From: Candidatus Omnitrophota bacterium
GTDB taxonomy: Bacteria; Omnitrophota; Gorgyraeia; Duberdicusellales; 4484-171
Assembly: GCA_043815185.1 (NCBI GenBank)
Contig: JBDRJF010000001.1
Coordinates: 89,690 to 153,689 of the forward strand
Length of the DNA: 64,000 nt
Direction of reading: 5' to 3'
In this document: positions 1 to 64,000 of the stretch, in pieces
Layout: every line of letters starts with the position of its first letter
Numbering within the stretch: the first letter of the stretch is position 1
Program-made: the position numbers and the translations under genes
The notes under the pieces: model-generated
Seen by the model: only the letters and a program-made list of their open reading frames with translations
What the model was told of the DNA's origin: nothing
The model's database searches: none

Positions 1-259
1 TATTCTTGTTCAATCTTGCCTGATCAGAGGTAATTAAAATAGTATCTTCTTTTAGGTAATAATTTGCCTCCATCTCGCTGATGTCGATATGTTCATCATA
101 TATTACAGCTTCCTTGCCCTCTACTTCCCAATCTCGGCTGCCGTCGTCGTTAAAGTTAGAGAGATAAAAATCCTTGATTTTTTGCTGCTCATAGGCCTGA
201 ATACTTCCCGGCCCCAGCAAAAAAATAATAATACTTAAAATCAGCCCTTTTAAAAGCAT
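1..259 (-). CDS. LptC-like LPS export protein, N-terminal part (ORF runs off the window edge)
   Basis: Own translation from ATG at 259-257: MLLKGLILSIIIFLLGPGSIQAYEQQKIKDFYLSNFNDDGSRDWEVEGKEAVIYDEH..., open to position 1. It has one N-terminal hydrophobic anchor. It sits directly downstream of kdsD-kdsC, as lptC does in E. coli. It is not in the supplied ORF track. Confidence 0.4.
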   Translation of the reverse strand, partial: MLLKGLILSIIIFLLGPGSIQAYEQQKIKDFYLSNFNDDGSRDWEVEGKEAVIYDEHIDISEMEANYYLKEDTILITSDQARLNKN

Positions 260-287
260 ACTAAATATACCAAAATAAGCTTTAAAA

Positions 288-866
288 TTAACCTTCGGCA
301 GCATTCCAACCAGGGCTTTTAATAAGTCTGCGGATTCTTTTCTCTAAATTCTTAGCTTTAAAGATTAAGTCCGCTACTTCTCTAACTGCTCCCTCTCCGC
401 CTCGGGTTTTGGTGATATAATTTGCTGCTTTTTTAACCTCTGCCGGTGCATCCGAAACTGCTACAGCTACCCCCACCTTCTCCATCACGCCAATGTCTAT
501 CCAGTCATCACCGACAAAACAAATCTCAGCCTCTTTAACCTTATACTTCTTCTTGATTTTCCCCAAAACAGACTCTTTAGGCAGAATTCCGCCAATTATT
601 TCAGCTACCCTCATATCCTGGGCTCTCTTCCTAAGCACCGGGGAATTCTTGGCTGAAAGCAAGACAGTCTTAATCCCCATCTTGCCCAGAAGCAATACAC
701 CTAATCCATCTTTGACATTAAAAATTTTAAGTTCCCGGCCCTGATTATCATAAATAATCTCACCGCGGGTTAATACTCCATCCACATCCAAAATAAGCAG
801 CTTTACCAGCTTAAACAACTGATCTTTTCTCTCTCTTGTCACTCCCGCCACAGGTTCTTTCCCCAA
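288..866 (-). CDS. kdsC: 3-deoxy-D-manno-octulosonate-8-phosphate phosphatase (HAD family)
   Basis: HAD motif I LILDVDGVLT, followed by FNVKDG, GDDWID and GGEGAVRE, which are typical of KdsC. Lies in a kds operon. Confidence 0.85.
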   Translation of the reverse strand: MGKEPVAGVTRERKDQLFKLVKLLILDVDGVLTRGEIIYDNQGRELKIFNVKDGLGVLLLGKMGIKTVLLSAKNSPVLRKRAQDMRVAEIIGGILPKESVLGKIKKKYKVKEAEICFVGDDWIDIGVMEKVGVAVAVSDAPAEVKKAANYITKTRGGEGAVREVADLIFKAKNLEKRIRRLIKSPGWNAAEG

Positions 867-1847
867 TTAAATTATTCCGGCAGCAATCAAATCCTGAATA
901 TCAAGCATTCCTACCGGCCGATAATTTTTATCTACTACCGGAACTTCATCAATCTTTTTCCGCTCCAGAGTCTTTAGCACTTCAGAAGCTAAATCGTCGT
1001 TACGGACTACTACCGGATTTTTAGTCATAACTGTCTTAACCTTTCTTTTCAAGAGGTGCGGGTATTTCTCCAGGTTCCGCCGCAAGTCGCCATCAGTAAA
1101 TATCCCGATTAGTTTCCTATTCTGGTTGACAACAGTTGCTGCTCCGGCATGGGCAGTAGTTATCTTTAGAATAACCTCTTTAACCAAAGTATTTTCACCA
1201 ACAACAGGATTAAACTTACCCTTACGCATAATGTCTTTGACCTTAAGGAGCAATTTTCTTCCTAAAGAACCCCGGGGATGTAAGAAAGCGAAGTCTTTCT
1301 CTTTAAAACCCTTTAACTTCTGCAAAACTACTGATATTGCATCACAGATTGCCAGCATAGCGGTAGTAGAAGTAGTGGGAGCCAGGCCTACAGCACAAGC
1401 TTCCTTATCTACCTTAACATTAACTAGGCAATCAGCGTAACGGGCCAAACTTGAGGTAATATTACCGGTAACAGCAATTATCTTTGCTCCTAGCTTTTTT
1501 ATGAACGGGATTAAATTTTTTATCTCATCGGTCTCCCCGCTATAGGAAAGAACCACTACCAGATCATCTTCGCGCACACTGCCTAAATCACCGTGAACTG
1601 CTTCGGCGGCATGAAGCCAAAAGGATGAAGAACCAGTAGAAGAAAGAGTAGCTGAAAATTTCTGGCCGATAATTCCGGCCTTACCCATACCGGTAACCAC
1701 AACCCGGCCGCGGCAGTTAGAAATCGTTTCAATTACCTTTAAAAAACTCTCATCCAAATTGCGGGCTAGGTTGTCAATTCCCTTCTTTTCAGTCTCAAGC
1801 ACCTCTTTAGCCCATTTTATGACCTCTCTTTTATCAATTGCCCTCAT
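867..1847 (-). CDS. kdsD: arabinose-5-phosphate isomerase (SIS domain plus tandem CBS)
   Basis: SIS motif VVVTGMGKAGIIG, a C-terminal CBS pair, and kds context. Confidence 0.9.
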   Translation of the reverse strand: MRAIDKREVIKWAKEVLETEKKGIDNLARNLDESFLKVIETISNCRGRVVVTGMGKAGIIGQKFSATLSSTGSSSFWLHAAEAVHGDLGSVREDDLVVVLSYSGETDEIKNLIPFIKKLGAKIIAVTGNITSSLARYADCLVNVKVDKEACAVGLAPTTSTTAMLAICDAISVVLQKLKGFKEKDFAFLHPRGSLGRKLLLKVKDIMRKGKFNPVVGENTLVKEVILKITTAHAGAATVVNQNRKLIGIFTDGDLRRNLEKYPHLLKRKVKTVMTKNPVVVRNDDLASEVLKTLERKKIDEVPVVDKNYRPVGMLDIQDLIAAGII

Positions 1848-2631
1848 TTATTACCTCTCTTATTTTGAGAATCTTCGTAATCAAACCTCTAAGTTTAGCT
1901 AAAGGAAAAGAAGTGTGAGGGTCGGATAAAGCCATTGAGGGTTTAGGATGCACTTCCATGAACAAACCATCAACGCCGCAAGCTACTGCAGCCCGAGCCA
2001 GAGGTTCGGCAAATTCTCGATCGCCTCCAGAAACTCCCCCTTTTGCTGAAGGACGTTGTAAGGAGTGAGTAACATCATAAATTACCGGATAACCAAATTT
2101 CTTCATAATTAAAAAAGAACGAAAATCAACCACCAAACTATTATAGCCAAAACAACTTCCCCGTTCAGTGATAAAAATGTTTTTATTGCCGGTTGAGGCT
2201 ATTTTTTCAATTATATACTTAACATCAGCAGGTGAGATAAACTGCCCTTTCTTTATATTTATCGTCTTTTTAGTCTTTGCCGCCTCTAAGATTAAATCGG
2301 TCTGACGGCAGAGAAAAGCCGGTATCTGAATTATATCTAAAACATCTTTAACCGCCTTTACCTGTTCAATACAATGTACGTCGCTTAGAATCGGGACATT
2401 TAGCTTCCTCTTAACCGCCTCTAATATTTTCATCCCCTTAGCTAAACCGGCCCCTCGGGGCGACCTTATCGAAGTACGATTTGCTTTATCAAAACTGGCC
2501 TTAAAGATAAATCGCACCGGAAGAATCGAAAATAAATCCTTTAGATAAGAAGCAATGTCTAGAGTTTCGCTTTTATTTTCAATTGCACAAGGTCCGCCAA
2601 TAAAAATTAATCCTTTTTTTTCCGTCGCCAT
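1834..2631 (-). CDS. kdsA: 2-dehydro-3-deoxyphosphooctonate aldolase (KDO8P synthase)
   Basis: Motifs GPCAIE, FKASFDKANRTS, QIPAFLCRQTDL and VTHSLQ. Confidence 0.9.
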   Translation of the reverse strand: MATEKKGLIFIGGPCAIENKSETLDIASYLKDLFSILPVRFIFKASFDKANRTSIRSPRGAGLAKGMKILEAVKRKLNVPILSDVHCIEQVKAVKDVLDIIQIPAFLCRQTDLILEAAKTKKTINIKKGQFISPADVKYIIEKIASTGNKNIFITERGSCFGYNSLVVDFRSFLIMKKFGYPVIYDVTHSLQRPSAKGGVSGGDREFAEPLARAAVACGVDGLFMEVHPKPSMALSDPHTSFPLAKLRGLITKILKIREVINEGN

Positions 2632-2632
2632 A

Positions 2633-3409
2633 CTATTCCCTTCCAGCTAAGATCCGCTCTACTTCTTGAAGGTCCTCTTCAGTATCCACACCGCAAGAAT
2701 CAAATTTAGTTTCAATAACTTTTATCTTATATCCAGCTTCTATTGCCCTTAACTGCTCCAATTTTTCTGCCTTTTCTAAAACAGAAACAGGCAGATTTTT
2801 AAAGGTGTAAAGAAAATCCTTGGTATAAACGTATATCCCTAAATGCTTATAATAAACTTCACCGGAGGCTGTTTCGCTCTCAAGCGAATAGGGAGAACTT
2901 TCAGTTCGGCGGTAAAAGGGGACCGGGTGGCGGGAGAAATAAACCGCAAAATCTTCTCTGGTAGTTATAACCTTAACTACGTTAGGGTTGTTTACTTCCT
3001 CCCTTTTGTCTATCCGCTTTTTTACCGTCGCCATAACTAAATCGGGGTCAGCCAACATCTCCTGAACCAGTCGGTCGATTATTGAATGATTAATCAACGG
3101 CTCATCGGCTTGAATATTTACAACAATCTTAGCTTCGATATCCCTTACGGCTTCAGCTATTCTATCGGTTCCCGAAGAATGTTTAGGCGAAGTTAAAATG
3201 GCCTCAGCCCCAAACTTTTCGGCTTCTTTTTTTAGCTGAGGATGATCACAGGCAATAATCAACTTATCCAAATTATGAGCCAAAGCTGCGTTTTCCCAGG
3301 TCCACTGCAATAGGCTCTTGCCGCGAATAGAACGTAAAAGCTTATAGGGAAGGCGTGTCGATTCATGCCTGGCCGGAATCACTCCGATTATATTAAGATT
3401 ATTCTCCAT
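2633..3409 (-). CDS. kdsB: 3-deoxy-manno-octulosonate cytidylyltransferase (CMP-KDO synthetase)
   Basis: N-terminal IIGVIPARHESTRLPYK, then NIQADEPL and LEQLR motifs. Confidence 0.9.
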   Translation of the reverse strand: MENNLNIIGVIPARHESTRLPYKLLRSIRGKSLLQWTWENAALAHNLDKLIIACDHPQLKKEAEKFGAEAILTSPKHSSGTDRIAEAVRDIEAKIVVNIQADEPLINHSIIDRLVQEMLADPDLVMATVKKRIDKREEVNNPNVVKVITTREDFAVYFSRHPVPFYRRTESSPYSLESETASGEVYYKHLGIYVYTKDFLYTFKNLPVSVLEKAEKLEQLRAIEAGYKIKVIETKFDSCGVDTEEDLQEVERILAGRE

Positions 3410-4373
3410 TGATTGCTTTATTAAGCTCTTTTTTATTTACGGTGGCTGCTCCCAATTTACCGACTACAATCCCGGCAGCCAAATTAGCAATTATTGCTGC
3501 CTCATTATAAGTGGCCCCGGAAGCTAAACCTAAAGTAAAAACAGCAATTACCGTATCGCCGGCTCCGCTTACGTCAAAAACCTCTAAAGCTGCTGTGGGT
3601 ATATGATAGTGTTCCTTACCGGAAAATAGCAGCATTCCGTCCTCGCCTAAAGTTATCAGCAGCGCTTTAGGGTTTAATTTCTTCATAATTATTTTGCCCA
3701 AGAAAGGTAACTGATTTTTATTTCTTATCTTGATATTTGCTGCCACCTGAGCTTCTTGCAGGTTAGGGGTAAGAGCAGTTACGTCTTCATAATAACTAAA
3801 GTGTTCTTCTTTGGGGTCAACGGTAATTATTTTCTTTTTCTTGCGGCACAAACCTACTAACTTTTCTAACAGTAGAGGATTTATTACCCCTTTACCGTAA
3901 TCTTCGACAATTACCGCATCAAAATTATCTAGGCTCTTCTTGATTTTACTAAGAATCAAGCGGTTTATACTAGCCGCAAGAAATTCCAATGATTCCCAAT
4001 CAACCCTTAACATTTGCTGACGATGGGCAATTATTCTTGTTTTTAAAGTCGTTGGCCGCTGGTCATCTTTAACAATTAAATCAGTGCAAATGCCGCTATC
4101 ATTGATAAGCGAAAACAAACTTTCACCAAAATGATCTTTGCCAATGACTCCGCAAAGGCTTACCTTAGCACCTAAAGCACTAAGGTTTAATCCTACATTG
4201 GCTGCCCCGCCGGGGACAAACTTCTCCTTGTTGGCCCAAACTACCGGAACCGGAGCTTCCGGCGAAACCCGCTCTACCGCTCCAAAAATATGGTGGTCAA
4301 GGATTAAATCCCCGATCACCAGGATATTCTTGCCTCTAAAACGGGAAACAATATTCTTGAGCTTCTCTTTCAT
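3399..4373 (-). CDS. rfaE: D-glycero-beta-D-manno-heptose-7-phosphate kinase (RfaE domain I type, PfkB family)
   Basis: ILVIGDLILDHHIFGAVERVSPEAPVPVV and the C-terminal DVSGAGDT PfkB motif. Only the kinase domain is present. Confidence 0.75.
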   Translation of the reverse strand: MKEKLKNIVSRFRGKNILVIGDLILDHHIFGAVERVSPEAPVPVVWANKEKFVPGGAANVGLNLSALGAKVSLCGVIGKDHFGESLFSLINDSGICTDLIVKDDQRPTTLKTRIIAHRQQMLRVDWESLEFLAASINRLILSKIKKSLDNFDAVIVEDYGKGVINPLLLEKLVGLCRKKKKIITVDPKEEHFSYYEDVTALTPNLQEAQVAANIKIRNKNQLPFLGKIIMKKLNPKALLITLGEDGMLLFSGKEHYHIPTAALEVFDVSGAGDTVIAVFTLGLASGATYNEAAIIANLAAGIVVGKLGAATVNKKELNKAINGE

Positions 4374-4424
4374 CGATTTCAGCGTCTAAATCTACCTCTT
4401 GAGACTACCCAACATAACCAACCA

Positions 4425-4433
4425 ATTATACCA
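4425..4433 (-). promoter_or_regulatory. extended -10 promoter element (TGGTATAAT on the minus strand) upstream of rfaE-kds operon
   Basis: The minus strand reads ...attacaaTGGTATAATtgg about 50 nt upstream of the rfaE start. No good -35 was seen. Confidence 0.35.
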
Positions 4434-4469
4434 TTGTAATAAAAAAAATCTACAATAAAACTTGATAAT

Positions 4470-5594
4470 TTACAGGAAGGAGCTGGAGACAGTATCAGCG
4501 AAACAAAAGCCCTTTTTAGTCAAACAAACTCCGGTTATTTGCTTATTTTTCCGGCGGTATTTAAGCAGTCCCTTAGCTAAAAGCTGGGCCAAAGCCTTAT
4601 TTTCTAAACTGGGAAAGTCATAGCCGGTACGCTGCTTAAACCACTCAAAATCTATACCCTCTTTAGTTCTCACCTTGATCGCAGCTAGTTCCTGAGCCTG
4701 CCGCCGTTTCGACAAAGATTCACTAAAGACAACCGGATTTTGGCCCCTATTTAGACGTTCTATATATTCAATAACACCAGAAATATTCCTCTCTCGCTTA
4801 CCCCCAATAAAAGATACTGCTGCCGGCCCTAAGCCTAAATAGGAGTTCCCTTGCCAATAATTCATATTATGTTGGGATTCAAACCCTGGCTGGGCAAAGT
4901 TAGAGATTTCATAGTGTTCAAATCCCTGCTGGGTAAGATAATTAACAGCACCGGTATACATTTTAGCCAGAATGCCGTCATCGAGAGGCGTGATAAACTT
5001 CCGCTTAATCTGCAAAAATAAGGGAGTATTTTTCTCATAAGTCAGGCAATAGGTTGAAATGTGATTGATGCCGGATGAAACTGCCTGCTTTAATTCAGCC
5101 AGCCAATCAGCTAAGGCCTCTCCGTCTGCGCCGAAAATTAAATCAACCCCCAGGTCCTTAAACCCGGCTCTTTTCGCCAGTTTAATTGCCCGCATTGCTG
5201 CTTCCGAATTATGAGCTCGGCCTAACTTTTTTAACTTGGGATCAAAGAACGACTGAACACCTATACTGATCCGGTTAACTCCCGCTTCAATAAATAACTT
5301 AAGCTTATCCTGGTCAATGCTTTCAGGATTAACTTCAATGGTAAACTCACGCAAATTCCTTGATATTAACCGCAAACTTCCTAATAATTTTTTCAAACTG
5401 GTTATACTTAAGCTGCTCGGGGTTCCTCCTCCGATATAAAGAGTCGAAAAATCGCTGCCTAAACCGGCTATTTGCCGGCACAAAACTTTTAGGTAAGCAG
5501 CAGCTAAACGCGAATCATAGACCAGGCTATAAAAATCACAATAAGGGCATTTTTTACTACAAAAAGGTATATGAATATATAATGATTTCGGCAT
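4470..5594 (-). CDS. hemW: radical SAM heme chaperone / oxygen-independent coproporphyrinogen oxidase-like protein
   Basis: YIHIPFCSKKCPYCDF radical SAM motif, GGGTPS, and a C-terminal HemN_C-like region. Confidence 0.8.
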   Translation of the reverse strand: MPKSLYIHIPFCSKKCPYCDFYSLVYDSRLAAAYLKVLCRQIAGLGSDFSTLYIGGGTPSSLSITSLKKLLGSLRLISRNLREFTIEVNPESIDQDKLKLFIEAGVNRISIGVQSFFDPKLKKLGRAHNSEAAMRAIKLAKRAGFKDLGVDLIFGADGEALADWLAELKQAVSSGINHISTYCLTYEKNTPLFLQIKRKFITPLDDGILAKMYTGAVNYLTQQGFEHYEISNFAQPGFESQHNMNYWQGNSYLGLGPAAVSFIGGKRERNISGVIEYIERLNRGQNPVVFSESLSKRRQAQELAAIKVRTKEGIDFEWFKQRTGYDFPSLENKALAQLLAKGLLKYRRKNKQITGVCLTKKGFCFADTVSSSFL

Positions 5595-5615
5595 TTGTGC
5601 TATAATTATACCTCA

Positions 5616-7028
5616 ATGGAAGAACTTTGCAAAAACTTAAATCACGACCCCCTGCCTAACCGCTTGAAAAAGTTAATCGGAGATACCTTTTCTCTTGGCT
5701 TGAGTCAAAATCAATTGCGCGATTTAACCCGGCTTATCTTCGAGATTGTCCGAAGAAAAAAAATTAGCCCCCAGGAAATTATTGCTGATCTGAAGAAAAA
5801 TGTTCCCAGCCCGAAGTATCCCGGAAAGAATAAATTCCGGGCTTTAAAAAATATCCTGATCAACTATCGTTTTCCTGAAACAGCCAAATACGGCCGAATC
5901 GATAGTAAAAAAATATTCCTAAGCCAACTGAGAAAACCTTTAGCCAACAATTGGCAAGTGGCGGAACAGTTTAAGCCTTTGAAGATCATTGTGGAGCGGG
6001 CAGCCAAACAAAGCCGTCTCTTGGCTAACTTCCAGCGAAAGTTTCCTGATGCTGAGGTTGAAGAAATTGATTATTATAGCCGCTATTTAACCGGGAATAA
6101 ATTTAGGGTTTCTCAGTTAAAAAAACCTCTGGTATTTATCATCAAAGAAAGGGGTGACTTTATAAAAAGATGCCCCTGTACTAAAGGCCACCTAAACTGC
6201 GGCTACTGGATATTCAATCTCGGTTTTGGCTGCCCTTTTGACTGCTCCTATTGTTTTCTCCAGCAATATAGTAACTTTCCGGGAATAATTTTGCCGGCGA
6301 ATATTGAGGACTTTTTGGTTAGTTTTGATAAATTTTACCGGAATCTAAAAAAACCGACCAGAATTGGAACCGGTGAATTCTCTGACTCGCTGGCTCTTGA
6401 TGACATAACTGAATACTCACAACTTCTAATTCCCTACTTTGCCCAAAAAAACCTTCTCTTTGAGCTTAAGACAAAAAGCAACAAAATCACTAACCTGCTT
6501 AAGTTAAAAATCTCTTCGCCAAGGATTATCATCTCTTGGTCTTTAAGCCCGCAGGCGATTATTGCCGGTGAGGAAAAAGGAACTGCCAGCTTAGATCTGA
6601 GACTGGAAGCCGCCAAAAAGATTCAACAGGCCGGATTCCGGGTCGGCTTTCACTTTGACCCGATTATCCATTTAGAAGGATGGGAGAAACTATATGAGGA
6701 ACTGATCAATAAGTTATACGCCTATCTTTTGGGCCCTTTCGCCTGGATAAGTTTAGGTACTTTGCGCTGCCGGCGCCAGCTAAAAACAATTGCCGAGTTG
6801 CGCTTCCCCCAAAGCAATATCTTTTACGGAGAGTTATTCCTGGGGAAAGATAAAAAACTGCGTTACCCTGGATTTATCCGGGATGAAATCTACCGGAAAA
6901 TAATTAAAGGGATAAGAAACTTTGATCAGAAGACCCCGATTTATCTCTGCATGGAAGACAAACCAACCTGGGCTAACCAGAAGGGATTGGTCCCAACTTC
7001 TGATGTCGCAGGCTCCCTTATTGCCTAG
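5616..7028 (+). CDS. SPL (spore photoproduct lyase)-family radical SAM protein with about 120-aa N-terminal extension
   Basis: GCPFDCSYCFLQ (CxxxCxxC) lies in a context collinear with B. subtilis SplB as I recall it (ATGCMGHCHYCYLQ). The track ORF starts at TTG 5595; the ATG at 5616 is preferred. Confidence 0.7.
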   Translation: MEELCKNLNHDPLPNRLKKLIGDTFSLGLSQNQLRDLTRLIFEIVRRKKISPQEIIADLKKNVPSPKYPGKNKFRALKNILINYRFPETAKYGRIDSKKIFLSQLRKPLANNWQVAEQFKPLKIIVERAAKQSRLLANFQRKFPDAEVEEIDYYSRYLTGNKFRVSQLKKPLVFIIKERGDFIKRCPCTKGHLNCGYWIFNLGFGCPFDCSYCFLQQYSNFPGIILPANIEDFLVSFDKFYRNLKKPTRIGTGEFSDSLALDDITEYSQLLIPYFAQKNLLFELKTKSNKITNLLKLKISSPRIIISWSLSPQAIIAGEEKGTASLDLRLEAAKKIQQAGFRVGFHFDPIIHLEGWEKLYEELINKLYAYLLGPFAWISLGTLRCRRQLKTIAELRFPQSNIFYGELFLGKDKKLRYPGFIRDEIYRKIIKGIRNFDQKTPIYLCMEDKPTWANQKGLVPTSDVAGSLIA

Positions 7029-7039
7029 AGAACTAAACT

Positions 7040-8950
7040 TTAGTAGAGTTTTTCGATCTTGGTCTGGGGAAAGTAGTGGTTAATTATCTGATGATAATTA
7101 TAACCATTGTCGGCCATGCCCACTGCCCCATCCTGACACATACCGGCTCCGTGGCCAAATCCTGCTCCCCATAAAAAAAGCATTGAAGACTGGCCATCAG
7201 GAGATAATTTCCTTTCCAGCTTAAAAGCACTGCTCCTTAAGCGGTCAAAGTAATTTCTTATGGTTAAACTCCCCTTTAAATCTTTACTGCCACTGGAGGT
7301 AATGATTTCGATCTCGTTATAACGAAAACAATCTCCTCTCTTCTTGGGAAGAACAGCTTTTAAAGCATTGATTTCATACCCAAAGGCAATCAAAAAATCT
7401 TCTTGATCATAGACCCTTTGCCAGCGAAATTTACTGCGGCTATTTTTAAAACAAAAACTTATCTCCGGGCTATCAAACCAACGCTCCTGGCTATAGGCTG
7501 AATCGGGAATCTCTAAATTAAGTGTATCGCGCTTATTGACCAAATAGTCGCTCCGGCCAAAGACATCGGCCGCTAAACATCCGCCGCAATTAGCATGGAA
7601 AAGCGCTTCTATGGGATTATCTTGATAAACAATAATTTCACCTCTAGTATCTTTAATTGCCGCCTCAGTAGCTAAAACTTCGGCTGATATTCCCTGATAA
7701 ACCTGGCAATGCACCTGGGGGCAAAAATCAAAACCTTCATTTTTATGCCGCCCGAGGTTCCGATAGGCAAAAGTCCGCGCTGCCACAGCCTGGGCCCTGA
7801 GTGCTTGGGGATGGGCCTTAGCCGAAATTTCAGCTGATAAAACTCCGTAGAGGTATTCTTCGATTGTTAAGCTATTAATTAAGTTCAAAGCCCCATTGTT
7901 TATAACTACCTCTAGATCGCCGCGGTAGGCCCGATCAGCTTCAGTATACCAAAAGTCACCCTTACCAAAAATAAGATCTAAGACGTAAAATGATGATTTT
8001 CCTTCTTGCGAATCTTGAGCCACGATTTTGAGCGGGCCGCTAAAAGATGCGTATTTGCCTCCCTGTTCATAGTCACTTAAGACTATTTCCTCACCGCTGA
8101 CAATAAGGGTATAAAGTTTATTGGCCCTGGCCGGGAAAGAAACATCGGCACTGCTAATTAAGAATTTACTTCCGCAAAAAAAAGAAAACTTATTTAAATC
8201 TCTAGCTAGGCCGACTCTGACTAAAGGAATGTTTTCTTCCTGAAGGTAAACAGCTAGTTTAACTTTTTTCCTCTTGGCTTGCTGCTTTTCCTTTTGAGCC
8301 CTAAAGAAATCCTCACCTAAGCTCTGCTTCAAGGCCTTGAACTTTTTCTGAATTATTCCAACCTCGGGATAAAAATTTATTGCCTTCGAGAACAGCTTAT
8401 AAGCATCCTGATCTGCACCTTGCTCATAAAGGCACTGGCCCAAATAGTAATAAGCTAACCTTATACTGGAATCAAACTTAATCAGGGAGGAAAAATACTG
8501 GGCAGCTTTTTTATACTCGCCATTCCTACGGTAAATCTTTCCTAAACGAAAGTAAGCGATAGTATTGGGTTCTAACTTTAAGGATTTTGTGTAATTAGCT
8601 ATTGCCAGAGCCTCTTTACCTAAGTCTTCATAGATTAAACCGAGATAAAGAAAGTCCGGCCAACCTTTATCCTTCAGATTCTTAAAACTAATCAAGGCTT
8701 GCCTGCTTCTTCCGTTAAGAAATTCCAATTTTCCCCGGTATCGCAGCAGCTGAGGATTCTTGCTAAAAACCCTGGCCTTATTTAAAACATCAATAGCTTT
8801 AGCGTATTCCCCTGATTCTTTAAACAAAGCGGCAATGTCCAAGTAATCCTCAAGCGCTGTTTCTTTGCTCTGATGCGATAAGGATTTTGCCAATGAATTT
8901 GGCGGGAAGAATAATAACCCGGAGATTAAGAGTAAAATCAGGAATCGCAT
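7040..8950 (-). CDS. secreted TPR-repeat / SpoIID-LytB domain protein
   Basis: Signal peptide MRFLILLLISGLLFFPPNSLA, followed by TPR repeats across roughly aa 40-200. The C-terminal half has SpoIID motifs (RTFAYRN, HCQVYQG, HANCGG, GHGAGMCQDGA). Confidence 0.8.
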   Translation of the reverse strand: MRFLILLLISGLLFFPPNSLAKSLSHQSKETALEDYLDIAALFKESGEYAKAIDVLNKARVFSKNPQLLRYRGKLEFLNGRSRQALISFKNLKDKGWPDFLYLGLIYEDLGKEALAIANYTKSLKLEPNTIAYFRLGKIYRRNGEYKKAAQYFSSLIKFDSSIRLAYYYLGQCLYEQGADQDAYKLFSKAINFYPEVGIIQKKFKALKQSLGEDFFRAQKEKQQAKRKKVKLAVYLQEENIPLVRVGLARDLNKFSFFCGSKFLISSADVSFPARANKLYTLIVSGEEIVLSDYEQGGKYASFSGPLKIVAQDSQEGKSSFYVLDLIFGKGDFWYTEADRAYRGDLEVVINNGALNLINSLTIEEYLYGVLSAEISAKAHPQALRAQAVAARTFAYRNLGRHKNEGFDFCPQVHCQVYQGISAEVLATEAAIKDTRGEIIVYQDNPIEALFHANCGGCLAADVFGRSDYLVNKRDTLNLEIPDSAYSQERWFDSPEISFCFKNSRSKFRWQRVYDQEDFLIAFGYEINALKAVLPKKRGDCFRYNEIEIITSSGSKDLKGSLTIRNYFDRLRSSAFKLERKLSPDGQSSMLFLWGAGFGHGAGMCQDGAVGMADNGYNYHQIINHYFPQTKIEKLY

Positions 8951-8971
8951 AACTTTTTAAGAAAACAGTTT

Positions 8972-9796
8972 TTAAACCGGGTGGGCAAGCTTTTGCTTTC
9001 CTACTATAGGGATTCCCCATCTTTTTGCTAAAGACAAAAACTTATCTTTCTCTAAAATGATTACCTTACTATCCTCCAATACTAAGGCTGCTGCCCCGAT
9101 ACGCTTAAGGAGCTTTAATGTGGAAATTCCTACCACCGGAACATCAAAACGTAAATCCTGATTAGCTTTGGCGAATTTCAATATAAGGCATCCCTTACCA
9201 GCTAAGTTATAAACACGCTTGATGGTGTTATCAGTCCCTTCCAGAGATTCTAAAGCAACTACCCCTCTAGCCTTTACGCCTATAGTTTGTCCAACATCTA
9301 ATTCTACGAACTTGGATACTATATCTAAACCAAAATCAATATCTTTTACGGTTTCATTGGTTAACCTTAAACCATTGATCACCCCGGCTCCAGCTAGATC
9401 GTCCTTGAGATAAAGCGTAGAATCCAGGAACTTGACTCCCGTATTCTCTAAATAACTGATCATCTTCTCAAATATAGTGTGGGGGCGGAAATCATCAGTA
9501 TCACTCAACAAGGAAGTTAATTCTTGATCCCAATAACTCTTGCGGAAAATATATAGAGGGTTGATCTGGCCGGCCATGATAACTTGGCTAAGGCTCTCAT
9601 CCTTTAAGGCTCGGCGCAAATCCGCCAATGCCCCCACCGAAAACCAATAACACTTATCAACATACTGATTAATAGCCTTAAGGGTCTGCCCCTTAAAACA
9701 GAAAGCGATAACTTCACAACTCTTATTCTTTTCTTTGATTCTTTGGGCAAGAACTAAAGGCAGGAGGCGATTACCAGCAATAATTCCTAATCTCAT
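8972..9796 (-). CDS. lpxI: UDP-2,3-diacylglucosamine pyrophosphatase LpxI (DUF1009)
   Basis: N-terminus MRLGIIAGNRLLP, DVGQT, and position next to lpxA. Confidence 0.75.
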   Translation of the reverse strand: MRLGIIAGNRLLPLVLAQRIKEKNKSCEVIAFCFKGQTLKAINQYVDKCYWFSVGALADLRRALKDESLSQVIMAGQINPLYIFRKSYWDQELTSLLSDTDDFRPHTIFEKMISYLENTGVKFLDSTLYLKDDLAGAGVINGLRLTNETVKDIDFGLDIVSKFVELDVGQTIGVKARGVVALESLEGTDNTIKRVYNLAGKGCLILKFAKANQDLRFDVPVVGISTLKLLKRIGAAALVLEDSKVIILEKDKFLSLAKRWGIPIVGKQKLAHPV

Positions 9797-10575
9797 TTAC
9801 TTAAGCCTCGCTTCGAGGAAGCAATGAAGTCAAAAAGGTTTTCTAACTCTTTAGAAGGCAATAAGTTCTTCCCAACCAGTTTTCTGCTTTGGGTCAAGGA
9901 ATGGTTGTCAAAAAAGATTATTTTAAATGCTTTCTTTAAATTCCTGATTCGAGAAGATGAGAACTTTGCTCGTCTTAATCCTACTAAATTAAGTCCACAA
10001 ATCACCGCGGGATGGCCGTCACACATTGAGTAAGGCGGAATATCCTGGACGACTTTCGAACAACCCCCGACTATCGAAAAATCACCTAAGCGGCAGAATT
10101 GGTGTACTGCCACTAATCCTCCGATAACGACTTTATTCCCGATTTTTACATAACCGGCCAAGGTTGCAACATTAGCTAAAACATTATCATCGCCAATCTG
10201 GCAATCATGGGCAATATGAGAATAAGCCATGATCAGATTATTATTACCGATAATTGTCTTAGTATCTTTATCGGTTCCAGGATTAATGGTAACAAACTCT
10301 CTTATTCGGTTGTTGTCGCCAATGATCAGAAAACTTTTCTCGCCTTTATATTTTAAATCTTGGGGTATATTTCCCACTACCGCATATGGAAAGATATGAC
10401 AACCTTGGCCCATCTCAGTATATCCTAAAACCTGGGCAAAAGAGTCAATAAGGCAATTGGCGCCAATCTTGACTTTTTCTCCAATTACCGCATAGGGGCC
10501 GATTTTTACATTCTGGCCTAACTTGGCCTTGGGGCTAACTATGGCTCTGGAATCAATCTGAACAGACACACTCAC
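9793..10575 (-). CDS. lpxA: acyl-ACP--UDP-GlcNAc O-acyltransferase
   Basis: Left-handed beta-helix hexapeptide repeats and a C-terminal GLNLVGLRR motif. GTG start. Confidence 0.9.
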   Translation of the reverse strand: MSVSVQIDSRAIVSPKAKLGQNVKIGPYAVIGEKVKIGANCLIDSFAQVLGYTEMGQGCHIFPYAVVGNIPQDLKYKGEKSFLIIGDNNRIREFVTINPGTDKDTKTIIGNNNLIMAYSHIAHDCQIGDDNVLANVATLAGYVKIGNKVVIGGLVAVHQFCRLGDFSIVGGCSKVVQDIPPYSMCDGHPAVICGLNLVGLRRAKFSSSRIRNLKKAFKIIFFDNHSLTQSRKLVGKNLLPSKELENLFDFIASSKRGLSK

Positions 10576-10619
10576 CTCAAGTAATTGTTTTGTTTAAAAA
10601 CACCTGTTAATTCGTGGTA

Positions 10620-10648
10620 ATTATATCAAAAAAGTAAAGGTGAGGCAA
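10620..10648 (-). promoter_or_regulatory. sigma70-like promoter TTGCCT-17-TATAAT upstream of lpxA
   Basis: The minus strand reads TTGCCTcacctttacttttttgaTATAAT, about 45 nt upstream of the lpxA GTG. Confidence 0.4.
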
Positions 10649-10670
10649 TATAAAGTCCAGGGAGGCATTT

Positions 10671-11990
10671 TTAAGCTTCCACCAGGGCAAACATAAGTTC
10701 AGCCTCGGCAACTACCTTCTCATCAACAAAAGCCTTGGTGATAACTGATCCGGTCTTGTGTCTTATTTTTCCAGAAACAACCTCTATAACTAGCTGGTCG
10801 CCCGGTACAACGGTTTTTCTAAATTTAATATTGTTGGCAGCCATAAAATAGGCCAGTTTGCCCTTATGTTCTTCGCAGGCCAGCATCAGCACTCCGCCAA
10901 CCTGTGCCATTGCTTCCACGATTAAAACACCAGGCATAATCGGTTTACCGGGAAAATGTCCCTGGAAAAAATACTCATTCATGGTGACACTCTTTATCCC
11001 CACTGCTTTCTTGCCCTTTTCAAGGTAAACTATTCTATCTACCAAGAGAAAAGGATATCGATGAGGTAATATCTGCATTATTTCTTGGGCATTAAGTTCT
11101 GGCTTTTGCGGGATATGAAGAGTTTGAGACCCTATTCCAGCGCTACGAGACCTTTCTTTGTATTTGCGCAATTTCTCCAATAATCTTATATTCAATGAGT
11201 GTCCGCCTCTTACGGCAATCACATGCCCTCTAACCGGACCGGCCAAATATAAGTCGCCGATTAAATCTAAAATTTTATGCTTAACAAACTCATCTTCAAG
11301 CCTCAACTCATTATCAAGAATCTTTTTATCCGACACAACCAGAGTATTCTTGTAGTTTGCTCCTTTTCCTAACCCCATGTTTAACAATGATTTAACCTCA
11401 GTATCTAAGCAAAAGGTTCGAGCCTCGTAAAGGTCAGTCTTTAAATCGTCGTTAATGGTTATATCAATGTAACCTGCGCCGACTATGGGATTATCATAAC
11501 TTAAAACATAAGATATACGCAGGCTATGATAAGGCAAAGCTACGATGCTGGCCGAATCTTCCTCAACCCATAAAGGTTCTCTTATTATTAAACGGTTTCG
11601 TATTGATTCCTGCTCCTGCCAGCCAACTTTTCTTATCGCCTCCACAAAATCTTTAGCGCTTCCGTCTAAACCAGGAACTTCGTCACCCCAAATATTTACC
11701 TGCAGATTATCAATACCCAAAAGATGTAAAGCTGCCATCAGATGCTCAACAGTATGAACATATACTCCGTTTGCACCTACAGAAGTGCGCCGTGGGAATT
11801 GCTCAGGATCTAGGACAGAATAAGAGCTTGCCTTAACTAAAGAAGAAGCCTCGATATCCTTCCTCAAAAAAGTTATTCCCGAATCTAGCGGTGCCGGCAG
11901 AAGTTCCAACTTAGTCTCCTTTCCGGTATGAAGTCCAATACCTTCTAATGATATCTTACTTTTAATGGTCCTTTGTTTATCCGCCTTCAT
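10671..11990 (-). CDS. lpxC/fabZ: bifunctional UDP-3-O-acyl-GlcNAc deacetylase / 3-hydroxyacyl-ACP dehydratase (LpxC-FabZ fusion)
   Basis: The N-terminal 280 aa are LpxC-like (GIGLHTG, TVEHLMAAL, HKILDLIGDL). The C-terminal 150 aa are FabZ-like (LPHRYPFLLVDR, FFQGHFPGKPIMPGVL). Confidence 0.9.
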   Translation of the reverse strand: MKADKQRTIKSKISLEGIGLHTGKETKLELLPAPLDSGITFLRKDIEASSLVKASSYSVLDPEQFPRRTSVGANGVYVHTVEHLMAALHLLGIDNLQVNIWGDEVPGLDGSAKDFVEAIRKVGWQEQESIRNRLIIREPLWVEEDSASIVALPYHSLRISYVLSYDNPIVGAGYIDITINDDLKTDLYEARTFCLDTEVKSLLNMGLGKGANYKNTLVVSDKKILDNELRLEDEFVKHKILDLIGDLYLAGPVRGHVIAVRGGHSLNIRLLEKLRKYKERSRSAGIGSQTLHIPQKPELNAQEIMQILPHRYPFLLVDRIVYLEKGKKAVGIKSVTMNEYFFQGHFPGKPIMPGVLIVEAMAQVGGVLMLACEEHKGKLAYFMAANNIKFRKTVVPGDQLVIEVVSGKIRHKTGSVITKAFVDEKVVAEAELMFALVEA

Positions 11991-13020
11991 TGTTTAATTT
12001 CCTGGCTAAATCGTTTACCTTTTTTTCAAGTTCTTTTACCTTCTTATAAAGATCGGGTAAACGCTGTAAACAAGCATTTACCCTGCATGCCGTCTGGTGA
12101 GGTTTTGCCGGATATCCTGAAACCTTGGTTCCGGCAGGGACAGATTTTGTTACTCCGGCCTGAGCAGCGACAATTGCTTTATCGCCAATACGGATATGTC
12201 CGACTATTCCGGCTTGGCCAGCTAAAATCACTTCTTTACCTAAAACAGTACTTCCGGATATGCCGACCTGAGCAATAATAATACAATTTTCACCGGTCAC
12301 TACGTTATGGGCAATTTGAACAAGATTGTCAATCTTGGTTCCTTTACCAATAATTGTCTTATCAAATCTAGCCCGGTCAATAGTAACATTTGCACCAATT
12401 TCAGCATCATCTTCTATCGAAACCGTTCCAATTTGAGGTATTTTCGTTTGTACCCCTTTAACCATAGTAAAACCAAATCCATCGCTGCCAATCACCGCTC
12501 CGGAGTGAATAATTACCCGGTCGCCTATTTCAGTACGCTCTCTTATCGAAACATGAGGATAAAAAAGACACTTTTCCCCGACTTTAACCAAACGGCCAAG
12601 ATAACAGCCAGCATAGATAATTGAACCTTGCCCCACTTCGACGCCGTCTTCAATAACTGCATGGGCACCCACAACCACACCTTTTGCCAGATTGGCTCCG
12701 GCAGAGATTACTGCGCTGGGATGAATTCCCTGAGGATGTTCAACCTTATTGGGAGTAGCTAAACTAACCACCTTGGTAAAAGCCATTGAAGGATTATCAG
12801 TCTTAATTAAAGGCTTAGTGGTTTCAATATCCTCCCGAGAAGTAATTATCGCTGCCGCTTTTGTTGTCTCCACTAAAGAGATATACTTAGGGTTAGCCAA
12901 AAAAGTTATATCACCATCTTTAGCTTCTTCTATCCCCGAGATGCCGGTAATAGTAATCTTGGGGTCACCGACTAACTCCCCTCCGACTAAATCGGCAATT
13001 TCACCGAGGGTAAATCTCAT
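11977..13020 (-). CDS. lpxD: UDP-3-O-acylglucosamine N-acyltransferase
   Basis: N-terminal MRFTLGEIADLVGGEL, hexapeptide repeats, and lpx context. Confidence 0.9.
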   Translation of the reverse strand: MRFTLGEIADLVGGELVGDPKITITGISGIEEAKDGDITFLANPKYISLVETTKAAAIITSREDIETTKPLIKTDNPSMAFTKVVSLATPNKVEHPQGIHPSAVISAGANLAKGVVVGAHAVIEDGVEVGQGSIIYAGCYLGRLVKVGEKCLFYPHVSIRERTEIGDRVIIHSGAVIGSDGFGFTMVKGVQTKIPQIGTVSIEDDAEIGANVTIDRARFDKTIIGKGTKIDNLVQIAHNVVTGENCIIIAQVGISGSTVLGKEVILAGQAGIVGHIRIGDKAIVAAQAGVTKSVPAGTKVSGYPAKPHQTACRVNACLQRLPDLYKKVKELEKKVNDLARKLNNEGG

Positions 13021-13532
13021 TTCTGCTTATATTTTTGGTTAGAAATCTTAAGAATATCGGAAGTTATCTCCAGAGCTTTTGCGCCGTAGAGAACAGCATT
13101 TGAATTGACGATTAAATCAAAACCATTGTCTTGGGCATATTTTTTAATTATCGCATCGATATCTTCAACTATAGCTTTCATCTTTTCATCTCTTTCTTTT
13201 TTCACATCAGTAAATACTTCTCTTTCTAAATCTCGATACTCTTTAATTTCTTTACTGAGAGTTTCTTCTTCTTGAGCCTTTTCAGCTTCTTTAAGCAAAC
13301 TTAGTTTATTCTGCAGCTTCTCAATGGTCTCTTTCTTATCCTCCAGCTTCTTCTCAGCTGCCTTCTTTTTTTCTTCTAATTTATTATCACAATCTTTAGT
13401 CTTCTGATATTCATTAAAAACCTCAAATATATTCACATAGCCAATCTTCAACTCCTGCGAAAAACAAGGAGAAGAAAACGACATAATTACTGCTAAGACT
13501 AACAAACAACTAAAAAAACGCCTCATAAACAC
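13017..13532 (-). CDS. skp: OmpH/Skp periplasmic chaperone
   Basis: Signal peptide, a KIGYVN motif, and a long Lys/Glu coiled region. Lies between bamA and lpxD. Confidence 0.8.
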   Translation of the reverse strand: MFMRRFFSCLLVLAVIMSFSSPCFSQELKIGYVNIFEVFNEYQKTKDCDNKLEEKKKAAEKKLEDKKETIEKLQNKLSLLKEAEKAQEEETLSKEIKEYRDLEREVFTDVKKERDEKMKAIVEDIDAIIKKYAQDNGFDLIVNSNAVLYGAKALEITSDILKISNQKYKQK

Positions 13533-13538
13533 ACCTCC

Positions 13539-15812
13539 CTAGAACGCTCTGCTTACATTAAAGTGGAATCTTCCTTCTTTACTTTCCTCCCCTGGCTCAG
13601 TGTCCAGAGGCCAACCGTAGTCAACGCTTACCGGGCCGATAGGAGTCTTTACCCGAAAACCTAAACCGACACTAGACTTAAACCCACTCTCATCAACATT
13701 ACTGCTCTCATTCCCCCAAACCTTCCCCGAATCAACAAAGGTAGCAACTTTGAAGAAGTCAGCTAAAGGATAAGTATATTCTATATTGCCGATAATCATC
13801 TTGTCACCGCCTACCGGATCTTCGGTATTTTTGTCGATAGGCCCAACCTTTCTTTCTTGATAACCACGGACAGTATCGGCACCTCCGGCAAAGAACCGCT
13901 CATAGATGGGTATTTTTGAGGTGTCGCCGAAGTCCTCAGCAAAACCACCGCGGAGCTTTAATTCAACTACTGATTTCTTAGGAACCGGCAGATAAAAACT
14001 TACCCGGCCAAAATATTTAAAGAAATCTTTATCACCAGCAAAAGGCCCTCCAAAGAGTTGTAAGGTGTTTCGAATATACAGTCCTTTTGAAGGAGAAAAA
14101 ACATTATCCCGGCTATCATAGCTTAGATAAGTTTCTCCGCTACTTAAATCAGTACTTCCTATCTCGTCAGTAAGCTCTGAAGTTGCTCCGCTAACAACGT
14201 CACCGATAGTTACATTGTCAAATCTATAAGCAACTCCTCCATGCCAGTAATCATTAAATTCTCTACCCAGGCGTAAGACTCCGCCCCTTACCTCTTCCTC
14301 ATAGGCATAACCAACATTATCATCCTGTTGATGCCCCCGCTTATAGCCGTCAATCCCGAATGAAACCGGTTTATCAAATATCCAAGGGTTGGTAAAACTT
14401 AACTGAAACTTTTCAGTTAAAGTTCCCATGCTAAACATTAAGCTTAAATCTTGACCGGCGCCGGTAAAGGTAGAAAAATTCCGATAGTCAAAATTACGCT
14501 GTCTTATTTCCACAAACCCAATAAACTCATCTATGGAACTATACCCTCCGCCAAAGCTAAAATATCCTGTCTTAGCCTCTTTTACGTCGACAACCAAATT
14601 AACATTATCAGGTTGTGACCCCGGGTCAGTGCCAAATCTTATTTCTTCAAAAAACCCTAAATTCTCGATTCTTTCCTTACTTTTCCTTATCTTTTTACCG
14701 TTAAATCTCTCTCCGGGATAAACTCTCAGCTCGCGGCGAATTACCTTATCTTTAGTCTTGATATTTCCTTTAATATTGATATCTTCGATATAGGCAATCT
14801 TATTCTCGGTAATCTTATAAGTAATATCTACCTCTTCAGTATCAGGGTTAAAGAGGCTGAGCGGGTCGATCTGCGAAAATATATAGCCCCTATCGACATA
14901 AACCTCTCTTATGTGTGAAGAGTCGATATAGATAGCTTGCTCACTAAAAACACTGCCTCTTTTTAACTCTAAGGCTGCAGTCAGGTTCTCAAGCGGAATC
15001 TCTTTTGCGCCCTCGATCTTTATCTGCCCTACCCGATAACGCCTGCCTTCATCAATATTAACCCTAAGGTAAACACCTTTGGGCCGATATTCAACATCGA
15101 CGTCTACAACTACATCGTTAAATCCCTCTAATTTATAAAAATCACTTATTCTTCTTATATCATCATCAAGAACTTCTTTTTTAAAGATTCCTCGATTGAG
15201 TAACCATGCTTTCTTGGTCTTCATTAATTTTATAATTCTACCTGCCCTTATAATTGCATTTCCCTTAATCATTACGTCTCTAACTTTCAAAATTCCTTTC
15301 TCATTAATTATTAACTTTACGCTAACTTTATTCTGATCATCAAGGGGAATTATCTGGTAGGAAATCTCAGCTTGGGAAAAGCCTTTGGCACTATAAAGAT
15401 CTTTTATTTTTCTTATTGCCTCTTTTACCCTATATTCATCGATAAAAGATCCTTCTTCTATGTCTAATGAGTCTAGAATCTGTTTCTTGCGAATGAAGCG
15501 CATGCCTTCAATGCTTATCTTATCCAGTAAAGGCTTCTCTCTAACTTTAAAAAGAACAATTACTCCTTCCGGAAGTTCTTCTTTCTCTGCCTCGACAATT
15601 TCAAAAAACCCAGTGGCATAAAGATTTTTTACATCTTCATTAATAACATTTTCATTATAAGCCTGGCCAGCCCGAATCTTAATTTTAGAGATAATTGTGG
15701 CATCGCTAACCAATTCATTACCTTCAATATCAATACGAGATATCGAACTTTGGGAGTAAGCAGTTAAACTGAAGCAAGAAAGGAGTGAAAACAACAGGAT
15801 TTTTCGCATCAT
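13539..15812 (-). CDS. bamA: outer membrane protein assembly factor BamA
   Basis: POTRA repeats followed by a C-terminal beta-barrel ending in F. The start is uncertain: the track uses TTG 15848, overlapping the dnaB stop. The signal peptide MMRKILLFSLLSCFSLTAYSQ favours ATG 15812. Confidence 0.9.
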   Translation of the reverse strand: MMRKILLFSLLSCFSLTAYSQSSISRIDIEGNELVSDATIISKIKIRAGQAYNENVINEDVKNLYATGFFEIVEAEKEELPEGVIVLFKVREKPLLDKISIEGMRFIRKKQILDSLDIEEGSFIDEYRVKEAIRKIKDLYSAKGFSQAEISYQIIPLDDQNKVSVKLIINEKGILKVRDVMIKGNAIIRAGRIIKLMKTKKAWLLNRGIFKKEVLDDDIRRISDFYKLEGFNDVVVDVDVEYRPKGVYLRVNIDEGRRYRVGQIKIEGAKEIPLENLTAALELKRGSVFSEQAIYIDSSHIREVYVDRGYIFSQIDPLSLFNPDTEEVDITYKITENKIAYIEDINIKGNIKTKDKVIRRELRVYPGERFNGKKIRKSKERIENLGFFEEIRFGTDPGSQPDNVNLVVDVKEAKTGYFSFGGGYSSIDEFIGFVEIRQRNFDYRNFSTFTGAGQDLSLMFSMGTLTEKFQLSFTNPWIFDKPVSFGIDGYKRGHQQDDNVGYAYEEEVRGGVLRLGREFNDYWHGGVAYRFDNVTIGDVVSGATSELTDEIGSTDLSSGETYLSYDSRDNVFSPSKGLYIRNTLQLFGGPFAGDKDFFKYFGRVSFYLPVPKKSVVELKLRGGFAEDFGDTSKIPIYERFFAGGADTVRGYQERKVGPIDKNTEDPVGGDKMIIGNIEYTYPLADFFKVATFVDSGKVWGNESSNVDESGFKSSVGLGFRVKTPIGPVSVDYGWPLDTEPGEESKEGRFHFNVSRAF

Positions 15813-15844
15813 TTTAGCTATTATAAAGGTATTACCTATCAAAG

Positions 15845-17197
15845 TCAATCCTCCTTTTCTCTGGCCATATCGGCAAATTTGGTATATTCCTTTAAGAAAG
15901 TCAACTTGATAGTCCCTACCGGCCCATTTCTTTGCTTGGCAATAATAACATCAGCTATACCTGTATTTTCATCAGTAGGCTTATAATATTCCTCCCGGAA
16001 AAGAAGAACCACTACATCAGCATCTTGTTCAATCGCTCCTGATTCTCTTAAATCCGACAACTTAGGACGGTGACCTTCGCGCGATTCAACAGCTCTTGAT
16101 AGCTGGCTTACGGCAATCACCGGAACATTTAATTCTTTGGCCAAAGCCTTTAAACTCTGTGAGATATCTGATATTTCCTGCTGACGATTATCTCCCCGGC
16201 GTATACCTCTGATCAACTGCAGGTAATCCACAAGAACCAGCTGAACACCATAGTGCGCTTTTAGACGCCTTGCTTTTGCCCTTATTTCAAAAATATTCAT
16301 CGCTGGGGTATCGTCGATATAAATCGGGGCCTCAGATAATTTTCCGGCAGCATTAGTCAAAATTGGCCACTCCGAAGGAGCAAGAAAACCGGTTCTAACC
16401 CGGTTAATCTCGACCTTTGCCTGAGAACATAAGAAACGCTGCATAAGCTGTTCCTTGGACATCTCTAAACTAAAAATAGCTACCGGGATTTTTTCCTCTA
16501 CAGCAACATAACTAGCGATAGAAGTAACAAAGGCACTCTTACCCATTGAAGGCCGGCCAGCAACAATTATTAAATCGGCTTTTTGCAAACCAGCAGTCTT
16601 TAAATCAAAATCCTTAAATCCGGTAGGAACCCCGGTTACCCGCGATTTTTTATGATAAAGAGATTCAATAAGTTCTATACCATCTTTAATTATATCCTTT
16701 ATATGAACATAACCGCCCTCTATACGGCGGTCACTTATTTCAAAAATCAGTTTCTCAGCTTTATCTAAAATACTGCTAACTTCTTCCTGTTCCCTATAGA
16801 CCAAAGAAGCAATTTCATTGGCACTGTCAATTAGAGAACGTAAAATACCTTTCTCCTTAACAATACGCGCATAGTGGATAGCATTGGCAGAGGTGGGGAC
16901 AAAATCGGCTAGGGTAGTTAAGTAGACACTGCCACCTGCCATCTCTAATAACTTCCTTTTATTTAAGGCTTCAGAAACTGTTAGGATATCGACTTTTTGT
17001 CGCGCATCAAAAAGAGATAGGATAGTTTTGAAAATGGCCTGATGTTCTGTCTTGTAAAAATAGGCCTCATCAATCACCTCGAGGATTTCAGCAATGATTT
17101 TTTCGTCAATGAGCATGGCACCTAAGGTAGCCATCTCAGCATCAATATTTTGGGGCGGGATTTTGCTCAATCGCTGGACAGGACTATCCACACTCAT
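15845..17197 (-). CDS. dnaB: replicative DNA helicase
   Basis: PPQNIDAEMATLGAML N-terminus and Walker A GRPSMGKSAF. No intein-sized insertion. Confidence 0.95.
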   Translation of the reverse strand: MSVDSPVQRLSKIPPQNIDAEMATLGAMLIDEKIIAEILEVIDEAYFYKTEHQAIFKTILSLFDARQKVDILTVSEALNKRKLLEMAGGSVYLTTLADFVPTSANAIHYARIVKEKGILRSLIDSANEIASLVYREQEEVSSILDKAEKLIFEISDRRIEGGYVHIKDIIKDGIELIESLYHKKSRVTGVPTGFKDFDLKTAGLQKADLIIVAGRPSMGKSAFVTSIASYVAVEEKIPVAIFSLEMSKEQLMQRFLCSQAKVEINRVRTGFLAPSEWPILTNAAGKLSEAPIYIDDTPAMNIFEIRAKARRLKAHYGVQLVLVDYLQLIRGIRRGDNRQQEISDISQSLKALAKELNVPVIAVSQLSRAVESREGHRPKLSDLRESGAIEQDADVVVLLFREEYYKPTDENTGIADVIIAKQRNGPVGTIKLTFLKEYTKFADMAREKED

Positions 17198-17216
17198 TTT
17201 ATAATTTTCCTTAGTT

Positions 17217-17660
17217 TTACTTCTTCACAACCCAAACCCGCAAAGTTGCCTCTATTTCAGGATAAACGTTCACTTTTAAGTTGTAAACTCCTAATTTCCT
17301 TATCGACTCCTCTATCACCAAGGCACTCTTATCTAACTCTATTCCTTCAGCCTGGAGAAGTTTCAAGATTTGAGTTTCGCTAATTGTTCCGTAAAGTTCC
17401 TCATCTTTCTTAACTTCAGCGGTGATAGTTAAAGAAACTTTCTCGATTTTCTCTTTTAGCTTTAAGAAATCTTGTCTCCTCTTCTCTCCAGCCTTGGCTT
17501 TGACTCTTTTTATCTCTTCAAGCCGCTTAAAATTCCCATCTACAGCTACCATAGCTAACCCTTGAGGAATAAGGTAATTACGGCCGTAACCATCTTTAAC
17601 CTCTACTATAGCCCCTTCTTTACCTAGTTTATTTAAATCTTTAAGCAGAATTACTCGCAC
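17217..17660 (-). CDS. rplI: 50S ribosomal protein L9
   Basis: MRVILLKDLNKLGKEGAIVEVKDGYGRNYLIP. Confidence 0.9.
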   Translation of the reverse strand: MRVILLKDLNKLGKEGAIVEVKDGYGRNYLIPQGLAMVAVDGNFKRLEEIKRVKAKAGEKRRQDFLKLKEKIEKVSLTITAEVKKDEELYGTISETQILKLLQAEGIELDKSALVIEESIRKLGVYNLKVNVYPEIEATLRVWVVKK

Positions 17661-17732
17661 CTTGTTACAACCTCCTCCTAGTCTACTTAAGTCAAACTCT
17701 GCTTGCCAGCAGACAGAGACTCAACCTTTTTT

Positions 17733-18002
17733 TTAAGAAAAAACTCTTCCGGTATAAGGAATTAGATTAAGGAACCTTGCTCGTTTAACTTCCCGGGCTA
17801 CTTTCCGTTGATGTTTCGCGCAATTACCGCTGATGCGTCGAGAAAGAATCTTTCCCCGGGAGGAAACATAGCGCGTAAGGAGCTCTATGTTCTTGTAGTC
17901 TATTTCTAACTCATTTTTACAAAAAACACAATCTTTCTTAAGCTTTATTCCTGTCCCCTTTCGGGGATCCCTTTTATCCATTCTTGTTTTATCTCGCAGC
18001 AT
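17733..18002 (-). CDS. rpsR: 30S ribosomal protein S18
   Basis: [35 protein letters not shown]. Confidence 0.9.
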
Positions 18003-18003
18003 T

Positions 18004-18429
18004 TTAAATCGCCTCTCCTACTTTTTCGTTATCATTCTCTAAATTTATCGGCTCTTGTGGCTCTTCACCTAAATCTACTTCCGGGACCTCTTGTCTTGTG
18101 CCTTGAGGCAGAAACTGTACTCTATTAGCTACCACCTCTAAAACATTTCTGTTTTTACCTTCATTATTCTGCCAACTTCTTGATTTAAGCCTTCCTTCAA
18201 CAAAAATCGGCTTTCCTTTCTGCAAGTACTGATTGCAAACTTCGGCCAAATGGGCCCAGACAACAACATTGACAAAACAAGTATCTCTCTGCATTTGGCC
18301 GCTTTTGTCTTTAAAAGAACTGTTCAAGGCCATTCCCAAAGTTGCCACTGCCGTGCCTTGCGGTGTATATCTTAATTCCGGGTCCCGGGTTAAGTTTCCG
18401 ATCAATAATACTTTATTGAGCTCAACCAT
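18004..18429 (-). CDS. ssb: single-stranded DNA-binding protein
   Basis: [24 protein letters not shown]-fold start and an acidic C-terminus. Sits in the rpsF-ssb-rpsR arrangement. Confidence 0.9.
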
Positions 18430-18430
18430 T

Positions 18431-18775
18431 TTAATCCTCCTTGCTCAGCCGGGATTTAATCTTACTTTCTCGATTTATAATCAGATTCCGCAGTATCCTC
18501 TCTTCCAATCTTAGGGTTTCTTTTAACTCTGAGAGCTTATCGCTATCGAATGTAAAATTAACCTGCCAATAACAGCCTTTATGGTATTTTTTCTTTTCGG
18601 CCTCTCTTCCGCGTAAAAAATAATAAAATTTTCTCTCTTTGGCCCATATTTTAGAGGCTAAAACCTCACCTCCTGAATCCTTAATCCGTTTAGTAATTTT
18701 TTCAAAAATTTCCTCTCGGACCTGGTCCTCCAAGTCTGGTCGCAAAATAATCATGCTCTCATAATCCCTGTTCAT
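18431..18775 (-). CDS. rpsF: 30S ribosomal protein S6
   Basis: YESMIILRPDL start and a strong AGGAGG Shine-Dalgarno sequence. Confidence 0.85.
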   Translation of the reverse strand: MNRDYESMIILRPDLEDQVREEIFEKITKRIKDSGGEVLASKIWAKERKFYYFLRGREAEKKKYHKGCYWQVNFTFDSDKLSELKETLRLEERILRNLIINRESKIKSRLSKED

Positions 18776-18855
18776 TAATTGCCTCCTGCAACTCTTTGTT
18801 CCCTTTATTACTACATTTTACCTATGAAAACCTATGCCATTTATTAATAACATTG

Positions 18856-18916
18856 ATGGATACAATATGCGGTTAAGATCAGATCTCGACCGGCTCCGCC
18901 TATGGCGGAGATTGTA
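18856..18916 (-). repeat. copy A of a 61-nt two-hairpin intergenic element (second copy at 40102..40163)
   Basis: Minus strand: TACAATCTCCGCCATAGGCGGAGCCGGTCGAGATCTGATCTTAACCGCATATTGTATCCAT. Nearly identical flanks and first hairpin occur at 40102..40163. Confidence 0.7.
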
Positions 18917-18923
18917 GGCACTA

Positions 18924-19493
18924 TTATCCTCCTCGTTGATTATATTTTCTCATCGTAAAATCTATTCCCTTATCAATCCACTCCCGAGTTGCCGATACCG
19001 CCACCTGAATAACCTCGGCTAGGGTTTCGGCCTCTGATGAAAAAAAGTCAGAAAGAACATAATCAGATAACTCCTCTATCTCTACACCGCCAATGCCTAC
19101 CCGCAATCTGTTAATTTCCTCACTCCCAAGCGCACTTTTTATCGAGGCCATACCCCGATGCCCGGCAGTAGACCCTCGAACTCTAAACCGGATCACACCC
19201 AAAGGCAAATCCACATCATCATAAACTATCAAAATATCTGATCTTGAAACTTTATACTTTTCTAGGACTTTCTTCACACATAACCCAGAATTATTCATAA
19301 AAGTGCGCGGTTTAATTAAAAAAAACCAGCCTGGGGGATATTTTTTCTTAGCAATATAAGCTGATAGCCTAAAACTCCTCTTGAATTCCAGGCTTTGTAC
19401 ACTCGCCAGGTTCTCGATGACCTGATAACCGATGTTATGGCGATTATTTTTATATTTCTGACCGGGATTACCCAGACCAAAGATTATTTTCAC
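18924..19493 (-). CDS. pth: peptidyl-tRNA hydrolase
   Basis: MKIIFGLGNPGQKYKNNRHNIG and MNNSG motifs. Confidence 0.9.
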   Translation of the reverse strand: MKIIFGLGNPGQKYKNNRHNIGYQVIENLASVQSLEFKRSFRLSAYIAKKKYPPGWFFLIKPRTFMNNSGLCVKKVLEKYKVSRSDILIVYDDVDLPLGVIRFRVRGSTAGHRGMASIKSALGSEEINRLRVGIGGVEIEELSDYVLSDFFSSEAETLAEVIQVAVSATREWIDKGIDFTMRKYNQRGG

Positions 19494-19510
19494 TCTCTTT
19501 CCAACCAGGA

Positions 19511-20200
19511 TTAATCTTTACTCTTTTTCTTTTCTTCCTTCTTGGCCGGTTCTTCTCCCTCTGCTTCTTTCTTCTCCTTAATGACTTCCGGCTCAGCCGC
19601 AGCCTCCGTTTCAACCGGAACTTCTTCCTCAGGTTCTTCTTGTTTAGCCAAAGCTGTAACTATCAAGGTCTGCATATCAGTAACAATTGTTATATCGCCG
19701 GGAACCGTCAGATCAGAAACATGCAGGGAATGTCCAATCACCAACTCCGAGACATCTATCTCTGCTTTCTCAGGAATATTTAAAGGCAGGCCTTCTATCT
19801 CTAATTCTCTTAGGATCTGCTCCAGAACTCCACCTTCTTCTTTAACTCCTTTTGGCTCTCCTTTAAGCACTATCGGAATATGCACCTTTATTTTCTCTTT
19901 TAGGGAAACCTTTAAAAAATCAATATGAATAATCTCTTCGGTAAGAGGGTGATATTGAACAGCTTTGATCAGAACTGGAAGCGATTTATTTTTCTGCCCT
20001 GCTATCTCCATATCAATTACGGTACTTTCAGAAAAATGTATTGCCTGTAAAGTTTTCAGCCCGGCAAAGGGGATGGTTAAAACTATATTGGTATCCTCAC
20101 TATAGACGACTGCCGGGACAAACCCCTGTTTACGTAATTTCTTTACGCCTTCTTTGCCTATTTTATCTCTCTTATCAACCTTAATCTCCACTCGCTCCAT
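19511..20200 (-). CDS. rplY: 50S ribosomal protein L25 / general stress protein Ctc
   Basis: GKEGVKKLRKQGFVPAVVY and an acidic/Lys-rich tail. The start was moved to ATG 20200, which has a GGGAGA Shine-Dalgarno sequence 7 nt upstream. The track start 20233 overlaps prs. Confidence 0.85.
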   Translation of the reverse strand: MERVEIKVDKRDKIGKEGVKKLRKQGFVPAVVYSEDTNIVLTIPFAGLKTLQAIHFSESTVIDMEIAGQKNKSLPVLIKAVQYHPLTEEIIHIDFLKVSLKEKIKVHIPIVLKGEPKGVKEEGGVLEQILRELEIEGLPLNIPEKAEIDVSELVIGHSLHVSDLTVPGDITIVTDMQTLIVTALAKQEEPEEEVPVETEAAAEPEVIKEKKEAEGEEPAKKEEKKKSKD

Positions 20201-20204
20201 AGCA

Positions 20205-21152
20205 TCATCTCCCGATTGAATCGAAAAGTACACTTATTGACTGCTCAAAATGAATTCTCTTTATTGCCTCAGCAAGAACACCACTCACAGAAAGAATCTT
20301 TATCTTCTTTGATTTTTTACTCTTATCCAGCGGTATAGAATCGGTGATTATTAAAGCGTCTATCGAGGATTTATTTATCTTCTCCACTGCATTGTTGGAC
20401 AGAATACCATGGGTAATAGCAGCAAAAATCTTTTTTGCTCCGTCCTTCTTCAAGGCTTTAGCTGCCTCAACTAAAGAAGAACCAGTAGCAACTATATCAT
20501 CGACTATAATCACATTCTTGCCCTTAACCTCTCCTAATATATGCATAACTTCTGTTGCCTCCGGCGTGTTCCTTCGCTTATCAACAATTGCTAATCCTGC
20601 GTGGAACCTCTTAGCATAAGCCCTGGCCATTTTTATTCCCCCTACATCAGGAGAAGCAATCACTAGATTATTAATCTTTCTTCGCTTAAAATAATCTACA
20701 AAAGTATTAATCCCGTAAAGATGGTCCAAAGGGATATCAAAAAACCCTTGAATCTGTCCGGCATGTAAATCCAATGTTAGGACTCGGTTTGCTCCGGCCC
20801 CATCAAGAATATTAGCCACTAATCTAGCCGTAATCGGCACCCGAGGTTGGTCTTTTCTATCTTGACGGGCATAGCCGAAATAAGGAATTACTACGGTTAT
20901 TCTGGAAGCAGAGGCTCGGCGTAAAGCATCAAGAATAATCAACAACTCTACTAAGTTTTCATTCACTGGCGGACAAGTAGGCTGGATAATAAAAACATCC
21001 TTGCCTCTTACGTTCTCATGAACTTTTACTCCGATTTCGCCGTCACTAAAACGCCAAACGTCCAACTTCCCCAATTTAATTTTCAGGTTCTTAGAAATAT
21101 TTTCTGCTAACTTTACATTGGCTGTGCCGCTAAAAACTATCAACTTATCCAT
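20205..21152 (-). CDS. prs: ribose-phosphate pyrophosphokinase
   Basis: YARQDRK and the DLHAGQIQGFF, IVDDIVATGSS PRPP motifs. Confidence 0.95.
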   Translation of the reverse strand: MDKLIVFSGTANVKLAENISKNLKIKLGKLDVWRFSDGEIGVKVHENVRGKDVFIIQPTCPPVNENLVELLIILDALRRASASRITVVIPYFGYARQDRKDQPRVPITARLVANILDGAGANRVLTLDLHAGQIQGFFDIPLDHLYGINTFVDYFKRRKINNLVIASPDVGGIKMARAYAKRFHAGLAIVDKRRNTPEATEVMHILGEVKGKNVIIVDDIVATGSSLVEAAKALKKDGAKKIFAAITHGILSNNAVEKINKSSIDALIITDSIPLDKSKKSKKIKILSVSGVLAEAIKRIHFEQSISVLFDSIGR

Positions 21153-22449
21153 ATACTACCCTCTTTTTTTTCTTTAACTCCCTTGCCGGAACACCTACTA
21201 CTACTGTATTAGGTTTAACATTTTTAGTCACTACACTTCCGGCACCAGTAATCGCGCCCTTACCAATTTTAACCGGAGCCACCAAGATAGTATCTGACCC
21301 AATAAAAGCATACCTTTCAATATCGGTCCTCTGCTTGGATTTACCGTCATAATTAGCTGCTACAGTCCCGGCACCGATATTAACCCCTTCGGCTATCTGC
21401 GTATCGCCCAAATAGCCAAAGTGCTTTATTCTTACCTTCTTTCCTACTTGGGTACGGTTTATTTCCAAGAAATTGCCCACCTGAGTATTATCCCCGACAG
21501 AACTACCTTTTCTTAAACGCAAATATGGCCCCAGGGAACAATTGTTGCCAATTATAACACCTTTCTCAATGAAGGTAAAGGGGTAAATTAAGGTATTTTT
21601 CCCGATTACTACCCCACTCTCGATAAAGGTAGTTTCGGGATCAATAATCTTAACTCCCTTGCAAGAAAGCTCTTCCAAGACTCTCTGGCGTATAACTTTA
21701 GCTGCTTTCCAAAGGTCTTTTTGGGTATTTATGCCTGAGATTTCTTGAGCACTATCCAAAAGATAAGTATCTATTCTCTCTCCTTGATTATAAAGAATTT
21801 CCACTATGTCAGTAAGAAAATACTCTTTTTTTCGCTTATTTTTAGTTATTAGGGATAAATTCTGCTTCAGGAGCTGATATTTAAAACAATATATCCCGCT
21901 ACTTACTTCCTGATTGATAAGTGTTGACTTTTTTCTCCGGGTGCTGCCCAGACCAATCTCAGCCTTTTCTTGGATAGCTTTAAGCTTTCCTTTCCTATCT
22001 CGTGTAATGACTCCCAGTGAATTATCATCAGCTTCATTAGCCGTAATCAAGGAACAGGAAAGTCTTCTCCTAATAAAAGAAGCAATAAAAGCTTTAAGAG
22101 TTTCGGCTCTAATTAGAGGCGTATCAGCACAAAGGACTAAGACATTCTTATACTTTATCTTTTGGGTGGCCACAGCCAAAGCATTAGCTGTTCCTAACCT
22201 TCTGGGCTGATCGACAAATTTTATCTTCGTCCCGGCAGAAAAACATTTTTTTACTTCCTGCTCAACCATTTTCCCTTTATGCCCCACGACGACGATAATC
22301 TCCTTAAGGTATCGTTTTAACCTCAATACTTCCTTTAAAGGGTAAAAAACCAGGGGTGAGCCGATTAAATCATAAACAGCTTTAGGTAAAGCTGACTTCA
22401 TCCTCTTACCCTGGCCAGCGGCTAAAATTACTACACTAAAGTTTTCCAT
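21145..22449 (-). CDS. glmU: bifunctional GlcNAc-1-P uridyltransferase / GlcN-1-P acetyltransferase
   Basis: ILAAGQGKRMKS N-terminal motif and C-terminal hexapeptide repeats. Confidence 0.9.
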   Translation of the reverse strand: MENFSVVILAAGQGKRMKSALPKAVYDLIGSPLVFYPLKEVLRLKRYLKEIIVVVGHKGKMVEQEVKKCFSAGTKIKFVDQPRRLGTANALAVATQKIKYKNVLVLCADTPLIRAETLKAFIASFIRRRLSCSLITANEADDNSLGVITRDRKGKLKAIQEKAEIGLGSTRRKKSTLINQEVSSGIYCFKYQLLKQNLSLITKNKRKKEYFLTDIVEILYNQGERIDTYLLDSAQEISGINTQKDLWKAAKVIRQRVLEELSCKGVKIIDPETTFIESGVVIGKNTLIYPFTFIEKGVIIGNNCSLGPYLRLRKGSSVGDNTQVGNFLEINRTQVGKKVRIKHFGYLGDTQIAEGVNIGAGTVAANYDGKSKQRTDIERYAFIGSDTILVAPVKIGKGAITGAGSVVTKNVKPNTVVVGVPARELKKKKRVVYG

Positions 22450-22497
22450 AATTACCTACCTCTTGACAATATGATTGTCCGTCACTACAGGAACGGT

Positions 22498-22525
22498 TTT
22501 ATAAAATTGGGTTAAAGGTTCACAA
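22498..22525 (-). promoter_or_regulatory. candidate glmU promoter TTGTGA-16-TATAAA
   Basis: The minus strand reads TTGTGAacctttaacccaatttTATAAA, about 50 nt upstream of the glmU ATG. Confidence 0.35.
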
Positions 22526-22530
22526 ACCTC

Positions 22531-22559
22531 TTGACAAATAGCCTTTCTTAAGGTATATT
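22531..22559 (+). promoter_or_regulatory. plus-strand consensus-like promoter TTGACA-17-TATATT pointing into the 3' end of the DUF3800 gene
   Basis: TTGACAaatagcctttcttaaggTATATT. It lies back-to-back with the glmU promoter candidate. Confidence 0.4.
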
Positions 22560-22560
22560 T

Positions 22561-22606
22561 AAAATGCGGGCGTTGACTGGGTCGATGGCTCGCATTTTTT
22601 ATTTCT
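22561..22606. terminator. bidirectional hairpin at the DUF3800 stop codon
   Basis: aaaATGCGGGC-16 nt-GCTCGCATtttttatttct. On the plus-strand RNA all 8 core pairs form (one G-U) and a T-run follows. On the minus strand it has one A-C mismatch and a shorter U-run. Confidence 0.5.
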
Positions 22607-23342
22607 GCTTCGGTTCAAACTCCCACACGCTAAAGTAATTCGGTTGATGCTTTGTAAAGTTCCTCGCTAAAGATTCTACTCCTAATTTCCCTTTGAGAAA
22701 ATCACAAACTTTTCCTTTAAATATATCCGCCTTCCTGTCTGGTTGACGGTTTCTTTTGAAATCCAACACAATACATCCTATCAAAACATCTACCAATTGA
22801 ATAAAAAGCGATGCGTGCGACTCAAGCACAGTTGCATTGTAGACAGTCGGTAAAGTTCTAATTTCTGGCTCATAGTATTTATTACTGGTTTTCGGTTTTC
22901 CTAAGAAATCCGCAATAACGCATATTTTATCATCCGGTTTCATGTTATTATTGATTACCATCTTAGAATAACCTATGTATGCTTCCCAAGTATCCGGGAA
23001 AACCTCTTCAATTTTAACTCCGGGATTTGCCTTATCAATCACAAGACTACAAAATTGAAGTTTTGTAAATTTAAAATATAGTCCTATAAGATCATAATAA
23101 AATTCGTGTGAGCCACGAGTAATGCTTGAAAATTTAAACTCAAAACAACCCTTTTTTACCGGTAGTCCTTTTGTTTGCCTTTTAAGGTCAAGCTTCGATT
23201 CAGCTCTGTTTTTCAATACGCGCAATTCTTCATATAAAGCTGAAGTATCTTCGCACCTCAATAGACCTATTGCAAAGAATCGCTGATCGGGATCATTATG
23301 CAATACGCCAGTTTCATCAATAAAACCAAAATAGTTTGCCAT
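22599..23342 (-). CDS. DUF3800-family protein
   Basis: N-terminus YFGFIDETG and C-terminal ESHASLFIQLVDVLIG match the DUF3800 pattern as I recall it (IDESG ... DS..s.giQlAD). No neighbouring partner genes. Confidence 0.65.
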   Translation of the reverse strand: MANYFGFIDETGVLHNDPDQRFFAIGLLRCEDTSALYEELRVLKNRAESKLDLKRQTKGLPVKKGCFEFKFSSITRGSHEFYYDLIGLYFKFTKLQFCSLVIDKANPGVKIEEVFPDTWEAYIGYSKMVINNNMKPDDKICVIADFLGKPKTSNKYYEPEIRTLPTVYNATVLESHASLFIQLVDVLIGCIVLDFKRNRQPDRKADIFKGKVCDFLKGKLGVESLARNFTKHQPNYFSVWEFEPKQK

Positions 23343-23379
23343 AGTTATTTTTGCTTCTTCGTTCGCCTGAGCATCAAGT

Positions 23380-23454
23380 TGGTTGCCCGGCCTGGACTCG
23401 AACCAGGAAACTCAGCTCCAAAAGCTGATGTGTTACCGATTACACTACCGGGCA
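23380..23454 (-). tRNA. tRNA-Gln (anticodon UUG), CCA encoded
   Basis: Hand-folded cloverleaf: acceptor TGCCCGG/CCGGGCA, D stem GTGT/ACAC, anticodon stem TCAGC/GCTGA with loop TTTTGGA, T arm CCTGG-TTCGAGT-CCAGG, then ACCA. Confidence 0.85.
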
Positions 23455-23517
23455 GGTGTTTTTAGATTATGGGTTAGCGTACTTTTTTTATTTTATGCTT
23501 ACCCTTAGGCCTGCTCT

Positions 23518-23943
23518 CTACTCTCCTCCGCTTGCTTCTTCGGTTGTAGCCTTTTCCTTAATTATCTCACTGCGCGGTGCTGCTTTTTCATCATGGTAAG
23601 CATCTAGAACCTTACTCTGCAAGTAATCCCGAAATTCCTGGTTGATCGGATGTGCTAAATCTTGATGTGTCGTGTGGCGGTTATCATCTGATTCCCGAGG
23701 AGAAGGAGGTAATTGTACTCCACAATGATTACAATATTGGCTGCCAACATCAATTTTTTTGCCGCAACGAGGACAAAACTGCTTTAACTTCCTTGCCGGC
23801 ATTGCAACAAATAAGCCGTTATTACCTTCAATAACCTTAATGTTTCTTACCACAAAAGAATTATCAAAGGTAATTGTTGCATAAGCCTTAAGTCTCCTGC
23901 CCTCACTTTCCCGAAGAGAAACTCTGACTTCTGTAATCTCCAT
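23518..23943 (-). CDS. spoVG: SpoVG-family protein with an inserted zinc-ribbon
   Basis: MEITEVRVSL...LKAYATITFDNSFVVRNIKVIEGNNGLFVAMPARK followed by DLAHPINQEFR forms the SpoVG core. Between them lies CPRCGKKIDVGSQYCNHCG. Confidence 0.8.
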   Translation of the reverse strand: MEITEVRVSLRESEGRRLKAYATITFDNSFVVRNIKVIEGNNGLFVAMPARKLKQFCPRCGKKIDVGSQYCNHCGVQLPPSPRESDDNRHTTHQDLAHPINQEFRDYLQSKVLDAYHDEKAAPRSEIIKEKATTEEASGGE

Positions 23944-23973
23944 AGAACCTACCTCCTTTAGTTATCAGATGCC

Positions 23974-24909
23974 TTAAAATGTCTTAGCTGTAAACATCAG
24001 CCAATTATCTTTTGCCAAATTCTTTATTTTAGACAGAGAAAAATTGTCAAAGATTGTGTACAGTGCGCTCCCGGAACCGGTTACCTTGGTAAAAATACCT
24101 TCTCCAGCTAAGAGTGCTTTCGCACTTCTTAACTCCTTACAAACAGCCAGAGCGCTTGGCTCTAAAGCATTGAAAATATTCGCCTTAATTAAATGAATAT
24201 CTCCTTTTTTTAGAGCATACCGCAATATCTTAGCATTATTAAAAAATTTTGTCAATTCCTGCCTGCCGCCTGTCTTGTGGTAAACAGGACAAGGCAGGTT
24301 ACTTTCGAGTCTTTCATAAACCCTTTTAGTAGATAGGGATATTCCCGGCCAGATAATAAGATAACGGAATTTAGGCTTTACTTTAAAAGGGGTTACTCTC
24401 TGCCCTCTCCCCTCAAGAAAGGCAAATTGGCTCTCAGAGAGGAAAAAATTGACATCACTACCAAGCTTTGGGCCTAATCGATAAAGCTGATCAGGTTTTA
24501 AACCCAATTTAAGCAGTTCGTTTATCCCTAAAAGGACACTGGCAGCATTAGAAGAACCTCCTCCTAAACCGGCCCCGATAGGGATATTCTTTTTAAGGAA
24601 AATATCAAAGCCAAAAGGAATCTTAAATTTCTTTTGCAGAAGTTGTGCAGCCTTAAATACAAGATTCCCACTGGTTTCTAAACTCTTATTGTTTGAAGAT
24701 ATCTTTATTGTCGGGTCCGGCAGGATTCTGATTGAAATCTGATCCGCTAATGAGATGCGTTCAACAATACTCTCTATACGATGGAACCCATTTGAATACT
24801 TATCCTTTATATTAAGGTAAAGGTTTATTTTGGCGGGGCTTAAAATTCTAATCTTACTACCGCAACAACTTTTCTGCTTTCTCAGCGATAAAATTAGCGG
24901 AGAGGCCAT
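23974..24909 (-). CDS. ispE: 4-diphosphocytidyl-2-C-methyl-D-erythritol kinase
   Basis: SPAKINLYLNI and the GHMP motif PIGAGLGGGSSNAA. The start overlaps the transketolase C subunit by 53 nt, so the exact start is uncertain. Confidence 0.85.
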   Translation of the reverse strand: MASPLILSLRKQKSCCGSKIRILSPAKINLYLNIKDKYSNGFHRIESIVERISLADQISIRILPDPTIKISSNNKSLETSGNLVFKAAQLLQKKFKIPFGFDIFLKKNIPIGAGLGGGSSNAASVLLGINELLKLGLKPDQLYRLGPKLGSDVNFFLSESQFAFLEGRGQRVTPFKVKPKFRYLIIWPGISLSTKRVYERLESNLPCPVYHKTGGRQELTKFFNNAKILRYALKKGDIHLIKANIFNALEPSALAVCKELRSAKALLAGEGIFTKVTGSGSALYTIFDNFSLSKIKNLAKDNWLMFTAKTF

Positions 24910-25783
24910 AAAAATCCATCAACTCCTGAGGTGAACCGGATTGACCAAACTCATCCTCTACCCCTACACGCTCCACTTGCGTCGGGTATTTACGAATCAG
25001 CACTTCAGCTATGGCTGAAAAGAGACCACCGGTAACCTGATGCTCCTCACAAACAAGAACCTTCTTATGTTTTTTAGCAACAGACACAAGTAAATCCTCA
25101 TCAATCGGTTTTATAGTGTGAAGATTTACTACAGTTGTTGATATGCCCTTCTTTTTTAAGATTTCCGCTACCATTAAGGCTTCATAAACCATAACACCAC
25201 AGGCGATTATTGCTAAATCTTCACCCTCCTCAATTATCTGTCCCCTCCCAAACACAAACTTATCTTTCATAGCAAGGGTGGGAACTTTTGAACGGCTTAA
25301 ACGAATATAAAATGGTCCCGGATTTTTATAAGCAGCGATAACTGCTTCTTTGGTCTGAGGGGCATCAGCAGGAACAACTATTTTCATGTTAGGAATTGCC
25401 CGGAAAAAATTAATATCCTCCAAAGCTTGGTGTGATGCCCCATCTTCACCTACGCTTATCCCCCCGTGGGTAGCCACAATCTTAACATTAAAGTTGCTGT
25501 AACAAATTGTGTTTCTGACTTGATCCAGGGCCCGGGCCGTAGCAAACATAGCAAATGTAGAAGCAAAAACGATTTTATTGCAACTAGCTAAACCAGCAGC
25601 AGCAGCCATCATATTCTGTTCGGCAACACCAAAATTAAAAAACCGCTCGGGAAACTCCTGGGCGAAAAAGGAAGTACGGGTTGAACCGGAAAGGTCAGCA
25701 TCTAAAACGACTATATTCTTATCCTTCTTACCCAGCTCTAGGAGTGTCTTACCGTATACGTCACGGGCGTATAATTTTTCCAT
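24857..25783 (-). CDS. transketolase, C-terminal (pyrimidine-binding) subunit
   Basis: FNFGVAEQNMM and HGGISVGEDGASHQ motifs. About 308 aa, the split form. Confidence 0.9.
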   Translation of the reverse strand: MEKLYARDVYGKTLLELGKKDKNIVVLDADLSGSTRTSFFAQEFPERFFNFGVAEQNMMAAAAGLASCNKIVFASTFAMFATARALDQVRNTICYSNFNVKIVATHGGISVGEDGASHQALEDINFFRAIPNMKIVVPADAPQTKEAVIAAYKNPGPFYIRLSRSKVPTLAMKDKFVFGRGQIIEEGEDLAIIACGVMVYEALMVAEILKKKGISTTVVNLHTIKPIDEDLLVSVAKKHKKVLVCEEHQVTGGLFSAIAEVLIRKYPTQVERVGVEDEFGQSGSPQELMDFYGLSANFIAEKAEKLLR

Positions 25784-25816
25784 TCTTTAGTTTATTTAGT
25801 TTTTATTATTTATATT

Positions 25817-25865
25817 GTTAATATAGTTTAAAACAAACTAAACCAACTAAATCAACTATATTAAC
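25817..25865. repeat. 12-bp perfect inverted repeat (GTTAATATAGTT / AACTATATTAAC) in the spacer between the transketolase subunits
   Basis: Read directly. The arms are at 25817..25828 and 25854..25865, and TTTAGTT-type direct repeats lie in the loop. Confidence 0.6.
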
Positions 25866-25876
25866 TAAAATAACTA

Positions 25877-26704
25877 TTAACCGTTTTTGTCTAGTTCGCC
25901 TAAAGCGATATCTCTTTCTTCTTCAGTAGGAGCCCTTCCGTGAAAATCAACCACATGTTCCATAAAGGATACTCCTTTACCCTTAACCGTGTTAGCAATA
26001 ATTACTGTCGGTTTTTGCTTAATTATTTTTGCTTCCTCAAATGCTTCCAGCAACTCGGCGATATTGTGTCCATCACATTGAATTACATGCCAGCCAAAAG
26101 ACTCCCATTTCATGGCTAAAGGGGCTAGTTCCATTATCTCTTCAATCTTTCCGTCAATCTGAAAGTGATTATAGTCAACTATCCCACAGAGGTTGTCTAA
26201 TTTAAAATGGGCTGCTGACATTGCTGCTTCCCAGATATTCCCTTCCTGAAGTTCACCATCGCCCATAAGACAGTAAACGCGGTAATTGCGCTTATCAATC
26301 TTTGCTGCCAGGCTCATACCACAAGCAACCGATAGACCCTGGCCTAAAGAACCACTAGCTACTTCTATACCGGGAGTACCGCAATCAGGATGACCCTGAA
26401 GAAGACAGCCAAGTTTTCGTAAATGCATCAACTCGTCAGTAGAAAAATACCCACACAGGGCTAAAGCCGAATAAACAACCGGACAGCAATGCCCCTTAGA
26501 AAGATGGAATCGGTCTCGATCTAACCAACCAGGTTCCTGGGGATTATGATTCATAACTTCGAAGTAAAGACAAGTGACAACTTCGGTTGCCGAGAGAGAA
26601 CCTCCGGGGTGCCCACTCTTAGCTTCGGTTAACATCTTAATGATAAGTTTTCGAATTGTATTGGCTTTATTCTCCAGCAGCCTTATTTTATTCCTCATGT
26701 TCAT
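25877..26704 (-). CDS. transketolase, N-terminal (TPP-binding) subunit
   Basis: SGHPGGSLS and GDGELQEGNIWEA motifs. Confidence 0.9.
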   Translation of the reverse strand: MNMRNKIRLLENKANTIRKLIIKMLTEAKSGHPGGSLSATEVVTCLYFEVMNHNPQEPGWLDRDRFHLSKGHCCPVVYSALALCGYFSTDELMHLRKLGCLLQGHPDCGTPGIEVASGSLGQGLSVACGMSLAAKIDKRNYRVYCLMGDGELQEGNIWEAAMSAAHFKLDNLCGIVDYNHFQIDGKIEEIMELAPLAMKWESFGWHVIQCDGHNIAELLEAFEEAKIIKQKPTVIIANTVKGKGVSFMEHVVDFHGRAPTEEERDIALGELDKNG

Positions 26705-27641
26705 TCTCGTTAACTTTTACCTTTAAATCCTTATCGTCGGGGAATTGCTGGAGCCCTTCCCGATAATAGCTAACTCCCTTTTCCCGATCGCCAATTTCGA
26801 TATAAATATCTCCTAGATGTTCATAGATATCAGGATCCTTAACCAAACCTATGGCTTTGAGGATATGTTCTTTGGCTTTTTCTATTTCTCCTTTTTTAAA
26901 ATAAACCCACCCCAAACTATCAAGATAAGCTCCATTTTCCGGCTCCTTCTCTAAGGCCTTTTTTACCAGTTCCTCAGCCAGGTCTAGATTTATCCCTTCC
27001 TCAGCATAGGTATAACCCAAACAATTTAAGATTGGGGTAAATGAAGAATCAAGAACTCTCCCTTTCTCCCAGGTCTCTAAAGCTTTTTCGCGTTGGCCAC
27101 GCTCATCGTAAAGAAAACCTAACCAAAAAAAAGCCTCGACATAATCAGGATTGGTTTCTAAAATTTTTTCATATATTTTAATTGCTTCCTGAGGTCTTTT
27201 TTTATGAAAATAAAATTGAGCTAGGTATGCGGATATACCTATATCTTTAGGCTTTTCCTTATGTGCCTGTTTCAAAAAGCTCTCATACTCTTCTTCCAGC
27301 TCTTGGTTCTTCTCACTATAGGAGTAAACAAAAATTAAAGCTAAGTGGATATCCAGATTGTCGGGGTCAATCTGCTTAGCTTCTTTTAAGACTGTTTCAG
27401 CTTCATTGAGGCGACCCATAAGAATTAAGACTGAGGCGATTTTTAAACGGATATGGATAGATTGAGGGTCTGCGGCTTTGGCTCTCTCCAATTCCTCTAA
27501 TCCCTGAAGATACTCTCCCTCCTGAGCATAAAGAAGGCCTTTTAGGTAATTGCTGTAAAGATTAGTAAGCGACCTTTGACTTTGAGCAAAAGATAAAGGT
27601 ACGATAAGAGAAGAAATAACTAATATCAGGAAAAATCTCAT
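26688..27641 (-). CDS. secreted tetratricopeptide-repeat protein
   Basis: Signal peptide MRFFLILVISSLIVPLSFAQ, then repeated A..Y..AL..DP TPR-like units. Confidence 0.7.
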   Translation of the reverse strand: MRFFLILVISSLIVPLSFAQSQRSLTNLYSNYLKGLLYAQEGEYLQGLEELERAKAADPQSIHIRLKIASVLILMGRLNEAETVLKEAKQIDPDNLDIHLALIFVYSYSEKNQELEEEYESFLKQAHKEKPKDIGISAYLAQFYFHKKRPQEAIKIYEKILETNPDYVEAFFWLGFLYDERGQREKALETWEKGRVLDSSFTPILNCLGYTYAEEGINLDLAEELVKKALEKEPENGAYLDSLGWVYFKKGEIEKAKEHILKAIGLVKDPDIYEHLGDIYIEIGDREKGVSYYREGLQQFPDDKDLKVKVNENEHEE

Positions 27642-27647
27642 TGATGA

Positions 27648-27737
27648 TTATTTCGACTTATGCCTCTGTTGTTTTCGTCTTTTCTTAAACCAGTGTCTTT
27701 TTACCTTCTTCAATTTCCTTTTCTTTCCACAAGGCAT
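27648..27737 (-). CDS. 29-aa highly basic peptide (ribosomal-protein-like; not in ORF track)
   Basis: Own translation: MPCGKKRKLKKVKRHWFKKRRKQQRHKSK*. A GGAGA Shine-Dalgarno sequence lies about 6 nt upstream. It fills the hisG / TPR gene gap. Confidence 0.5.
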   Translation of the reverse strand: MPCGKKRKLKKVKRHWFKKRRKQQRHKSK

Positions 27738-27778
27738 ATTATCTCCAAAAGTTTGACTGCTAATTTAGCTAATATACT

Positions 27779-28654
27779 TTAGTATATAACCTTATTTAAT
27801 GGATATTCAATTATTCCTTGAGCACCGTTTTCTTTTAACAAGGGCAGGATTTTACGTACCTGGCTCTCCTCCACAATAACTTCACAGGCAACCCAATTTT
27901 TTAGGGTTAGGTGAGAAATTGTTGGTTTCTTTAAAGCCGGGAGAATCGCTAAAACCTTTTCTAAGTTATTTTCTCTTACATTAAGCTTAAGGCCGACTTG
28001 AGCTCTGGCTTCAAGCGCCCCCTTAAGCAGCAGTAAAATTTGCTGTAGCTTCTTTTTCTTCCACTTATTTTTATAAGAAGACTTGTTGGCAATAAATTGA
28101 GTTGTGGAAGAGCAGACTGTATCAATAATCTTTAAACCATTAGCCCGGAGGCTCTCACCGGTTTCGGTAAGTTCTACTATGGCATCGACAAGACCGCTTT
28201 TTACCTTAACTTCGGTAGCTCCCCAGCTAAACTCGACTTCCAGATCGATTTTTTTAGCCTTAAAAAACCTCTTGGTATACTTCAGTAATTCAGTAGCCAC
28301 CCGTTTTCCCTGTAAATCTTTTAGTTTTTTTATTCGGGAATCATCCCTTACTGCCACTACCCATCTTACCGGGTTAAGGGTTCTCTTAGCATAAGGTAGT
28401 TGAGATAGCTTTAAAACATTTGAACCATTCTCTAATATCCAATCCTCACCGGTAATTCCACAATCTAAAATGCCTTCTTCGACATAACGCGACATCTCCT
28501 GAGCCCGGATCAGCACAACTTTAATCTCGTCATCATCAATAGAAGGGAAATATGACCGTGAACTCAGGTAAATATTGAACCCGGCCATGCGAAAGAGTTC
28601 TAAGGTCTTTTCCTGCAGGCTCCCTTTGGGTATTCCTAACCTTAACAGCTTCAT
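27779..28654 (-). CDS. hisG: ATP phosphoribosyltransferase, long form
   Basis: MKLLRLGIPKGSLQEKTLELF start, about 291 aa including the C-terminal regulatory domain, and an AAGGAG Shine-Dalgarno sequence. Confidence 0.9.
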   Translation of the reverse strand: MKLLRLGIPKGSLQEKTLELFRMAGFNIYLSSRSYFPSIDDDEIKVVLIRAQEMSRYVEEGILDCGITGEDWILENGSNVLKLSQLPYAKRTLNPVRWVVAVRDDSRIKKLKDLQGKRVATELLKYTKRFFKAKKIDLEVEFSWGATEVKVKSGLVDAIVELTETGESLRANGLKIIDTVCSSTTQFIANKSSYKNKWKKKKLQQILLLLKGALEARAQVGLKLNVRENNLEKVLAILPALKKPTISHLTLKNWVACEVIVEESQVRKILPLLKENGAQGIIEYPLNKVIY

Positions 28655-28675
28655 TTTTACTCCTTAAAGAAGTAA

Positions 28676-28704
28676 ATTATACAATGCCTATATGGAGTTG
28701 TAAA
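28676..28704 (-). promoter_or_regulatory. sigma70-like promoter TTTACA-17-TATAAT for hisG
   Basis: The minus strand reads TTTACAactccatataggcattgTATAAT, ending about 20 nt upstream of the hisG ATG. Confidence 0.45.
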
Positions 28705-28835
28705 GGAAAATATTAAACCAGCCAGATTGAAGAATTGAAAACGGTTTCATCAAGGACTCCCTAACTCCTTGAATGGCAAACGAAAACAATGTTATCCTTT
28801 AATAAGGATTCCCTTCGGGGGATTAAATGCCACGG

Positions 28836-28867
28836 ACCCTCTCCCTTTTTGGGGGGAGGGTTTCTTT
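28836..28867 (+). terminator. GC-rich hairpin with T-run on the plus strand only (orphan terminator-like)
   Basis: ACCCTCTCCC-ttttt-GGGGGGAGGGT followed by ttcttt. There is no T-run in the minus orientation. Confidence 0.35.
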
Positions 28868-28911
28868 AAATAAAAATGGTGTTCTGATCCTAAAGATAAA
28901 AACACCATTTT
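28868..28911 (-). terminator. intrinsic terminator candidate after the purF-like gene
   Basis: Minus strand: AAAATGGTGTT-17 nt loop-AACACCATTTTtatttaaag. The stem is AT-rich and the loop is large. Confidence 0.45.
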
Positions 28912-28941
28912 CTGCTTTAATTATATAAAATCCAGACGATT

Positions 28942-30390
28942 TTATTTTGATTGCTGATGGGCCGGGCAACTCGTGCCTTTACCTTCTGTTTGAGCTGGAC
29001 ACTTACCAGTCCAACAATAAAGACAAAGTTTTTCCTTGGGCAGACCGATCGCTTCAACCATATCGTCTACGGTTTGATACCTTAAAGTAGTAACCCCTAA
29101 ATCTCTGGCAATCCAGTCTACCATCTGCTTATATTTCTCAGAAGTGCAATCAGTATATTCACAAACATCTTCTAAATCATTACCTTCAATAGCTCGTATA
29201 GCTTTTCGAGCAGCAAGCTCATGGATACTACGCGTGGATAAGTTAAACCGGCAAGGGAACATTAAAGGGGGGCAAGCCGGCCTTACGTGAACCTCTTTGG
29301 CTCCCGAATCCCAGAATTTCTTTATGGTGAAATTCTTGAGCTGGGTTCCTCTTACTATAGAATCATCACAAACAACAATCTTGTTACCTTCAATTATCTC
29401 CTTTATGGGAATAAGCTTCATCTTAGCAACTAAATCACGTGTTTCTTGAGAAGGTGGAGTATAGCTTCGGCCATATCCCGGTGTATATTTTATCAAGGGT
29501 CTGCGGTAAGGACTACCGCTCTCCATGGCATAGCCTATTGCATGGGCAGTCCCGGAATCGGGGACTCCCGAAACTACATCTACCTTTAGATTTTTATCGC
29601 GCCGGGCCAGAATACGTCCGCATCTTTCTCTTACTACTTCGGTATTGATTCCCTCATAATCTGAGGCCGGAAATCCAGTATAAATCCATAAAAATGCACA
29701 GATTTGATTTGCTTCCCTGCCAGGTTTTTTCTCCTTCATTCCTTGCTCAGTTATCAGGATTATTTCACCCGGCCTTAAGTGCCTGATTATCTTAAAGTCA
29801 CTATTAGGGAAAGCGCAAGTCTCAGAAGTAACAGCCAAAGCATCATCCCGTTCACCAACCACAAGGGGTGTATAACCGAATCGATCTCTGGCTGCATATA
29901 TTCCATCCTTATGCAGCAATAGCAGCGAACAGGAACCCTTTATCTTGTCAAACATCTTCTCTATACCGTCGACCAAATCATTCCCCTGGCTGATCAGTTT
30001 TGCTATCAGCTCGGTAGTATTAACCCCGCCCTTGCTTACTTCAGTAAAAGATACTCCCTGATTAAAAAGACTGGCTGTTAATTCTTCGGTATTTTCGATA
30101 AATCCGTTGGTAACTAAACAAAAGGGGCCAAATTTAGAGTTTAAATACATCGGCTGCTCTTCAAAAGCGCTAATCACCCCAATACCTTTATTACCTTTCA
30201 TCTGCTTGTAGTCATCATGGAATTTTGACTTGAATTGGCTCTGAGATATTTTATGTATTTGCCGTATAAGCTCTTTTCCCAAAACTGCCATACCCCCATA
30301 TTCGGTTCCTAGATGGGAGTGATAATCGGTACAATAAAATAAAAGATCCATGCAATCCTTTTGTGAAACTACGCCACAAATTCCGCTCAT
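28942..30390 (-). CDS. PurF-like class II (Ntn) glutamine amidotransferase / phosphoribosyltransferase
   Basis: MSGI-CGVV gives an N-terminal Cys after a short propeptide. It has the PRTase loop VVCDDSIVRGTQ, and C-terminal CLYCWTGKCP resembling the Fe-S type PurF CxxCFTGKYP. The glutaminase-domain R/G motifs are diverged. Confidence 0.7.
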   Translation of the reverse strand: MSGICGVVSQKDCMDLLFYCTDYHSHLGTEYGGMAVLGKELIRQIHKISQSQFKSKFHDDYKQMKGNKGIGVISAFEEQPMYLNSKFGPFCLVTNGFIENTEELTASLFNQGVSFTEVSKGGVNTTELIAKLISQGNDLVDGIEKMFDKIKGSCSLLLLHKDGIYAARDRFGYTPLVVGERDDALAVTSETCAFPNSDFKIIRHLRPGEIILITEQGMKEKKPGREANQICAFLWIYTGFPASDYEGINTEVVRERCGRILARRDKNLKVDVVSGVPDSGTAHAIGYAMESGSPYRRPLIKYTPGYGRSYTPPSQETRDLVAKMKLIPIKEIIEGNKIVVCDDSIVRGTQLKNFTIKKFWDSGAKEVHVRPACPPLMFPCRFNLSTRSIHELAARKAIRAIEGNDLEDVCEYTDCTSEKYKQMVDWIARDLGVTTLRYQTVDDMVEAIGLPKEKLCLYCWTGKCPAQTEGKGTSCPAHQQSK

Positions 30391-30460
30391 TTCAGCTCCT
30401 CCATTATTATTCCCATTATTATTTTAAATACTCCCATCGCGCTACTTAATAGCTTACAGT

Positions 30461-31978
30461 TTATGTCACAAAAAGACTCTTGGAAGAAAAGTTCGGTGCA
30501 CTAGTAAGATTAACTCCCAGTTTACGTAACCCTGCCTCATCTCCCGGGGTAGGCATATGAGTCGTATGTACCTCACAACCTCCGAGCTCTTTAAGTTTCT
30601 CCATAGCCAATTGAGCTGTAGGATTTGTAGCGCTACTGATACTCAAAGCAATTAAAGCCTCTTCCAAATCTAAACTTATTGTCTTTGTACCGGAAAGATT
30701 CTTTTTCAACCTTCCTATTGATTCGATTATAGTCGGTGATAAAAGGTGGATCTTATCCGGTATCTCACCTAGCTTCTTTATAGCATTAAATACAAGACTA
30801 GCTGTTGCATGCATGAGATCTGAGTTCTTACCGGTAACAATAGAACCATCTCTAAGTTCTATGGCCGCACCACAAAAGACACCTTCGTGTCCCTTCTTTT
30901 TCTCTTCAGCCTCTTTAAGCGCATCGTTCGCGGGTTTAACTACCCGGCGATCTTCGGGGCGAAGATTAAGCTCCTCCATAAGTTGTTCGACTCTCTGAAC
31001 TGTTCCTTTGTCGCTAAAACCTATGGCATATTCGCATCTATACCTAAAAAACCGGCGTATAATCTCCTGTTTGGCAGCATCTCTGACTACCGCATCATCG
31101 ATAATTCCGAAACCAGCTCTATTCACCCCCATGTCGGTAGGAGATTTATATATTGCTTCATCTCCGGTGATTTTCTCCAATATCCGCTCAAGAAGAGGGA
31201 AAGCATCAACATCCCGATTGTAATTAATTGCTGTCTTCTGGTAAGTTTCCAAGTGAAAAGGATCAACAAGGTTAAAGTCTCTTAGATCAGCTGTAGCTGC
31301 TTCATAAGCTATGTTAACCTCGTGCTTAAGAGGAAGATTCCAAATGGGAAAGGTCTCGAACTTTGCGTAACCTGCCTTTACTCCTCTTTTATATTCATGA
31401 TAAAGCTGACTAAGGCAAGTAGCAAGTTTCCCGCTTCCTGGGCCTGGGCCGGTAACTACTACTAAGGGCTTCTCGGTCTCAATATAAGTATTCGCACCGT
31501 AGCCTTCATCGCTTACAATTAAATCGACATCTGTAGGGTAACCCTTGGTAAAAAAGTGAGTATAAACTCTAATGTTTCTGCGTTCTAATTTATTTTTGAA
31601 AATTATAGCTGAGGCCTGATTATCAAAACGGGTTATCACCACTGCTGCTATATTAATATCCCAGCTTCTTAAATCATCGATAAGTTTTAAGGCATCGACA
31701 TCGTAGGTAATGCCAAAATCTGCCCGGACCTTCCTTCTTTCAATGTCACCGGCATAGATACAGAGGATAATGTCTGCTTTACCTTTAAGCTTCTGCAAAA
31801 GTCTCATTTTTACGTTAGGGCCAAATCCCGGTAAAACCCTTGAAGCATGGTAATCAAAAACAATCTTGCCGCCAAACTCTAGATAAAGTTTATTATTAAA
31901 CCGCTCAACCCGTTCTAATATAGCGCCTGTCTGCTCTTTAAGGTATTGTTCATTATCAAAACCTGACCGCTTTAGCAT
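30461..31978 (-). CDS. DUF1846 / UPF0371 family protein (P-loop containing)
   Basis: [15 protein letters not shown]...[25 protein letters not shown] and [15 protein letters not shown] closely follow the UPF0371 pattern as I recall it from streptococcal proteins. Confidence 0.8.
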
Positions 31979-32047
31979 CGCTACCCCTTTTAATATTATC
32001 GTCTTTTATTTACTGGTAAAACTTATGCGAGTCATTTCAAGTTTTCT

Positions 32048-35000
32048 TTACACTATTTCTCTATGATACTCCTGAAGAGATTTTAGTGAGATTTTCTTGT
32101 TCTTAAGAGCTTCTATTCCTTCAAGACTGGCGGAAGCCGCAGCCATAGAGGTAATATAAGGAACCTTCTGTTGTATGGCCATAATACGGATATAACTATC
32201 ATCAGTCTTGCTATCCCTTCCCACCGGTGTATTTATGATAATGTGAATGTCTCCGTTTTTAATTGCATCAGCAAGGTTAGGTCTTCCTTCATGAAGCTTC
32301 TTCACCTCTGTATTATTTATTCCGTTTTCCTTAAGAAAGCGGCTAGTTCCTATTGTAGCATAGATATTAAACCCGAGTTTGCTAAACTCTTTGGCTATGT
32401 TAAGTAACTCCGGTTTGTCTTTGTCGGTTACGGTAAGCAAAGCATTTCCCTCTATAGGAAGCTTTAAGTTAGCTGCTGCTTGAGCTTTATAAAAAGCAAT
32501 CCCAAAGGTATCGCCGATTCCCATCACCTCTCCGGTAGCCCTCATCTCAGGGCCAAGTAAAGGGTCTACTTCCGGAAACATATTAAAGGGGAAAACTGCC
32601 TCTTTAACTCCTACGTGAGAAATCTTACGGGGCTTCTGAAGCTCGGGAAAATCTTTTATCTTTTTGCCCACCATTAATTGAGTTGCTATCCGTGCTATGG
32701 AGAGTCCCATGACTTTTGAAACTAACGGTACCGTCCGAGATGCCCGAGGATTAGCTTCCAGAACATATACTTTATCATCACAGATAGCGTACTGGATATT
32801 CATCAATCCAACAACCTTAAGTTCCTTTGCTATTTGAACTGTGTACTTCTTAATAAGCTTTAGATGCTCCTCTTTTATGGTTCTGGTGGGAATCGCACAA
32901 GCAGAATCGCCGGAGTGGACACCGGCAAGTTCTATATGTTCCATCACCGCTGCAACATATACATCCTCTCCGTCAGAAAGAGCATCGACTTCTGCCTCAA
33001 CAGCATGTTCCAGGAATCTGTCAATAAGCATAGGAAAATCGGGGCTCACTTTGATTGCTTCCTGAGCATACTTTTCTAGCATCGTCTGATTATAAACAAT
33101 TTCCATACCCCTGCCTCCCAAAACAAAAGAAGGGCGTACCATAAGCGGGTATCCGATCTTATTGGCAATTTTTATCGCCTCATCTAAAGAACGGGCTGTA
33201 CCGCTCTCGGGCTGGGGAATATCCAGGGCAATCAAGCTTTGCCTAAAATATTCTCGATCTTCGGCTAAACGAATACTTTCCGGCGAAGTGCCGATAATTT
33301 TTAAACCGTTATCTTTCAACTCCTGAGCTATATTCAAAGGAGTTTGGCCGCCAAACTGGACAATAACTCCTTCGGGCTTTTCTTTTTCATAGATAGTTAA
33401 CACATCTTCTACGGTCAAAGGTTCAAAATAGAGTTTGTTAGAAGTATCATAATCAGTAGATACTGTCTCAGGGTTACAATTTATCATAATTGATTCATAG
33501 CCTTCATCCCGCAGGGCAAAAGCAGCATGAACACAGGTATAATCAAACTCTATTCCCTGACCGATCCGGTTAGGTCCTCCGCCTAAAATTAATATTTTCT
33601 TATTTGGCGATACCGACACCTTATCTTCTCCGATATAGGTTGAATAATAGTAAGCGGCATTTTCTACTCCGCTAACCGGAACAACATCGTAACGACCGTT
33701 CTTCTTAAGCCTAATTCTCCTTTCTCTTACTTCTTTCTCCTTCAGCTTAAAAAGCTGAGCTAAATACTTATCTGAGAATCCCAGCTCTTTTGCCTTAATC
33801 AGCTCTCCATCAGCTAAATCTTTCCATTTATTTTTAATTATCGCTTCTTCGAAATCGACAAGCTCCTTCATCTCCCGAATAAACCAAGGGTGGATATAGG
33901 TAACTTTATGAAGCTCCTCAACAGAAATACCTCTGCGTAAAGCTTCATAAATTAAGAATATTCGCTCACTGGAGGGAGCGCTTAACTTGCCTTTTAACTT
34001 GGACAGAGGAAAAGCTTTGAATTCTTCAACACCTAAACCGTACCGGCCTATTTCCAAAGAACGAATAGCTTTCTGAAAAGCCTCTTTGAATGTCTTACCG
34101 ATACTCATTACCTCACCAACAGCCTTCATCTGGGTTCCTAAAATATCCTTGGCTTGAGGAAACTTCTCAAAGGCCCAGCGGGCAAATTTAACAACCACAT
34201 AATCACCGCTAGGTTCATACTTCTCCAAAGTCCCTTCTTTCCAGTAAGGAATCTCATCCATTGTTAGACCGGCAGCTAACTTTGTTGAAATACGGGCTAT
34301 CGGAAAGCCGGTTGCTTTGGAAGCAAGAGCTGAAGAACGCGATGTTCTGGGGTTAATTTCGATAACTACTATTCGATCATCCTTAGGGTTGTGAGCAAAC
34401 TGAATATTTGTTCCGCCAACAACCCCGATTGCATCAACTATCTTGTAGGAATATTCCTGCATTTTATCCTGTAACTCTTTTTTTACGGTAAGCATCGGGG
34501 CAGAACAAAAGCTATCTCCGGTATGAACACCCATAGCATCAATATTTTCGATAAAGCATACGGTAATTTTCTGATTTTTATGATCCCGTACCACTTCCAG
34601 TTCTAATTCTTCCCAGCCGATAACTGCTTCTTCAACTAGAACTTGATGAACAAGACTTGCCGCTAAGCCACGAGTTACAATAATCCTTAATTCCTCTACA
34701 TTGTAAGCAATTCCTCCTCCGGTTCCGCCCATGGTGTAAGCCGGCCTTAATACCACCGGGTAGCCTATCTTCTGGGCTATAGCCTCAGCGGCTTCAACCG
34801 AATGGCTAATTTCCGATTCAGGAAGAGGAATTCCTAATTTCTTCATTGTCTCTTTAAAAATCAGACGATCTTCCCCGCGTTCAATAGCATCAACTTTAAC
34901 CCCGATAATTTTAACCTCGTATTTGGCTAAAATTCCTGCTTTATGAAGACTGGAGGAAAGATTAAGGCCGGTTTGCCCGCCTAAATTAGGCAGCAGAGCA

Positions 35001-35251
35001 TCGGGACGTTCCCGCTTAATAATGGCCTCTAAGCTTTCGATAGTGAGCGGCTCAATATAAGTTTTATCAGCCATACCGGGGTCGGTCATAATCGTTGCCG
35101 GGTTGGAATTAACCAAAACAACTTCATAGCCTTCTTCTTTTAAAGCCTTGCAGGCTTGAGTACCAGAATAATCAAATTCACAGGCTTGCCCGATAATTAT
35201 CGGCCCGGAACCAATAATTAAAACTTTTTTAATATCCTCATATCGCGGCAT
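32048..35251 (-). CDS. carB: carbamoyl-phosphate synthase large subunit
   Basis: 1067 aa with duplicated ATP-grasp halves. N-terminus VLIIGSGPIIIGQACEFDYSG; second half ILILGGGPNRIGQGIEFDY. Confidence 0.95.
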   Translation of the reverse strand: MPRYEDIKKVLIIGSGPIIIGQACEFDYSGTQACKALKEEGYEVVLVNSNPATIMTDPGMADKTYIEPLTIESLEAIIKRERPDALLPNLGGQTGLNLSSSLHKAGILAKYEVKIIGVKVDAIERGEDRLIFKETMKKLGIPLPESEISHSVEAAEAIAQKIGYPVVLRPAYTMGGTGGGIAYNVEELRIIVTRGLAASLVHQVLVEEAVIGWEELELEVVRDHKNQKITVCFIENIDAMGVHTGDSFCSAPMLTVKKELQDKMQEYSYKIVDAIGVVGGTNIQFAHNPKDDRIVVIEINPRTSRSSALASKATGFPIARISTKLAAGLTMDEIPYWKEGTLEKYEPSGDYVVVKFARWAFEKFPQAKDILGTQMKAVGEVMSIGKTFKEAFQKAIRSLEIGRYGLGVEEFKAFPLSKLKGKLSAPSSERIFLIYEALRRGISVEELHKVTYIHPWFIREMKELVDFEEAIIKNKWKDLADGELIKAKELGFSDKYLAQLFKLKEKEVRERRIRLKKNGRYDVVPVSGVENAAYYYSTYIGEDKVSVSPNKKILILGGGPNRIGQGIEFDYTCVHAAFALRDEGYESIMINCNPETVSTDYDTSNKLYFEPLTVEDVLTIYEKEKPEGVIVQFGGQTPLNIAQELKDNGLKIIGTSPESIRLAEDREYFRQSLIALDIPQPESGTARSLDEAIKIANKIGYPLMVRPSFVLGGRGMEIVYNQTMLEKYAQEAIKVSPDFPMLIDRFLEHAVEAEVDALSDGEDVYVAAVMEHIELAGVHSGDSACAIPTRTIKEEHLKLIKKYTVQIAKELKVVGLMNIQYAICDDKVYVLEANPRASRTVPLVSKVMGLSIARIATQLMVGKKIKDFPELQKPRKISHVGVKEAVFPFNMFPEVDPLLGPEMRATGEVMGIGDTFGIAFYKAQAAANLKLPIEGNALLTVTDKDKPELLNIAKEFSKLGFNIYATIGTSRFLKENGINNTEVKKLHEGRPNLADAIKNGDIHIIINTPVGRDSKTDDSYIRIMAIQQKVPYITSMAAASASLEGIEALKNKKISLKSLQEYHREIV

Positions 35252-35275
35252 AAATAATCCTCCTTTACTTACTGC

Positions 35276-35340
35276 TCCAAAAATAGAAAAAGCGCCCCTT
35301 CTACATCATTGGTTTAGAAAGGACGCCATCATCCACATTG
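35276..35340 (-). promoter_or_regulatory. carB leader: conserved hairpin plus U-tract motif (copy Y)
   Basis: Minus strand: GGATGATGGCGTCCTTTCTAAACCAATGATGTAGAAGGGGCGCTTTTTCTATTTTTGG. The 12-bp stem is complete only on the minus-strand RNA (two G-U pairs). A related copy lies at 41041..41101. Confidence 0.6.
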
Positions 35341-35346
35341 GGATTG

Positions 35347-35375
35347 ATTATCCGATAAATTTGGCTAATAGTCAA
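35347..35375 (-). promoter_or_regulatory. sigma70-like promoter TTGACT-17-GATAAT for carB
   Basis: The minus strand reads TTGACTattagccaaatttatcgGATAAT, with an A/T-rich stretch upstream. Confidence 0.5.
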
Positions 35376-35468
35376 GAAAAAAAATAACCTTTTTTTTATC
35401 TAAAAAATCTTAAAAAAGCTAATATTTATAGGCATTCTTGCATGGTGTAAAAAAAAATAAAAAACTAC

Positions 35469-35497
35469 TTGACAAGTGTAAAGTAATAGTTTACACT
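35469..35497 (+). promoter_or_regulatory. sigma70-like promoter TTGACA-17-TACACT for the HTH-glnA gene
   Basis: TTGACAagtgtaaagtaatagttTACACT. It is overlapped by the inverted repeat at 35472..35500. Confidence 0.45.
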
Positions 35498-35500
35498 TGT
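35472..35500. promoter_or_regulatory. perfect 11-bp inverted repeat ACAAGTGTAAA-N7-TTTACACTTGT (candidate operator)
   Basis: Read directly. It spans the -35/-10 spacer and the -10 of the glnA promoter. Confidence 0.6.
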
Positions 35501-35512
35501 AATGTAGAATGA

Positions 35513-35666
35513 AGCTTAGGTTTACAGAACAAAGTGAAAGTAAACCTTTAGCTGAATTCACCCGAAACATTCTTTAAAAATTTCATAGAAATTTTTAAAG
35601 TATTTAGATGTTTCGGGATAATTCGCACTTATCACTTATGTTCACTTCGTTCCGTAAGTGATGTGC
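35513..35666 (+). promoter_or_regulatory. structured 5' UTR of HTH-glnA (three adjacent hairpins)
   Basis: P1 at 35513..35553 (AGCTtAGGTTTAC/GTAAACCTttAGCT). P2 at 35554..35624 (GAATT, CCCGAAACA and a 12-bp CTTTAAAAATTT stem). P3 at 35625..35666 (GCACttATCACTTA/TAAGTGATGTGC). The Shine-Dalgarno sequence is left unpaired. Confidence 0.45.
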
Positions 35667-35683
35667 TCATTAAAGGAGGAAAA

Positions 35684-37219
35684 ATGGAACAGGAATATTT
35701 AAGCCCGACTCAAGCCGCTAAAATTCTAAAAATATCCCGTCAAGCAGTTATTGAACGCATAAAACATGGAGCCCTTTACGCTGAGCGGGTGGGAAAACGA
35801 TATATAATCCCCCGGGGTGAACTTCCCACCGAAGATGCTCTCTTAAAAGATCGGAAAACCAAAACAAACATTTCCTTGGAGAGTAAGAAGAGCCGGAAGG
35901 ATATGATAAGAAAAGTTTTAGAAAAGGTGCATCGGGAAAATATAAAGACCATACAGCTCTGGTTTGTGGATATCTTAGGAACCTTAAAATGCGTTTCGAT
36001 TACCCAAAGAGAATTAAAAGATGCTTTAGGCCATGGCAAGGGGTTTGACGGTTCTTCTGTTACCGGTTTTGCCGAAGCTGAAGAAAGTGATATTGTTGCT
36101 TTGCCAGATCCTGCCACTTTTAAAGTCTTGCCTTGGACGATTGAAACCGGTCCTATTGCCAGAATGCTCTGCGATATACTCAGCCCTGATTTTACCCCTT
36201 ATGCTGGTGATAGCCGCTATGTTCTTAAAAGAGCCTTGGCCCGGGCAAAGAAGTTAGGCTTTACTTTCTATGTCGGACCAGAGTTAGAATACTTTTACTT
36301 TAAGTCTGCTCGAAAACCAGAAATTATAGACGAAGGTTCTTACTTTGAGCTAATACCCAACGATTTAGCCAATACCTTAAGAAATAAAACCGTAAAAGTC
36401 TTAGAAGAGATGGGTATACCGATGGAGGCAACCCACCATGAAGTTGCCCCTTCACAACATGAAATTGACCTAAAATATAACGATGCTCTTACTATGGCTG
36501 ACAACGTAATAACTTGTAAATATGTGATCAAGGAAATTGCCCAACAGAATGGCGTCTATGCTACTTTTATGCCCAAACCCCTCTTTGGAGTGAATGGTTC
36601 AGGAATGCATGTTCACCAATCGTTGTTTAAGGGCAGCCAAAATTCTTTCTTTGATAAAAAAGACAAGTATCACCTTTCATCCGTGGCCAAAGGATTCATT
36701 GCTGGTGAACTAAAGCATGCCCGGGAAATTTCCTCTCTAACTGCTCAGTGGGTAAATTCCTATAAACGTCTGGTTTCCGGGTATGAAGCGCCGGTATATG
36801 CTTCCTGGGCTCAAAAAAACCGTACTGCTCTGCTGCGAGTTCCGGTATACCGGCCGAGAAACGAAAAAGCAACCCGGGTAGAATTACGCTGCCCTGACCC
36901 CGCTTGCAACCCCTACTTAGCCTTTGCCGTAATGCTAGCAGCCGGGTTGGAAGGTGTAGAAAAGAAATATCAGCTTCCTCCTGCTGTTGAACCTAATATC
37001 TACCGGATGGCTATGGAAGAAAGAGAACGAAGGGGGCTTACCTCACTTCCCGGGAATCTTTTTGAAGCCATTATTGAAACTGAAAAAAGTACCTTTGTGC
37101 GGGAAACTTTGGGAGCCCACATCTTCAACAGATTCTTGTTCAATAAAAAGAAAGAATGGGAAGATTACCGGATCCAGATTACTGAACATGAAATTAAGAA
37201 ATACCTTCCCCTGCTCTAG
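35684..37219 (+). CDS. glnA: type I glutamine synthetase with N-terminal excisionase/MerR-type HTH domain
   Basis: ATG 35684 follows an AAGGAGG Shine-Dalgarno sequence (the track start GTG 35663 is rejected). Residues 4-48 (EYLSPTQAAKILKISRQAVIERIKHGALYAERVGKRYIIPRGEL) look like HTH_17. From about aa 85 it is a full GS (QLWFVDILG, GSGMHVHQS, NRTALLRVP). Confidence 0.85.
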   Translation: MEQEYLSPTQAAKILKISRQAVIERIKHGALYAERVGKRYIIPRGELPTEDALLKDRKTKTNISLESKKSRKDMIRKVLEKVHRENIKTIQLWFVDILGTLKCVSITQRELKDALGHGKGFDGSSVTGFAEAEESDIVALPDPATFKVLPWTIETGPIARMLCDILSPDFTPYAGDSRYVLKRALARAKKLGFTFYVGPELEYFYFKSARKPEIIDEGSYFELIPNDLANTLRNKTVKVLEEMGIPMEATHHEVAPSQHEIDLKYNDALTMADNVITCKYVIKEIAQQNGVYATFMPKPLFGVNGSGMHVHQSLFKGSQNSFFDKKDKYHLSSVAKGFIAGELKHAREISSLTAQWVNSYKRLVSGYEAPVYASWAQKNRTALLRVPVYRPRNEKATRVELRCPDPACNPYLAFAVMLAAGLEGVEKKYQLPPAVEPNIYRMAMEERERRGLTSLPGNLFEAIIETEKSTFVRETLGAHIFNRFLFNKKKEWEDYRIQITEHEIKKYLPLL

Positions 37220-37247
37220 GGCTTAAACTGAAGAGAATTTGCGATAT

Positions 37248-37285
37248 AAAAAGGCGCCTCCTCAAAACCGGAGGCGCCTTTTATT
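37248..37285. terminator. bidirectional intrinsic terminator between convergent glnA and gdhA
   Basis: aaaaaGGCGCCTCC-tcaaaacc-GGAGGCGCCttttatt. It has an A-run upstream and a T-run downstream. Confidence 0.8.
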
Positions 37286-37310
37286 ATCTTTATTAAACTT
37301 AATTCTCTAC

Positions 37311-38666
<1,356 letters not shown>

Positions 38667-38679
38667 TTAAAATATTTTA

Positions 38680-40098
38680 TTACTTTTGAGAAAGATGTCT
38701 AATTATTCCTTGGCATGCCTTCTTTGCCATACCCATAGCTTCGATGACTGTTCCTTCTCCTCCGACAATATCTCCTCCGGCAAATACACCCTTTACAGAA
38801 GTCTCCATACTTTCCGAATCTACTTCCAGATCGCCGTATTTATCAACTTTTAAATCCGGAGTAACACTAGTCAAGACTCTGTTGGCGCCTAAACCCACTG
38901 CCACTATAGCTAAATCGCAATGATTTTCAAAATCACTGCCTTCAATAGGTAAAGGCCTCCTTCGCCCCGATTCATCCGGCTCACCCAAGCGGCACTCTAA
39001 AGATCTTATTTTCTTCACAAAACCTGAGCCATCACTGCTAAACTCCTGGGGCTGAACTAAAAATTTAAAAAGAACTCCTTCTTCCTTAGCATGCTCAATC
39101 TCTAAGCGCCTTGCCGGCATCTCAATTTCTCTACGTCGATAAAAGATTGTTACGCTCGGCTTAATTCCCTTTATCTTCTGCAGGCGCAAAGCAACTCGGG
39201 CCGCATCCATAGCGGTATTACCTCCACCGATAACAACCATATTCTCACCGACATTAATCGGAGTATGGAATTGAGGGAATTTATATGCTGACATAAGATT
39301 TACCCGAGTTAGAAACTCATTAGCCGAATAAACATTGCAGAAATTCTCACCCTTTATCTTTAAAAAAGATGGCACACCAGCGCCTAAACCTAAAAATACC
39401 GCTGAAAACCTCTCTCTGAAAAGTTCATCCAAAACCTTGGTTCTTCCGATAATAAGATTAGGTATAAATTCCACTCCTAACTTTTTAAGATAGTCTAGCT
39501 CAAAGTCTAAAATATCCCGCGGTAACCTGAAAGGCGGAATGCCATATCTTAAGACTCCTCCGGTTTTATGTAACCCTTCAAAAATAACTGATTGTATACC
39601 CTGGCGGCTTAATTCTCCAGCTACAGACAAACCAGCCGGCCCGGAGCCCACAATTGCTACTTTAAATTTAGAAAACCTTCCTTTTTTTTGCAAAGGAACT
39701 TCTAAATTATTCCTGATCCCGTAATCACCGACGAACCTCTCTAGAAAATGAATGTTAATTGCTTCCTCGGAAGCAAAAGGTAAACCCTTTTTACTAAATA
39801 CACAAGTCTTCCGGCATTGATACTCAGCCGGACAAACCCTTCCGCAGATAGAAGGAAAATCATTCTTTTCTCTAATCTTAAAATAAGCTCCCTCATAGTC
39901 TTTCTCTGTAATCTGGGCGATGAATTTCTTTATATCTATTTCTACCGGACAACCATCAATACAAGTAGGATTCTTACATTGAATACAGCGCTTAGCTTCA
40001 AGAAGAGCCTCTTCTTCATTGTAGCCAAGAGCAACTTCTTCAAAGTTACTTGCTCTAACTTTCGCCTCTAATTCTCTTATTCTTACCGGTTCTTTCAT
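38680..40098 (-). CDS. nfnB: GltD-like NADPH-dependent oxidoreductase, large subunit (NfnB / SudA type)
   Basis: N-terminal Cys clusters CIQCKNPTCIDGCP, VAIVGSGPAGLSVA, and a second GGGNTAMD fold. Paired with a PyrK-like subunit. Confidence 0.75.
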   Translation of the reverse strand: MKEPVRIRELEAKVRASNFEEVALGYNEEEALLEAKRCIQCKNPTCIDGCPVEIDIKKFIAQITEKDYEGAYFKIREKNDFPSICGRVCPAEYQCRKTCVFSKKGLPFASEEAINIHFLERFVGDYGIRNNLEVPLQKKGRFSKFKVAIVGSGPAGLSVAGELSRQGIQSVIFEGLHKTGGVLRYGIPPFRLPRDILDFELDYLKKLGVEFIPNLIIGRTKVLDELFRERFSAVFLGLGAGVPSFLKIKGENFCNVYSANEFLTRVNLMSAYKFPQFHTPINVGENMVVIGGGNTAMDAARVALRLQKIKGIKPSVTIFYRRREIEMPARRLEIEHAKEEGVLFKFLVQPQEFSSDGSGFVKKIRSLECRLGEPDESGRRRPLPIEGSDFENHCDLAIVAVGLGANRVLTSVTPDLKVDKYGDLEVDSESMETSVKGVFAGGDIVGGEGTVIEAMGMAKKACQGIIRHLSQK

Positions 40099-40101
40099 TT
40101 C

Positions 40102-40163
40102 ATGGATACAATCTATCGGTTGAGGCTTAGCCTCAACCGGCTCCGCCTTCGGCGGAGATTGTA
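40102..40163 (-). repeat. copy B of the two-hairpin intergenic element (first copy at 18856..18916)
   Basis: Minus strand: TACAATCTCCGCCGAAGGCGGAGCCGGTTGAGGCTAAGCCTCAACCGATAGATTGTATCCAT. It occupies essentially the whole nfnA-nfnB spacer. Confidence 0.7.
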
Positions 40164-40167
40164 TACC

Positions 40168-40998
40168 TCATAACTTGTAAAGATTACAAATATGTTTCTC
40201 TTTGTCCTCGTATACCTTATTCCTCTTAATTAGCTCATCCCAATCGATTAGAGAAGCATCAAATTCCGGACCATCTACACAAGTAAATTTGACTACTCCA
40301 TCCACGGTAACCCGACAACCTCCGCACATACCAGTAGCATCAATCATCAATGAATTTAATGATACTAAAGTCTTTATCCCCGAATCTTTAGTGACTAACG
40401 AAACTTTTTTCATCATCGGGACCGGGCCAACAGCATAAATAAGACCATGCTGCTCCTTACTAATAAGTTCTTTTAATATATCGGTAGTAAATCCCTTCTG
40501 ACCGCAAGAGCCGTCGTCAGTAGCGATAAGTAGCTCATCAGAAACTGTTTTTAGCTCCCCTTCTAAGATTAAGAGATCTTTTGTCCTTGCTCCCAGTATA
40601 GTAGTCACCTGATTCCCGGCAGCCTTTAACTCTCTAGCTGCCGGATAGATCTCGGCAATACCGACCCCTCCTCCTACTAAAATTACCTTCCCGTATTTTT
40701 TTATCTCGGTATGGTGGCCTAAGGGGCCAACTAAAGCGTAGAGGGACTCACCGATCTCTAAGCGGCCTAGGAGCTTAGTAGTCAACCCTACCTCTTGGAC
40801 AATTAAGGTGATAGTGCCGTCTTCTGTATCTTTCTCAACTACGGTTAACGGCACTCTTTCCCCGACTTCCGATACCATCAAAATTACGAATTGACCCGGC
40901 TTTGCTTTTTCAGCAATATCGGGAGCGACTACCTTTAATTGAGTAATCCTTACCCCTAAAGCATCAACTAAGATATTCTTTTCCACTATTTTTGCCAT
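40168..40998 (-). CDS. nfnA: PyrK-like FAD/[2Fe-2S] electron-transfer subunit (NfnA / SudB type)
   Basis: Ferredoxin-reductase fold (GQFVILM, VGGGVGIA) and C-terminal MCGGCRV...CVDGPEF. Confidence 0.75.
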   Translation of the reverse strand: MAKIVEKNILVDALGVRITQLKVVAPDIAEKAKPGQFVILMVSEVGERVPLTVVEKDTEDGTITLIVQEVGLTTKLLGRLEIGESLYALVGPLGHHTEIKKYGKVILVGGGVGIAEIYPAARELKAAGNQVTTILGARTKDLLILEGELKTVSDELLIATDDGSCGQKGFTTDILKELISKEQHGLIYAVGPVPMMKKVSLVTKDSGIKTLVSLNSLMIDATGMCGGCRVTVDGVVKFTCVDGPEFDASLIDWDELIKRNKVYEDKEKHICNLYKL

Positions 40999-41040
40999 TA
41001 TTCTCTCTAATTACTAACCTGATTCCCTAAGGATTCTCGC

Positions 41041-41101
41041 CATAAAATAAAAAAAGCGCCTTTTCTTTTACATCTTGTATAAAGAAAAGACGCCTTCGTC
41101 C
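41041..41101 (-). promoter_or_regulatory. nfnA-nfnB-gdhA leader: conserved hairpin plus U-tract motif (copy X)
   Basis: Minus strand: GGACGAAGGCGTCTTTTCTTTATACAAGATGTAAAAGAAAAGGCGCTTTTTTTATTTTATGG. The 13-bp stem has a G-U at the same position as copy Y. Confidence 0.6.
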
Positions 41102-41107
41102 TTCCTT

Positions 41108-41135
41108 AATATAACAATACAAATTAAATTGTCAA
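41108..41135 (-). promoter_or_regulatory. sigma70-like promoter TTGACA-16-TATATT immediately upstream of leader motif X
   Basis: The minus strand reads TTGACAatttaatttgtattgtTATATT, lying 18 nt downstream of the stop of the preceding gene. Confidence 0.5.
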
Positions 41136-41152
41136 GGGATTTCTTAATCGAT

Positions 41153-41623
41153 TTACGGGGTAAACCACAGTTGAACTATTCCGCTAACTGCTAAACTTAC
41201 TATTAAACCAGCAACAGCCACACCCAAAAAAATTGCTAAAAACGCTCTCCTTACTGGTATCTCAAATAAAGTTGCAGCTACTGTTCCAGTCCAGGCTCCA
41301 GTTATTGGCAAGGGTATAGCCACAAAAAGAATCAGGCCCCAGAATCTCCAACGTTCCACAAGCTTTGATCTTTCCTCTACCTTACTAAACCACCACTTAA
41401 AAAACTTATCTAGAAATTTTATGTTCTCCAGGTGATGAAAAGAATACTTAAAGAACAATAACAATGGTAAGACTGGAATCAAATTGCCTAAAAGAACCAG
41501 AAAGTAAAGACGAGTCAAAGGCACTCCTAGGGCAAAACCTAAAGGTATCGCGCCCCGTAACTCAAAAATAGGCAGGGCTGCTGTCCCGATTACTTTAAAT
41601 TCATCGACTCCAACCATATTCAC
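41153..41623 (-). CDS. small integral membrane protein (COG2426 / small multidrug export-like)
   Basis: ALPIFELRGAIPLG motif and four predicted TM segments. Confidence 0.55.
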   Translation of the reverse strand: MNMVGVDEFKVIGTAALPIFELRGAIPLGFALGVPLTRLYFLVLLGNLIPVLPLLLFFKYSFHHLENIKFLDKFFKWWFSKVEERSKLVERWRFWGLILFVAIPLPITGAWTGTVAATLFEIPVRRAFLAIFLGVAVAGLIVSLAVSGIVQLWFTP

Positions 41624-42272
41624 CTACCAAAGGAACAAATCTGCATCCACAAACCTCTTGCTCACTTATTTTATCTTGAGAAACTCTATCTATGACCGTT
41701 AAATCCTGATGAAACCGCTCACCTAAAGGAATCACAATCTTCCCCCCTATTTTAAGCTGTTCAATAAGTGCCGGCGGCGTCTGGGAAACGGCAGCAGTAA
41801 CAATTATTCGGTCATAAGGAGCTTGCTCCGGCCAGCCCAAAGTTCCGTCTCCCACCTTTATCTTAACCGCTAGCTTCAAAGAATCTAAAACTTTCTTGGC
41901 TTTCTTTGCTAAAGAAGGAAATCTTTCTATAGTATAAACCTGAGCTCCTAAAAAAGCAAGAATTGCTGCCTGATACCCACTACCACAACCAACCTCAAGA
42001 ACCCGCATCTTTGGTCTAAGCTTTAAATGCTGAGTCATTAAGGCTACCATATAGGGCTGGGAAATGGTCTGCTCGCTACCAATAGGCAGGGGCGAATCAC
42101 TGTAGGCAAATCTCTTTTGGGCATCCGGGACAAAAATATGACGGGGGATGCTTTTAAAAGCCTCAAGGATTCTGGCATCATCAATCCGCCGGCCAAGAAT
42201 TTGTCGAGAAACCATCTCTTCCCTTAAACTGACAAAAGCATCCTCACTCATCTTTTGATTACAATGGCTCAT
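41601..42272 (-). CDS. pcm: protein-L-isoaspartate O-methyltransferase
   Basis: TISQPYMVA and VLEVGCGSGYQAA motifs. Confidence 0.9.
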   Translation of the reverse strand: MSHCNQKMSEDAFVSLREEMVSRQILGRRIDDARILEAFKSIPRHIFVPDAQKRFAYSDSPLPIGSEQTISQPYMVALMTQHLKLRPKMRVLEVGCGSGYQAAILAFLGAQVYTIERFPSLAKKAKKVLDSLKLAVKIKVGDGTLGWPEQAPYDRIIVTAAVSQTPPALIEQLKIGGKIVIPLGERFHQDLTVIDRVSQDKISEQEVCGCRFVPLVGEYGWSR

Positions 42273-42284
42273 TTATGCTTTTAT

Positions 42285-42995
42285 TCACTTTTCCAACTGT
42301 AAAATAAATTTTATGAACCTTATCGTATCGATGAAAGGGTTTATCCTGCTGCGTAAGCTTTTAAAATAAATACTCTTTATTGGTATGCTTTTTATGGGAA
42401 ATCCTAAACGGGCAGCTTTTATGAGAATTTCGGACTCAATTTCAAAGTTATTGGTCTCTATTTTTATTCTTTCCAAAGTTTCTCTCTTGATCAGGCGAAA
42501 CCCACATTGAGTATCAGGTATCCGCTGCCGGGCTATTCGTGAGATAAGCCAGGACATAAACTTATTAGTAATAACTCGTAACTTCGGCATTCCGGAATGG
42601 TTAAACATTCGGTTACCAACAGTAAAATATGTACCCGAGGCTGCTTCCTGTAAAAACTTATCCAGTTCTACTGGTGAATGTTGGCCATCAGCGTCCATAG
42701 TAATTATATAATCAAAGTCAGCCTTATTAAGAAGATAGGCAATGCCTCGCTTCAAAGACATTCCCTTACCTAAATTCCTATTGTTTCTGATAACAAAATC
42801 GGCTTTCTTTTTAGCTAGTTCATAAGTATTATCTATCGACCCATCATCGACTACAAGCACAGAAAGATTTCGGCTCTTTACCTCATCCAAGATTCCCGAT
42901 AAGCTAAATCGCTCATTGTAGGCAGGAATTATAACCCAAATTTTTATACCTTCTTTATCCTTCATAATTATCAGTCCAGTATTTCTGAAACACAT
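42285..42995 (-). CDS. family 2 glycosyltransferase (polyprenyl-phosphate sugar transferase-like)
   Basis: VIIPAYNE, VVDDGSIDNT, DADGQH and QCGFR motifs. Confidence 0.8.
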   Translation of the reverse strand: MCFRNTGLIIMKDKEGIKIWVIIPAYNERFSLSGILDEVKSRNLSVLVVDDGSIDNTYELAKKKADFVIRNNRNLGKGMSLKRGIAYLLNKADFDYIITMDADGQHSPVELDKFLQEAASGTYFTVGNRMFNHSGMPKLRVITNKFMSWLISRIARQRIPDTQCGFRLIKRETLERIKIETNNFEIESEILIKAARLGFPIKSIPIKSIYFKSLRSRINPFIDTIRFIKFILQLEK

Positions 42996-43803
42996 ACCAC
43001 TGCTGTGGATATTTTTTTATGTATTTTTCTAATACTAAGTTGCATTGCTTAATTATGGCTACCTGGTCTTCGCCAGCCGCACTGTAAGAAATAGCTTTGT
43101 CAAAAATCAGATGATAATAATTCTTGTTTTCGCGAACTAAAAAAATCGGAATAATCGGCGCTTTAGTCTTTAAGGCAAAAAAAGCAACTCCCCGGGGGAA
43201 ATGGGCATATCTGGAAAACATTTCAAGCTTCACTCCTTGACCAGAAAAATCTCTGTCCCCCAAAAGCGCAAGTGTATCTCCTTGTTTAAGGGCCAAAAAA
43301 CAACCGCGAATGGCTGCTCCGGTAGGAATTACTTTCATCCCCACTCTTTGTCGCTGTCGATCAAAGAAATTATTTATTCGCCTATCTTCATGGGTACGGG
43401 CAACTACCGAAAGGGGGTAACCTAAGAGGGCCACAATTGCTCCGGCCAGTTCATAATTCCCCAGATGAGCAGCAAAGATAATGGCTCCCCTACCCTTAGC
43501 TAAAACATTCTTGAGATTATCCAGACCACTAATCCGTACGTATTTTTTTATAAACTTCAGGTTTAGCTTCGAATAACGAAAAAAATCTACCAAATAATAA
43601 GCAAAGTTGATAAAAATTTCTTGAGCGTATTGTTTTAATTTACTCTTATCCACAACTATTGGAGAAAGATTGTAAATTACGGACTCACGATCCCTTTTGG
43701 AGATATAGTAACAGATTACTGCGAAGAATTTAGCCAATAGATAACAAATTTTTCGGGGTAAGATTGAAGTTAGTACGTTTCCCAGACAATAAAGATAGTA
43801 CAT
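42955..43803 (-). CDS. lysophospholipid / lipid A (LpxL-HtrB family) acyltransferase
   Basis: AHLGNYE catalytic motif and the expected size. Confidence 0.7.
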   Translation of the reverse strand: MYYLYCLGNVLTSILPRKICYLLAKFFAVICYYISKRDRESVIYNLSPIVVDKSKLKQYAQEIFINFAYYLVDFFRYSKLNLKFIKKYVRISGLDNLKNVLAKGRGAIIFAAHLGNYELAGAIVALLGYPLSVVARTHEDRRINNFFDRQRQRVGMKVIPTGAAIRGCFLALKQGDTLALLGDRDFSGQGVKLEMFSRYAHFPRGVAFFALKTKAPIIPIFLVRENKNYYHLIFDKAISYSAAGEDQVAIIKQCNLVLEKYIKKYPQQWYVFQKYWTDNYEG

Positions 43804-44930
43804 TAACTTATTAACTCTAAGATTAGATCAACGATCCTTAAAGAAGAATCAATGTAAGAATTTTCTTTCGCCCTTTCTCTTAAGGAATACATTCTTTTCT
43901 TATTTTGCAGCAGGCTGTTGATAATTTCACCTATATCTTTGGCATGATCAGATTTTATTATCGCCTGCTTTTTAGAGAGATAACTTACATTTCTTTCTTC
44001 CTGGCCGGGAATGGAGTAAGTGACAATTATACATAAACCCTTGGCTAAAGCCTCGGAAATAGTTATGCCGCCGCCTTTGGTAATAATAATATCAGAAAAA
44101 TCCATCACTTTATGGATATTTTCTGTATAACCAAAGACAAAAAGCGGTTTTTTAAATTTTTCTCTTTTCTTAAGAAACCAATTATGAAGCTTTTTGTTCC
44201 TACCACAAACTACTATAATCTGAAAATTATCCTCAAGAACATCCAGCTTCCTGGCAATACTTTTTATCGGACCGATACCTAACCCACCTCCCATTATTAA
44301 TACTGAATCTAAATCAGCTACAAAACCCAATTCACGGCTAATCTGTTCCTTAGGGTAACTGGTCAAGAATTTCACTGAAATAGGTATTCCCAATATTTTT
44401 ACTTTTTCTGCGTCTATTCCCTCACTAATTAAAACATTTTTTGCTTCCTGGCAAGCAACAATATATCGATCAACAAAAGGATGAATCCAGAAACGATGAG
44501 GATGATAGTCGGTTATTATCGCCACTAAAGGACACTTTAATCCCATTTTTTCTTTAAAGTCGGCAATTAAACCGCAAGGGAAAGCCTGAGTAGCTACAAA
44601 ACAATCAGGTGGATAGCGAGTTATCAACTTATTCAATCGGGAAAAAGTAAATCTATTTATTATTTTACGATAAGGAGTAAGAGCTTTTACCACTTTACGC
44701 CGGTCATAAGCTTTCCCCCAAATATGCGGAAAGTGTTTTATAATTGTAATATAAATAGAGTTAACTATCTTCTCCCCCCGGGGATAAAAATAACCAAGAC
44801 CATTGAGATTCAAAACATCAATCTGGGGATTCTTATAATGGAGAGCTTCTTTTAAATTCTGAGCAGCCTTATTATGGCCACCAGATTCCGAAATATGAAA
44901 AATATGAACTTTCTTTGGCTTCTTATGCAT
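43803..44930 (-). CDS. GT28-family glycosyltransferase, MGDG-synthase / UgtP-like
   Basis: An N-terminal MGDG_synth-like region (SESGGHNKAAQNL) and a C-terminal GT-B half (ITKGGGITISEALA). Confidence 0.7.
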   Translation of the reverse strand: MHKKPKKVHIFHISESGGHNKAAQNLKEALHYKNPQIDVLNLNGLGYFYPRGEKIVNSIYITIIKHFPHIWGKAYDRRKVVKALTPYRKIINRFTFSRLNKLITRYPPDCFVATQAFPCGLIADFKEKMGLKCPLVAIITDYHPHRFWIHPFVDRYIVACQEAKNVLISEGIDAEKVKILGIPISVKFLTSYPKEQISRELGFVADLDSVLIMGGGLGIGPIKSIARKLDVLEDNFQIIVVCGRNKKLHNWFLKKREKFKKPLFVFGYTENIHKVMDFSDIIITKGGGITISEALAKGLCIIVTYSIPGQEERNVSYLSKKQAIIKSDHAKDIGEIINSLLQNKKRMYSLRERAKENSYIDSSLRIVDLILELIS

Positions 44931-44969
44931 AGTCTGTTAGTGTAAACAACTGTCTATTCTTGCCAATAG

Positions 44970-46307
44970 CTATATTAAATCAAAATAATCTTTACCTTCA
45001 CTCAATGGGTTAAGCGACTGCTCTACCTTTATATCTTTTCTACTCTTTAAGTCGATTAACTCACCCTTAACCCCGCCAACCACCTCAACCACCGGAGAAA
45101 ATATATCATCTTCATTCTGGTCTCTGACTATAGCTACCTTGCCGTCATTGAGCCGGACAATTGTCCCGGCCGGGAAAACACCTAAAGTTTTGAAAAACTT
45201 ATCTAAAAGCTTGGGGTCAAATCTCCTACCCTTATCGCTTACCATCGCCTCATAAACCTTCTCCGGAGGATAATCCCTCTTATAAGATCTTCTTTGCAGG
45301 AGTGCATCATAGACATCACAAATCATAATAATCAAAGAAGCTATACGAAGTTTCCGCGGAAAAAATAGCTTAGGATAACCTTTCAAATCATATCGTAGGT
45401 GATGCTCAAAAGCAACCACTACTGGTAAAACCGTTAGAGTATCAACGTGCCTTAAGAGAATTTCTGCGCCGAGAACAGTATGGCTTTTTATTTTATCAAA
45501 CTCTTCTTTATCTAGTTTATCTTTCTTCTGGAGTATTTTTTTAGCAATATAGAGCTTACCGATATCATGGAATAGACCAGCTATTCCAATATCCAAGCAA
45601 TCGTTTCGGGAAAATCCTAACTTGTGTGAAAGATAGATTGAAAGAATGCTTACGTTCAAAAGGTGCATAAAAGTTGCGGTGTCATAACTCTTGGTCTGTC
45701 TAAGTTTGGAAAAAATTTGATACTTACCACTCAAGTTTTCCATAATATCGTTAGCAATAAATTTTAAATTTACATGGTCAACCCTATCGCTATTAATCAA
45801 TGCATCTAAAGAGTGCGAAAGTCTATCCAGACATCCTTTGTAGTGCATAAATTCAATCTTCTCGTCTGACTGCTGTTCAGGAGAGCTCTTGGTGGGAGAT
45901 TTAATTTTAGCCACCGTAATACCGTTTACCCCGGCAGCAGACAGGTATTCCTGAGGCAGAAGTTGCATATTTTCCACCGGGGTAATCAGGAAAACAATAA
46001 ATTTAACCAATTCTTCGCGGCTTACTCCTCTACGGAAGGCTATCCTCTCAACATTAATTTTCTTTAAATAATCGATAGCCTGGACTGCTCGTTTACTTAA
46101 TTCAAAAAATATATCCTCGCCGCTGGCTAGTTCCCGATCCAATATGCCCACAACCAATTCATCCCGATCGCTTAGGATTACAGCTAAGCTACCATAAGCC
46201 TTCTGGAGAGCCTCAAGGAACAGCTTGTGTTCAGTTCCATACACCCGGGCTGCCTGCCAAGACGACATTAGATTTTTTAAGAACAATTCGATCCGATCAA
46301 ACTCCAT
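44970..46307 (-). CDS. HD-GYP domain protein (putative cyclic-di-GMP phosphodiesterase) with N-terminal domain shared with upstream ORF
   Basis: GLFHDIGK, EHHLRYDLKGYPK and CDVYDAL motifs. Confidence 0.8.
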   Translation of the reverse strand: MEFDRIELFLKNLMSSWQAARVYGTEHKLFLEALQKAYGSLAVILSDRDELVVGILDRELASGEDIFFELSKRAVQAIDYLKKINVERIAFRRGVSREELVKFIVFLITPVENMQLLPQEYLSAAGVNGITVAKIKSPTKSSPEQQSDEKIEFMHYKGCLDRLSHSLDALINSDRVDHVNLKFIANDIMENLSGKYQIFSKLRQTKSYDTATFMHLLNVSILSIYLSHKLGFSRNDCLDIGIAGLFHDIGKLYIAKKILQKKDKLDKEEFDKIKSHTVLGAEILLRHVDTLTVLPVVVAFEHHLRYDLKGYPKLFFPRKLRIASLIIMICDVYDALLQRRSYKRDYPPEKVYEAMVSDKGRRFDPKLLDKFFKTLGVFPAGTIVRLNDGKVAIVRDQNEDDIFSPVVEVVGGVKGELIDLKSRKDIKVEQSLNPLSEGKDYFDLI

Positions 46308-48228
46308 CTCTCTCCAAAATTTCCTCAGCTTTTCGTCTTATCTTCCTATTCCAGAAAAACCGATACTTGCTTAAATCAAATAAATATCCCCGGGCCTGGG
46401 GGAAAAAGGCTTCAGCAATAAGATTCAAATTCTTTTCAATAATCTTGCTTCTTAACCCGAAAGGATTCGAAATAGCTAAGAGCATCTTAGCGGCTTTGGA
46501 AAGTAAAGCCGGGCTCTTAGCTAGAACTAGTAAAACTTGTTTGGATTGGGAAAAATCTCCTTTATTAAGAAGCGAAAACAAAAATTCTTCATCCACTAAA
46601 TTGAATTCTTCCATTTTCTTCAACAGCTTTAGTTTTATGAAGTTATTGGATAAAGAAAAAATATGCTTAAGAATATCAAGACTTAAAACCGGCTCTACCA
46701 TATTTAAACTTTCCATAATTCTTTCAACAAATCGAAAATCAAAAATTTTCTGATCGAGCTTTTGGTAAAAAAGAGGCAGGGTGTGGCTAAAAAGTTTGAA
46801 AAATAATTTTAAAATGCAAGGATTTACTCTACCTTCCTTAAATATTTTATCCAGATAAAACTTTGTATCCAAGCTACTGGCATCTACAATATCTATCAAG
46901 GCTTCTAAGTCCAAAGAGTCATCGCTGCTAAAAATAACTTTTTCTACAAAAGCCGCTATATTTTTATTCACCTCCGGAAAAAGCGATTTAAATTCAATGG
47001 TTTGCTTCTTTTTTTCGTCGAAAGCTTTTATAAAGCTTTCGATATATTTTAGGTCATCCTCGCTTAAAGCCTGTTCAAGTTCGGGCAAGATACGGCTTAC
47101 GACTAAACCCAGCCTTTTTGCGCTCAATTCCAAGATAAAAAGGTCCAGGAGAACGAAACGATAGTTTTCGATGAGCTGCTCGCGGTTAAAACATAAACCT
47201 TCCCCCAAAGAAATGTTCTCCAAAATCGCAGCCAAGTTATCATGATAAGTATTTCGCCCCTGCGAAGAAAAATCCGGTAAAGAAATCAGTTCCTTGATCC
47301 CGGCGATTGCCTTGATGTTATTCCGTAACGCTTTATCTTCTTCGAATTTTTTAGCAAAAAAAGCAGCAACTTCTTGGTGTTTCTCTCGATCCACGAGTTT
47401 AGAAAACAATTTAAGGCTTACTGGATCAAGCACAGTATCGCTTTGCAGCTGCTCTAATAAGGCGTTGGAGATATCTTCCGCATTCAATCCTTGCAAAAAT
47501 GTCTTGAGTCCGTCAATCTGTTCTTTGTTGAATTTGCTTCCGCTCTTTAAAATTGATTTCGCTAAAGCCTTTGAGCATTGGAGAAATTTGTTCTTATTTT
47601 TATCTTTAAGATAATTGAAAAGTTCACTGATACTTTCCATTATGTCTTTATTGTCTACTATATCCTCAATCCGAATTCTTTCTAAGACTTTCTGAAAATC
47701 ATCGGTTAACTCATCGATTCTTTTAGTATCACCTTGATTAAAGCTCCTCTTTAATAAATATGTCCAAATATCGACATACTCTTCACCTTCACCCTTAAGG
47801 AGCTGTGAATAATCTAGCTCTTCAATCATAATATGTTCCAGGCGGTCTTTGCTAAAAAGGGTATTTAGGCCTCCCTTTAGCAAAATGTCTTTCGGCGACA
47901 ATTTGGTCTGGCCAAAAAATGTAATTAACTCTTCATTAGACACCCCGGCCTTAAAACTTATCGCCTTTACCTTGCGGCGATGGAAAAAATGAGCAATCTC
48001 CTGATACAATTTTTCACCCTTCAAGTGCTTATTGTTAAACACCAAGGAATCCGGTGTAATGCCCATTCTTAAAGGATCTACTGCAATTAAAACCTCCCTG
48101 ATCGCCCTTATTAAATTGTCTACAGATTTTACCAAAAGCGGATGTCCTTTGAAGTAAACAGAGGCATTGGTTAGGACTACCCGGAAACTCTTTAGGAAAC
48201 CATCGTAAACTTTATCCTCATTAGCCAT
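46297..48228 (-). CDS. 643-aa hypothetical protein; N-terminal about 110 aa paralogous to the HD-GYP protein, remainder helical-repeat-like
   Basis: Long ORF that overlaps the downstream gene by 11 nt. No catalytic motif was recognised. Confidence 0.6.
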   Translation of the reverse strand: MANEDKVYDGFLKSFRVVLTNASVYFKGHPLLVKSVDNLIRAIREVLIAVDPLRMGITPDSLVFNNKHLKGEKLYQEIAHFFHRRKVKAISFKAGVSNEELITFFGQTKLSPKDILLKGGLNTLFSKDRLEHIMIEELDYSQLLKGEGEEYVDIWTYLLKRSFNQGDTKRIDELTDDFQKVLERIRIEDIVDNKDIMESISELFNYLKDKNKNKFLQCSKALAKSILKSGSKFNKEQIDGLKTFLQGLNAEDISNALLEQLQSDTVLDPVSLKLFSKLVDREKHQEVAAFFAKKFEEDKALRNNIKAIAGIKELISLPDFSSQGRNTYHDNLAAILENISLGEGLCFNREQLIENYRFVLLDLFILELSAKRLGLVVSRILPELEQALSEDDLKYIESFIKAFDEKKKQTIEFKSLFPEVNKNIAAFVEKVIFSSDDSLDLEALIDIVDASSLDTKFYLDKIFKEGRVNPCILKLFFKLFSHTLPLFYQKLDQKIFDFRFVERIMESLNMVEPVLSLDILKHIFSLSNNFIKLKLLKKMEEFNLVDEEFLFSLLNKGDFSQSKQVLLVLAKSPALLSKAAKMLLAISNPFGLRSKIIEKNLNLIAEAFFPQARGYLFDLSKYRFFWNRKIRRKAEEILERDGV

Positions 48229-48249
48229 GGAACCTGCTTAATCTTTCTC

Positions 48250-49452
48250 CTAAAAATACTCCCGATACATATCTAAAACACGCCGAAGTATTGGTTCGTT
48301 CCTTTTATGATTAAGCTCTAAGAAACGCGATACTCCATAATGCAAGCATCCATAGGAAGAAGATACGGTTAATTTTTGCAGCGGGGTTTTTAAATTATAG
48401 GGAACGTAATCCTTCAAAAAACCGTAAAAACCCTCTTTAAGGTTTAACCTGCCGATAAATGAAACCGTAAAATCATCCTCAGGGATACCTTCTTTTATTT
48501 CTTGCAAGATATAACAAATTTCACTCTTAATGTAATCTTTAACAAATGAATTTATGGTCTGGGTACTTAATTTTACATACCCTGAATCTCTTTTAACCGT
48601 TATTTCTTTAAAATAAGGTATCTCTTTGAAAGAGATGTAACGTTGGAATATCTCCTCGGCTAAAGAAACTTTAAGGATAAATCGCTTTGCCAATTCCTCA
48701 ATTATTTTGCGAAAAGAAAAATTGAATTCTTTGTCAAAAACAAAATTATTGCTACTCCTGGCAATAAAACGGCTCTTATCATAATCAATACTCACCACAA
48801 CCTGCCCCCTATCCCTACCGGTAAGCCCGCCGAGAAGTCTTGGACCTTTTTCCTTTAATTCGGATAGATCTATGGCGGTAAAGACAGAAGAAAATCGGCT
48901 TATCTGGGGAGCAATCATGCCGCCAAGGTTTCGATCTAAATTATCAAAAATATCTTCAACCCCCTTCTGCACCTTGTCTTTAATCCAAACCAAGAATGAC
49001 TGTAATTTTATCTTTTTTGCCCAGACTCCTAAAGGAAACTTATAGTAGCTAGTTCCTTCTACTTCATATTTTATGACGATGTTATGAATACAAAAATCGT
49101 CCCAATTAAGGAATTTTTCTTCAATCTCGCGTTTAGCCCGGGTGATGTCACGGGAAGTAATCTTTTTTCTTGTCTTTAAGGTAACTGTATCCTCAACAAC
49201 TTTTTGTTGCGCTGTTTCCCAAGGTAATTCTAAGAAAACCTTCTCACATCGACAAGAAAATTTTTCTTCGTTCTCCTTTATCTTCTGATCCAGAATTTCT
49301 AAATTTTCTTTTAAAAAAACAATAATATCATTACTATTATTCACAATCGGAACTTCCGATTCTTTGAGAAAGATGAGGCGGGTTCCTTTTAGGCGCCCGA
49401 AGGAAATAAATATTTTATCTCTGTCCAGGGTAATAGCACAAACTCCCCTCAT
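48250..49452 (-). CDS. divergent FtsA-like actin-fold protein with degenerate nucleotide-binding motifs
   Basis: Directly follows ftsQ and is collinear with E. coli FtsA as I recall it. KITSRDITRAKREIEEKF aligns with EVTQEDVENVVHTAKSV. VVVSIDYDKSRF aligns with CVVDIGGGTMD. SSSYGCLHYG aligns with STAVGLLHYG. It also has a C-terminal amphipathic tail. Confidence 0.55.
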   Translation of the reverse strand: MRGVCAITLDRDKIFISFGRLKGTRLIFLKESEVPIVNNSNDIIVFLKENLEILDQKIKENEEKFSCRCEKVFLELPWETAQQKVVEDTVTLKTRKKITSRDITRAKREIEEKFLNWDDFCIHNIVIKYEVEGTSYYKFPLGVWAKKIKLQSFLVWIKDKVQKGVEDIFDNLDRNLGGMIAPQISRFSSVFTAIDLSELKEKGPRLLGGLTGRDRGQVVVSIDYDKSRFIARSSNNFVFDKEFNFSFRKIIEELAKRFILKVSLAEEIFQRYISFKEIPYFKEITVKRDSGYVKLSTQTINSFVKDYIKSEICYILQEIKEGIPEDDFTVSFIGRLNLKEGFYGFLKDYVPYNLKTPLQKLTVSSSYGCLHYGVSRFLELNHKRNEPILRRVLDMYREYF

Positions 49453-50252
49453 CGTTTAAATTCCATATAAACCTTTTTAAATCGTAGGTCGATATAGTTA
49501 ACTGAAGACATTTTCTCTTTCAGTTCCTCAGCTCTAAGATTTTTAAAAAGTTTTAATTTTCGCCTAAAATCATCTTTGCCCACGATTACCCTTATCCCAC
49601 CATCCGGAGCTTGCTCTTCAGCTGCGCGGTTTTTCTGGATAAAGATAAAATCAATGGCTTCTATGCGACTGACATTTATCAGCTTTATTTCTCCTTGATC
49701 AAGAAGCCCTTCAGCAGCTAAGGCTTCGATTAAACCAAAAGCATATTCCAACTTCTTGCTTTTAATACTGGCCCCCTTCCTGAAATCCCTGCCGCTGCTA
49801 TCCATCTCTATAAGAATAAGGTCATCTAATGGCTTACGGTTGCCCTCGCTTAATATAACCGCTTCTTTGTCCACCGGATAAAAATTTTTATCTTTTATCT
49901 GGGCAAAGGGATTTCTCTTTGTTGCTTCAATCGTTAACGAAGAAGGAAACACACGATAAACCTGGATTTCTTTATATTCGGGATGTGCCCTTATGAGAGA
50001 GGAATAAATTGATTTAATGTCTAAGCTGAATAAAGATTTATCGGTTATTCTTTCTTTTAAACTTTTACTCAAAAGTTGCTGGGGATCTTTTATGCCTTCA
50101 GCTTTTATTTTAAAAACACCGGAAGTATAAATGGCATACCCTAGACCGATAAGCAGGATCAGGCCGCAAACTACTATACTCATCCACCAAATGGCTTTGG
50201 AATCTAAGCGAAAATTAAATTGTCTAAATCTTTTGCGTCTTTTTCTTCCCAT
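49449..50252 (-). CDS. ftsQ: cell division protein FtsQ (POTRA-containing)
   Basis: Basic N-terminus, one TM segment (WWMSIVVCGLILLIGLGYAIY), and a POTRA-like region. Positioned after ddl. Confidence 0.7.
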   Translation of the reverse strand: MGRKRRKRFRQFNFRLDSKAIWWMSIVVCGLILLIGLGYAIYTSGVFKIKAEGIKDPQQLLSKSLKERITDKSLFSLDIKSIYSSLIRAHPEYKEIQVYRVFPSSLTIEATKRNPFAQIKDKNFYPVDKEAVILSEGNRKPLDDLILIEMDSSGRDFRKGASIKSKKLEYAFGLIEALAAEGLLDQGEIKLINVSRIEAIDFIFIQKNRAAEEQAPDGGIRVIVGKDDFRRKLKLFKNLRAEELKEKMSSVNYIDLRFKKVYMEFKR

Positions 50253-50277
50253 ACAAACTCCCTTATAAATATCATCT

Positions 50278-51249
50278 TTACCCCGTCACCACTCCTAATT
50301 TATAACCGGGTAAAGCTAATTCTACCATTTGAAGTATTAAGTCATTAAAATTAATTCCATATACCCCGGCGGCAAACGGAAGGAGGCTGTGAAGAGTTAG
50401 TCCGGGGATTGAGTTAACCTCTAAAACAAAAGGAACATTATCTTGGTCCAGACGGATGTCTACGCGGGAGAAATGCCGACACCCTAGAGCCTTGTGAGCT
50501 GCTAATCCTACAACCTGCACTAATTTTGTAACCGCTTGATCTAAGGAAGCCGGGGCAATAAATTCGCTCCCACCTTCACTATATTTAGCATCAAAGTCAA
50601 AATGTTCTTTTTTAGGAATAATCTCTACTACGGCTAAGGGCTGGTTATCTAAAATTCCCACCGTCACCTCTCTACCTTCAATGTAGTCCTCCAAGATTAC
50701 CTCAGCCGAATAAAAAAAAGCCAGTTTCAGCGCGGCTGCAAGATTATTCTTCCCCCTTAAGATAGAAACTCCGATACTGGAACCAGAAGAACAGGGTTTG
50801 ACTACCACCGGATAGTTAATTGCTGAGGGAGTTCTTTGGCCTGGAGTAAGAACAGTAAAATCAGGGGTAGTGATTCCCTGGGTTTTAAAAATCCGCTTGG
50901 AAGCAGCTTTATCCATAGCCAGAGCACTCGCCTCTGGTCCTGAGCCAGTATAAGTAATATCCAATTCTTCCAAGATGGTCTGAATCCGGCCATCCTCGCC
51001 GAATTCTCCGTGAAGAGCAATAAAAGCTAAATCGATACCGGAGCTGACAATAAGCTCTTTGACTTTAGCTTCTTGGTTAGTACAGATATCAATAAAAACT
51101 ACCTCTAGGCCCTTAGCTACTAAAGCCTTATGAGCTTCTCTTGCCGAAATTAGTGAAATTTCGCGCTCTGCTGATACTCCTCCGCCTAAGACACCTACTC
51201 TCACCGTTTCTCTTCTTTTTTCTTTACCGCTTAACTTTACTAAACCCAA
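50278..51249 (-). CDS. ddl: D-alanine--D-alanine ligase
   Basis: GGVSAEREISL, FIALHGEFGEDG and EVNSIPGLT motifs. Confidence 0.9.
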   Translation of the reverse strand: MGLVKLSGKEKRRETVRVGVLGGGVSAEREISLISAREAHKALVAKGLEVVFIDICTNQEAKVKELIVSSGIDLAFIALHGEFGEDGRIQTILEELDITYTGSGPEASALAMDKAASKRIFKTQGITTPDFTVLTPGQRTPSAINYPVVVKPCSSGSSIGVSILRGKNNLAAALKLAFFYSAEVILEDYIEGREVTVGILDNQPLAVVEIIPKKEHFDFDAKYSEGGSEFIAPASLDQAVTKLVQVVGLAAHKALGCRHFSRVDIRLDQDNVPFVLEVNSIPGLTLHSLLPFAAGVYGINFNDLILQMVELALPGYKLGVVTG

Positions 51250-52094
51250 CGTTTAATTTCTTCTTGTAAAATTATACTATACTTTTTATAAATCTGGTCT
51301 TTAATTTTTCGAATTAGATAATCAACATCTTTATATTTTGCGGAGCCTAAATTAACAATAAAGTTAGCATGTCGTAAAGAAACTTGAGCCTGACCTCTCT
51401 TTCGCCCCTTAAAGCCACAAGAATCAATCAGGAATCCGGCACTGGACTCCTGAGTGTTCTTAAAGATACAGCCGCAACTAGGAAAGCTAAAATCCTGCTG
51501 GCAGAGCCTTTGCCCCAATAGTTCATTCACCTTATCCTTTATTCTTACTTCTGAAGATAGTTTAAATTTAGCTCCTAAAATAACGTAGTTTTGCAGTGAA
51601 GAAGACCTATAACCAAAAATAATCTCTGATTTTTTTAAGGTTTTAATCTCTCCTTTATAACCCATAACCTTAACCTCGCTAACCAAAGTAGAGATGCTTC
51701 GGCCAAAAGAACTGGCATTCATAGCTAACAGACCGCCTAGGCTAGCTGGAATACCTGCTAGACTTTCTAATCCCGAAAGATAATTTTTAAGACAATAACC
51801 AATTAAATAAGCCAGGGGGGTTGAGGCGCCTACCTCCAAATAGCTCCCCGCCCTTTTGATAAAGCTGAAACTATTCCCCAAGTGTATTATCGGCCTCTTA
51901 ATCAAGCAATCTTTTATGAGCAGATTAGAGCCTTTACCTAATAGATAAAAGTCTGAATTAAAGTCCTTGATCAGCTTACCTAAACTATCGGGATTATAAA
52001 CAGTGTAAAAATGTTTTGCCTTCCCCCCTATTCTTATCGAAGTACGGCTTTTTAAATCAAGGTCTTGCTTCAGATCTGCTTTTCCCGAAAACAC
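51240..52094 (-). CDS. murB: UDP-N-acetylenolpyruvoylglucosamine reductase
   Basis: TSIRIGGKA, GKGSNLL and PSCGCIFKN motifs. Confidence 0.85.
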   Translation of the reverse strand: MFSGKADLKQDLDLKSRTSIRIGGKAKHFYTVYNPDSLGKLIKDFNSDFYLLGKGSNLLIKDCLIKRPIIHLGNSFSFIKRAGSYLEVGASTPLAYLIGYCLKNYLSGLESLAGIPASLGGLLAMNASSFGRSISTLVSEVKVMGYKGEIKTLKKSEIIFGYRSSSLQNYVILGAKFKLSSEVRIKDKVNELLGQRLCQQDFSFPSCGCIFKNTQESSAGFLIDSCGFKGRKRGQAQVSLRHANFIVNLGSAKYKDVDYLIRKIKDQIYKKYSIILQEEIKRWV

Positions 52095-53443
52095 CTACGG
52101 ATATCCTCCATAATAATATTTATATCTCCAGCGCCTAAAGCCAATACAAGATCGCCGGGTTTAAGCTGAGAAGGGATGGTAGCAATAAGTTGATTTTTAG
52201 GAACATATTCGACTCTAGTCGCAAGATTTTTGCTCACCTCTCTAGCCAACTCTTTAGCGCTAACTCCGGAAATATTTTTTTCGTTGGCAGCGTAAATGTC
52301 GCTTATCGCTAAGTGATCTACCCCGGAAAAACATTGGCTAAATTCAAGTTTTAAAGAGCTGAGACGGGAAAAACGGTGAGGCTGAAAAATTACAAATAAC
52401 CGCTTAGGCTTTAAGAGCTTTCCGGCACTTAAAACTGCCTTTATCTCTGTAGGATGATGGGCATAATCATCAATGAAGGCTACTCCTTTGATTTTTCCCT
52501 TAGCTTCAAAACGCCGCTTAGTTCCTTTAAAATCTAAAAGTGTTTGCTTAACCTTCTCTAAATCTTCGCCTAAATAACGGAAAAAAGCAAAAGTGGCCAG
52601 AGTATTAAGACAATTATGTCTACCGACAAGGGGTGTTTTAACTGCAGTAATGAAATCGCCCTCGAGGTATAAATCAAAGAAACTAAACTCACCGTCAAAT
52701 CTAAAATTTACCCCCCTTAGCCAGTTATGTTCCCCCCAACCAAAACTAACACCGCCTATCTTGCTAATAATTTCGGCTAGATAAGGTTCATCACCTAAAG
52801 CTATAACTTTCCCTCGAGTTGCTTTAGCAAAATTTAGAAAACGCCTCCTTAACTCCTCTAGACTCCCGTAATAATCAAGGTGTTCTCGGTCAATATTAGT
52901 GATTATCGATACCCAGGGATCAAAGGCCAGAAAACTTCCGTCGCTTTCATCAGCCTCAATAACAAAATAATCATCCCCCCACCAAGCTCCCTGGGAATAG
53001 TTAAGGGGCAAGCCTCCTACAAACACCGCTGGTTTATATCCTAAAGAGGTAAGAAGATATCCTAACAAAGAAGTAGTAGTGGTCTTACCGTGGCTTCCTG
53101 AGATCGCAATTGTTTTTTTCCCTCTACAAAGCTGGGCCAAGAGTTCGGCCCTTTTAAAAATATCTACTCCTCTGGCTTTTGCCTTAAGTATCTCCGGGTT
53201 CTTCTCGTCTACTGCCGAGGAATAAGCTAAGATATCAATATCCCCGCTGAGCTGTTCTTGTTTATGACCGATAAAGACTTCAATGCCTTGGGCTTTTAAC
53301 ATCTTTACATTATCCGAAATCTTGCTATCCGAACCTTTAACTGTAAATCCCCTATCTTTAAGCAGAAGAGCCAGGCCGCTCATACCCACTCCCCCAATAC
53401 CTACCAGGTAAATACTCTTTACTTTTGATAATATTCCTTCCAC
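52070..53443 (-). CDS. murC: UDP-N-acetylmuramate--L-alanine ligase
   Basis: GIGGVGMSGLA, GSHGKTTTT and DDYAHHP motifs. Confidence 0.9.
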   Translation of the reverse strand: MEGILSKVKSIYLVGIGGVGMSGLALLLKDRGFTVKGSDSKISDNVKMLKAQGIEVFIGHKQEQLSGDIDILAYSSAVDEKNPEILKAKARGVDIFKRAELLAQLCRGKKTIAISGSHGKTTTTSLLGYLLTSLGYKPAVFVGGLPLNYSQGAWWGDDYFVIEADESDGSFLAFDPWVSIITNIDREHLDYYGSLEELRRRFLNFAKATRGKVIALGDEPYLAEIISKIGGVSFGWGEHNWLRGVNFRFDGEFSFFDLYLEGDFITAVKTPLVGRHNCLNTLATFAFFRYLGEDLEKVKQTLLDFKGTKRRFEAKGKIKGVAFIDDYAHHPTEIKAVLSAGKLLKPKRLFVIFQPHRFSRLSSLKLEFSQCFSGVDHLAISDIYAANEKNISGVSAKELAREVSKNLATRVEYVPKNQLIATIPSQLKPGDLVLALGAGDINIIMEDIRRCFREKQI

Positions 53444-54237
53444 TTCATCTCCAATTTATCGAAATTATTAAAATTGTAGAAAACCTTGGCCAGAGCCTCC
53501 TCAATCTCATCTCCCTTTCTAAGCCAGCGGAGCATCTGTGAAAATTTATACTTACCATACTTACTGATGATAAAGTTGACTATCGAGAAAGACTCTAGGT
53601 AAAAGAGGTCAACATAGTCACTCGGCGCTTTATTCAAACTACCAATTGTTACTTTATGCAATTGGGGTAACTTTATATAAGTATTATCTTTTATCTTTTC
53701 CCTTAGCAAATAAAGGCTGCTTGCATAATTGTTGCTGCCGTATTTACTCTCCATGTAAGTAGCAACTCCCTCATCTAACCAGAGAGCGAGCTTGTTCTCC
53801 CCGATATACTCACTAAAAATTATATGCGTCAGCTCATGGACTAGTATAGTATAGAACTTTTCCTGATCCGGGTAGGTATAAATTATCTTAGCCCGATGGT
53901 TAACGCAAGCAGCAGACCATCCAGAACAATTAAAACTATTTAAGTAATCGTCTCTATCGTTGGCTATAAAGATTTTAGCCCGGTTTTCCCAGATCCAGAA
54001 TTTATCCCGGTAGAAATTAAAATCTTGAGTTATAATCCGATAATACTTCTCGGCTATATTCTTTAGCTTGGTAATATAGGCTTTATCAACACCTTTTTTG
54101 TAGTTAATTATAAAATGCTCGGAGCGTAACTGGTAAAATTCCTTCTCCTTTGCGTAAACCAAAAAGTTTTGCCCGGCCAAAGTGCCTAAACTGCTGCTGA
54201 AGATGCTAAGAATAAGCGCTGCTGTCAAAATTCTCAT
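53419..54237 (-). CDS. secreted MA-clan zinc metallopeptidase-like protein (HEXXH...E)
   Basis: Signal peptide, then VHELTHIIF followed 20 aa later by LDEGVATYME. It overlaps both murG and murC. Confidence 0.55.
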   Translation of the reverse strand: MRILTAALILSIFSSSLGTLAGQNFLVYAKEKEFYQLRSEHFIINYKKGVDKAYITKLKNIAEKYYRIITQDFNFYRDKFWIWENRAKIFIANDRDDYLNSFNCSGWSAACVNHRAKIIYTYPDQEKFYTILVHELTHIIFSEYIGENKLALWLDEGVATYMESKYGSNNYASSLYLLREKIKDNTYIKLPQLHKVTIGSLNKAPSDYVDLFYLESFSIVNFIISKYGKYKFSQMLRWLRKGDEIEEALAKVFYNFNNFDKLEMKWKEYYQK

Positions 54238-55219
54238 AACTAACTCCTAATTTTATCTTATTGAGATTATCCTTCAACTTCTGGCGCAGGCTTGCATCCT
54301 CAATGAGTTTATTAAGTGAGCAGCTAAAATCATCGAAAGAAAACCCACTTTGTAAATGAACCATAGCGGCATCAATTCTTTCTAAAAAAAGGGCATTTTC
54401 CTCCTGATGCCCTCCGCCTCCTGGATGGGGCAGGAGAATGGCTGGTAAGCCGTAAAATGAAATTTCTGCCAAAGTAACTGCGCCGGCCCGAGAAACTACC
54501 AGGTCGGCGGCACTATACAAAATTTCTATATCGTAGTAAAAATCCTTAACAAAACTCCGATTTTTTATTTTCTTATATAAAGAGAGAATTTTTGAGTATT
54601 CAGCTTTACCGGTAAGATGAATCACCTGATAATTTCCTTGATAATTCCGGATAAACTTTATAAATGTTTGATTGATAAAAGAAGAACCTTGGCTGCCGCC
54701 CAGACAAAATACAACTGGTTGGTCATTAAAATCCAAAATTCTCCGGGCCTTGCGCTTATCAATTATTTTTATGTTTTCTCTTAGGGGAATACCAATGGTC
54801 CGGCCTTTTCTGCCGGTAACTTCAAAACCACGCAATACCTCGCCGACAAAAGGTACTAACAGCCTATTGGCTCTGCCCAGCTTTAAATTAGGCTCATAGA
54901 TAGCAGTCTTTAGCTTTAAAAAAGAGCTAAACAAAACTAGGAAAAATGAATCGCGGCCTCCGAATCCAATAACTTTCTTCGGCTTTATCTTTAGAATAAG
55001 ATAGAGAGCCTCAATTAGACGCCAAACTCCCTCAACCATGAAATTTCGAAATTTAAAACTCCGGCCCAAACAAGAAAAACCTTGTTTTTCAATATATTTC
55101 TTAAGAAAGGGTGAGCTAACAAAGAAATAAACCTGGAATTCTTCACTCAGCTTCTTGGCAAAGCCTAAAGCCGGAAAAATATGCCCAGCGCTCCTCTCGC
55201 AAGCTAATAACACTCTCAT
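54206..55219 (-). CDS. murG: UDP-GlcNAc--lipid I GlcNAc transferase
   Basis: GHIFPALG, CLGGSQGS and RAGAVTLAE motifs. The glycine loop is atypical (CERSAGH instead of GGTGGH). Confidence 0.85.
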   Translation of the reverse strand: MRVLLACERSAGHIFPALGFAKKLSEEFQVYFFVSSPFLKKYIEKQGFSCLGRSFKFRNFMVEGVWRLIEALYLILKIKPKKVIGFGGRDSFFLVLFSSFLKLKTAIYEPNLKLGRANRLLVPFVGEVLRGFEVTGRKGRTIGIPLRENIKIIDKRKARRILDFNDQPVVFCLGGSQGSSFINQTFIKFIRNYQGNYQVIHLTGKAEYSKILSLYKKIKNRSFVKDFYYDIEILYSAADLVVSRAGAVTLAEISFYGLPAILLPHPGGGGHQEENALFLERIDAAMVHLQSGFSFDDFSCSLNKLIEDASLRQKLKDNLNKIKLGVSYENFDSSAYS

Positions 55220-55273
55220 TTATCTTACAAAATAAATCTTATTTTATGGGGGTAAATTGATCTTGCACTTAAT

Positions 55274-55302
55274 ATTATAAAGAAATTACAGCTCTCCTTC
55301 AA
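55274..55302 (-). promoter_or_regulatory. internal dcw promoter candidate TTGAAG-17-TATAAT upstream of murG
   Basis: The minus strand reads TTGAAGgagagctgtaatttcttTATAAT within the 111-nt ftsW-murG spacer. Confidence 0.4.
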
Positions 55303-55330
55303 GGGTTATTTTAATCCCCAAGGTATTGCC

Positions 55331-56461
55331 TTAGTCGACTGGCTTGGATTTTTCAGGCCGGGAAGCGTTGAAAAATAGGCCCAAAAGAATATAGTGGGCA
55401 ACTAAATTGCTTCCTCCATAACTCATAAACGGCAGAGGCAAACCCTTGGTAGGAAAGAGGCCACAGCTAACCCCGATATTTATCGCAATTTCCAGAAAAA
55501 AGATAAGCACTATGCCCCAAAGCAGACCTCTGCGAAAACCCGGCCGGGTGAATTTAGCAATTCTAAACATCTTGTGAAAGGTCAGAAAAAGGATAAAGAT
55601 TAACCCTAAGGCACCCCAAAGGCCGAATTCCTCAGCAATAATCGAAAAAATAAAATCAGTGTGGGCGGCTGGAAGAAAAAATAACTTTTGTAAACCTTCG
55701 CCTAAACCTACCCCCCAAATGCCACCAACTCCATAAGCAATTTGGGATTGAATTAATTGAAACCCTGCTCCTTGAGGGTCGCCAAAAGGATTAAGGTAGG
55801 CAATGATCCGGCTTAAGCGATAAGGATATAAATTTATCAGGAAGAGGACGCTAATTGTTCCCCCTAAAATAATAAATATTAAATGCTTCTGCCGGGCGCC
55901 AAATAGAAAGAGAAAAAGGATCATCCAGATAACCCAAAAAACAGCGGTTCCGAAATCAGGCTGTGAAATAAGCAAAACAGATACTAGTAATAAGATAAGT
56001 CCTAAAGGGATAAGCCCGGAACGAATACTTTTTAAGAGGCTGCGCTTTCGCTGACAATAATCAGCACAATAAAGTAAAAACGAAATTTTTAAAATTTCCG
56101 ATGGCTGAAAGCTAAGCGGCCCTAATTGTAACCAGCGTTTTGCTCCGCCGGCTTTCTTACCAAAAAAAATAACTGCTATTAAACAAAAGATGGTAACAAG
56201 CATAAATTCTTTACTATATCGTTGCAAAAACTCTAAGTCGGCAAGGAGCGTGAGGAAGAAAAAGAAGATAGCTACAAGAAAAAAAAGAAATTGCCGTTTA
56301 AAAAAATAAGCAGCATCGGTATTGGACTTAAAAGCATACATACTCGATGCTTCATAAATCATCAGGATGCCAAAAAGGGTTAGAGTCAAAAAAATTATAA
56401 ATAAGAACTTCCTCTCGCGGTTTAAATTTCTTGAAACTACTATTTTGGCATCGGTTCGCAT
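55331..56461 (-). CDS. ftsW: SEDS-family lipid II flippase/polymerase FtsW
   Basis: Ten-TM profile, with QPSEILK, HTDFIFS and PFMSYGGS motifs. Confidence 0.9.
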   Translation of the reverse strand: MRTDAKIVVSRNLNRERKFLFIIFLTLTLFGILMIYEASSMYAFKSNTDAAYFFKRQFLFFLVAIFFFFLTLLADLEFLQRYSKEFMLVTIFCLIAVIFFGKKAGGAKRWLQLGPLSFQPSEILKISFLLYCADYCQRKRSLLKSIRSGLIPLGLILLLVSVLLISQPDFGTAVFWVIWMILFLFLFGARQKHLIFIILGGTISVLFLINLYPYRLSRIIAYLNPFGDPQGAGFQLIQSQIAYGVGGIWGVGLGEGLQKLFFLPAAHTDFIFSIIAEEFGLWGALGLIFILFLTFHKMFRIAKFTRPGFRRGLLWGIVLIFFLEIAINIGVSCGLFPTKGLPLPFMSYGGSNLVAHYILLGLFFNASRPEKSKPVD

Positions 56462-56465
56462 AAGG

Positions 56466-57716
56466 TCAAGGCTTGAGACTATTTACAATTTCGATAAATT
56501 TATCGCCCCGGGCCTGGTAATCAGAAAACATATCGAAGCTAGAGCACATCGGGGAGAGAAGAACCGTATCCCCTGGCATAGCTTCCCGGTAGGAGGACAA
56601 GACGGCTTGCTCAAAGGATGAAAAAATCTTAATTTCTAGCTTAGAGTTCAGAACATTTTTTATTTTATCTGCGGCTTCTCCAAAAAGACCTATCTTTCGT
56701 ATTTTTCTTGAGTGGGCTAAAATTGCGGAATAATCTAAACCTTTATCTTTCCCGCCGGCAAGAAGGATTATCGGGGCTTTAGTATTTTTTAAAGCCCAAA
56801 TAGTAGCAGCGGGGTTGGTAGCTTTAGAATCATTGATAAAAGTTACCTTATTGACCTGTCTAACCAGCTGCAAGCGATGACGCAGGCCTTTAAATTGCGA
56901 AAAAATGTTCAGACAATCAACTTTTCCTAATCCCAAGATAGTTGCAATTTTAAAGACACAGGAGAAGTTCTGGTTAGGAAATTCTTCTGCAAAATAAACA
57001 ATTCGAGATTTTATCACCCTGGCAATCTGAGAACGAAAGTCAATATTTTGATTTAAGAGAGCCCAATCCTCTTGGGTTTGGTTTTTAAATATATTTAACT
57101 TTGCCTGAAAATAATCCTTAAAGTCTCGATAGCGGTCGAGGTGATCTGGCTCAATATTTAAAAAAACAGCCAGATAAGGCTTGAATTCAACTATAGTTTC
57201 AAGTTGAAAAGAGCTTAGCTCCAAAATGATAAGGTCTCCTTTTTTGGTACCAAGAACAAAGGAAGAAAAGGGAGTTCCGATATTACCCCCCAAGAAAACA
57301 CCCTTTCGCTTTTGCTTAAGCACCTGATAGGTTAACTCTGCGGTGGTAGTCTTGCCGTTGGTGCCAGTAATAGCTATCAATTTTGCCGGAGTTAACCAAG
57401 AAGAAAATTCTATCTCTCCCACATAGGGTATATTATGAGTTCGGATAATTCCCAAAATCGAAGAATTAGCTATGTCCACCCCCGGGCTTAAAATTAATAA
57501 CTGGGCCGCTTTTATAAATTTCTCGCTATGGCCGCCAAATTCAAACTTCACCCCTTTTTTAACAAAATCGTTGATTAGTTGTTGGGGGAAATTACCCGGC
57601 TGCCCCAACTCACTAACCCAAACCTTCTTTTTTAAGCTTAAAAGTAGATTACAAAGTGAAATTCCGCTCTGGCCCCAGCCAACAACACAAATCCTCTTGA
57701 AATCGTCAATACGCAT
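56466..57716 (-). CDS. murD: UDP-N-acetylmuramoylalanine--D-glutamate ligase
   Basis: ITGTNGKTTT and NDSKATN motifs. Confidence 0.9.
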   Translation of the reverse strand: MRIDDFKRICVVGWGQSGISLCNLLLSLKKKVWVSELGQPGNFPQQLINDFVKKGVKFEFGGHSEKFIKAAQLLILSPGVDIANSSILGIIRTHNIPYVGEIEFSSWLTPAKLIAITGTNGKTTTAELTYQVLKQKRKGVFLGGNIGTPFSSFVLGTKKGDLIILELSSFQLETIVEFKPYLAVFLNIEPDHLDRYRDFKDYFQAKLNIFKNQTQEDWALLNQNIDFRSQIARVIKSRIVYFAEEFPNQNFSCVFKIATILGLGKVDCLNIFSQFKGLRHRLQLVRQVNKVTFINDSKATNPAATIWALKNTKAPIILLAGGKDKGLDYSAILAHSRKIRKIGLFGEAADKIKNVLNSKLEIKIFSSFEQAVLSSYREAMPGDTVLLSPMCSSFDMFSDYQARGDKFIEIVNSLKP

Positions 57717-57727
57717 CTTCGATTGTT

Positions 57728-58810
57728 CTATCGCAGTTTGAGGGTAAGTAAAGCTAAGCAGGCACAGATAATTGAGATAATCCAGAAACGAATGATTATC
57801 TTAGGCTCTCCCCAGCCGGCAACTTGAAAATGATGGTGTAGAGGGGCAGCTTTAAATAGTCGCCTGCCTCTGAACTTCACCGAAAACATCTGTAAAATAA
57901 CACTTAAAGCTTCAATTACAAATAAACCTCCACTGATAAAAAGCAGGAATTCTTGTTTTATTAACAGAGCTATTGCACCGATAGCTCCGCCTAAAGCTAA
58001 AGCCCCTACGTCTCCCATAAAGACCTCTGCCGGATAAGAATTAAACCATAAGAAAGCTAGGCCGGCACCGATTAACGAAAAACAAAAAACAGTTAACTCT
58101 CCCGCACTCTCAATGTAAGGGATAAAAAGGTAGTTGGCAAATTGCATGTGCCCGACGATATAGCTTAAAAGACCGAAAATAAAAGTATTTCCAATTAAAG
58201 CTCCGATAGCTAAACCATCAAGACCATCGGTAAAATTAACTGCATTAGAGGTAGCTACAATCATCAGGGCGGCCCAGAAGATATAAAAATACCCCAGGTC
58301 AACTACTACTTTCTTAAAGAAAGGAAAACTCCAGGTAGCCGGAAAATTTTTATTAACCACAATTAGAGCTCCCAGTAATATTCCGATTAAGCTCTGCCAA
58401 AATAGTTTCTTGCTTCGGCTTAAACCTTTTCCGCGTTTGATTTTCAGAAAATCATCACGCAGCCCCAAACTACCTAAGGAAACAATCACCAGAGTAACTA
58501 GCCAAATAAAACAATTATCCCACCTGGCCCAGAGAAGTGTGGCAGTAAGAATTGCAAAAATAATTAAGACTCCGCCCATGGTAGGAGTTCCCTTTTTATC
58601 CTCATGGAGAGATTCCAGACGAACATGCCCATACATATCTACCTTCTCCGCTATCTTTAACCGTTTCAATCTTTTTAAGGTGAACTTCCAGAATAGCATT
58701 ACAATAATAAATGAGGTAACGAAAGCGCAACCACTGCGAAAAGTAATATATTTGGTGAGATTAAAGATGAAAAAATACTTAGTTAGGGGGTAAAGAATAT
58801 GATAAATCAT
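57728..58810 (-). CDS. mraY: phospho-N-acetylmuramoyl-pentapeptide transferase
   Basis: KKGTPTMGG, NAVNFTDGLDGLA and APLHHHF motifs. Confidence 0.95.
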   Translation of the reverse strand: MIYHILYPLTKYFFIFNLTKYITFRSGCAFVTSFIIVMLFWKFTLKRLKRLKIAEKVDMYGHVRLESLHEDKKGTPTMGGVLIIFAILTATLLWARWDNCFIWLVTLVIVSLGSLGLRDDFLKIKRGKGLSRSKKLFWQSLIGILLGALIVVNKNFPATWSFPFFKKVVVDLGYFYIFWAALMIVATSNAVNFTDGLDGLAIGALIGNTFIFGLLSYIVGHMQFANYLFIPYIESAGELTVFCFSLIGAGLAFLWFNSYPAEVFMGDVGALALGGAIGAIALLIKQEFLLFISGGLFVIEALSVILQMFSVKFRGRRLFKAAPLHHHFQVAGWGEPKIIIRFWIISIICACLALLTLKLR

Positions 58811-60165
58811 CTTAAATATTTAGTTACTTTCTCTAATTCCATCTTACGCGAACCCTTAAGGAAAATCAAATATCTTTTCTTGCGTTGTAAACTCGGCCCT
58901 ATTCTTTTGTTGATAAATTGGGCAATAGCTTTATGGGAAGCAAAATGAAAAGCTCCCCGGTATCCTGAATCGCGCAACTTTTTATTTAAATATACAGTAT
59001 CTTCACCCAAAGTAAGGCAGTAATTAAACCCGCCCCTCATAATCTGTCCGGCTAAGAGCTGATGATAATAGCGGCTCTTTTTACCTAATTCCCGCATATC
59101 ACCGACTACCGCCACCTTCTTTAAAGGGTATCTTTTTAAATTCGTAAGTGCTACTTGAAAAGAATGGGGATTAGCATTATAGGCATCATTGAGAATAGAG
59201 AACCCTTTGTATTGCAACATCTGCATCCGTAAAGGTAAAAAGTTCTCCCACCGGCCGGTTTGGTTAACTAATTCCTCTAAAGCTATACCCTTAATCATCG
59301 CTCCGGATATAGCCGCTAAGATATTGGTAATAAACCCTTGAGAGTAGGAAGAAATGGTTAACTTATACTTGTCTTGAATAAGAAAAGTAACATTCTCTCT
59401 TCTTCGCTTCAGCAGACGGGCAAAAAGATAATTACTGCGCCCTTTACCAAACCAATAAATTTTACCGGGACGGCTAAATTTAGCTAAATAAGGGTCGTCA
59501 CGGTTGAGAATAGCCATCATCCTGGGATTAGCTTTAAACAAAGAAGTTTTCTCCTCAAACACCCCCTTTATATTCCCCAGCCCTTTTAAGTGAACCGGGT
59601 TTATCGAAGTAATTATGCCTACATCAGGAACAACAAGCTTGGCTAAAGACTCTATCTCCCCTGGCATATTGGTCCCCAATTCTAAAATCATTATTTCTTC
59701 ATCTTGGAGCGAAAAACAAGTCTTTGCCACTCCCAGAAGATTATTCTCTGTCCCTTTGTTCTTTAAAACTTTAAACCGTGAAGATAGAAGAAAACTAAGC
59801 ATCTCCTTAGTGGTCGTCTTACCAAGTGAACCGGTCACACAATAGATAAAAGGGTTTTTTTTCTTACAGATATAAGTAACAAGTGACTTTAAAGCTGTGT
59901 AGGTATCATTGACGATGAAAAAAGGAACTTTGGGCTTAAGCGGTATATATTTTTCGGCCACGATAAATGAAGCTCCTTTACCGATCGCTTCTTGAATAAA
60001 AGAGTGCCCATCATAGTGTTTCCCTTGGATAGCCACAAAAGCTTCACCCTTGGCTATTGAACGGGAATCAAGTGAAAACCTTCTTACCGGCTTAAAATAA
60101 TAAAGATTATAAATTTTATTGGGTTTTAAAATCCGCTCTAAAATTTTAAAATCAGAAATTATCAT
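58807..60165 (-). CDS. murF: UDP-N-acetylmuramoyl-tripeptide--D-alanyl-D-alanine ligase
   Basis: VTGSLGKTTTKE and NDAYNANP motifs. Confidence 0.9.
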   Translation of the reverse strand: MIISDFKILERILKPNKIYNLYYFKPVRRFSLDSRSIAKGEAFVAIQGKHYDGHSFIQEAIGKGASFIVAEKYIPLKPKVPFFIVNDTYTALKSLVTYICKKKNPFIYCVTGSLGKTTTKEMLSFLLSSRFKVLKNKGTENNLLGVAKTCFSLQDEEIMILELGTNMPGEIESLAKLVVPDVGIITSINPVHLKGLGNIKGVFEEKTSLFKANPRMMAILNRDDPYLAKFSRPGKIYWFGKGRSNYLFARLLKRRRENVTFLIQDKYKLTISSYSQGFITNILAAISGAMIKGIALEELVNQTGRWENFLPLRMQMLQYKGFSILNDAYNANPHSFQVALTNLKRYPLKKVAVVGDMRELGKKSRYYHQLLAGQIMRGGFNYCLTLGEDTVYLNKKLRDSGYRGAFHFASHKAIAQFINKRIGPSLQRKKRYLIFLKGSRKMELEKVTKYLR

Positions 60166-61370
60166 CTTTGGCTTCTTAAAATTTTTTTTACAATCTGCTT
60201 ATCATTGAAGGGTATTTTTTTATCCTTAATAATTTGATAATCCTCGTGGCCTTTTCCAGCTATTAAAAGACAAGCCTTACCCTCCGAAGTTCTGCTGGGC
60301 CAAAACCCAGCAGAATGAATTCTCTTACCGGCAGCTTCACTCAACTTGCCACTGAGAAAAAACCTTATCGCTTCCTTAATTGCTCTATGCCTGTCACTAA
60401 TAACTAGGTAATTATCCTTGCTGAACCCCCTCTTTATTTGAGCACAAATTTGTAAAGGAGATTCACTCCGCGGGTTATCTGAAGTGATAAAAGTAAAATC
60501 TGCTTTCAAAGAAGCAATTTGGCCCATAATTCGGCGTTTGCCCCTGTCTCTATCTCCTCCGCAACCAAAAAGGCAAATAATCTTTTCATAACCGACCTGG
60601 CGCAGGCTTCTTAATACCCTATCCAAAGCATCGGGGGTATGGGCATAATCAACGAATATATCTCTGGCTACCGGCTCAAGTCTACCGGTTACTGGCCGGA
60701 AACTGCTTGCGGCCTTAACTATCTTAGAAAGAGAAAATCCTAAAGAAAAAACCAGGCCTGCTGCCCCTAAAATATTTAAAATATTGTGCCGTCCAGTGAG
60801 CCGCGTTTTTATTAAATAAGACCTTCCTGATGAAACTAGTTTAAAACAAGAGCCTCGCTTACTAAGAACTATATCTTTAGCATTAAAATCAGCCGGGGTC
60901 TTAATTCCAAAACTTAAGCCTTGTTTTACACCTTTAAATATTTTTTTTCCGTATTGATCGTCAATATTTACTATCGCCAAGGGATTTCCTTCGGTAAAAA
61001 ACAACTTTTCCTTAGCCTTAAAATAATTGCTTATCGTCTTATGATAATCAAGGTGATCCCGACTTAAGTTAGTAAATAGGCAGCGAGAAAATTTTAAATC
61101 TTTAACTCTTCCCTGGACAAGGCCGTGAGATGAAACCTCCATAACTACAAAATTACTGTTGGTGTCTTTGATTTTTTTTAAAATCTTGCGAAGATCAATA
61201 AAGCTGGGAGTAGTAAGCTTTGCTTTATATACCTTTGAACCAATGATGTATTTTATTGTGCCTATCAACGAAGTTTTCTGGCCCATCTTCTTCAGCAGAT
61301 GGTAAATAAGAAAAGCAGTAGTAGTCTTGCCATTAGTGCCGGTAATACCAATAATTTTTAGATTCTTCAA
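60162..61370 (-). CDS. murE: UDP-N-acetylmuramoyl-L-alanyl-D-glutamate--2,6-diaminopimelate ligase lacking the usual N-terminal domain
   Basis: GITGTNGKTTT already appears at aa 8-18, whereas it sits near aa 110 in E. coli MurE. It has the DNPR motif (SDNPRSE) of the meso-DAP type. The start overlaps the ftsI stop by 4 nt. Confidence 0.85.
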   Translation of the reverse strand: MKNLKIIGITGTNGKTTTAFLIYHLLKKMGQKTSLIGTIKYIIGSKVYKAKLTTPSFIDLRKILKKIKDTNSNFVVMEVSSHGLVQGRVKDLKFSRCLFTNLSRDHLDYHKTISNYFKAKEKLFFTEGNPLAIVNIDDQYGKKIFKGVKQGLSFGIKTPADFNAKDIVLSKRGSCFKLVSSGRSYLIKTRLTGRHNILNILGAAGLVFSLGFSLSKIVKAASSFRPVTGRLEPVARDIFVDYAHTPDALDRVLRSLRQVGYEKIICLFGCGGDRDRGKRRIMGQIASLKADFTFITSDNPRSESPLQICAQIKRGFSKDNYLVISDRHRAIKEAIRFFLSGKLSEAAGKRIHSAGFWPSRTSEGKACLLIAGKGHEDYQIIKDKKIPFNDKQIVKKILRSQR

Positions 61371-63037
61371 TTTCCTGCTCCCTCGATATAGCTAATAACC
61401 TTCCGGGCAATGTTCCTAAAAACCGGTGCTGCTACAACTCCTCCAAAATGCGACTGTTTAGGTTCATCTATAGTAACTCCGATTATCAAAGGCGGATCCA
61501 AATCAGCGATAAAGCCGACGAATGTCGCCCGATATTGGGAAGGCGAATATCTCTTAATTTTAGGGTCAAACTTCTGAGCAGTGCCAGTTTTGCCGCCAAT
61601 TCTTCTTCCCTCTATCTGGGCCATCCGGCCAGTCCCTTCTCCAACTACAGTAATAAGAATATCCTTTGCCCGCTCAACGCTGGCTGGGGGAAATACCTGT
61701 TTCTTGCTCTTAGGAAAAACATCTTCGCAAAAACCTTGGGAACAAATGCTGGTTACTAAATGCGGTTTGACCAGATAGCCTCCATTAACAATGGTAGCAA
61801 AAGTACGCACCAACTGTAAAAGACTCACTCCAATCTCCTGGCCGATAGGAATAATATAGGCTGAGGTCTTTGACCACTCACTGAGAGGCTTAAGCAAACC
61901 ATTTGTTTCTCCCGGCAAATCAATACCGCTTAAACAACCAAATTCCAATCGCTTCAAATAACTATAGAAAGTAGCCGGTTTTAAAGCTTGAACAATTTTG
62001 GCCACCCCGATATTGCTTGACTTCATAAAAACCTCTCTAAAAGACAACTGGCCATAGGGCTTCCAGTCATGAAGGATAGATCCGGGTATTTTGAATGTAC
62101 CATTTTCACAAAAAAACTCATCTTGATCGGAAAATTTATTTTCATTAGTCGCAGCCAAGAGGGCAACCACCTTAAATACAGAACCCGGCTCAAATATATC
62201 CGACACTGTACGATTACGCATCTGTTCCGGTAAGATGCTGCCTAACTCATTAGGGTTAAAACTAGGGTAATTAGCTAAAGCCAGGATTCCTCCGTTGGAT
62301 GCATCCATAACCACAACGCCTCCTCCAACAGCTTTAAACCTCTTAACCGTCTCCTCCAAACATTCTTCAGACCAATATTGTATTTGCGCGTCTAAGCTCA
62401 AAATAATATCGGCACCTTCCTGAGGGGTTATTATTTGGGGAGAAAGAATAACCTTGCGGGAAGCAGAATCTTTAAGAACTCTTACCAAACCGTCTTTACC
62501 GCGGAGACGATTATCGTAGGTAACCTCAAGACCTTCTAAACCTTCATTGTCAATATTAGCAATACCAATAACTGCAGCTGCTAAATCACCCTGGGGATAA
62601 AACCGTTTCTCTTCCCTTATAAAACCTACTCCCTCGAGTTTGTGCGATTTTATCTTTTCCTTATCCCCCCAAGAAATCTTCCGCTTTATCCAGATAAATC
62701 TCTTTTTTTTCTTTAGGTTAGCCAGCAAATCTTCTTTGTCTAAACTTAAATCAGCGGAAAGGATTTTTGCAGCCAATTCAGGTTCCCTAATCAGGGCCGG
62801 ATCAGCAAAGACAGAATAACAACTCATACCAGTAGCCAAAACTCTCTTTTGGCGGTCGAGGATATCACCTCTTCCGCCCTTTAAGCTTACCAGATGATAG
62901 CGTTGATCCTGAGCCAGGCTCTGGAAAAAATTACTTCTGAATACTTGAAGATAAAAAATCCTGGAAGCAATAACAAGGAACAAAATAAGAAAAGAAAAAT
63001 ATATAGCGGTTGTCCTTTGGTTATGCTTTTTGCTCAC
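61367..63037 (-). CDS. ftsI: peptidoglycan D,D-transpeptidase FtsI (class B PBP)
   Basis: N-terminal TM, PBP dimer domain, and the SVFK (SxxK), SSN and KTGT motifs. GTG start. Confidence 0.9.
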   Translation of the reverse strand: MSKKHNQRTTAIYFSFLILFLVIASRIFYLQVFRSNFFQSLAQDQRYHLVSLKGGRGDILDRQKRVLATGMSCYSVFADPALIREPELAAKILSADLSLDKEDLLANLKKKKRFIWIKRKISWGDKEKIKSHKLEGVGFIREEKRFYPQGDLAAAVIGIANIDNEGLEGLEVTYDNRLRGKDGLVRVLKDSASRKVILSPQIITPQEGADIILSLDAQIQYWSEECLEETVKRFKAVGGGVVVMDASNGGILALANYPSFNPNELGSILPEQMRNRTVSDIFEPGSVFKVVALLAATNENKFSDQDEFFCENGTFKIPGSILHDWKPYGQLSFREVFMKSSNIGVAKIVQALKPATFYSYLKRLEFGCLSGIDLPGETNGLLKPLSEWSKTSAYIIPIGQEIGVSLLQLVRTFATIVNGGYLVKPHLVTSICSQGFCEDVFPKSKKQVFPPASVERAKDILITVVGEGTGRMAQIEGRRIGGKTGTAQKFDPKIKRYSPSQYRATFVGFIADLDPPLIIGVTIDEPKQSHFGGVVAAPVFRNIARKVISYIEGAGN

Positions 63038-63124
63038 TTCTGATTTTCTATTTTAAGGACTTTAGAAAAACTTCACCCGGTGAGGGCGAAGACCTCTAAT
63101 GTAAATTCGCACTATAGAAACTGA

Positions 63125-63490
63125 TTATCTTTTCTCTTTTGCCAAGGCTGTTGAAGTAGGTGATGAGGCTCTTAAGATTCGATCAAGCAATAAAGATATT
63201 TTGTTATCGCTGACGATCTCTGCTTGCCTTTTTATATTCAAAGCCATTTTTCTGTCCTTGTCTACAGGGGTAAAATCTTTGAGACTTGCCCACTGATTAA
63301 CTTTAGCCAGAGTTGCTTGGTTAGCAAAATTATACATCAAGTAATCCCGCTTATCAATAAGTTCCTTATGATAACCAAAGGAGTTGCTTAAACGATAGGC
63401 CTCGACATAAAGTTGAACTTTATGATGCAGGTAGATAAGGACCGGAAGGAATATAATCACTGGTAGAACTAAAGGTAGAATCTTCTTCAT
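63125..63490 (-). CDS. FtsL-like bitopic division protein
   Basis: Lies between rsmH and ftsI. MKKILPLVLPVIIFLPVLIYL is a single TM segment followed by a helical region. The start was moved to ATG 63490 because the track start 63553 overlaps rsmH. Confidence 0.5.
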   Translation of the reverse strand: MKKILPLVLPVIIFLPVLIYLHHKVQLYVEAYRLSNSFGYHKELIDKRDYLMYNFANQATLAKVNQWASLKDFTPVDKDRKMALNIKRQAEIVSDNKISLLLDRILRASSPTSTALAKEKR

Positions 63491-63500
63491 AAGATAAATA

Positions 63501-64000
63501 TTAAATTTTTTCAGCCACCCGCAATTTAGCCGAACGGGAAGGCAAATTTTCACTTCTCTCTTCTTCTGTAGGAGTCAAGGGTTTCTTAGTAATAATCTTT
63601 AATACACCTTTTGCAAAATAATTCTTATAGGTACGCTTAACAATTCGATCTTCCAAAGAGTGAAAAGATATAACCCCTATTCTTCCTCCGGTCTTGAGGT
63701 AGGATATGGCTTGGATAAAAGCTGCCTCTAAAATCTCCAGTTCGCCATTAACAGCAATCCGTAAAGCCTGGAATACCCTGGTTGCCGGATGAATTCTAGC
63801 AAATCGAGCTTTGCTGGGATTACAATCTCTGATTATTTCTGAAAGTTGAATCGTGGTAGAGATTGGCTGATTCTTTCGAGCCTCAACTATAGCACGGGCT
63901 ACCCTCCGGGAATAAGGCTCTTCGCCAAACTTCCTGAAAATGTTCTCCAGCTCCCCCTCGCTCAAATTATTTACCAAATCGCAGGCCGAAAGAAAAGCAT
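63501..64000 (-). CDS. rsmH: 16S rRNA (cytosine1402-N4)-methyltransferase, C-terminal part (continues beyond window)
   Basis: HPATRVFQALRIAVNGEL, ISFHSLEDRIVK and NPRSRSAKLR-like (NLPSRSAKLRVAE) motifs. The reading frame is open to position 64000. Confidence 0.85.
   Translation of the reverse strand, partial: AFLSACDLVNNLSEGELENIFRKFGEEPYSRRVARAIVEARKNQPISTTIQLSEIIRDCNPSKARFARIHPATRVFQALRIAVNGELEILEAAFIQAISYLKTGGRIGVISFHSLEDRIVKRTYKNYFAKGVLKIITKKPLTPTEEERSENLPSRSAKLRVAEKI

Follow-up and report, generated by a model that had tools for sequence, protein, structure and literature searches.

In IS608 the tetranucleotide target is recognised through base pairing with a guide that lies beside a hairpin (PMC5934647, PMC3201880). 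REP/BIME sequences are short structured extragenic repeats that are thought to be non-autonomous, a RAYT (TnpA-REP) recognising their folded DNA in trans (PMC8266576). Transcribed MITEs of enterobacteria and Neisseria (ERIC/IRU, Correia elements, RUP/BOX) are small structured repeats within operons that join the mRNA and are able to alter the expression of their neighbours. Integron attC sites conserve a structure while their sequence varies; they keep an unpaired base in the stem, have a variable and sometimes branched top, and lie just downstream of an ORF. Islands and prophages that enter tRNA genes through tyrosine integrases keep the tRNA gene intact by a direct repeat of its 3' end, starting from the T-loop.

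Here we analysed a 61-mer that occurs twice in the window (the whole 64 kb stretch of DNA under study) and folds into a three-way junction (3WJ). We propose, with a probability of about 0.6, that it is the conserved folded core of previously undescribed tiny (about 65-150 nt) mobile insertions in an Omnitrophota clade. This value is a compromise between two judgements: we consider it very likely that the insertions form a mobile family whose fold is under selection, and we put forward a specific mechanism only tentatively. The copies fall into a gene type, inserted at start codons, and a tRNA type, inserted in tRNA genes. We found no described equivalent in the literature searched.

The element resembles IS200/IS605 transposons, including IS608, and their ORF-less derivatives (PATEs). 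As in these, insertion occurs directly 3' of a specific tetranucleotide, the gene-type copies lack a classical fixed-length target duplication, the conserved feature is a folded imperfect palindrome rather than terminal inverted repeats, and four internal bases beside the structure are the complement of the tetranucleotide that flanks the element as target or cleavage site (PMC5934647, PMC3201880). However, IS200/IS605 elements have a hairpin near each end, whereas the present element has one branched 3WJ at one end only; its guide lies 3' of the structure as a plain Watson-Crick extension of the basal stem (P1), and its right end, a fixed 84 nt further on, is closed by the same tetranucleotide. 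Repeats of 18-30 nt flank the tRNA-type copies, whereas IS200/IS605 elements make none, and no Y1 HUH transposase (TnpA) was seen in the examined loci with Pfam gene lists.

Like REP/BIME the element is a short structured extragenic repeat, presumably non-autonomous, but those are high-copy single imperfect palindromes of 20-40 nt with a 5' GTAG, whereas here we find a 3WJ without a GTAG foot, a low copy number (2 in 64 kb), precise targeting of start codons and T-loops, and a tail that restores the target. With attC sites it shares the conserved structure and variable sequence, the unpaired stem base, the variable top and the position just past an ORF, but it has no RYYYAAC/GTTRRRY core boxes, integron integrase or cassette array, and its copies lie between core housekeeping genes (pth, rpsF, gltD-like, accA, trpS and similar). 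The tRNA-type copies resemble tRNA-targeting islands in the direct repeat that keeps the tRNA gene intact; unlike islands, the element is ~130 nt long and encodes nothing, its seven tRNA-type copies sit at six tRNA species with the same junction, and the family also targets start codons. The MITEs named above are likewise small, structured and intra-operonic, but they combine terminal inverted repeats with short fixed duplications (such as TA), show no specificity for start codons or T-loops, and do not supply the downstream start codon.

Copies A and B in the window

The first copy (A) occupies exactly 18856-18916 on the minus strand, in the pth/rpsF spacer, and the second (B) lies at about 40102-40165 on the minus strand, between FNR-like and gltD-like genes. 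An earlier note on this DNA had described the pair, and the sequence, coordinates, arms (TACAAT...ATTGTATCCAT), identical hairpin (CTCCGCC-N3-GGCGGAG) and junction (CCGGT...AACCG) of the two copies were all found as described there. The pattern CTCCGCCNNNGGCGGAGCCGGT has two matches in the window, namely copies A and B, and none in 100 shuffles; two covariance models run with filters off detected no third copy in the 64 kb. The second hairpin had been said to differ between the copies and still pair, with at least one compensatory change. Indeed, at least two positions are changed on both sides, and the hairpin pairs with one C.A mismatch and one G.T pair in copy A and with 10 perfect pairs in copy B. 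Both copies fold into a 3WJ in which P1 carries the hairpins P2 and P3 (Table 1). Predicted RNA folding energies are -22.7 kcal/mol for copy A (z -2.8) and -37.0 kcal/mol for copy B (z -7.2), the corresponding DNA z values are -3.4 and -7.7, and the opposite strands fold about equally well. The outer four pairs of P1 are poor in both copies. The copies have no U-tract, and no terminator-like or sigma-70-like site was predicted around copy A, in line with the earlier statement that the repeats are not terminators.

Table 1. Coordinates of features of the two insertions, numbered along the window
Feature	Position	Strand	Remarks
Orphaned ancestral rpsF start codon GTG	18919-18921	-	Left junction of insertion A; insertion starts directly after
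Copy A 3WJ	18854-18922	-	Covariance-model matches 76.5 bits (R1), 70 bits (R2); folds
Copy A, P1 5' arm	18911-18916
Copy A, P2 hairpin	18894-18910
Copy A, P3 hairpin	18870-18892
Copy A, P1 3' arm	18861-18866
Copy A, 'guide' CATC	18855-18858
Copy A tail, 86 nt	18773-18858	-	Homologous to gene-type tails of other genomes
Copy B 3WJ, short form without the 84-nt tail	40100-40169	-	Covariance-model matches 87.6 and 86.6 bits; folds
Copy B, P2	40141-40157
Copy B, P3	40117-40139
Copy B, P1 arms	~40158-40165 and 40104-40112
ATGA, ancestral FNR-like stop/gltD-like start overlap	40168-40171	-	Left junction of insertion B
Present gltD-like start codon	40096-40098	-	Directly past copy B; ORF 38680-40098

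TACAAT begins 7 nt past the pth stop codon in copy A and 4 nt past the FNR-like stop codon in copy B. These distances agree with the earlier description of both copies as starting 4-7 nt after the upstream stop, yet the position is better put as an insertion at the start of the next gene, exactly at its start codon, within operons whose genes are tightly packed. In the relatives L078 (...GGAGGATAATAGTG|GACAGAGAG) and L074 (...GGAGGATAGTAGTG|AGTAAGGAT) rpsF starts at the GTG that is orphaned in the window, which reads ...GGAGGATAATAGTG|CCTACAAT... at this left junction. The left end of copy A is degenerate, with CC in place of TA, and any target-site duplication is at most 2-3 nt. Its tail matches the tail profile with an nhmmer E of 2.3e-7, is missing from the empty sites in relatives, and closes with a new Shine-Dalgarno sequence (AGGAGG) followed by the ATG at which rpsF now starts (18773-18775). 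At copy B the ATGA of the left junction is duplicated, recurring at 40100-40103 on the other side, and the gltD-like protein has 472 aa in the window against 473 aa in relatives. Judged from these sequences, copy A now supplies the predicted Shine-Dalgarno sequence and start codon of rpsF, and copy B, a derivative that lacks the tail, sits in what used to be an ATGA stop/start overlap.

Orthologous sites in relatives are empty, and this presence/absence comparison shows both copies to be lineage-specific insertions and not conserved operon spacers. In the closest relatives the pth/rpsF and FNR-like/gltD-like gene pairs abut or overlap with no element between them. The pth/rpsF site is empty in L074 and L078, and the FNR-like/gltD-like site in L083 (AAGCTATGAAAAAAGAACCG) and L082 (AAGCTATGAAGAAAGAGCC), where the two genes overlap by 4 nt. 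Syntenic relatives of the window hold only housekeeping Pfam families. The earlier note would have counted a lack of the element in orthologous spacers, together with a total of only two copies, as a refutation; the spacers do lack it, and this indicates mobility, not insignificance.

Copy set and conserved fold

Further copies were found in related genomes, bringing the total to 19, of which 18 are aligned at full length and one long form (L041, 2877-2991) was scored apart. All of these (~19) come from metagenome-assembled genomes (MAGs) and short contigs. The copies are dispersed and show presence/absence polymorphism, including within one species, as is classical for MITEs. At accA/padR, L023 carries a copy and L089 has an empty site; tRNA-Leu and tRNA-Val are 13-17 nt apart in L086, L089, L094 and L095 versus 163 nt in L018; and within one Susulua species (identical Gmk protein) a copy is present at tRNA-Val in L098 and absent in L095-L097. 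The earlier suggestion of a REP/MITE-like repeat therefore stands as regards a mobile repeat, given the additional copies, the covariation and the presence/absence pattern, but not as regards REP, since there is no GTAG foot and the structure is not a single hairpin.

The fold is kept by compensatory changes across related copies. In a test on nine copies, compensatory changes occurred in 7 pairs and 97% of cells were paired, above all 500 shuffles. In the 18-copy alignment, which was fitted to the model and thus favours the structure, 20 of 28 pairs are compensatory and 95.7% of cells are paired, versus 30-39% in slid registers. P1 consists of 7 pairs, a conserved T.C mismatch (kept in 16 of the 18 copies) and then 4 outer pairs, its arms reading (NNYG)TATNCAAT / ATTGNATC(CRNN). 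P1 typically carries two hairpins, although their number can be anything from one to four; the loops, of 3 nt, are not conserved. The 3WJ ranges from 48 to 133 nt in length. L098 and L089 have unrelated hairpin sequences and the same fold. The balance of 12 G.T against 6 A.C pairs gives no clear strand.

Comparison with known RNA families was negative. Against Rfam 15 at gathering thresholds, the only match anywhere in the window was one tRNA; copies A and B searched at E<=10 yielded nothing beyond noise (10-14 bits), and six related loci searched at E<=1 yielded nothing but tRNAs and their antisense. Known RNA families were thus rejected, among them the small ribozymes (hammerhead, twister-sister, pistol, hatchet). 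For hammerhead, the junction strands of 0, 1-2 and 3-4 nt are also, by eye, too short for the core.

Target tetranucleotide, guide and spacing

Every copy sits directly 3' of a tetranucleotide NNYG. In the gene type it corresponds to the ATG or GTG at which the next gene starts, and in the tRNA type it is TTCG, CTTG or ATCG, on the antisense strand of the T-loop. The outer four pairs of P1 join these last four bases of the left flank to the four bases that follow the junction (CRNN), which are usually complementary to them; the flank/guide pairs seen are ATCG/CGAT, TTCG/CGAA, TTTG/CAAA, CTTG/CAAG, GATG/CATC and AATG/CATT. Pairs 1-4 with 149-152 are standard in 14, 18, 17 and 17 of the 18 copies, with 9, 8, 2 and 0 double changes; pair 2-151 is thus standard in 18/18, with 8 double changes.

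Full-length copies show a constant distance of 84 +/- 1 nt from the 3WJ to a second NNYG (gene type, 9 copies: 84.3 +/- 1.2 nt; tRNA type, 7 copies: 84.1 +/- 0.8 nt), even though tails of the tRNA type have no sequence relationship. Gene-type tails are homologous between loci, are found only attached to the junction, and end in a ribosome-binding region and a new start codon; tRNA-type tails close with a duplicate, 18-30 nt long, of the tRNA 3' end. Because this right-hand part replaces what the insertion cut off, the interrupted gene stays functional. TACAAT and ATTGTA bracket the junction, and gene-type tails, but not tRNA-type tails, have another ATTGTA 11 nt from their right end. Right ends have no conserved structure, unlike IS200/IS605-type elements, which have subterminal hairpins on the left and on the right. 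Direct repeats are non-significant at most gene-type loci and 18-30 nt long in the tRNA type; a fixed-length target duplication is not supported.

The seven tRNA-type copies lie at six tRNA species (Leu-taa, Val-gac twice, Val-cac, Pro-cgg and two different Met). All have a second copy of the last 17 nt of the tRNA at +115 to +129, with 0-1 mismatch, always preceded by ATTG.ATA with one base altered in L098 (ATTGATTA). The 115-129 nt between these repeats are non-coding and contain no integrase gene and no cargo. For L098, the simplest single event is entry of the tRNA 3' copy, the junction and 19 nt into the trailer, with a ~16-nt duplication; this fits a fixed unit of junction plus 84 nt only if the recipient allele differed.

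Other origins of the tails were considered. A decayed 5' part of a disrupted tRNA pseudogene was rejected, as the tRNA-type tails show no similarity to it (z -1.1 to 1.7). A native tRNA trailer was rejected in L018a, the spacing being only 13-17 nt in four other genomes, and is partly true in L098. A free-standing leader or promoter module was rejected as well, since the tail profile matches only junction-attached sequence in the ~255 kb searched.

Proposed mechanism and rival explanations

We propose that these are non-autonomous mobile elements whose folded 3WJ would serve as both recognition and joining site. The folded junction, as ssDNA or RNA, would be the substrate of a trans-acting enzyme that would cut and join at the mismatch-flanked G|T step, and the CRNN 'guide' would pick the target tetranucleotide via base pairing, functionally like target choice directed by IS200/IS605 transposons. 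We infer a protein-binding role for the folded junction, one of the options listed in the earlier note. For guide-paired, ruler-limited cutting of a folded single strand as the specific mechanism, we put the chances at somewhat below even. A broader formulation is more doubtful: the family may represent an ultra-small element class whose sole cis-requirement is a folded 3WJ and a 4-nt guide, a trans enzyme cutting at the guide-paired tetranucleotide and again 84 nt (eight helical turns) to the right, so that whatever lies between travels along, and only lineages that repair the target, with a portable ribosome-binding site and ATG or with the cognate tRNA 3' end, survive. Alternatively within this formulation, the tRNA segment may be reverse-transcribed from mature tRNA, a bacterial chromosomal analogue of retroplasmid hybrid cDNAs. 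Against the mechanism, only one end is structured, and the 18-30 nt repeats of the tRNA type are not explained by the IS200/IS605 mechanism itself. In the loci examined, no transposase, recombinase or reverse transcriptase was linked to the element and no autonomous copy was seen, nor did a junction adjoin a transposase in 8-20 kb pieces of the relevant genomes.

Two other mobile origins deserve weighing. The tRNA-type copies could be retro-mobile, a reverse transcriptase starting on, or switching to, the 3' end of a tRNA or pre-tRNA and joining it to element RNA through the tRNA-like end formed by the junction, after which the hybrid cDNA integrates at the matching tRNA gene by homology. The Mauriceville and Varkud retroplasmids of Neurospora, to which we liken this route, produce hybrid tRNA-plasmid cDNAs. 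The copied segment does always run from T-loop to 3' end and match the neighbouring tRNA, the duplications at the flanks are not of one length (~12-16 nt in L018a and L098), P1 with its 12 pairs resembles an acceptor/T minihelix, and in L096 an island next to the same tRNA array contains an RVT_1 gene. Moreover, the tRNA 3'-end copy is followed by CCA in 2 of 7 cases (L041 and L098), the gene itself being followed by TAT or GGG, where chance predicts ~1/64 per copy. However, the other five continue into the gene's own trailer bases, the uninterrupted target shares the CCA of L098 (CACCAAAAG in L086), no left segment of obvious RNA origin is seen in gene-type copies, there is no poly(A) or other retroelement hallmark, and the reverse transcriptase adjoins no copy and may be a defence gene; we regard this origin as improbable. 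We give an equally small chance to a miniature integrative element, a circle of ~130-150 bp with an attP-like site at the tail-end/3WJ junction that a tyrosine or serine recombinase inserts, carrying the displaced part of its target as tRNA-targeting islands do. The T-loop sublocation is the classical position of integrase att sites, and the direct repeats do span T-loop to tRNA 3' end, with variant bases in the junction-side repeat and the functional tRNA copy intact. The tail-end motif TAAGAGATG flanks the unit on both sides in L021 and L023, the empty accA/padR site (GATGAGTATACAG) resembles the end-to-end junction GATG|TATACAAT of the element, and islands with large serine recombinases use the same tRNA array. 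Yet seven elements at six tRNA species would each need their own identity segment while having one junction in common, an integrase lies beside no copy, the presumed left half-site of attP is unlike the T-stem, and gene-type targets have little beyond ATG in common with the element.

The fold may itself be under selection by the host, for a function as RNA, and this could account for the strong covariation. The copies would then be cis-acting intercistronic structures kept by the host for mRNA end protection or processing, or for translational uncoupling of neighbours, and scattered by duplication and loss. Gene-type copies are all in sense orientation inside operons, their tail is a conserved leader ending at a start codon, and its second ATTGTA could take the place of the 3' arm in pairing with the 5' arm. 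Nevertheless, all seven tRNA-type copies are antisense to tRNA genes, orthologous sites are empty in close relatives and polymorphic within species, the target-derived repeats and the fixed 84-nt spacing lack a rationale in RNA function, the 3-nt loops are not conserved and the hairpins vary in number from one to four, and no Rfam family matches; we regard a host RNA as very unlikely. Chance similarity or an assembly artefact might be suggested by the origin of all data from MAGs and metagenome contigs, but zero matches are expected by chance, and independent assemblies (NCBI, ENA, JGI, Logan) carry the family, L073 and L019 even holding the same copy in independent data sets; this reading is already refuted as far as sequence data permit.

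If the reading as guide-directed mobile insertions is true, a distinct type is added to the short list of structured bacterial mini-repeats, one that strikes the most sensitive base of a gene (start codon or tRNA T-loop) and survives by carrying the repair. It would also mean that translation-initiation regions of essential genes are rewritten, the rpsF ribosome-binding site and ATG being element-derived, that stop/start translational coupling is broken, and that tightly spaced tRNA genes are separated. The guide-plus-ruler logic would interest those working on programmable insertion, and the presence/absence pattern could serve as a strain-level marker for uncultured Omnitrophota. The element probably causes assembly breaks at tRNA arrays. 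For annotation, some 'conserved intergenic RNA motifs' with excellent covariation may be mobile DNA.

Several narrower searches complete the analysis. Three scans of viral contigs gave 0 matches, which argues against a phage or viral origin. Exact-sequence look-ups of the window proteins returned no match, no orthologues of the element-bearing loci were found within the window, and the P0252 contigs gave no tRNA array because all of them end just past rpoZ. A conserved mini-ORF starting at the orphan ATG (MYTISAKGGAG*) was rejected: the compensatory changes are non-conservative for the peptide, with S to F and G to E substitutions in L072, and the frame stops after 5 codons in L040b. No terminator or sigma-70 promoter was predicted in the element or its tail, with copy A and L059 free of terminator-like sites; in L042 the scan flags the P3 hairpin, where the supposed terminator tail is the 3' arm of P1 (CATATTGTAT) and not a U run. 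The motif AAGAGATG heads an ORF of >100 codons only where an element tail ends in it; a 37-codon ORF past the L059 tail is the single, shorter exception.

The two copies in the window and their empty sites

The 61-mer quoted in the earlier note lies on the minus strand of the window exactly where it was placed, and the second copy, reported at 40102..40163, is present and reaches about 40165. Copies A and B share, as had been described, the arms TACAAT...ATTGTATCCAT, an identical hairpin CTCCGCC-N3-GGCGGAG and the junction CCGGT...AACCG; a pattern made from this common part matches the window at these two places only, and none of 100 shuffles. For both copies the predicted fold is a three-way junction, closed by helix P1 and bearing hairpins P2 and P3, with folding z-scores of -2.8 (A) and -7.2 (B) as RNA and -3.4 and -7.7 as DNA, and their complementary strands fold about equally strongly. 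U-tract, terminator and sigma-70 promoter are all missing, in keeping with the earlier statement that these are not terminators. Rfam gave zero matches even at E<=10, and two covariance models run with filters off found no third copy in the 64-kb window.

No element occurs anywhere in the relatives' loci for these two sites, an absence from orthologous spacers that the earlier note, if only these two copies existed, would have counted against its reading. In CAYVYJ and CAZVQU (L074 and L078; L-numbers are loci fetched from related MAGs or metagenome contigs, a and b separate copies in one locus) the pth-rpsF gap is 2 nt, and the empty site reads ...GGAGGATA(G/A)TAGTG up to the joining point, this GTG being the rpsF start. 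The order at copy A is ...GGAGGATAATAGTG, the junction, an 86-nt tail ending AGGAGGCAATTAATG, and rpsF from codon 2. Comparison with these empty sites therefore places an insertion of 146 nt exactly after the old rpsF start codon, so that both the ribosome-binding site and the ATG that rpsF now has are new. Here 11 of 15 bases agree between tail end and flanking sequence, a likeness that alone is not significant. At the other site the FNR-like and gltD-like genes overlap by ATGA in L082 (90% identity) and L083 (85%), reading AAGCTATGAAAAAAGAACCG; the filled locus reads AAGTTATGA, then GG-junction-CC, then ATGAAATGAAAGAACCG, and copy B consists of the junction alone, about 65-70 nt, without the long tail.

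Each orphaned start codon heads a short ORF that extends into the junction, giving the peptides V/MPTISAIGGAGRDLILTAYCIHQCY (copy A) and MRYTISAEGGAG (copy B), each up to a stop. The family as a whole does not conserve the peptide, so these ORFs are probably by-products; ribosomes reinitiating there would need to unwind the junction.

Further copies at start codons and tRNA genes

Pattern matching across 185,579 species genomes returned 71 loci, only 9 of them with the whole element, all from four MAGs labelled 'uncultured Planctomycetia' (CAZPYY, CAZHVO, CAYVYJ and CAZGLF). Synteny and a Pth identity of 85% put CAYVYJ in the same clade as the window, and we infer membership for the other three. 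The JGI metagenome scan yielded two contigs with the element, and the viral contigs scanned yielded none. A first covariance model, trained on nine copies, recovered more diverged copies adjoining the first ones, as well as others in subsequently fetched loci. The final alignment contains 18 full-length copies, and a second model made from these found nothing additional in about 270 kb. The sample comprises only about 19 copies, all from MAGs or metagenome contigs, and the rough density of one copy per 30-40 kb refers mostly to 8-20 kb pieces chosen around matches or orthologous sites.

Gene-type copies sit at the start codon of the downstream gene (table). Their tails all show homology to the copy A tail (nhmmer E 1e-15 to 2e-7), were seen solely joined to a junction, and end in ...ACTATTGTAGNTAAGAGATG, whose ATG starts the downstream gene. 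Before ORFs of >100 codons, AAGAGATG occurs exclusively at element tail ends; a shorter exception is one 37-codon ORF following the L059 tail. The accA/padR site is filled in L023 and empty in L089, where the genes overlap by ATGA. L089 also carries a copy in short form, in which the tail-end ATTGT may stand in place of the P1 3' arm through a deletion between the two ATTGT repeats; this reading is not secure, since the covariance model fits this copy poorly at P1.

The empty accA/padR junction reads GGATGAGTATACAG and resembles, on either side of the joining point, the end-to-end junction of the element, GATG followed by TATACAAT. The tail-end motif (C)TAAGAGATG flanks the unit on both sides in L023 and L021. 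This likeness and the doubled motif may reflect attB-like site-specific recombination or repeated insertion.

Seven tRNA-type copies lie downstream of, and antisense to, genes for tRNA Leu-taa, Val-gac (twice), Val-cac, Pro-cgg and two different Met. On the element strand, each begins with the tRNA 3' end duplicated in reverse complement, which spans from 1-3 nt beyond the discriminator to the T-loop and ends TTCG, CTTG or ATCG, and continues through the junction and about 65 nt of unique sequence to the real tRNA gene, which starts with the same 18-30 nt. These repeats are highly significant (z 9-14), and the second is preceded by ATTG.ATA in all copies, with a one-base variant, ATTGATTA, in L098. 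The tRNA-Leu/tRNA-Val gap is 163 nt in L018 versus 13-17 nt in the orthologous arrays of L086, L089, L094 and L095, so that the entire 148 nt has been inserted. Of the Susulua stagnicola contigs whose Gmk proteins are identical, L098 alone bears an element at tRNA-Val (L095-L097 lack it); by alignment its insertion measures 100 nt (a 16-nt trailer repeat, 19 nt, the junction and a copy of tRNA-Val 56-73), and resembles insertion of tRNA copy, junction and 19 nt into the trailer. A CCA follows the tRNA copy in 2 of the 7 while the gene itself has no encoded CCA; that of L098 is found in the uninterrupted target as well.

The non-functional 3'-end copies of L018a (tRNA-Leu) and L041a (tRNA-Pro), independent copies in different MAGs, show the same difference from their genes, C65 to T (tRNA sense). 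Read from 3' sequences alone, the sole tRNA of the window, Gln-ttg, ends in CCA, as do tRNA-Asp and tRNA-Cys in related loci (Cys in L018, L086 and L089, not in L094-L098); the element-bearing tRNAs (Leu, Val, Pro, Met) of this small sample have no encoded CCA.

Element copies and other features discussed in the text
Feature	Location	Strand	Remark
Copy A, pth and rpsF	18856-18916 (61-mer)	-	
Copy B, FNR-like and gltD-like	about 40102-40165	-	
Short ORF, copy A	window 18919-18842	-	
Short ORF, copy B	window 40171-40133	-	
tRNA Gln-ttg	window 23380-23454	-	
Gene-type, hisC-like/aroF-like		sense	names by eye from ORF translations
Gene-type, rimO-like/pgsA		sense	two species; names by eye from ORF translations
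Gene-type, accA/padR		sense	Pfam-backed through orthologous L089 locus; only pair so backed
Gene-type, trpS/scpA		sense	names by eye from ORF translations
Gene-type, upstream of trpS		sense	name by eye from ORF translation
Gene-type, map/rpsM		sense	names by eye from ORF translations
Empty accA/padR junction	L089:8236-8262		compared with L023:6390-6412
tRNA 3'-end copy, L018a	about 4946-4969		
tRNA 3'-end copy, L041a	about 5462-5479		
Long-form junction L040a	L040:1364-1496	-	two extra modules
Long-form junction L041b	L041:2877-2991	-	two extra modules
Long-form junction L021	L021:3996-4105	-	third hairpin, 8-bp; four-way junction
LAGLIDADG_3 ORF	L018:4377-4727	+	CAZPYY010000012
Serine recombinase	L086:11265-12977	-	CAZVQU010000001
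RVT_1 region	L096:8414-10573		Ga0208279_1000073
Rejected Plastid-ycf2 matches	L058:3244-3318, 3511-3585	+	

Fold, joining point and a proposed mechanism

The folded core of the family is strongly conserved. Across nine copies 97% of cells pair, and seven pairs are changed on both sides, beyond any of 500 shuffles; across 18 copies 95.7% are paired, with compensatory changes in 20 of 28 pairs and 30-39% pairing for slid partners, in an alignment that was fitted to the model and so favours structure. P1 is longer than first described: seven pairs lead to a T.C mismatch, retained in 16 of the 18 copies, and four more pairs. The hairpin sequences of L098 and L089 are unrelated and the architecture is the same; with few exceptions the loops have three bases (GAA, AAA, AAC, TAA, TTA), and they are unconserved. 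Hairpin number varies among copies, P3 being missing or short in L058a and L089, and the top of the structure appears modular. Counts of G.T (12) versus A.C (6) point to neither strand as functional. In two long-form junctions, L040a and L041b, P3 is replaced by two oppositely oriented copies of a GGTTTAGGCGAATCCTAAACC hairpin and spacer.

These copies are small insertions of one family, gained or lost between close relatives, with start codons and T-loops as targets and a precise joining point at the step from G to T beside the mismatch. A tetranucleotide NNYG directly precedes every copy, and the four bases after the junction (the guide, CRNN) are usually complementary to it (ATCG/CGAT, TTCG/CGAA, TTTG/CAAA, CTTG/CAAG, GATG/CATC, AATG/CATT), the paired columns covarying strongly; in L018b the flank is TTTG (the tRNA has CTTG) and the guide partner CAAA. 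Measured from the guide's first base through the last base of the second NNYG, the spacing is 84.3 +/- 1.2 nt for gene-type copies (n = 9) and 84.1 +/- 0.8 nt for tRNA-type copies (n = 7), and it is kept even though tRNA-type tails are unrelated in sequence to one another, to gene-type tails and to the tRNA body. In every case the right-hand segment restores the interrupted gene.

We propose that a trans-acting enzyme uses the folded junction as its substrate and that CRNN pairing would choose the site, much as IS608 selects its target by guide pairing (PMC5934647, PMC3201880). A ruler would set the second cut, so that the intervening 84 nt moves along with the element, and selection would retain only lineages with a target-repairing tail. 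The main rivals to such a guided enzyme are a mini-integrative circle and a retro-type mechanism, in which a tRNA would template a hybrid cDNA. The antisense orientation of tRNA-type copies and the presence or absence of copies among relatives make a purely host-selected RNA motif unlikely; secondary effects on mRNA are plausible.

Among known kinds, ORF-less elements of the IS200/IS605 type come closest in working, with guide-paired tetranucleotide targeting and structure-based recognition, but are defined by hairpins at both ends, which this element does not have, and no TnpA is known for it. The earlier suggestion of a REP- or MITE-like repeat stands insofar as this is a mobile repeat, small, structured and non-autonomous. 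A REP would have a GTAG foot and be a single hairpin, and a classical MITE would have a fixed target duplication; the element is neither of the two. Nor is it an attC site, lacking core boxes and an integron. The repeats of its tRNA-type copies look like integrase att sites, but neither integrase nor cargo accompanies them. It is neither a terminator nor any Rfam family, and we file it as a novel variant among small structured non-autonomous mobile repeats.

Other genes in and near the tRNA arrays

The L018 array, which holds two junction elements, also contains an ORF of 116 aa, whose LAGLIDADG_3 domain passes the curated Pfam cut-off (E 2e-6) and which takes up the tRNA-Cys/tRNA-Leu gap almost exactly. 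As this gap is only 26-59 nt in L086, L089 and L094 and 92 nt in L095, the ORF looks like a homing endonuclease, free-standing and inserted separately. Two matches to Rfam Plastid-ycf2 in L058 (38 and 28 bits against a gathering threshold of 65.7) were discarded as a tRNA antisense artefact.

In L086, which has the same tRNA array as L018, an island begins directly after tRNA-Asp; its first gene encodes a 570-aa large serine recombinase (Resolvase, Recombinase, Zn_ribbon_recom), and HTH, sigma-70-like and CHAT/peptidase genes come next. In one Susulua stagnicola variant (L096), a region about 2 kb past the array on its downstream side has genes for an HTH protein, a reverse transcriptase (RVT_1, 500 aa) and a RadC-like protein, where L095 and L097 have other genes; this may be a defence island, relevant here only as a possible source of reverse transcriptase. 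Of 17 Logan contigs carrying P0252, the four listed (L090-L093) all end about 120 nt after rpoZ, where the tRNA array starts, which suggests that repeats at the array (tRNAs, perhaps junction elements) break short-read assemblies.

Follow-up and report, generated by a model that had tools for sequence, protein, structure and literature searches.

Within the 64-kb window (the whole stretch of Omnitrophota DNA that was analyzed), three full-length minus-strand open reading frames, in an operon arrangement, encode the large subunit of carbamoyl-phosphate synthase (CPS; carB), a DUF1846 protein corresponding to PyrJ and a PurF-like protein without the nucleophilic cysteine. We propose, with confidence that is about evenly balanced, that this operon is a glutamine-bypass route to nucleotide precursors, in which each of the three enzymes takes free ammonia. 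CarB, working without the CarA glutaminase, would form carbamoyl phosphate from NH3, bicarbonate and 2 ATP; PyrJ would aminate UTP with NH3 to give CTP; and the cysteine-less PurF paralog would produce phosphoribosylamine from PRPP and NH3, the chemistry being performed by its conserved PRTase active site while its N-terminal domain would no longer hydrolyze glutamine. The observations comprise the gene identities, the losses and retentions of motifs, the fold, the clade separation and the recurrent linkage of these genes. Published work contributes three further points: PyrJ acts with ammonia only, orphan CarB2 has been characterized genetically, and E. coli PurF C1S loses glutamine activity and not NH3 activity. 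From these we infer that the CarB, PyrJ and PurF-like proteins use NH3 in the Omnitrophota host.

Operon layout and transcription signals

The carB gene (32048..35251), pyrJ (30461..31978) and the PurF-like gene (28942..30390) all lie on the minus strand, and these coordinates, proposed in the first-pass annotation, proved exact. The same was true of the intergenic spacers, which are 69 and 70 nt long as read from the sequence, and of the position of the terminator: on the minus strand no terminator-like site occurs in either spacer, and hairpins and a T-run are found only after the stop codon of the PurF-like gene. Each of the three genes is preceded by a Shine-Dalgarno sequence. Two hairpins were read past the PurF-like stop codon (28837..28909, minus strand). 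The first, AATGGTGTT...AACACCATT, which is followed by TTTTATTT, has an A+T-rich stem and a 17-nt loop and is thus weak, and the second is G+C-rich and was flagged by the terminator scan. The operon likely ends at these hairpins (28837..28909). About 95 nt 5' of carB, a consensus scan placed a promoter-like site, TTGACT-17-GATAAT (35347..35375, minus strand), which is a pattern match only. Rfam detected no riboswitch or leader across the 64-kb window, its sole match there being a single tRNA.

Divergent from carB, profile matches identified glnA (35663..37219, plus strand), whose product is a glutamine synthetase of type I that carries an HTH_17 domain at its N-terminus. A palindrome at 35465-35507 was considered as an operator shared by glnA and carB and was rejected, as it is positioned on the glnA promoter. 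A similar palindrome lies 5' of glnA in locus L165, where other genes intervene between glnA and carB, and no exact match to the palindrome was present in 166 loci. Because it sits on the glnA promoter and recurs where glnA is apart from carB, the palindrome provides no evidence for regulation of the carB operon.

CarB, the absence of carA from the window and the DUF1846 protein

Profile HMMs and Pfam domains bore out the earlier description of carB as a full-length gene (1067 aa) with every CarB domain present. The protein scored 1535 bits with NF003671 (cut-off 599) and 1397 bits with TIGR01369 (cut-off 1027), and its Pfam architecture consists of CPSase_L_D1/D2 twice, D3 and MGS. Thus, the features by which CarB membership was judged (two ATP-grasp halves, an oligomerization domain, an MGS-like allosteric domain and an equivalog HMM score above cut-off) were all found. 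The absence of carA from the window, also noted at first pass, was upheld by tblastn with verified CarA, which gave no match at E<=1e-3 in the 64-kb stretch. Relatives of this carB that are 78–89% identical occur in Omnitrophota, Chloroflexota and Nitrospirota, and we use the label "type W" for this carB lineage without adjacent carA. At none of the 12 type W loci having readable upstream sequence was carA found beside carB, whereas it was directly 5' of the other carB type (52–54% identical) at 5 of 5 loci. A classic pyr operon is found among the type W loci, and unrelated genes fill its carA slot. In L166, the gene occupying the carA slot (362 aa) was considered as a degenerate CarA and rejected, its sole match being a weak PLD-like one, and no class I glutaminase was found among the small ORFs 5' of carB in L027. 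The CarA subunit that characterizes a glutamine-dependent CPS (CarAB), and whose gene typically lies immediately 5' of carB, was therefore seen neither in the 64-kb window nor at the 12 lineage loci. Contig L095 carries both carB types, that is, type W plus a carA-carB pair; its carA, located just 3' of the type W gene, could act with both CarB types.

It is possible, though we give it a limited probability, that the operon is an ordinary one, with carA, canonical purF and pyrG elsewhere in the genome, CarB using glutamine together with CarA, and the clustering reflecting co-regulation only. CarB does score as a standard equivalog, and canonical purF is present in some Omnitrophota (L044 and L064). 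Besides, some ordinary bacteria have carA and carB at separate sites, so that missing adjacency is no proof of the independence of CarB. Indeed, carA, canonical purF and pyrG may all be located elsewhere in the genome, in which case the operon would hold extra copies. However, the contrast between the two carB lineages (12 of 12 against 5 of 5 loci) and the pyr operon with unrelated genes in place of carA argue against such an arrangement.

The second gene codes for a 505-aa protein of the DUF1846/UPF0371 family that contains the GPGPGSGK sequence, as had been annotated, and it scored 758.6 bits with NF010184 (cut-off 631). The matches to PF08903 and PF20921 covered the full length (E-values 1.4e-166 and 1.7e-54). 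The protein aligned end to end with structures 7F00 (S. pneumoniae) and 3BH1 (C. diphtheriae), with E about 1e-152; in the case of 7F00 (E 5e-152, residues 2–499) the P-loop-like GPGPGSGK was aligned and identical. The first-pass annotation regarded DUF1846 as having no established function, which is outdated, since the S. pneumoniae ortholog PyrJ was reported to be an ammonia-only CTP synthase. Its gene, Spd_0310, is synthetic-lethal with pyrG, cytidine rescues this phenotype, and, once purified, the enzyme forms CTP from UTP when ammonia, and not glutamine, is the nitrogen source (bioRxiv 10.1101/2024.09.24.614635). The DUF1846 protein of the window is, by homology, predicted to be an ammonia-dependent CTP synthase. 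That the trio is a nucleotide-precursor operon had been suggested as one possibility, and this suggestion is supported. Of the ATP-dependent step that had been assigned to DUF1846 next to PRPP amidotransfer, amination in nucleotide metabolism was retained, and the step was moved to the conversion of UTP to CTP. Ammonia-only activity of PyrJ in vitro is a further argument against an ordinary operon, while the adjacency of pyrJ and pyrG in L095 favors one. It should be noted that the function of PyrJ comes from a single preprint (10.1101/2024.09.24.614635), and that an earlier paper named the same protein a hemin carrier.

The cysteine-less PurF paralog

The third gene encodes a 482-aa cysteine-less PurF paralog, predicted to be an ammonia-dependent PRPP amidotransferase. 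Its recognition as PurF-like, based on its PRTase loop (VVCDDSIVRGTQ) and on CLYCWTGKCP at the C-terminus, stands, but the cysteine after MSGI that was taken for the Ntn nucleophile is not the nucleophile: both HMMER and MAFFT placed Ser2 at the position of canonical Cys1 (MSGIFGV vs CGVFGI). Cys5 aligned with canonical Phe4, and this residue is Phe in 179 of 196 relatives (91%) and Cys in 13. There is no in-frame Cys codon 5' of the PurF-like ATG, and a TAA stop occurs 12 codons upstream. Residue statistics were derived from 196 PurF-like relatives and, for the nucleophile position, 11 canonical neighbors; residue 2 was Ser in 193 of the former, and the corresponding residue was Cys in all 11 of the latter. 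The wider PurF-like family has Gly, Thr or Ala at the nucleophile position. Other glutaminase residues are changed as well. Arg26 is replaced by Leu or Met, Asp127 is absent, and the segment with Arg73-Tyr74 is deleted; the glutamine-binding Arg and Asp are missing from the protein. The oxyanion Asn-Gly is kept (N95-G96), with Asn present in only 137 of the 196 relatives. A PurF-like protein without glutaminase residues is also difficult to reconcile with an ordinary operon.

It was suggested at first pass that the class II amidotransferase domain may supply ammonia in an unconventional arrangement, i.e., act as a surrogate glutaminase that passes glutamine-derived ammonia to CarB or DUF1846. 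The adjacency of the three genes and the absence of carA from the window would fit this idea, but the replacement of the nucleophilic Cys by Ser and the loss of the glutamine-binding Arg and Asp make it very improbable, and PyrJ and CarB are far more often found with no PurF-like protein nearby. In addition, E. coli PurF C1S lost its glutamine activity, whereas both C1S and C1A keep NH3 activity, according to the account of Mei and Zalkin (1989) given by Brown et al. 2011 (PMC3261824).

The PRTase domain shows the opposite trend to the glutaminase site. Residues D343, S344, R347, G348 and T349 of the PRPP loop are invariant across the 196 PurF-like sequences. The alignment matches C231, C380, C456 and C459 to the four cysteines that bind the 4Fe-4S cluster in B. 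subtilis PurF, and all four are conserved; C456 is invariant, and the other three are Cys in 194–195 of the 196 relatives. An AF2 model had pLDDT 89, and Foldseek aligned it over the full length with B. subtilis PurF 1AO0 (TM 0.81–0.86). The model was built from a 48-sequence alignment of two clades; with an input of 12 near-identical sequences, pLDDT had reached 50, and that model was not used. The protein scored 229 bits with TIGR01134, under the cut-off of 350, and its canonical neighbors scored 489–540 bits. Both this result and a neighbor-joining tree placed it in a separate clade and not in orthodox PurF, as the earlier reading of the diverged motifs implied. This clade was found in at least 596 species, mostly bacterial, often beside canonical purF. 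The family is mislabeled, as it is currently annotated plainly as amidophosphoribosyltransferase.

Among 80 PurF-like loci, 12 contain canonical purF and 33 have at least one nucleotide-synthesis gene. For example, the gene order in Dysosmobacter is purE, PurF-like, purC, purF, purM, purN and onward; the PurF-like proteins of Dysosmobacter and Lawsonibacter belong to the MGGFFG clade. The occurrence of canonical and Cys-less purF in one operon argues against a simple isozyme switch between high and low ammonium. It also raises the possibility of a regulatory or non-catalytic role for the PurF-like paralog, which would tune flux, either as a partner of PurF in mixed tetramers or as a sensor of PRPP or purine nucleotides, and make no phosphoribosylamine. 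Retention of a fold that forms tetramers in PurF and the strong conservation of an N-terminal domain with a new motif are consistent with such a role. Yet the conservation across the 196 sequences of the PRPP loop (DDS-VRGT), the DS motif and the four Fe-S cysteines is the pattern of an active PRTase, and canonical purF was not detected near the PurF-like gene in the 64-kb window or in L027, L057, L164 and L165. We therefore consider a regulatory role unlikely.

The N-terminal domain is remodeled and carries an invariant DYHSHLGT motif. Compared in the same genomes, its conservation is 69% in PurF-like proteins versus 62% in canonical PurF. Such a strong constraint is odd for an idle domain and hints at some further function. 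One option is that the domain is a hydrolase for a donor other than glutamine, with Ser or DYHSH acting on a small amide or amino compound, or that the product of the enzyme is not phosphoribosylamine. Other Ntn hydrolases can use an N-terminal Ser as their nucleophile, the losses are confined to residues binding the amino-acid end of the glutamine molecule, and the constraint on the domain is stronger than in canonical PurF. On the other hand, sister clades with the DYHSHLG motif have Gly, Ala or Thr as residue 2, which shows that an N-terminal nucleophile is not a family-wide feature, and the oxyanion Asn varies. This option is thus quite unlikely.

A bolder and tentative reading is that the N-terminal domain, far from being a relic, is a rebuilt site, marked by DYHSHLGT, which captures and deprotonates ammonium or hydrolyzes a donor other than glutamine and supplies the pre-existing ammonia channel. 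In combination with PyrJ and an orphan CarB, it would then complete a glutamine-independent route to both purines and pyrimidines, present in hundreds of species of energy-limited anaerobes and missed by annotation pipelines.

Gene linkage and comparison with known systems

A gene neighborhood check, proposed at first pass, revealed that the linkage recurs: at the species level, PyrJ was nearby in 8–9 and CarB in 7 of 80 PurF-like loci. Among 80 metagenomic loci, 7 had CarB in the vicinity of PyrJ. The linkage of PyrJ, CarB and the PurF-like protein spans several phyla, gene orders and orientations. The full trio with the same synteny was found in L027, L057, L164 and L165, and pairs of its genes were also seen in further phyla and with a different order. 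In about 90% of PurF-like loci, and likewise in most PyrJ loci, neither of the other two genes is nearby. The fusion of glnA with HTH_17, with its synteny, is repeated in L164 and L165. Profile matches further identified gdhA (37311-38651), a gltA/nfnB-like gene (38680-40098) and an nfnA-like gene (40168-40998), all on the minus strand, as context genes, and this stretch (37311..40998) is a nitrogen-assimilation cluster. In 6 of 80 metagenomic loci gdhA adjoins pyrJ. That the trio repeatedly adjoins gdhA is not what an ordinary operon would lead one to expect. With glnA, gdhA and a gltA-like gene as neighbors, a bypass operon would be of benefit to an anaerobe that is short of energy and lives in water or sediment rich in ammonium, since the ATP cost of glutamine synthetase would be saved for each amide.

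The first steps of bacterial purine and pyrimidine synthesis are usually assumed to require glutamine as their source of nitrogen. Orphan CarB2, PyrJ and Cys-less PurF' have been separate lines of work, each questioning one glutamine step. In the present operon, candidates for all three adjoin one another, with gdhA, a gene for low-affinity ammonia assimilation, as a neighbor, and each assignment is strengthened by this association. In the literature, we found no paper joining CarB2, PyrJ and PurF', and no biochemical test of a Cys-less PurF. Thus, each component of the bypass has precedent, and their combination was not found described. The proposal gives a testable function to a PurF-like family that is spread over at least 596 species, abundant Oscillospiraceae of the gut among them. 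If it is true, metabolic models of anaerobes overstate the need for glutamine and ATP, and the regulation of nucleotide synthesis by nitrogen status needs another look.

With canonical PurF of the B. subtilis type (1AO0/1GPH), the PurF-like protein shares the two-domain fold, the PRPP loop, the flexible loop and the four Fe-S cysteines. However, the two are only ~30% identical, and the protein lacks Cys1, Arg26, Arg73-Tyr74 and Asp127 and scores below the family cut-off. A further parallel is mitochondrial CPS I, in which the glutaminase change is Cys to Ser. A folded, inactive glutaminase domain and the use of free ammonia are the common features, but the enzyme and the glutaminase class are different and the likeness is one of analogy only. 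As cited in the B. thetaiotaomicron CarB2 paper (PMC8121099), the ammonia specificity of CPS I arises via mutations in the glutaminase subunit.

CarB2 of B. thetaiotaomicron (BT3866) is an orphan CPS large subunit for which dependence on ammonium was proposed (Liu et al. 2021, PMC8121099). In that organism orphan CarB2 is needed at high ammonium, and CarAB only at low ammonium (PMC8121099). The carB gene described here is likewise full length and has no adjoining glutaminase gene; the likeness is one of gene arrangement. Coexistence of an orphan carB with a carA-carB pair, as in B. thetaiotaomicron, was seen only in the related contig L095, which has type W together with such a pair. S. pneumoniae PyrJ (Spd_0310) has the same two Pfam domains and the same length as the protein of the window, which aligns end to end with 7F00 and conserves the loop. 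The difference is that the gene is here in an operon with carB and a PurF paralog, in a candidate phylum of Gram-negative type.

The closest parallels to the PurF-like protein are PurF' and Mlab_0150, archaeal cysteine-less PurF paralogs for which an ammonia-dependent function was proposed (Brown et al. 2011, PMC3261824). Both groups lack the N-terminal Cys, occur in a setting of purine genes and coexist with true PurF (here, in relatives). A PurF fold without the nucleophilic Cys, which defines the archaeal proteins, is also seen here in the AF2 model with Ser2. In contrast to the archaeal proteins, the clade described here is mostly bacterial and spans at least 596 species, with residue 2 being Ser, Gly, Thr or Ala, and it is distinguished by the invariant DYHSHLGT, Fe-S ligands of the B. 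subtilis type and linkage to pyrimidine and nitrogen genes.

Operon layout and the adjacent glutamine synthetase

The three ORFs of the first-pass annotation were recovered on the minus strand: carB (32048-35251; 1067 aa with the full set of CarB domains, NF003671 1535 bits), followed by the DUF1846 gene pyrJ (30461-31978; 505 aa, PF08903 and PF20921, NF010184 758.6 bits) and a PurF-like gene (28942-30390; 482 aa). The PurF-like product scored 229 bits with TIGR01134 (cut-off 350), and class II amidotransferase was the sole Pfam domain reported for it. Each gene is preceded by a Shine-Dalgarno sequence, and a pattern match placed a promoter-like site ~95 nt 5' of carB. The previously described spacers (69 and 70 nt) were confirmed. 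A terminator scan of the spacers found no minus-strand terminator-like site, and hairpins with a T-run lie 3' of the PurF-like gene. The downstream hisG has a strong promoter-like site of its own. Past hisG and a TPR-repeat gene, two minus-strand genes make up a transketolase (24857-26704), one for its N-terminal part (25877-26704) and one for its C-terminal part (24857-25783); two related loci, L164 and L165, keep this arrangement.

Upstream of carB, a divergent glnA is followed by gdhA and then by gltA/nfnB-like and nfnA-like genes. The glnA gene (35663-37219, plus strand) encodes a type I glutamine synthetase with an N-terminal HTH_17 domain of the MerR/excisionase type (residues 12-54, Pfam E 6e-7), and this fusion is kept in L164 (8059-9663) and L165 (6407-7936). 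It could be its own GlnR/TnrA-like regulator. A near-perfect palindrome, ACAAGTGTAAA-N7-TTTACACTTGT, covers the glnA promoter-like site (35465-35507), and a similar ACAATTGTAAA...TTTACAATTGT lies 5' of the HTH-glnA gene in L165 (7984-8022); no exact copy was present in the 166 fetched loci. The palindrome may serve the fusion protein as an operator. Immediately ahead of the glnA start codon, the leader (35554-35624) contains nested inverted repeats with 17-nt and 16-nt arms, which matched no Rfam family.

CarB lineage and the PurF-like protein

When the 64 kb were searched by tblastn with verified CarA, PurF, PurM, PurD, GuaA C-terminal, PurL and PurQ sequences, the only match was the PurF-like gene (31% identity), in agreement with the reported absence of carA. 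The closest relatives of the window CarB (78-89% identity) are from Omnitrophota, Chloroflexota and Nitrospirota. Two CarB types were distinguished across all fetched loci. In type W, our label for the window lineage (at least 66% identity to the window CarB), carA was found neither upstream nor elsewhere in any of the 12 loci with readable upstream sequence, whereas it was directly upstream of the other type (52-54% identity) in 5/5 loci. An exact test of this split (12-0 versus 0-5) gives ~2e-4 by our arithmetic, with some loci being close relatives and not all independent. Both types occur in one nucleotide gene cluster of L095 (type W carB, carA, carB, purF, pyrJ, pyrG, and further on guaA and purL). 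The order in L166, from a Dehalococcoidia MAG, is pyrR, pyrBI, pyrC, two unrelated genes, carB and pyrK. The usual carA slot (7867-9898) is occupied there by a DUF6414 gene and a gene whose 362-aa product has a weak PLD-like match; the pair looks as if it had been inserted as a cassette. In L160, a hisF-like gene (4152-4991; 288 bits, cut-off 294.55) is directly 3' of type W carB; the window operon is followed by hisG.

The PurF-like protein had been assigned an Ntn Cys after MSGI, which proved a misreading. Both HMMER alignment with B. subtilis PurF and MAFFT alignment with canonical PurFs place Ser2 at the Cys1 position, and Cys5 aligns with canonical Phe4, a position occupied by Phe in 179 of 196 relatives. 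An in-frame TAA lies 12 codons 5' of the ATG and the intervening codons include no Cys, so a mis-called start does not conceal a nucleophile. Among the same 196 relatives, Cys1 is replaced by Ser in 193, Arg26 by Leu or Met, the Arg73-Tyr74 segment is deleted, Asp127 is absent and the oxyanion Asn is retained in only 137. The PRPP loop is invariant, and each of the four Fe-S cysteines is conserved in 194-196 of 196. In the wider family (representatives of 50% identity clusters), residue 2 is Ser, Gly, Thr or Ala, and thus there is no conserved N-terminal nucleophile, while DYHSHLG is kept.

The N-domain shows no decay: mean identity is 69%, versus 62% for the N-domains of canonical PurF from the same genomes, and new invariant residues have appeared (D22, Y23, H24, S25, H26, K54, K56, S74 and N124). 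A merely inactive domain does not account for this strong conservation. The PurF-like protein was modelled with AF2 (pLDDT 89), and the model matches B. subtilis PurF along the entire chain (TM 0.81-0.86). In a midpoint-rooted neighbour-joining tree, the window protein falls in a clade of 50 members, none of which is a Cys-plus-QHRG sequence.

Genomic linkage and distribution

L164 and L165 keep the window synteny (nfnA, nfnB, gdhA, divergent glnA, carB, pyrJ, PurF-like, hisG), and L027 and L057, the latter from a Planctomycetia MAG, contain the trio as well. Among 80 metagenomic pyrJ loci, carB was near 7, gdhA near 6 and the PurF-like gene near 1. The linkage of DUF1846 with carB or PurF-like genes, which the first-pass annotation had suggested surveying, does recur: pairs from the trio are found in ~10% of cases, in varied gene orders, orientations and phyla. 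By rough estimate, the expectation for any one gene within 10 kb is ~1%; the observed frequency clearly exceeds it and is still far from universal. In L047, from another Omnitrophota MAG, a hydroxylamine reductase (hybrid-cluster protein) gene (5017-6645) is directly upstream of carB, PurF-like and pyrJ; ammonia is a product of this enzyme, and the gene would suit an ammonia theme. A beta-CASP/metallo-beta-lactamase ribonuclease-like gene lies just 3' of gdhA and pyrJ in the metagenomic loci L131 (9531-10925), L146 (9413-10933) and L155 (7634-9025), matching Cas14 and aCPSF1 models with scores under the cut-offs.

With one genome scanned per species, the PurF-like family was detected in at least 596 species, and those listed include Omnitrophota, Planctomycetota, Elusimicrobia, Thermodesulfobacteriota, Clostridia, Spirochaetales and the archaeal Thermoplasmata and Methanosarcinales (58-78% identity to the window protein among the matches listed). 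In the best 80 loci from these carriers, 33 had at least one nucleotide-synthesis gene nearby: purM (15), canonical purF (12), pyrJ (8-9), carB (7), purD (6) and a guaA C-terminal-only gene (5). The neighbouring purF genes of canonical type score 489-521 bits, and the arrangement purF, purM, PurF-like is frequent. Gut Oscillospiraceae harbour a sister clade, whose Dysosmobacter member is encoded within a pur operon that reads purE, PurF-like, purC, purF, purM, purN, IMP cyclohydrolase gene, AICAR formyltransferase gene, purD, purL. Because canonical purF shares some of its loci, including this operon, the PurF-like protein is a paralogue coexisting with true PurF. The occurrence of canonical and Cys-less purF within one operon argues against a simple isozyme switch.

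Stand-alone GMP synthase C-terminal (ATP pyrophosphatase) genes without the glutaminase half are near the PurF-like gene in L020, L021 (8983-9945, directly upstream), L035 and L040; with the same probe, L057 gave a fifth match, to an ORF of 530 aa. The stand-alone genes may represent one more enzyme of the ammonia route, the fourth, or just a GuaA made of two subunits. In L130, a 1076-aa ORF without NCBIfam matches (2919-6149, minus strand) adjoins pyrJ and a divergent PurF-like gene (52% identity to the window protein, TIGR01134 178 bits).

Nitrogen donor and comparison with known enzymes

The gene identities and layout of the first-pass annotation stood and its nucleophile did not. Its reading of a precursor operon holds in outline; a surrogate glutaminase is unsupported, since the glutaminase residues are missing. 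Its view that DUF1846 has no established function is outdated: according to a 2024 preprint (bioRxiv 10.1101/2024.09.24.614635), the DUF1846 protein Spd_0310 of S. pneumoniae is synthetic-lethal with pyrG, cytidine rescues the double mutant, and the purified protein, named PyrJ by the authors, converts UTP to CTP with ammonia and not glutamine. Spd_0310 had been described as a hemin carrier in an earlier paper. Alignment of the window protein with the pneumococcal structure 7F00 (E 5e-152) runs end to end, with the Walker-A-like loop conserved, and the window protein presumably acts as in pneumococcus. In L164, DUF1846 is called as two ORFs (13301-14819; 375 and 142 aa), probably by a frameshift or assembly error.

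CarB, PyrJ and the PurF-like protein are candidate ammonia-using counterparts of the glutamine amidotransferases CarAB, PyrG and PurF, and we read their operon, beside gdhA, as a glutamine-bypass module of an energy-limited anaerobe in ammonium-rich surroundings. Ammonia would be the nitrogen donor of CarB and the PurF-like enzyme in the source organism, which we infer. For the PurF-like family, which is large and mis-annotated, the trio points to a specific function that can be tested.

Each part has precedent. The PurF-like protein shares with B. subtilis PurF the full-length fold, PRPP loop and Fe-S cysteines, and differs in missing Cys1, Arg26, Arg73-Tyr74 and Asp127. The nucleophile Cys is likewise missing from crenarchaeal PurF' and from a Methanocorpusculum variant with Ser; the Cys-less PurF' was proposed to be ammonia-dependent (Brown et al. 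2011, PMC3261824), a proposal for which no experimental test was found in the literature. According to work cited there, the C1S and C1A forms of E. coli PurF remain active with ammonia and no longer with glutamine. Where ammonium is abundant, B. thetaiotaomicron depends on its orphan CarB2, a proposed ammonium-dependent CPS, and it needs CarAB only under ammonium scarcity (Liu et al. 2021, PMC8121099); the window carB resembles carB2 in having no carA beside it. The trio is a combination of known kinds, in which the combination is new and the category is not.

Follow-up and report, generated by a model that had tools for sequence, protein, structure and literature searches.

Two paralogous 5' leaders on the minus strand of a 64-kb stretch of Candidatus Omnitrophota DNA (hereafter the window, part of a 265,506-bp contig) are most likely transcription attenuators of the ANTAR type. 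One of them, copy Y, precedes the carB operon, and the other, copy X, precedes an nfnA-gltD-gdhA operon. In the most likely reading of these sequences, a known mechanism would be deployed in a new phylum and as a single-hexaloop variant, with one protein-binding hairpin (P2) in place of the usual two. The relevant features are:

35347..35375, minus strand: copy Y promoter, sigma-70-type, TTGACT-17-GATAAT, driving the carB operon
35321..35334, minus strand: copy Y P2, predicted antiterminator hairpin, GGATGATGGCGTCC, i.e. GGAU-GAUGGC-GUCC
35291..35327, minus strand: copy Y intrinsic terminator hairpin, 13-bp stem (G-U pairs included) and 11-nt loop, 5' arm overlapping P2
35279..35291, minus strand: copy Y U-tract, UUUUUCUAUUUUU, invariant or nearly so among orthologues
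32048..35251, minus strand: carB, carbamoyl-phosphate synthase large subunit (Pfam), ATG at 35251
30461..31978, minus strand: DUF1846 gene, second in the carB operon (Pfam)
28942..30390, minus strand: GATase_7 gene, third in the carB operon (Pfam)
41108..41135, minus strand: copy X promoter, sigma-70-type, TTGACA-16-TATATT, 11 of 12 positions matching, TG before the -10
41088..41101, minus strand: copy X P2, predicted antiterminator hairpin, GGACGAAGGCGTCT, i.e. GGAC-GAAGGC-GUCU
41056..41094, minus strand: copy X intrinsic terminator hairpin, 5' arm overlapping P2
41042..41055, minus strand: copy X U-tract, UUUUUUUAUUUUAU
37311..40998, minus strand: operon controlled by copy X (Pfam)
40168..40998, minus strand: NfnA-like gene, ATG at 40998
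38680..40098, minus strand: GltD/NfnB-like gene
37311..38651, minus strand: glutamate dehydrogenase gene (gdhA)

The carB leader (35279..35334, minus strand) is built as originally predicted, with promoter, hairpin, U-tract and carB ATG all in place, and the sequence paralog proposed to lie ahead of nfnA-gltD-gdhA was recovered as well (leader 41042..41101, minus strand). A 19-mer shared by the two, GGAYGAWGGCGTCYTTTCT, occurs exactly twice in the 64 kb as against 0.12 expected occurrences, and none of 100 shuffles gave two; a gapped stem pattern likewise occurs twice in the window, with 0.00 expected. The earlier argument from G-U pairs, that the hairpin functions as RNA in the carB direction, holds because the plus-sense RNAs fold far less stably than the minus-sense ones: -13.7 versus -27.1 kcal/mol for copy Y (minus-sense z = -3.8) and -14.2 versus -23.3 kcal/mol for copy X (minus-sense z = -4.6). 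Each copy has a promoter before it and a start codon after it, and the carB hairpin is accordingly, as had been supposed, an RNA-level intrinsic terminator of a 5' leader and not the end of an operon. Upstream of carB there is indeed no same-strand gene, its neighbor being a divergent glutamine synthetase gene, and the two operons are linked, again as proposed, through nitrogen and glutamine metabolism. The divergent glnA encodes an HTH-fused form of glutamine synthetase. The carB product is 100% identical to NCBI protein MFH1519072.1 from a Candidatus Omnitrophota MAG, and an exact-sequence look-up of the window's NfnA-like protein gave no record.

The original prediction held that these leaders leave almost no room for a classical antiterminator. 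We find the antiterminator in the conserved 5' flank itself, with GGAY pairing to GUCY across a six-base loop; the flank constitutes the 5' arm of P2, and the P2 3' arm coincides with the beginning of the terminator stem. This pairing removes the first bases from the terminator 5' arm, so that in both copies the 3' part of P2 and the 5' base of the terminator are the same residues and the two structures are mutually exclusive, an anatomy that we regard as established at the level of sequence. In copy Y, P2 begins 12 nt past the end of the -10 hexamer and consists of 4 bp closing a loop of six bases, the fourth of which is G; in isolation it folds at -4.2 kcal/mol, and a possible G1-C6 pairing allows an alternative form with 5 bp and a tetraloop. 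In copy X it starts 6 nt past the -10 hexamer, i.e. at or next to the predicted 5' end of the transcript, and folds in isolation at -4.6 kcal/mol.

Orthologous loci bear out much of this organization. The -35 and -10 elements of copy Y and the run from there down to the hairpin are kept in five of them (L001 and L003-L006), across which the terminator stem also shows compensated changes, and P2 of the orthologues reads GGAU-AAAGGC-GUCC. The copy X promoter is kept in L001 and L003, where the nfnA-gltD-gdhA gene order is identical; P2 of the copy X orthologues is AGAC-GAAGGC-GUCU, with the outer pair changed from G-U to A-U. The half-loop CAA.GAUGUA, which had been listed among the shared elements, is not conserved in the copy X orthologues of relatives and therefore falls outside the functional motif.

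Scanning 185,579 species genomes with a pattern that fixed three of the four P2 pairs recovered the module in at least 118 loci, where by our own estimate about 3 are expected by chance, with the consensus (R)GAC-AAAGGC-GUC(Y) followed by a terminator. Six Exiguobacterium matches, which are true PyrR attenuators and make up a coincidental separate class (PyrR/pyrB), were left out of the statistics. Loops among the matches listed are AAAGGC (80), GAAGGC (14), AAUGGC (8), AAAAGC (4), GAUAGC (2) and GAUGGC (1); G thus occupies position 4 in AAAGGC, GAAGGC, AAUGGC and GAUGGC, where the pattern demanded only a purine. Position 1 is A in 92 of the 109 matches listed and G in the other 17. Both window copies have G there, and the carB orthologues have A. 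The fourth, outer pair of P2, whose 5' side was free in the pattern, is AU in 51, GC in 34, GU in 9 and something else in 13 of 107 homologues. The association of G or A with C or U at this pair is strong (Fisher p = 3e-15, kinship ignored), and the covariation, which rests on this one pair, can be taken as established from the alignment, as can the homology of the module across phyla. G-U is tolerated at the outer pair (9-10 cases) and A-C is rare (2 cases), which fits RNA pairing and not a DNA palindrome.

A same-strand open reading frame starts within 150 nt downstream in 110 of the 119 matches listed. Among these matches the downstream products cluster into glutamate-synthase-like proteins (36), GS I (7), PyrG (6), NfnA-like proteins, CarB, Amt and an NrtA-like binding protein (5 each), GdhA (4), NirB (3), GS III (3) and NagB (2), along with PurF, PurL, AsnB and GltB. 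The groups were named by reading the sequences after clustering, and for the Glu_synthase-like, PyrG, Amt, GdhA, GS III, NagB, PurF, PurL and porin groups the assignment of one representative apiece was confirmed by Pfam. The module thus appears almost always to precede genes of nitrogen or glutamine metabolism, an association that we consider secure on the strength of these gene contexts. The predicted regulon mixes nitrogen-limitation genes (amt, glnN), the glutamine-consuming carB, pyrG, purF and purL, and gdhA, and this mixture makes the sign of the response ambiguous.

We trained a covariance model (R1) on 107 homologous leaders from outside the window, and it matches the window exactly twice, at copy X (41048..41102, 56.0 bits, E = 7e-9) and copy Y (35284..35335, 44.7 bits, E = 1.4e-6); an ordinary bidirectional terminator at 37246..37285 reaches only 16 bits. 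When the window was scanned for hexaloop-terminator combinations of any kind, 9 matches emerged, as against about 2 in shuffled sequence. Besides X and Y, only the match at 28870..28913 is plausible, and it is weak. With Rfam at the gathering threshold, the whole window and 18 homologous loci yielded only tRNAs and one true PyrR attenuator, from Exiguobacterium. The Rfam comparison proposed with the original prediction thus came out as anticipated, with no known family matching either leader at that threshold, and a permissive E-value search of both leaders added only sub-threshold noise, including weak matches to the PyrR and PyrG-leader models. The silence of Rfam follows from the ANTAR-target class having no model that matches here, and the suggestion of a possibly new motif gives way to membership in that class (PMC3369931, PMC2995071).

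The closest parallel comes from Geobacter sulfurreducens, in which the REC-ANTAR protein GnfR binds CAGGCAANGGCGCC overlapping the terminators of nitrogen genes (PMC2995071), and in which both RNA binding and gnfR-dependent readthrough have been shown by experiment (Ueki & Lovley 2010, PMC2995071). The GnfR site, GGC-AANGGC-GCC, has a 3-bp stem and an AANGGC six-base loop like that of our module, and in nitrogen-gene leaders it overlaps the 5' side of a terminator close to the promoter. It differs in its stem (GGC/GCC as against GAY/GUC here), in the first base of its loop (A as against G in the window copies), in its RpoN-dependent promoters as against sigma-70-type ones, and in its reader, a phosphorylated response regulator where the candidate here is a GAF-domain protein. 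A second parallel is offered by the EutV/EutW-controlled eut leaders. For Enterococcus faecalis eut the P2 consensus AGCAANGRRGCUY has been described, in whose loop positions 1 and 4 matter (PMC3369931), and there, as in the window, P2 overlaps the 5' base of the terminator, carries a six-base loop with a critical G at position 4 and excludes the terminator; termination is the default outcome and a dimeric ANTAR protein overcomes it, as we propose here. Nitrogen genes dominate ANTAR regulons (Ramesh et al. 2012, PMC3369931), and the window leaders, heading carB and nfnA-gltD-gdhA, share this association together with the six-nucleotide loops GAUGGC (Y) and GAAGGC (X), both with G at position 4.

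The window copies depart from the canonical ANTAR target in two respects, namely the lack of A at loop position 1 and the lack of a P1 hairpin at a short, fixed distance upstream. As to the first, A at position 1 is important for NasR and EutV, and with G there, as in both window copies, the loop can close to a tetraloop; the canonical dual modules of an Omnitrophota nitrogen island described below likewise often have G-initial loops. The NasR/nasF (Klebsiella) and NasT leaders likewise involve ANTAR antitermination at a leader hexaloop hairpin ahead of nitrogen-assimilation genes, but, unlike the window leaders, they respond to nitrate or nitrite, control nas and nir targets and have two hairpins. 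NasT-like genes adjoin a GAC-AAUGGC-GUC version of the module in three betaproteobacterial loci (L013, L031, L096).

As to the second, the eut leaders need P1 a few nucleotides upstream, and a longer linker abolishes antitermination (PMC3369931, PMC8934654), whereas no P1-type hexaloop hairpin occurs within 160 nt upstream of copy Y, and the only one upstream of copy X is distant, 72 nt off and inside the upstream coding sequence. In 26 of 32 Omnitrophota matches the promoter lies 6-23 nt upstream of P2 (mostly 6-13) and P1 is missing; a promoter at 6-13 nt leaves no room for such a "recruitment" hairpin. In other phyla roughly two-thirds of the matches carry P1, for example CAC-AAYGRC-GUG. 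A single hexaloop is contacted by one EutV dimer (Walshe et al. 2022, PMC8934654). We also considered whether P1 might have moved to the terminator tip, as a second hexaloop such as AC-AAUGAA-GU in carB orthologues or GU-AACGAA-AC in nfnA orthologues. Such a hexaloop is found in 13 of 35 Omnitrophota-type leaders as against 8.1 +/- 2.4 in shuffled ones (9 of 200 shuffles reach 13), and both window copies lack it; we rejected the idea because this enrichment is weak and confounded by phylogeny.

Candidate regulators were sought in the loci themselves, fetched at up to 8 kb each. An ANTAR-domain gene lies inside 34 of the approximately 118 loci listed, usually directly upstream and on the same strand, and on these gene neighborhoods the association of the module with ANTAR genes can be regarded as established. 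Omnitrophota locus L059 has the motif followed by glnN and then by a gene for a GAF-ANTAR protein (Pfam ANTAR E = 2.4e-22), and proteins 73-100% identical to this one make up all 120 clusters listed, the best of 7,994 matches, in which every named cluster is from Omnitrophota. Two further loci (L126, L127) hold an island of glnN, GAF-ANTAR, amt, PII and gltB genes, which contains canonical dual-hexaloop attenuators as well as a GGAU-AAAGAC-GUCC module scoring 32-34 bits with R1. In the GAF-ANTAR protein, of about 233 residues, the GAF domain is nearest to that of PtsP (3trc, 3ci6) and the ANTAR domain to EutV (6wsh). Neither the window nor the seven orthologous loci L001-L007 yielded an ANTAR gene, and among nine named GAF-ANTAR proteins an NCBI accession-neighborhood check found none from the MAG of the carB record. 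At the phylum level a suitable gene is nevertheless at hand, as L059, L126, L127 and the listed clusters attest, and the presence of GAF-ANTAR proteins in Omnitrophota is secure on the Pfam and sequence matches; the source genome presumably encodes one too.

On the proposed mechanism, RNA polymerase would initiate at the strong sigma-70 promoter, the start sites being predicted from the promoter elements, and within about 0-6 nt would transcribe the 14-nt P2, with its 4-bp stem and six-base loop RANGGC having G at position 4. The last loop bases and the P2 3' arm (GGCGUCY) would double as the start of the terminator 5' arm. By default the 12-17-bp terminator (-23 to -27 kcal/mol) would displace P2 (about -4 kcal/mol), and transcription would end at the U-tract some 55-60 nt from the start, leaving the operon OFF. 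An active dimer of an ANTAR-domain protein, in Omnitrophota most probably the conserved GAF-ANTAR protein, would bind the P2 loop of both leader RNAs and keep GGCGUCY in P2. The terminator stem could then form only in its weak, A/U-rich upper portion, separated from the U-tract, and polymerase would read through into carB-DUF1846-GATase or nfnA-gltD-gdhA. As the GAF domain is closest to that of PtsP/EI-Ntr, the signal is probably nitrogen status, sensed as glutamine and/or 2-oxoglutarate, with activation by the bound regulator as the predicted direction of the response.

The original prediction had offered a trans-acting factor, either a protein or a small RNA, or NTP-sensitive termination. 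A protein remains the best explanation, and a small RNA finds no support, given that the same module adjoins ANTAR-domain genes. It is unlikely that the trans-acting reader of the module is something other than an ANTAR protein, be it a different RNA-binding protein or a small RNA pairing with GGCGUCYUUUC: the missing ANTAR gene in the window and in L001-L007 would suit such a reader, as would the single hairpin and the G at loop position 1, but an identical 12-mer occurs in the 34 loci with ANTAR genes, usually directly downstream of them, the module matches the binding-tested GnfR site and heads the GAF-ANTAR-containing operon of L059, and nothing points to a small RNA.

We consider it very unlikely that the carB leader works by translation-coupled attenuation, in which a ribosome on a near-leaderless mini-ORF (AUG UGG AUG AUG GCG UCC ... 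UGA) would block the hairpin. The ATG, 9 nt past the -10 hexamer, is kept in nine of nine carB leaders seen, and the frame stays open to end in or at the terminator loop, encoding MWMMASFLNQ, MWIKASLC or MWIKASFLLTMK before the stop. This start codon is, however, absent from copy X and from most other Omnitrophota leaders, there is no Shine-Dalgarno sequence, and A/T-rich sequence commonly contains short open frames. A mini-ORF cannot explain an element common to X and Y and would at best add a layer of control on carB.

There is equally little to recommend the view that the terminators are leaky and unregulated, or members of a generic family devoid of signal-dependent control, even though a hairpin and U-tract alone make an ordinary intrinsic terminator. 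The module always lies in 5' leaders and never marks operon ends, contrary to the generic operon-end family that the original prediction had kept in view, and in L004 a separate terminator stands ahead of the carB promoter. Moreover, the 5' arm that is no part of the terminator is conserved and covarying, the ordinary terminator of the window scores 16 bits as against 45-56 bits for X and Y, and the downstream genes are overwhelmingly nitrogen genes.

We give still less weight to a repressor acting at the DNA level, for which the conserved GGAYGAWGGCGTCY, whose inverted repeat (4-6-4) spans roughly +1 to +15, would be the operator, with the terminator constitutive or partial. The repeat does sit at a common position for a repressor, and the HTH-fused glutamine synthetase encoded next to carB would suit this reading; yet in other phyla the element is far from promoters and beside a second RNA hairpin, its covarying pair tolerates G-U and not A-C, which is a signature of RNA, and the palindrome of the glnA promoter is quite different.

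Nucleotide-sensing termination, whether by reiterative transcription at the start site, with added purines pairing to the pyrimidine-rich 5' arm in the manner of Bacillus subtilis pyrG, or by UTP-sensitive pausing in the U-tract, is the least probable of all. The B. subtilis pyrG leader (RF02371) and the PyrR attenuators (RF00515) also place promoter-proximal terminators in very short leaders of pyrimidine-pathway genes, the former acting by non-templated poly-G addition and the latter by binding of PyrR to a different loop. The pyrimidine-rich 5' arm, the place of carB in the pyrimidine pathway and the occurrence of the same leader at Omnitrophota pyrG genes would agree with such a device, but the Rfam matches are far below the gathering scores (PyrR 21.7 bits for Y and 16.8 for X versus 54, aligned on the terminator only; PyrG leader 16.5 bits versus 65, covering the 3' half of the model only), neither leader has a G-run, GGGC-type start or homopolymer at its predicted start, what is conserved is one specific hairpin that covaries at its outer pair, and the same module precedes amt, gdhA, glnN, gltB-like, pyrG, purF, purL and nagB genes in many phyla, of which amt, gdhA, glnN, nagB and the glutamate-synthase genes follow no nucleotide logic.

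With ANTAR-type attenuation as the preferred reading, a wider proposal is possible, though we hold it only tentatively: Omnitrophota, and probably some Auribacterota and Clostridia, may control a broad nitrogen and glutamine regulon (carB, pyrG, purF, purL, gdhA, nfnA-gltD, glnN, amt, nagB and gltB-like genes) through minimal single-hexaloop ANTAR attenuators at or near the transcript 5' end. If true, ANTAR antitermination would work in vivo without P1, the hairpin found essential for EutV, and would have to win its race with the terminator by another kinetic solution, such as an abundant regulator, terminators with longer loops, or recruitment to the promoter or 5' end. Walshe et al. 2022 (PMC8934654) left unanswered whether a single hexaloop can serve as a site of co-transcriptional ANTAR antitermination; the proposal speaks to that question, and the dozens of natural leaders with a strong promoter against P2 and no P1 are ready test substrates. 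On the practical side, no Rfam model matched these leaders and searches for two hairpins would miss the single-hairpin class, which a model of one hairpin plus terminator, of the R1 type, recovers. To our knowledge Omnitrophota have no cultured members, and the GAF-ANTAR protein with its PtsP-like sensor, together with an RNA module at ten or more kinds of nitrogen and glutamine genes, would provide the first concrete model of how nitrogen metabolism may be regulated in this phylum.

The two leaders, copy Y ahead of carB and copy X ahead of a three-gene operon, are built alike on the minus strand. In each, P2, a small hairpin with a six-base loop (hexaloop), overlaps the 5' arm of the terminator.

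Features of the two leaders and their genes
35375..35347, minus strand: copy Y promoter TTGACT-17-GATAAT, upstream of carB
35334..35321, minus strand: copy Y P2, GGAUGAUGGCGUCC
35327..35291, minus strand: copy Y 13-bp terminator hairpin
35291..35279, minus strand: copy Y U-tract, followed by the Shine-Dalgarno sequence
32048..35251, minus strand: carB
41135..41108, minus strand: copy X promoter TTGACA-16-TATATT
41101..41088, minus strand: copy X P2, GGACGAAGGCGUCU
41094..41056, minus strand: copy X terminator hairpin
41055..41042, minus strand: copy X U-tract
40998..37311, minus strand: operon of NfnA-like, GltD/NfnB-like and gdhA genes, ~5.8 kb upstream of carB

The promoter, hairpin and U-tract of the carB leader (35375..35279) are thus present as originally predicted, and its paralogy with the leader of the nfnA-like/gltD-like/gdhA operon is borne out by a shared 19-mer with two occurrences in 64 kb, where 0.12 would be expected. 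The proposal that the RNA acts in the carB direction also holds, as the fold is stable only in the minus sense (-27.1 and -23.3 kcal/mol, versus about -14 kcal/mol for the plus-sense RNAs). The supposed conserved 5' flank, on the other hand, proved to be the 5' arm of P2: it base-pairs with the first bases of the terminator 5' arm, enclosing six bases. The P2 arms are GGAU/GUCC in Y, GGAC/GUCU in X and AGAC/GUCU in the orthologues of X. Folded alone, P2 reaches merely -2.8 to -4.6 kcal/mol, too little to outcompete the terminator unless some factor holds it in place.

The CarB protein of the window is 100% identical to MFH1519072.1 of a Candidatus Omnitrophota MAG, and we fetched seven loci around CarB homologues of 81–89% identity (L001–L007). 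The carB leader is kept in six of these (L001–L006). There, almost nothing varies in the -10 region, the 12 nt that follow it, GGAUAAAGGCGUCC or the U-tract; the terminator stem varies with compensating changes, and the stretch 3' of the U-tract shows zero conservation and ranges from ~10 to 110 nt. In the seventh, L007 (CarB 81% identical), the leader is unlike the others, yet AAC-AAUGGC-GUU overlaps a terminator, so that the first stem pair has switched from G-C to A-U. The nfnA leader is retained as AGACGAAGGCGUCU, with a differing loop, in L001, its near-duplicate L002, and L003.

A displaced operon-end terminator is the first alternative to be set aside. Upstream of carB lies a glutamine synthetase gene transcribed divergently, hence copy Y does not stand at an operon end; furthermore, L004, with its altered gene order, has a separate terminator ahead of the carB promoter, so the leader hairpin is not one. 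The second alternative, a generic terminator family, was addressed with R1, a covariance model of P2 plus terminator trained on 107 homologues with the window sequences left out. It recovers just two members in the window, X (41048..41102, minus strand; 56.0 bits, E = 7e-9) and Y (35284..35335, minus strand; 44.7 bits, E = 1.4e-6), while the window's ordinary terminator (37246..37285) scores 16 bits (E ~0.6–1), so that the family is not a generic one.

A pattern combining the small hairpin with the terminator base, run over 185,579 species genomes, matched at least 118 loci, of which we estimate ~3 by chance. The matches listed come from Omnitrophota, Nitrospira, Desulfobacterales, Syntrophales, beta- and gammaproteobacteria, Atribacterota and Clostridia, with the consensus (R)GAC-AAAGGC-GUC(Y), then UUU, the terminator and U's. 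Among them, the pair just outside the patterned stem covaries (AU 51, GC 34, GU 9, other 13; kinship ignored): none of 500 shuffles was as high, and slid partners pair in 35–68% versus 97% (Fisher p = 3e-15 for this outer P2 pair, one free pair with kinship ignored). An ORF starts within 150 nt downstream in 110 of the 119 matches listed. The clustered ORFs, identified from sequence and with Pfam confirming one representative in each of nine groups, comprise glutamate-synthase-like proteins, GS I, GS III, PyrG, NfnA-like proteins, CarB, Amt, NrtA-like binding proteins, GdhA, NirB, NagB, PurF, PurL, AsnB and GltB. The apparent regulon combines genes of nitrogen-limitation type with genes of nitrogen-sufficiency type.

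Six Exiguobacterium pyrB leaders (GAUAAAGGCGUCCC plus terminator) match the pattern by coincidence: Rfam identifies L018, the one scanned, as a true PyrR attenuator (56.1 bits versus a gathering score of 54), and L047, L061, L097, L117 and L121 have near-identical leaders and likewise a pyrB-like ORF downstream. This resemblance is a warning against pattern-only searches. Certain source labels also look wrong: L015 (JAIWAR010000001.1) and L005 are one record, titled 'Methanosarcinales archaeon', with the gene order of the window minus gdhA, and many 'uncultured Planctomycetia' MAG contigs bear Omnitrophota-type leaders and genes (besides L015, the loci with doubtful labels are L008, L012, L019, L044, L054, L056, L073, L089, L095, L111, L115 and L124).

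Several observations point to ANTAR, an RNA-binding antitermination domain. An ANTAR protein is encoded in 34 loci among the matches listed (within the ≤8 kb fetched), mostly directly upstream on the same strand: GAF-ANTAR in Desulfobacterales and relatives, GAF-GAF-ANTAR in Nitrospira and NasT-like REC-ANTAR in betaproteobacteria. Most non-Omnitrophota matches listed have a second hexaloop hairpin 15–30 nt upstream (e.g. gCAC-AAUGGC-GUGc), which makes them the published dual-hexaloop ANTAR target. The eut P2 consensus, AGCAANGRRGCUY, occupies the terminator's 5' base; A at loop position 1 and G at loop position 4 are critical, and nitrogen genes, including those of glutamate, glutamine and arginine synthesis, dominate ANTAR regulons (PMC3369931). 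Geobacter GnfR binds CAGGCAANGGCGCC (PMC2995071), sharing the AANGGC loop with our module.

Within Omnitrophota, L059 has the module at the head of a glnN/GAF-ANTAR operon. A search with this GAF-ANTAR protein gave 7,994 matches, and all 120 clusters listed are ~233-aa GAF-ANTAR proteins of 73–100% identity, every named one from Omnitrophota. L126 and L127, of two further lineages, whose modules the pattern missed but R1 scores at 32–34 bits (E = 2e-4 to 5e-4), hold an island of glnN, GAF-ANTAR, a 282-aa protein, amt, PII, an HTH_8 protein, gltB and gltD. Its leaders carry canonical dual-hexaloop attenuators, several loops being G-initial, and the island also has a GGAU-AAAGAC-GUCC or GGAU-GAGGAC-GUCC module. 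Among the leader regions L126 5521..5830, 8705..8880 and 11468..11740, L127 5555..5855 and 8699..8992, and L059 3440..3600 (minus strand), tandem attenuators occur before glnN and gltB in L126 and before glnN in L127 and L059, the dual-hexaloop module right after the promoter and the single-hexaloop module 12–60 nt past the first U-tract.

The putative regulator's GAF domain is nearest to that of PtsP/EI-Ntr (3trc, 3ci6). Its ANTAR domain is nearest to those of EutV, Rv1626 and NasR. Glutamine and 2-oxoglutarate act on the GAF domain of EI-Ntr, and nitrogen status is for that reason proposed, by analogy, as the signal. Taken from sequence comparison, it is likely that the leaders mediate ANTAR-type antitermination of nitrogen genes. 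Left unexplained by the ANTAR model is the near-invariance, in nine carB leaders, of the 12 nt from the -10 hexamer to P2, CAWTYCCAATGT (35338..35346 of the window, minus strand), a region whose ATG starts a short frame across the terminator 5' arm (MWIKASLC and MWMMASFLNQ, each followed by a stop).

The surroundings of carB contain further elements.

Neighbouring genes and elements
35684..37219, plus strand: glutamine synthetase gene (glnA), divergent from carB; promoter region 35465..35507
35522..35657, plus strand: nested hairpin of the glnA 5' leader, ~136 nt, three inverted-repeat pairs, directly before the Shine-Dalgarno sequence
28942..35251, minus strand: carB operon of carB, a DUF1846 protein (505 aa) and a GATase_7 class-II glutamine amidotransferase-domain protein (482 aa)
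28870..28913, minus strand: weak hexaloop hairpin, A/U-rich (AGAAA-AUGGUG-UUUUU), that overlaps a terminator (GGUGUU...GAACACC with U-tract)

In the glnA product, the GS type I core is fused at its N-terminal side to an additional HTH_17 (excisionase/MerR-like) domain of ~75 aa, a fusion retained in L001, L003, L005 and L006. The glnA promoter (TTGACA-17-TACACT) is embedded in an inverted repeat with 21-nt arms, CTACTTGACAAGTGTAAAGTA / TAGTTTACACTTGTAATGTAG, conserved in L001 and L003, which looks like an autoregulatory operator, perhaps for the enzyme's own HTH; this candidate autoregulation would resemble GlnR and GS combined in one protein. The nested hairpin, nearly continuous and in one copy in the window, is missing from the much shorter leader of L003; it may have arisen by insertion or be a regulatory structure peculiar to the lineage. 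The carB-DUF1846-GATase_7 trio is conserved in L001–L006, and carB-DUF1846 also in L007; no carA adjoins carB in the window, and the two other proteins may serve CarB as an alternative partner that hydrolyses glutamine. The GATase_7 gene is separated from the gene that follows it, which in relatives is hisG, by the hairpin at 28870..28913. This hairpin is probably the carB operon-end terminator, though it may instead be a hisG attenuator that has degenerated.

The Omnitrophota leaders depart from the canonical ANTAR target. In EutV leaders, P1, the second hexaloop hairpin upstream, is thought to recruit the dimer, which then moves to P2, and a longer linker abolishes antitermination; the EutV crystal structure, however, has one dimer on one hexaloop, and single-hexaloop sites were raised as a possibility (PMC8934654). 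No P1 was found in X, Y or 26 of the 32 Omnitrophota matches listed; instead, a near-consensus sigma-70 promoter ends 6–23 nt (mostly 6–13) before P2, 12 nt in Y and 6 nt in X, so that P2 of copy X would start at or adjoin the predicted first transcribed base. Loop position 1 is G, not A, in both window copies, as in 17 of 109 homologues among the matches listed. A possible second hexaloop, displaced to the tip of the terminator, is only weakly enriched in leaders and absent from X and Y. The promoter-proximal single-hairpin form also occurs beyond Omnitrophota, before pyrG in Auribacterota and before GS III and gltB in Lachnospiraceae/Oscillospiraceae MAGs (L023, L094, L021, L086, L080, L120). 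The Omnitrophota leaders look like natural single-hexaloop sites acting during transcription. The mechanism, as read from these comparisons, is probably the known one of ANTAR antitermination; what appears new is an undescribed, phylum-wide Omnitrophota regulon and its minimal, single-hairpin, promoter-proximal form.
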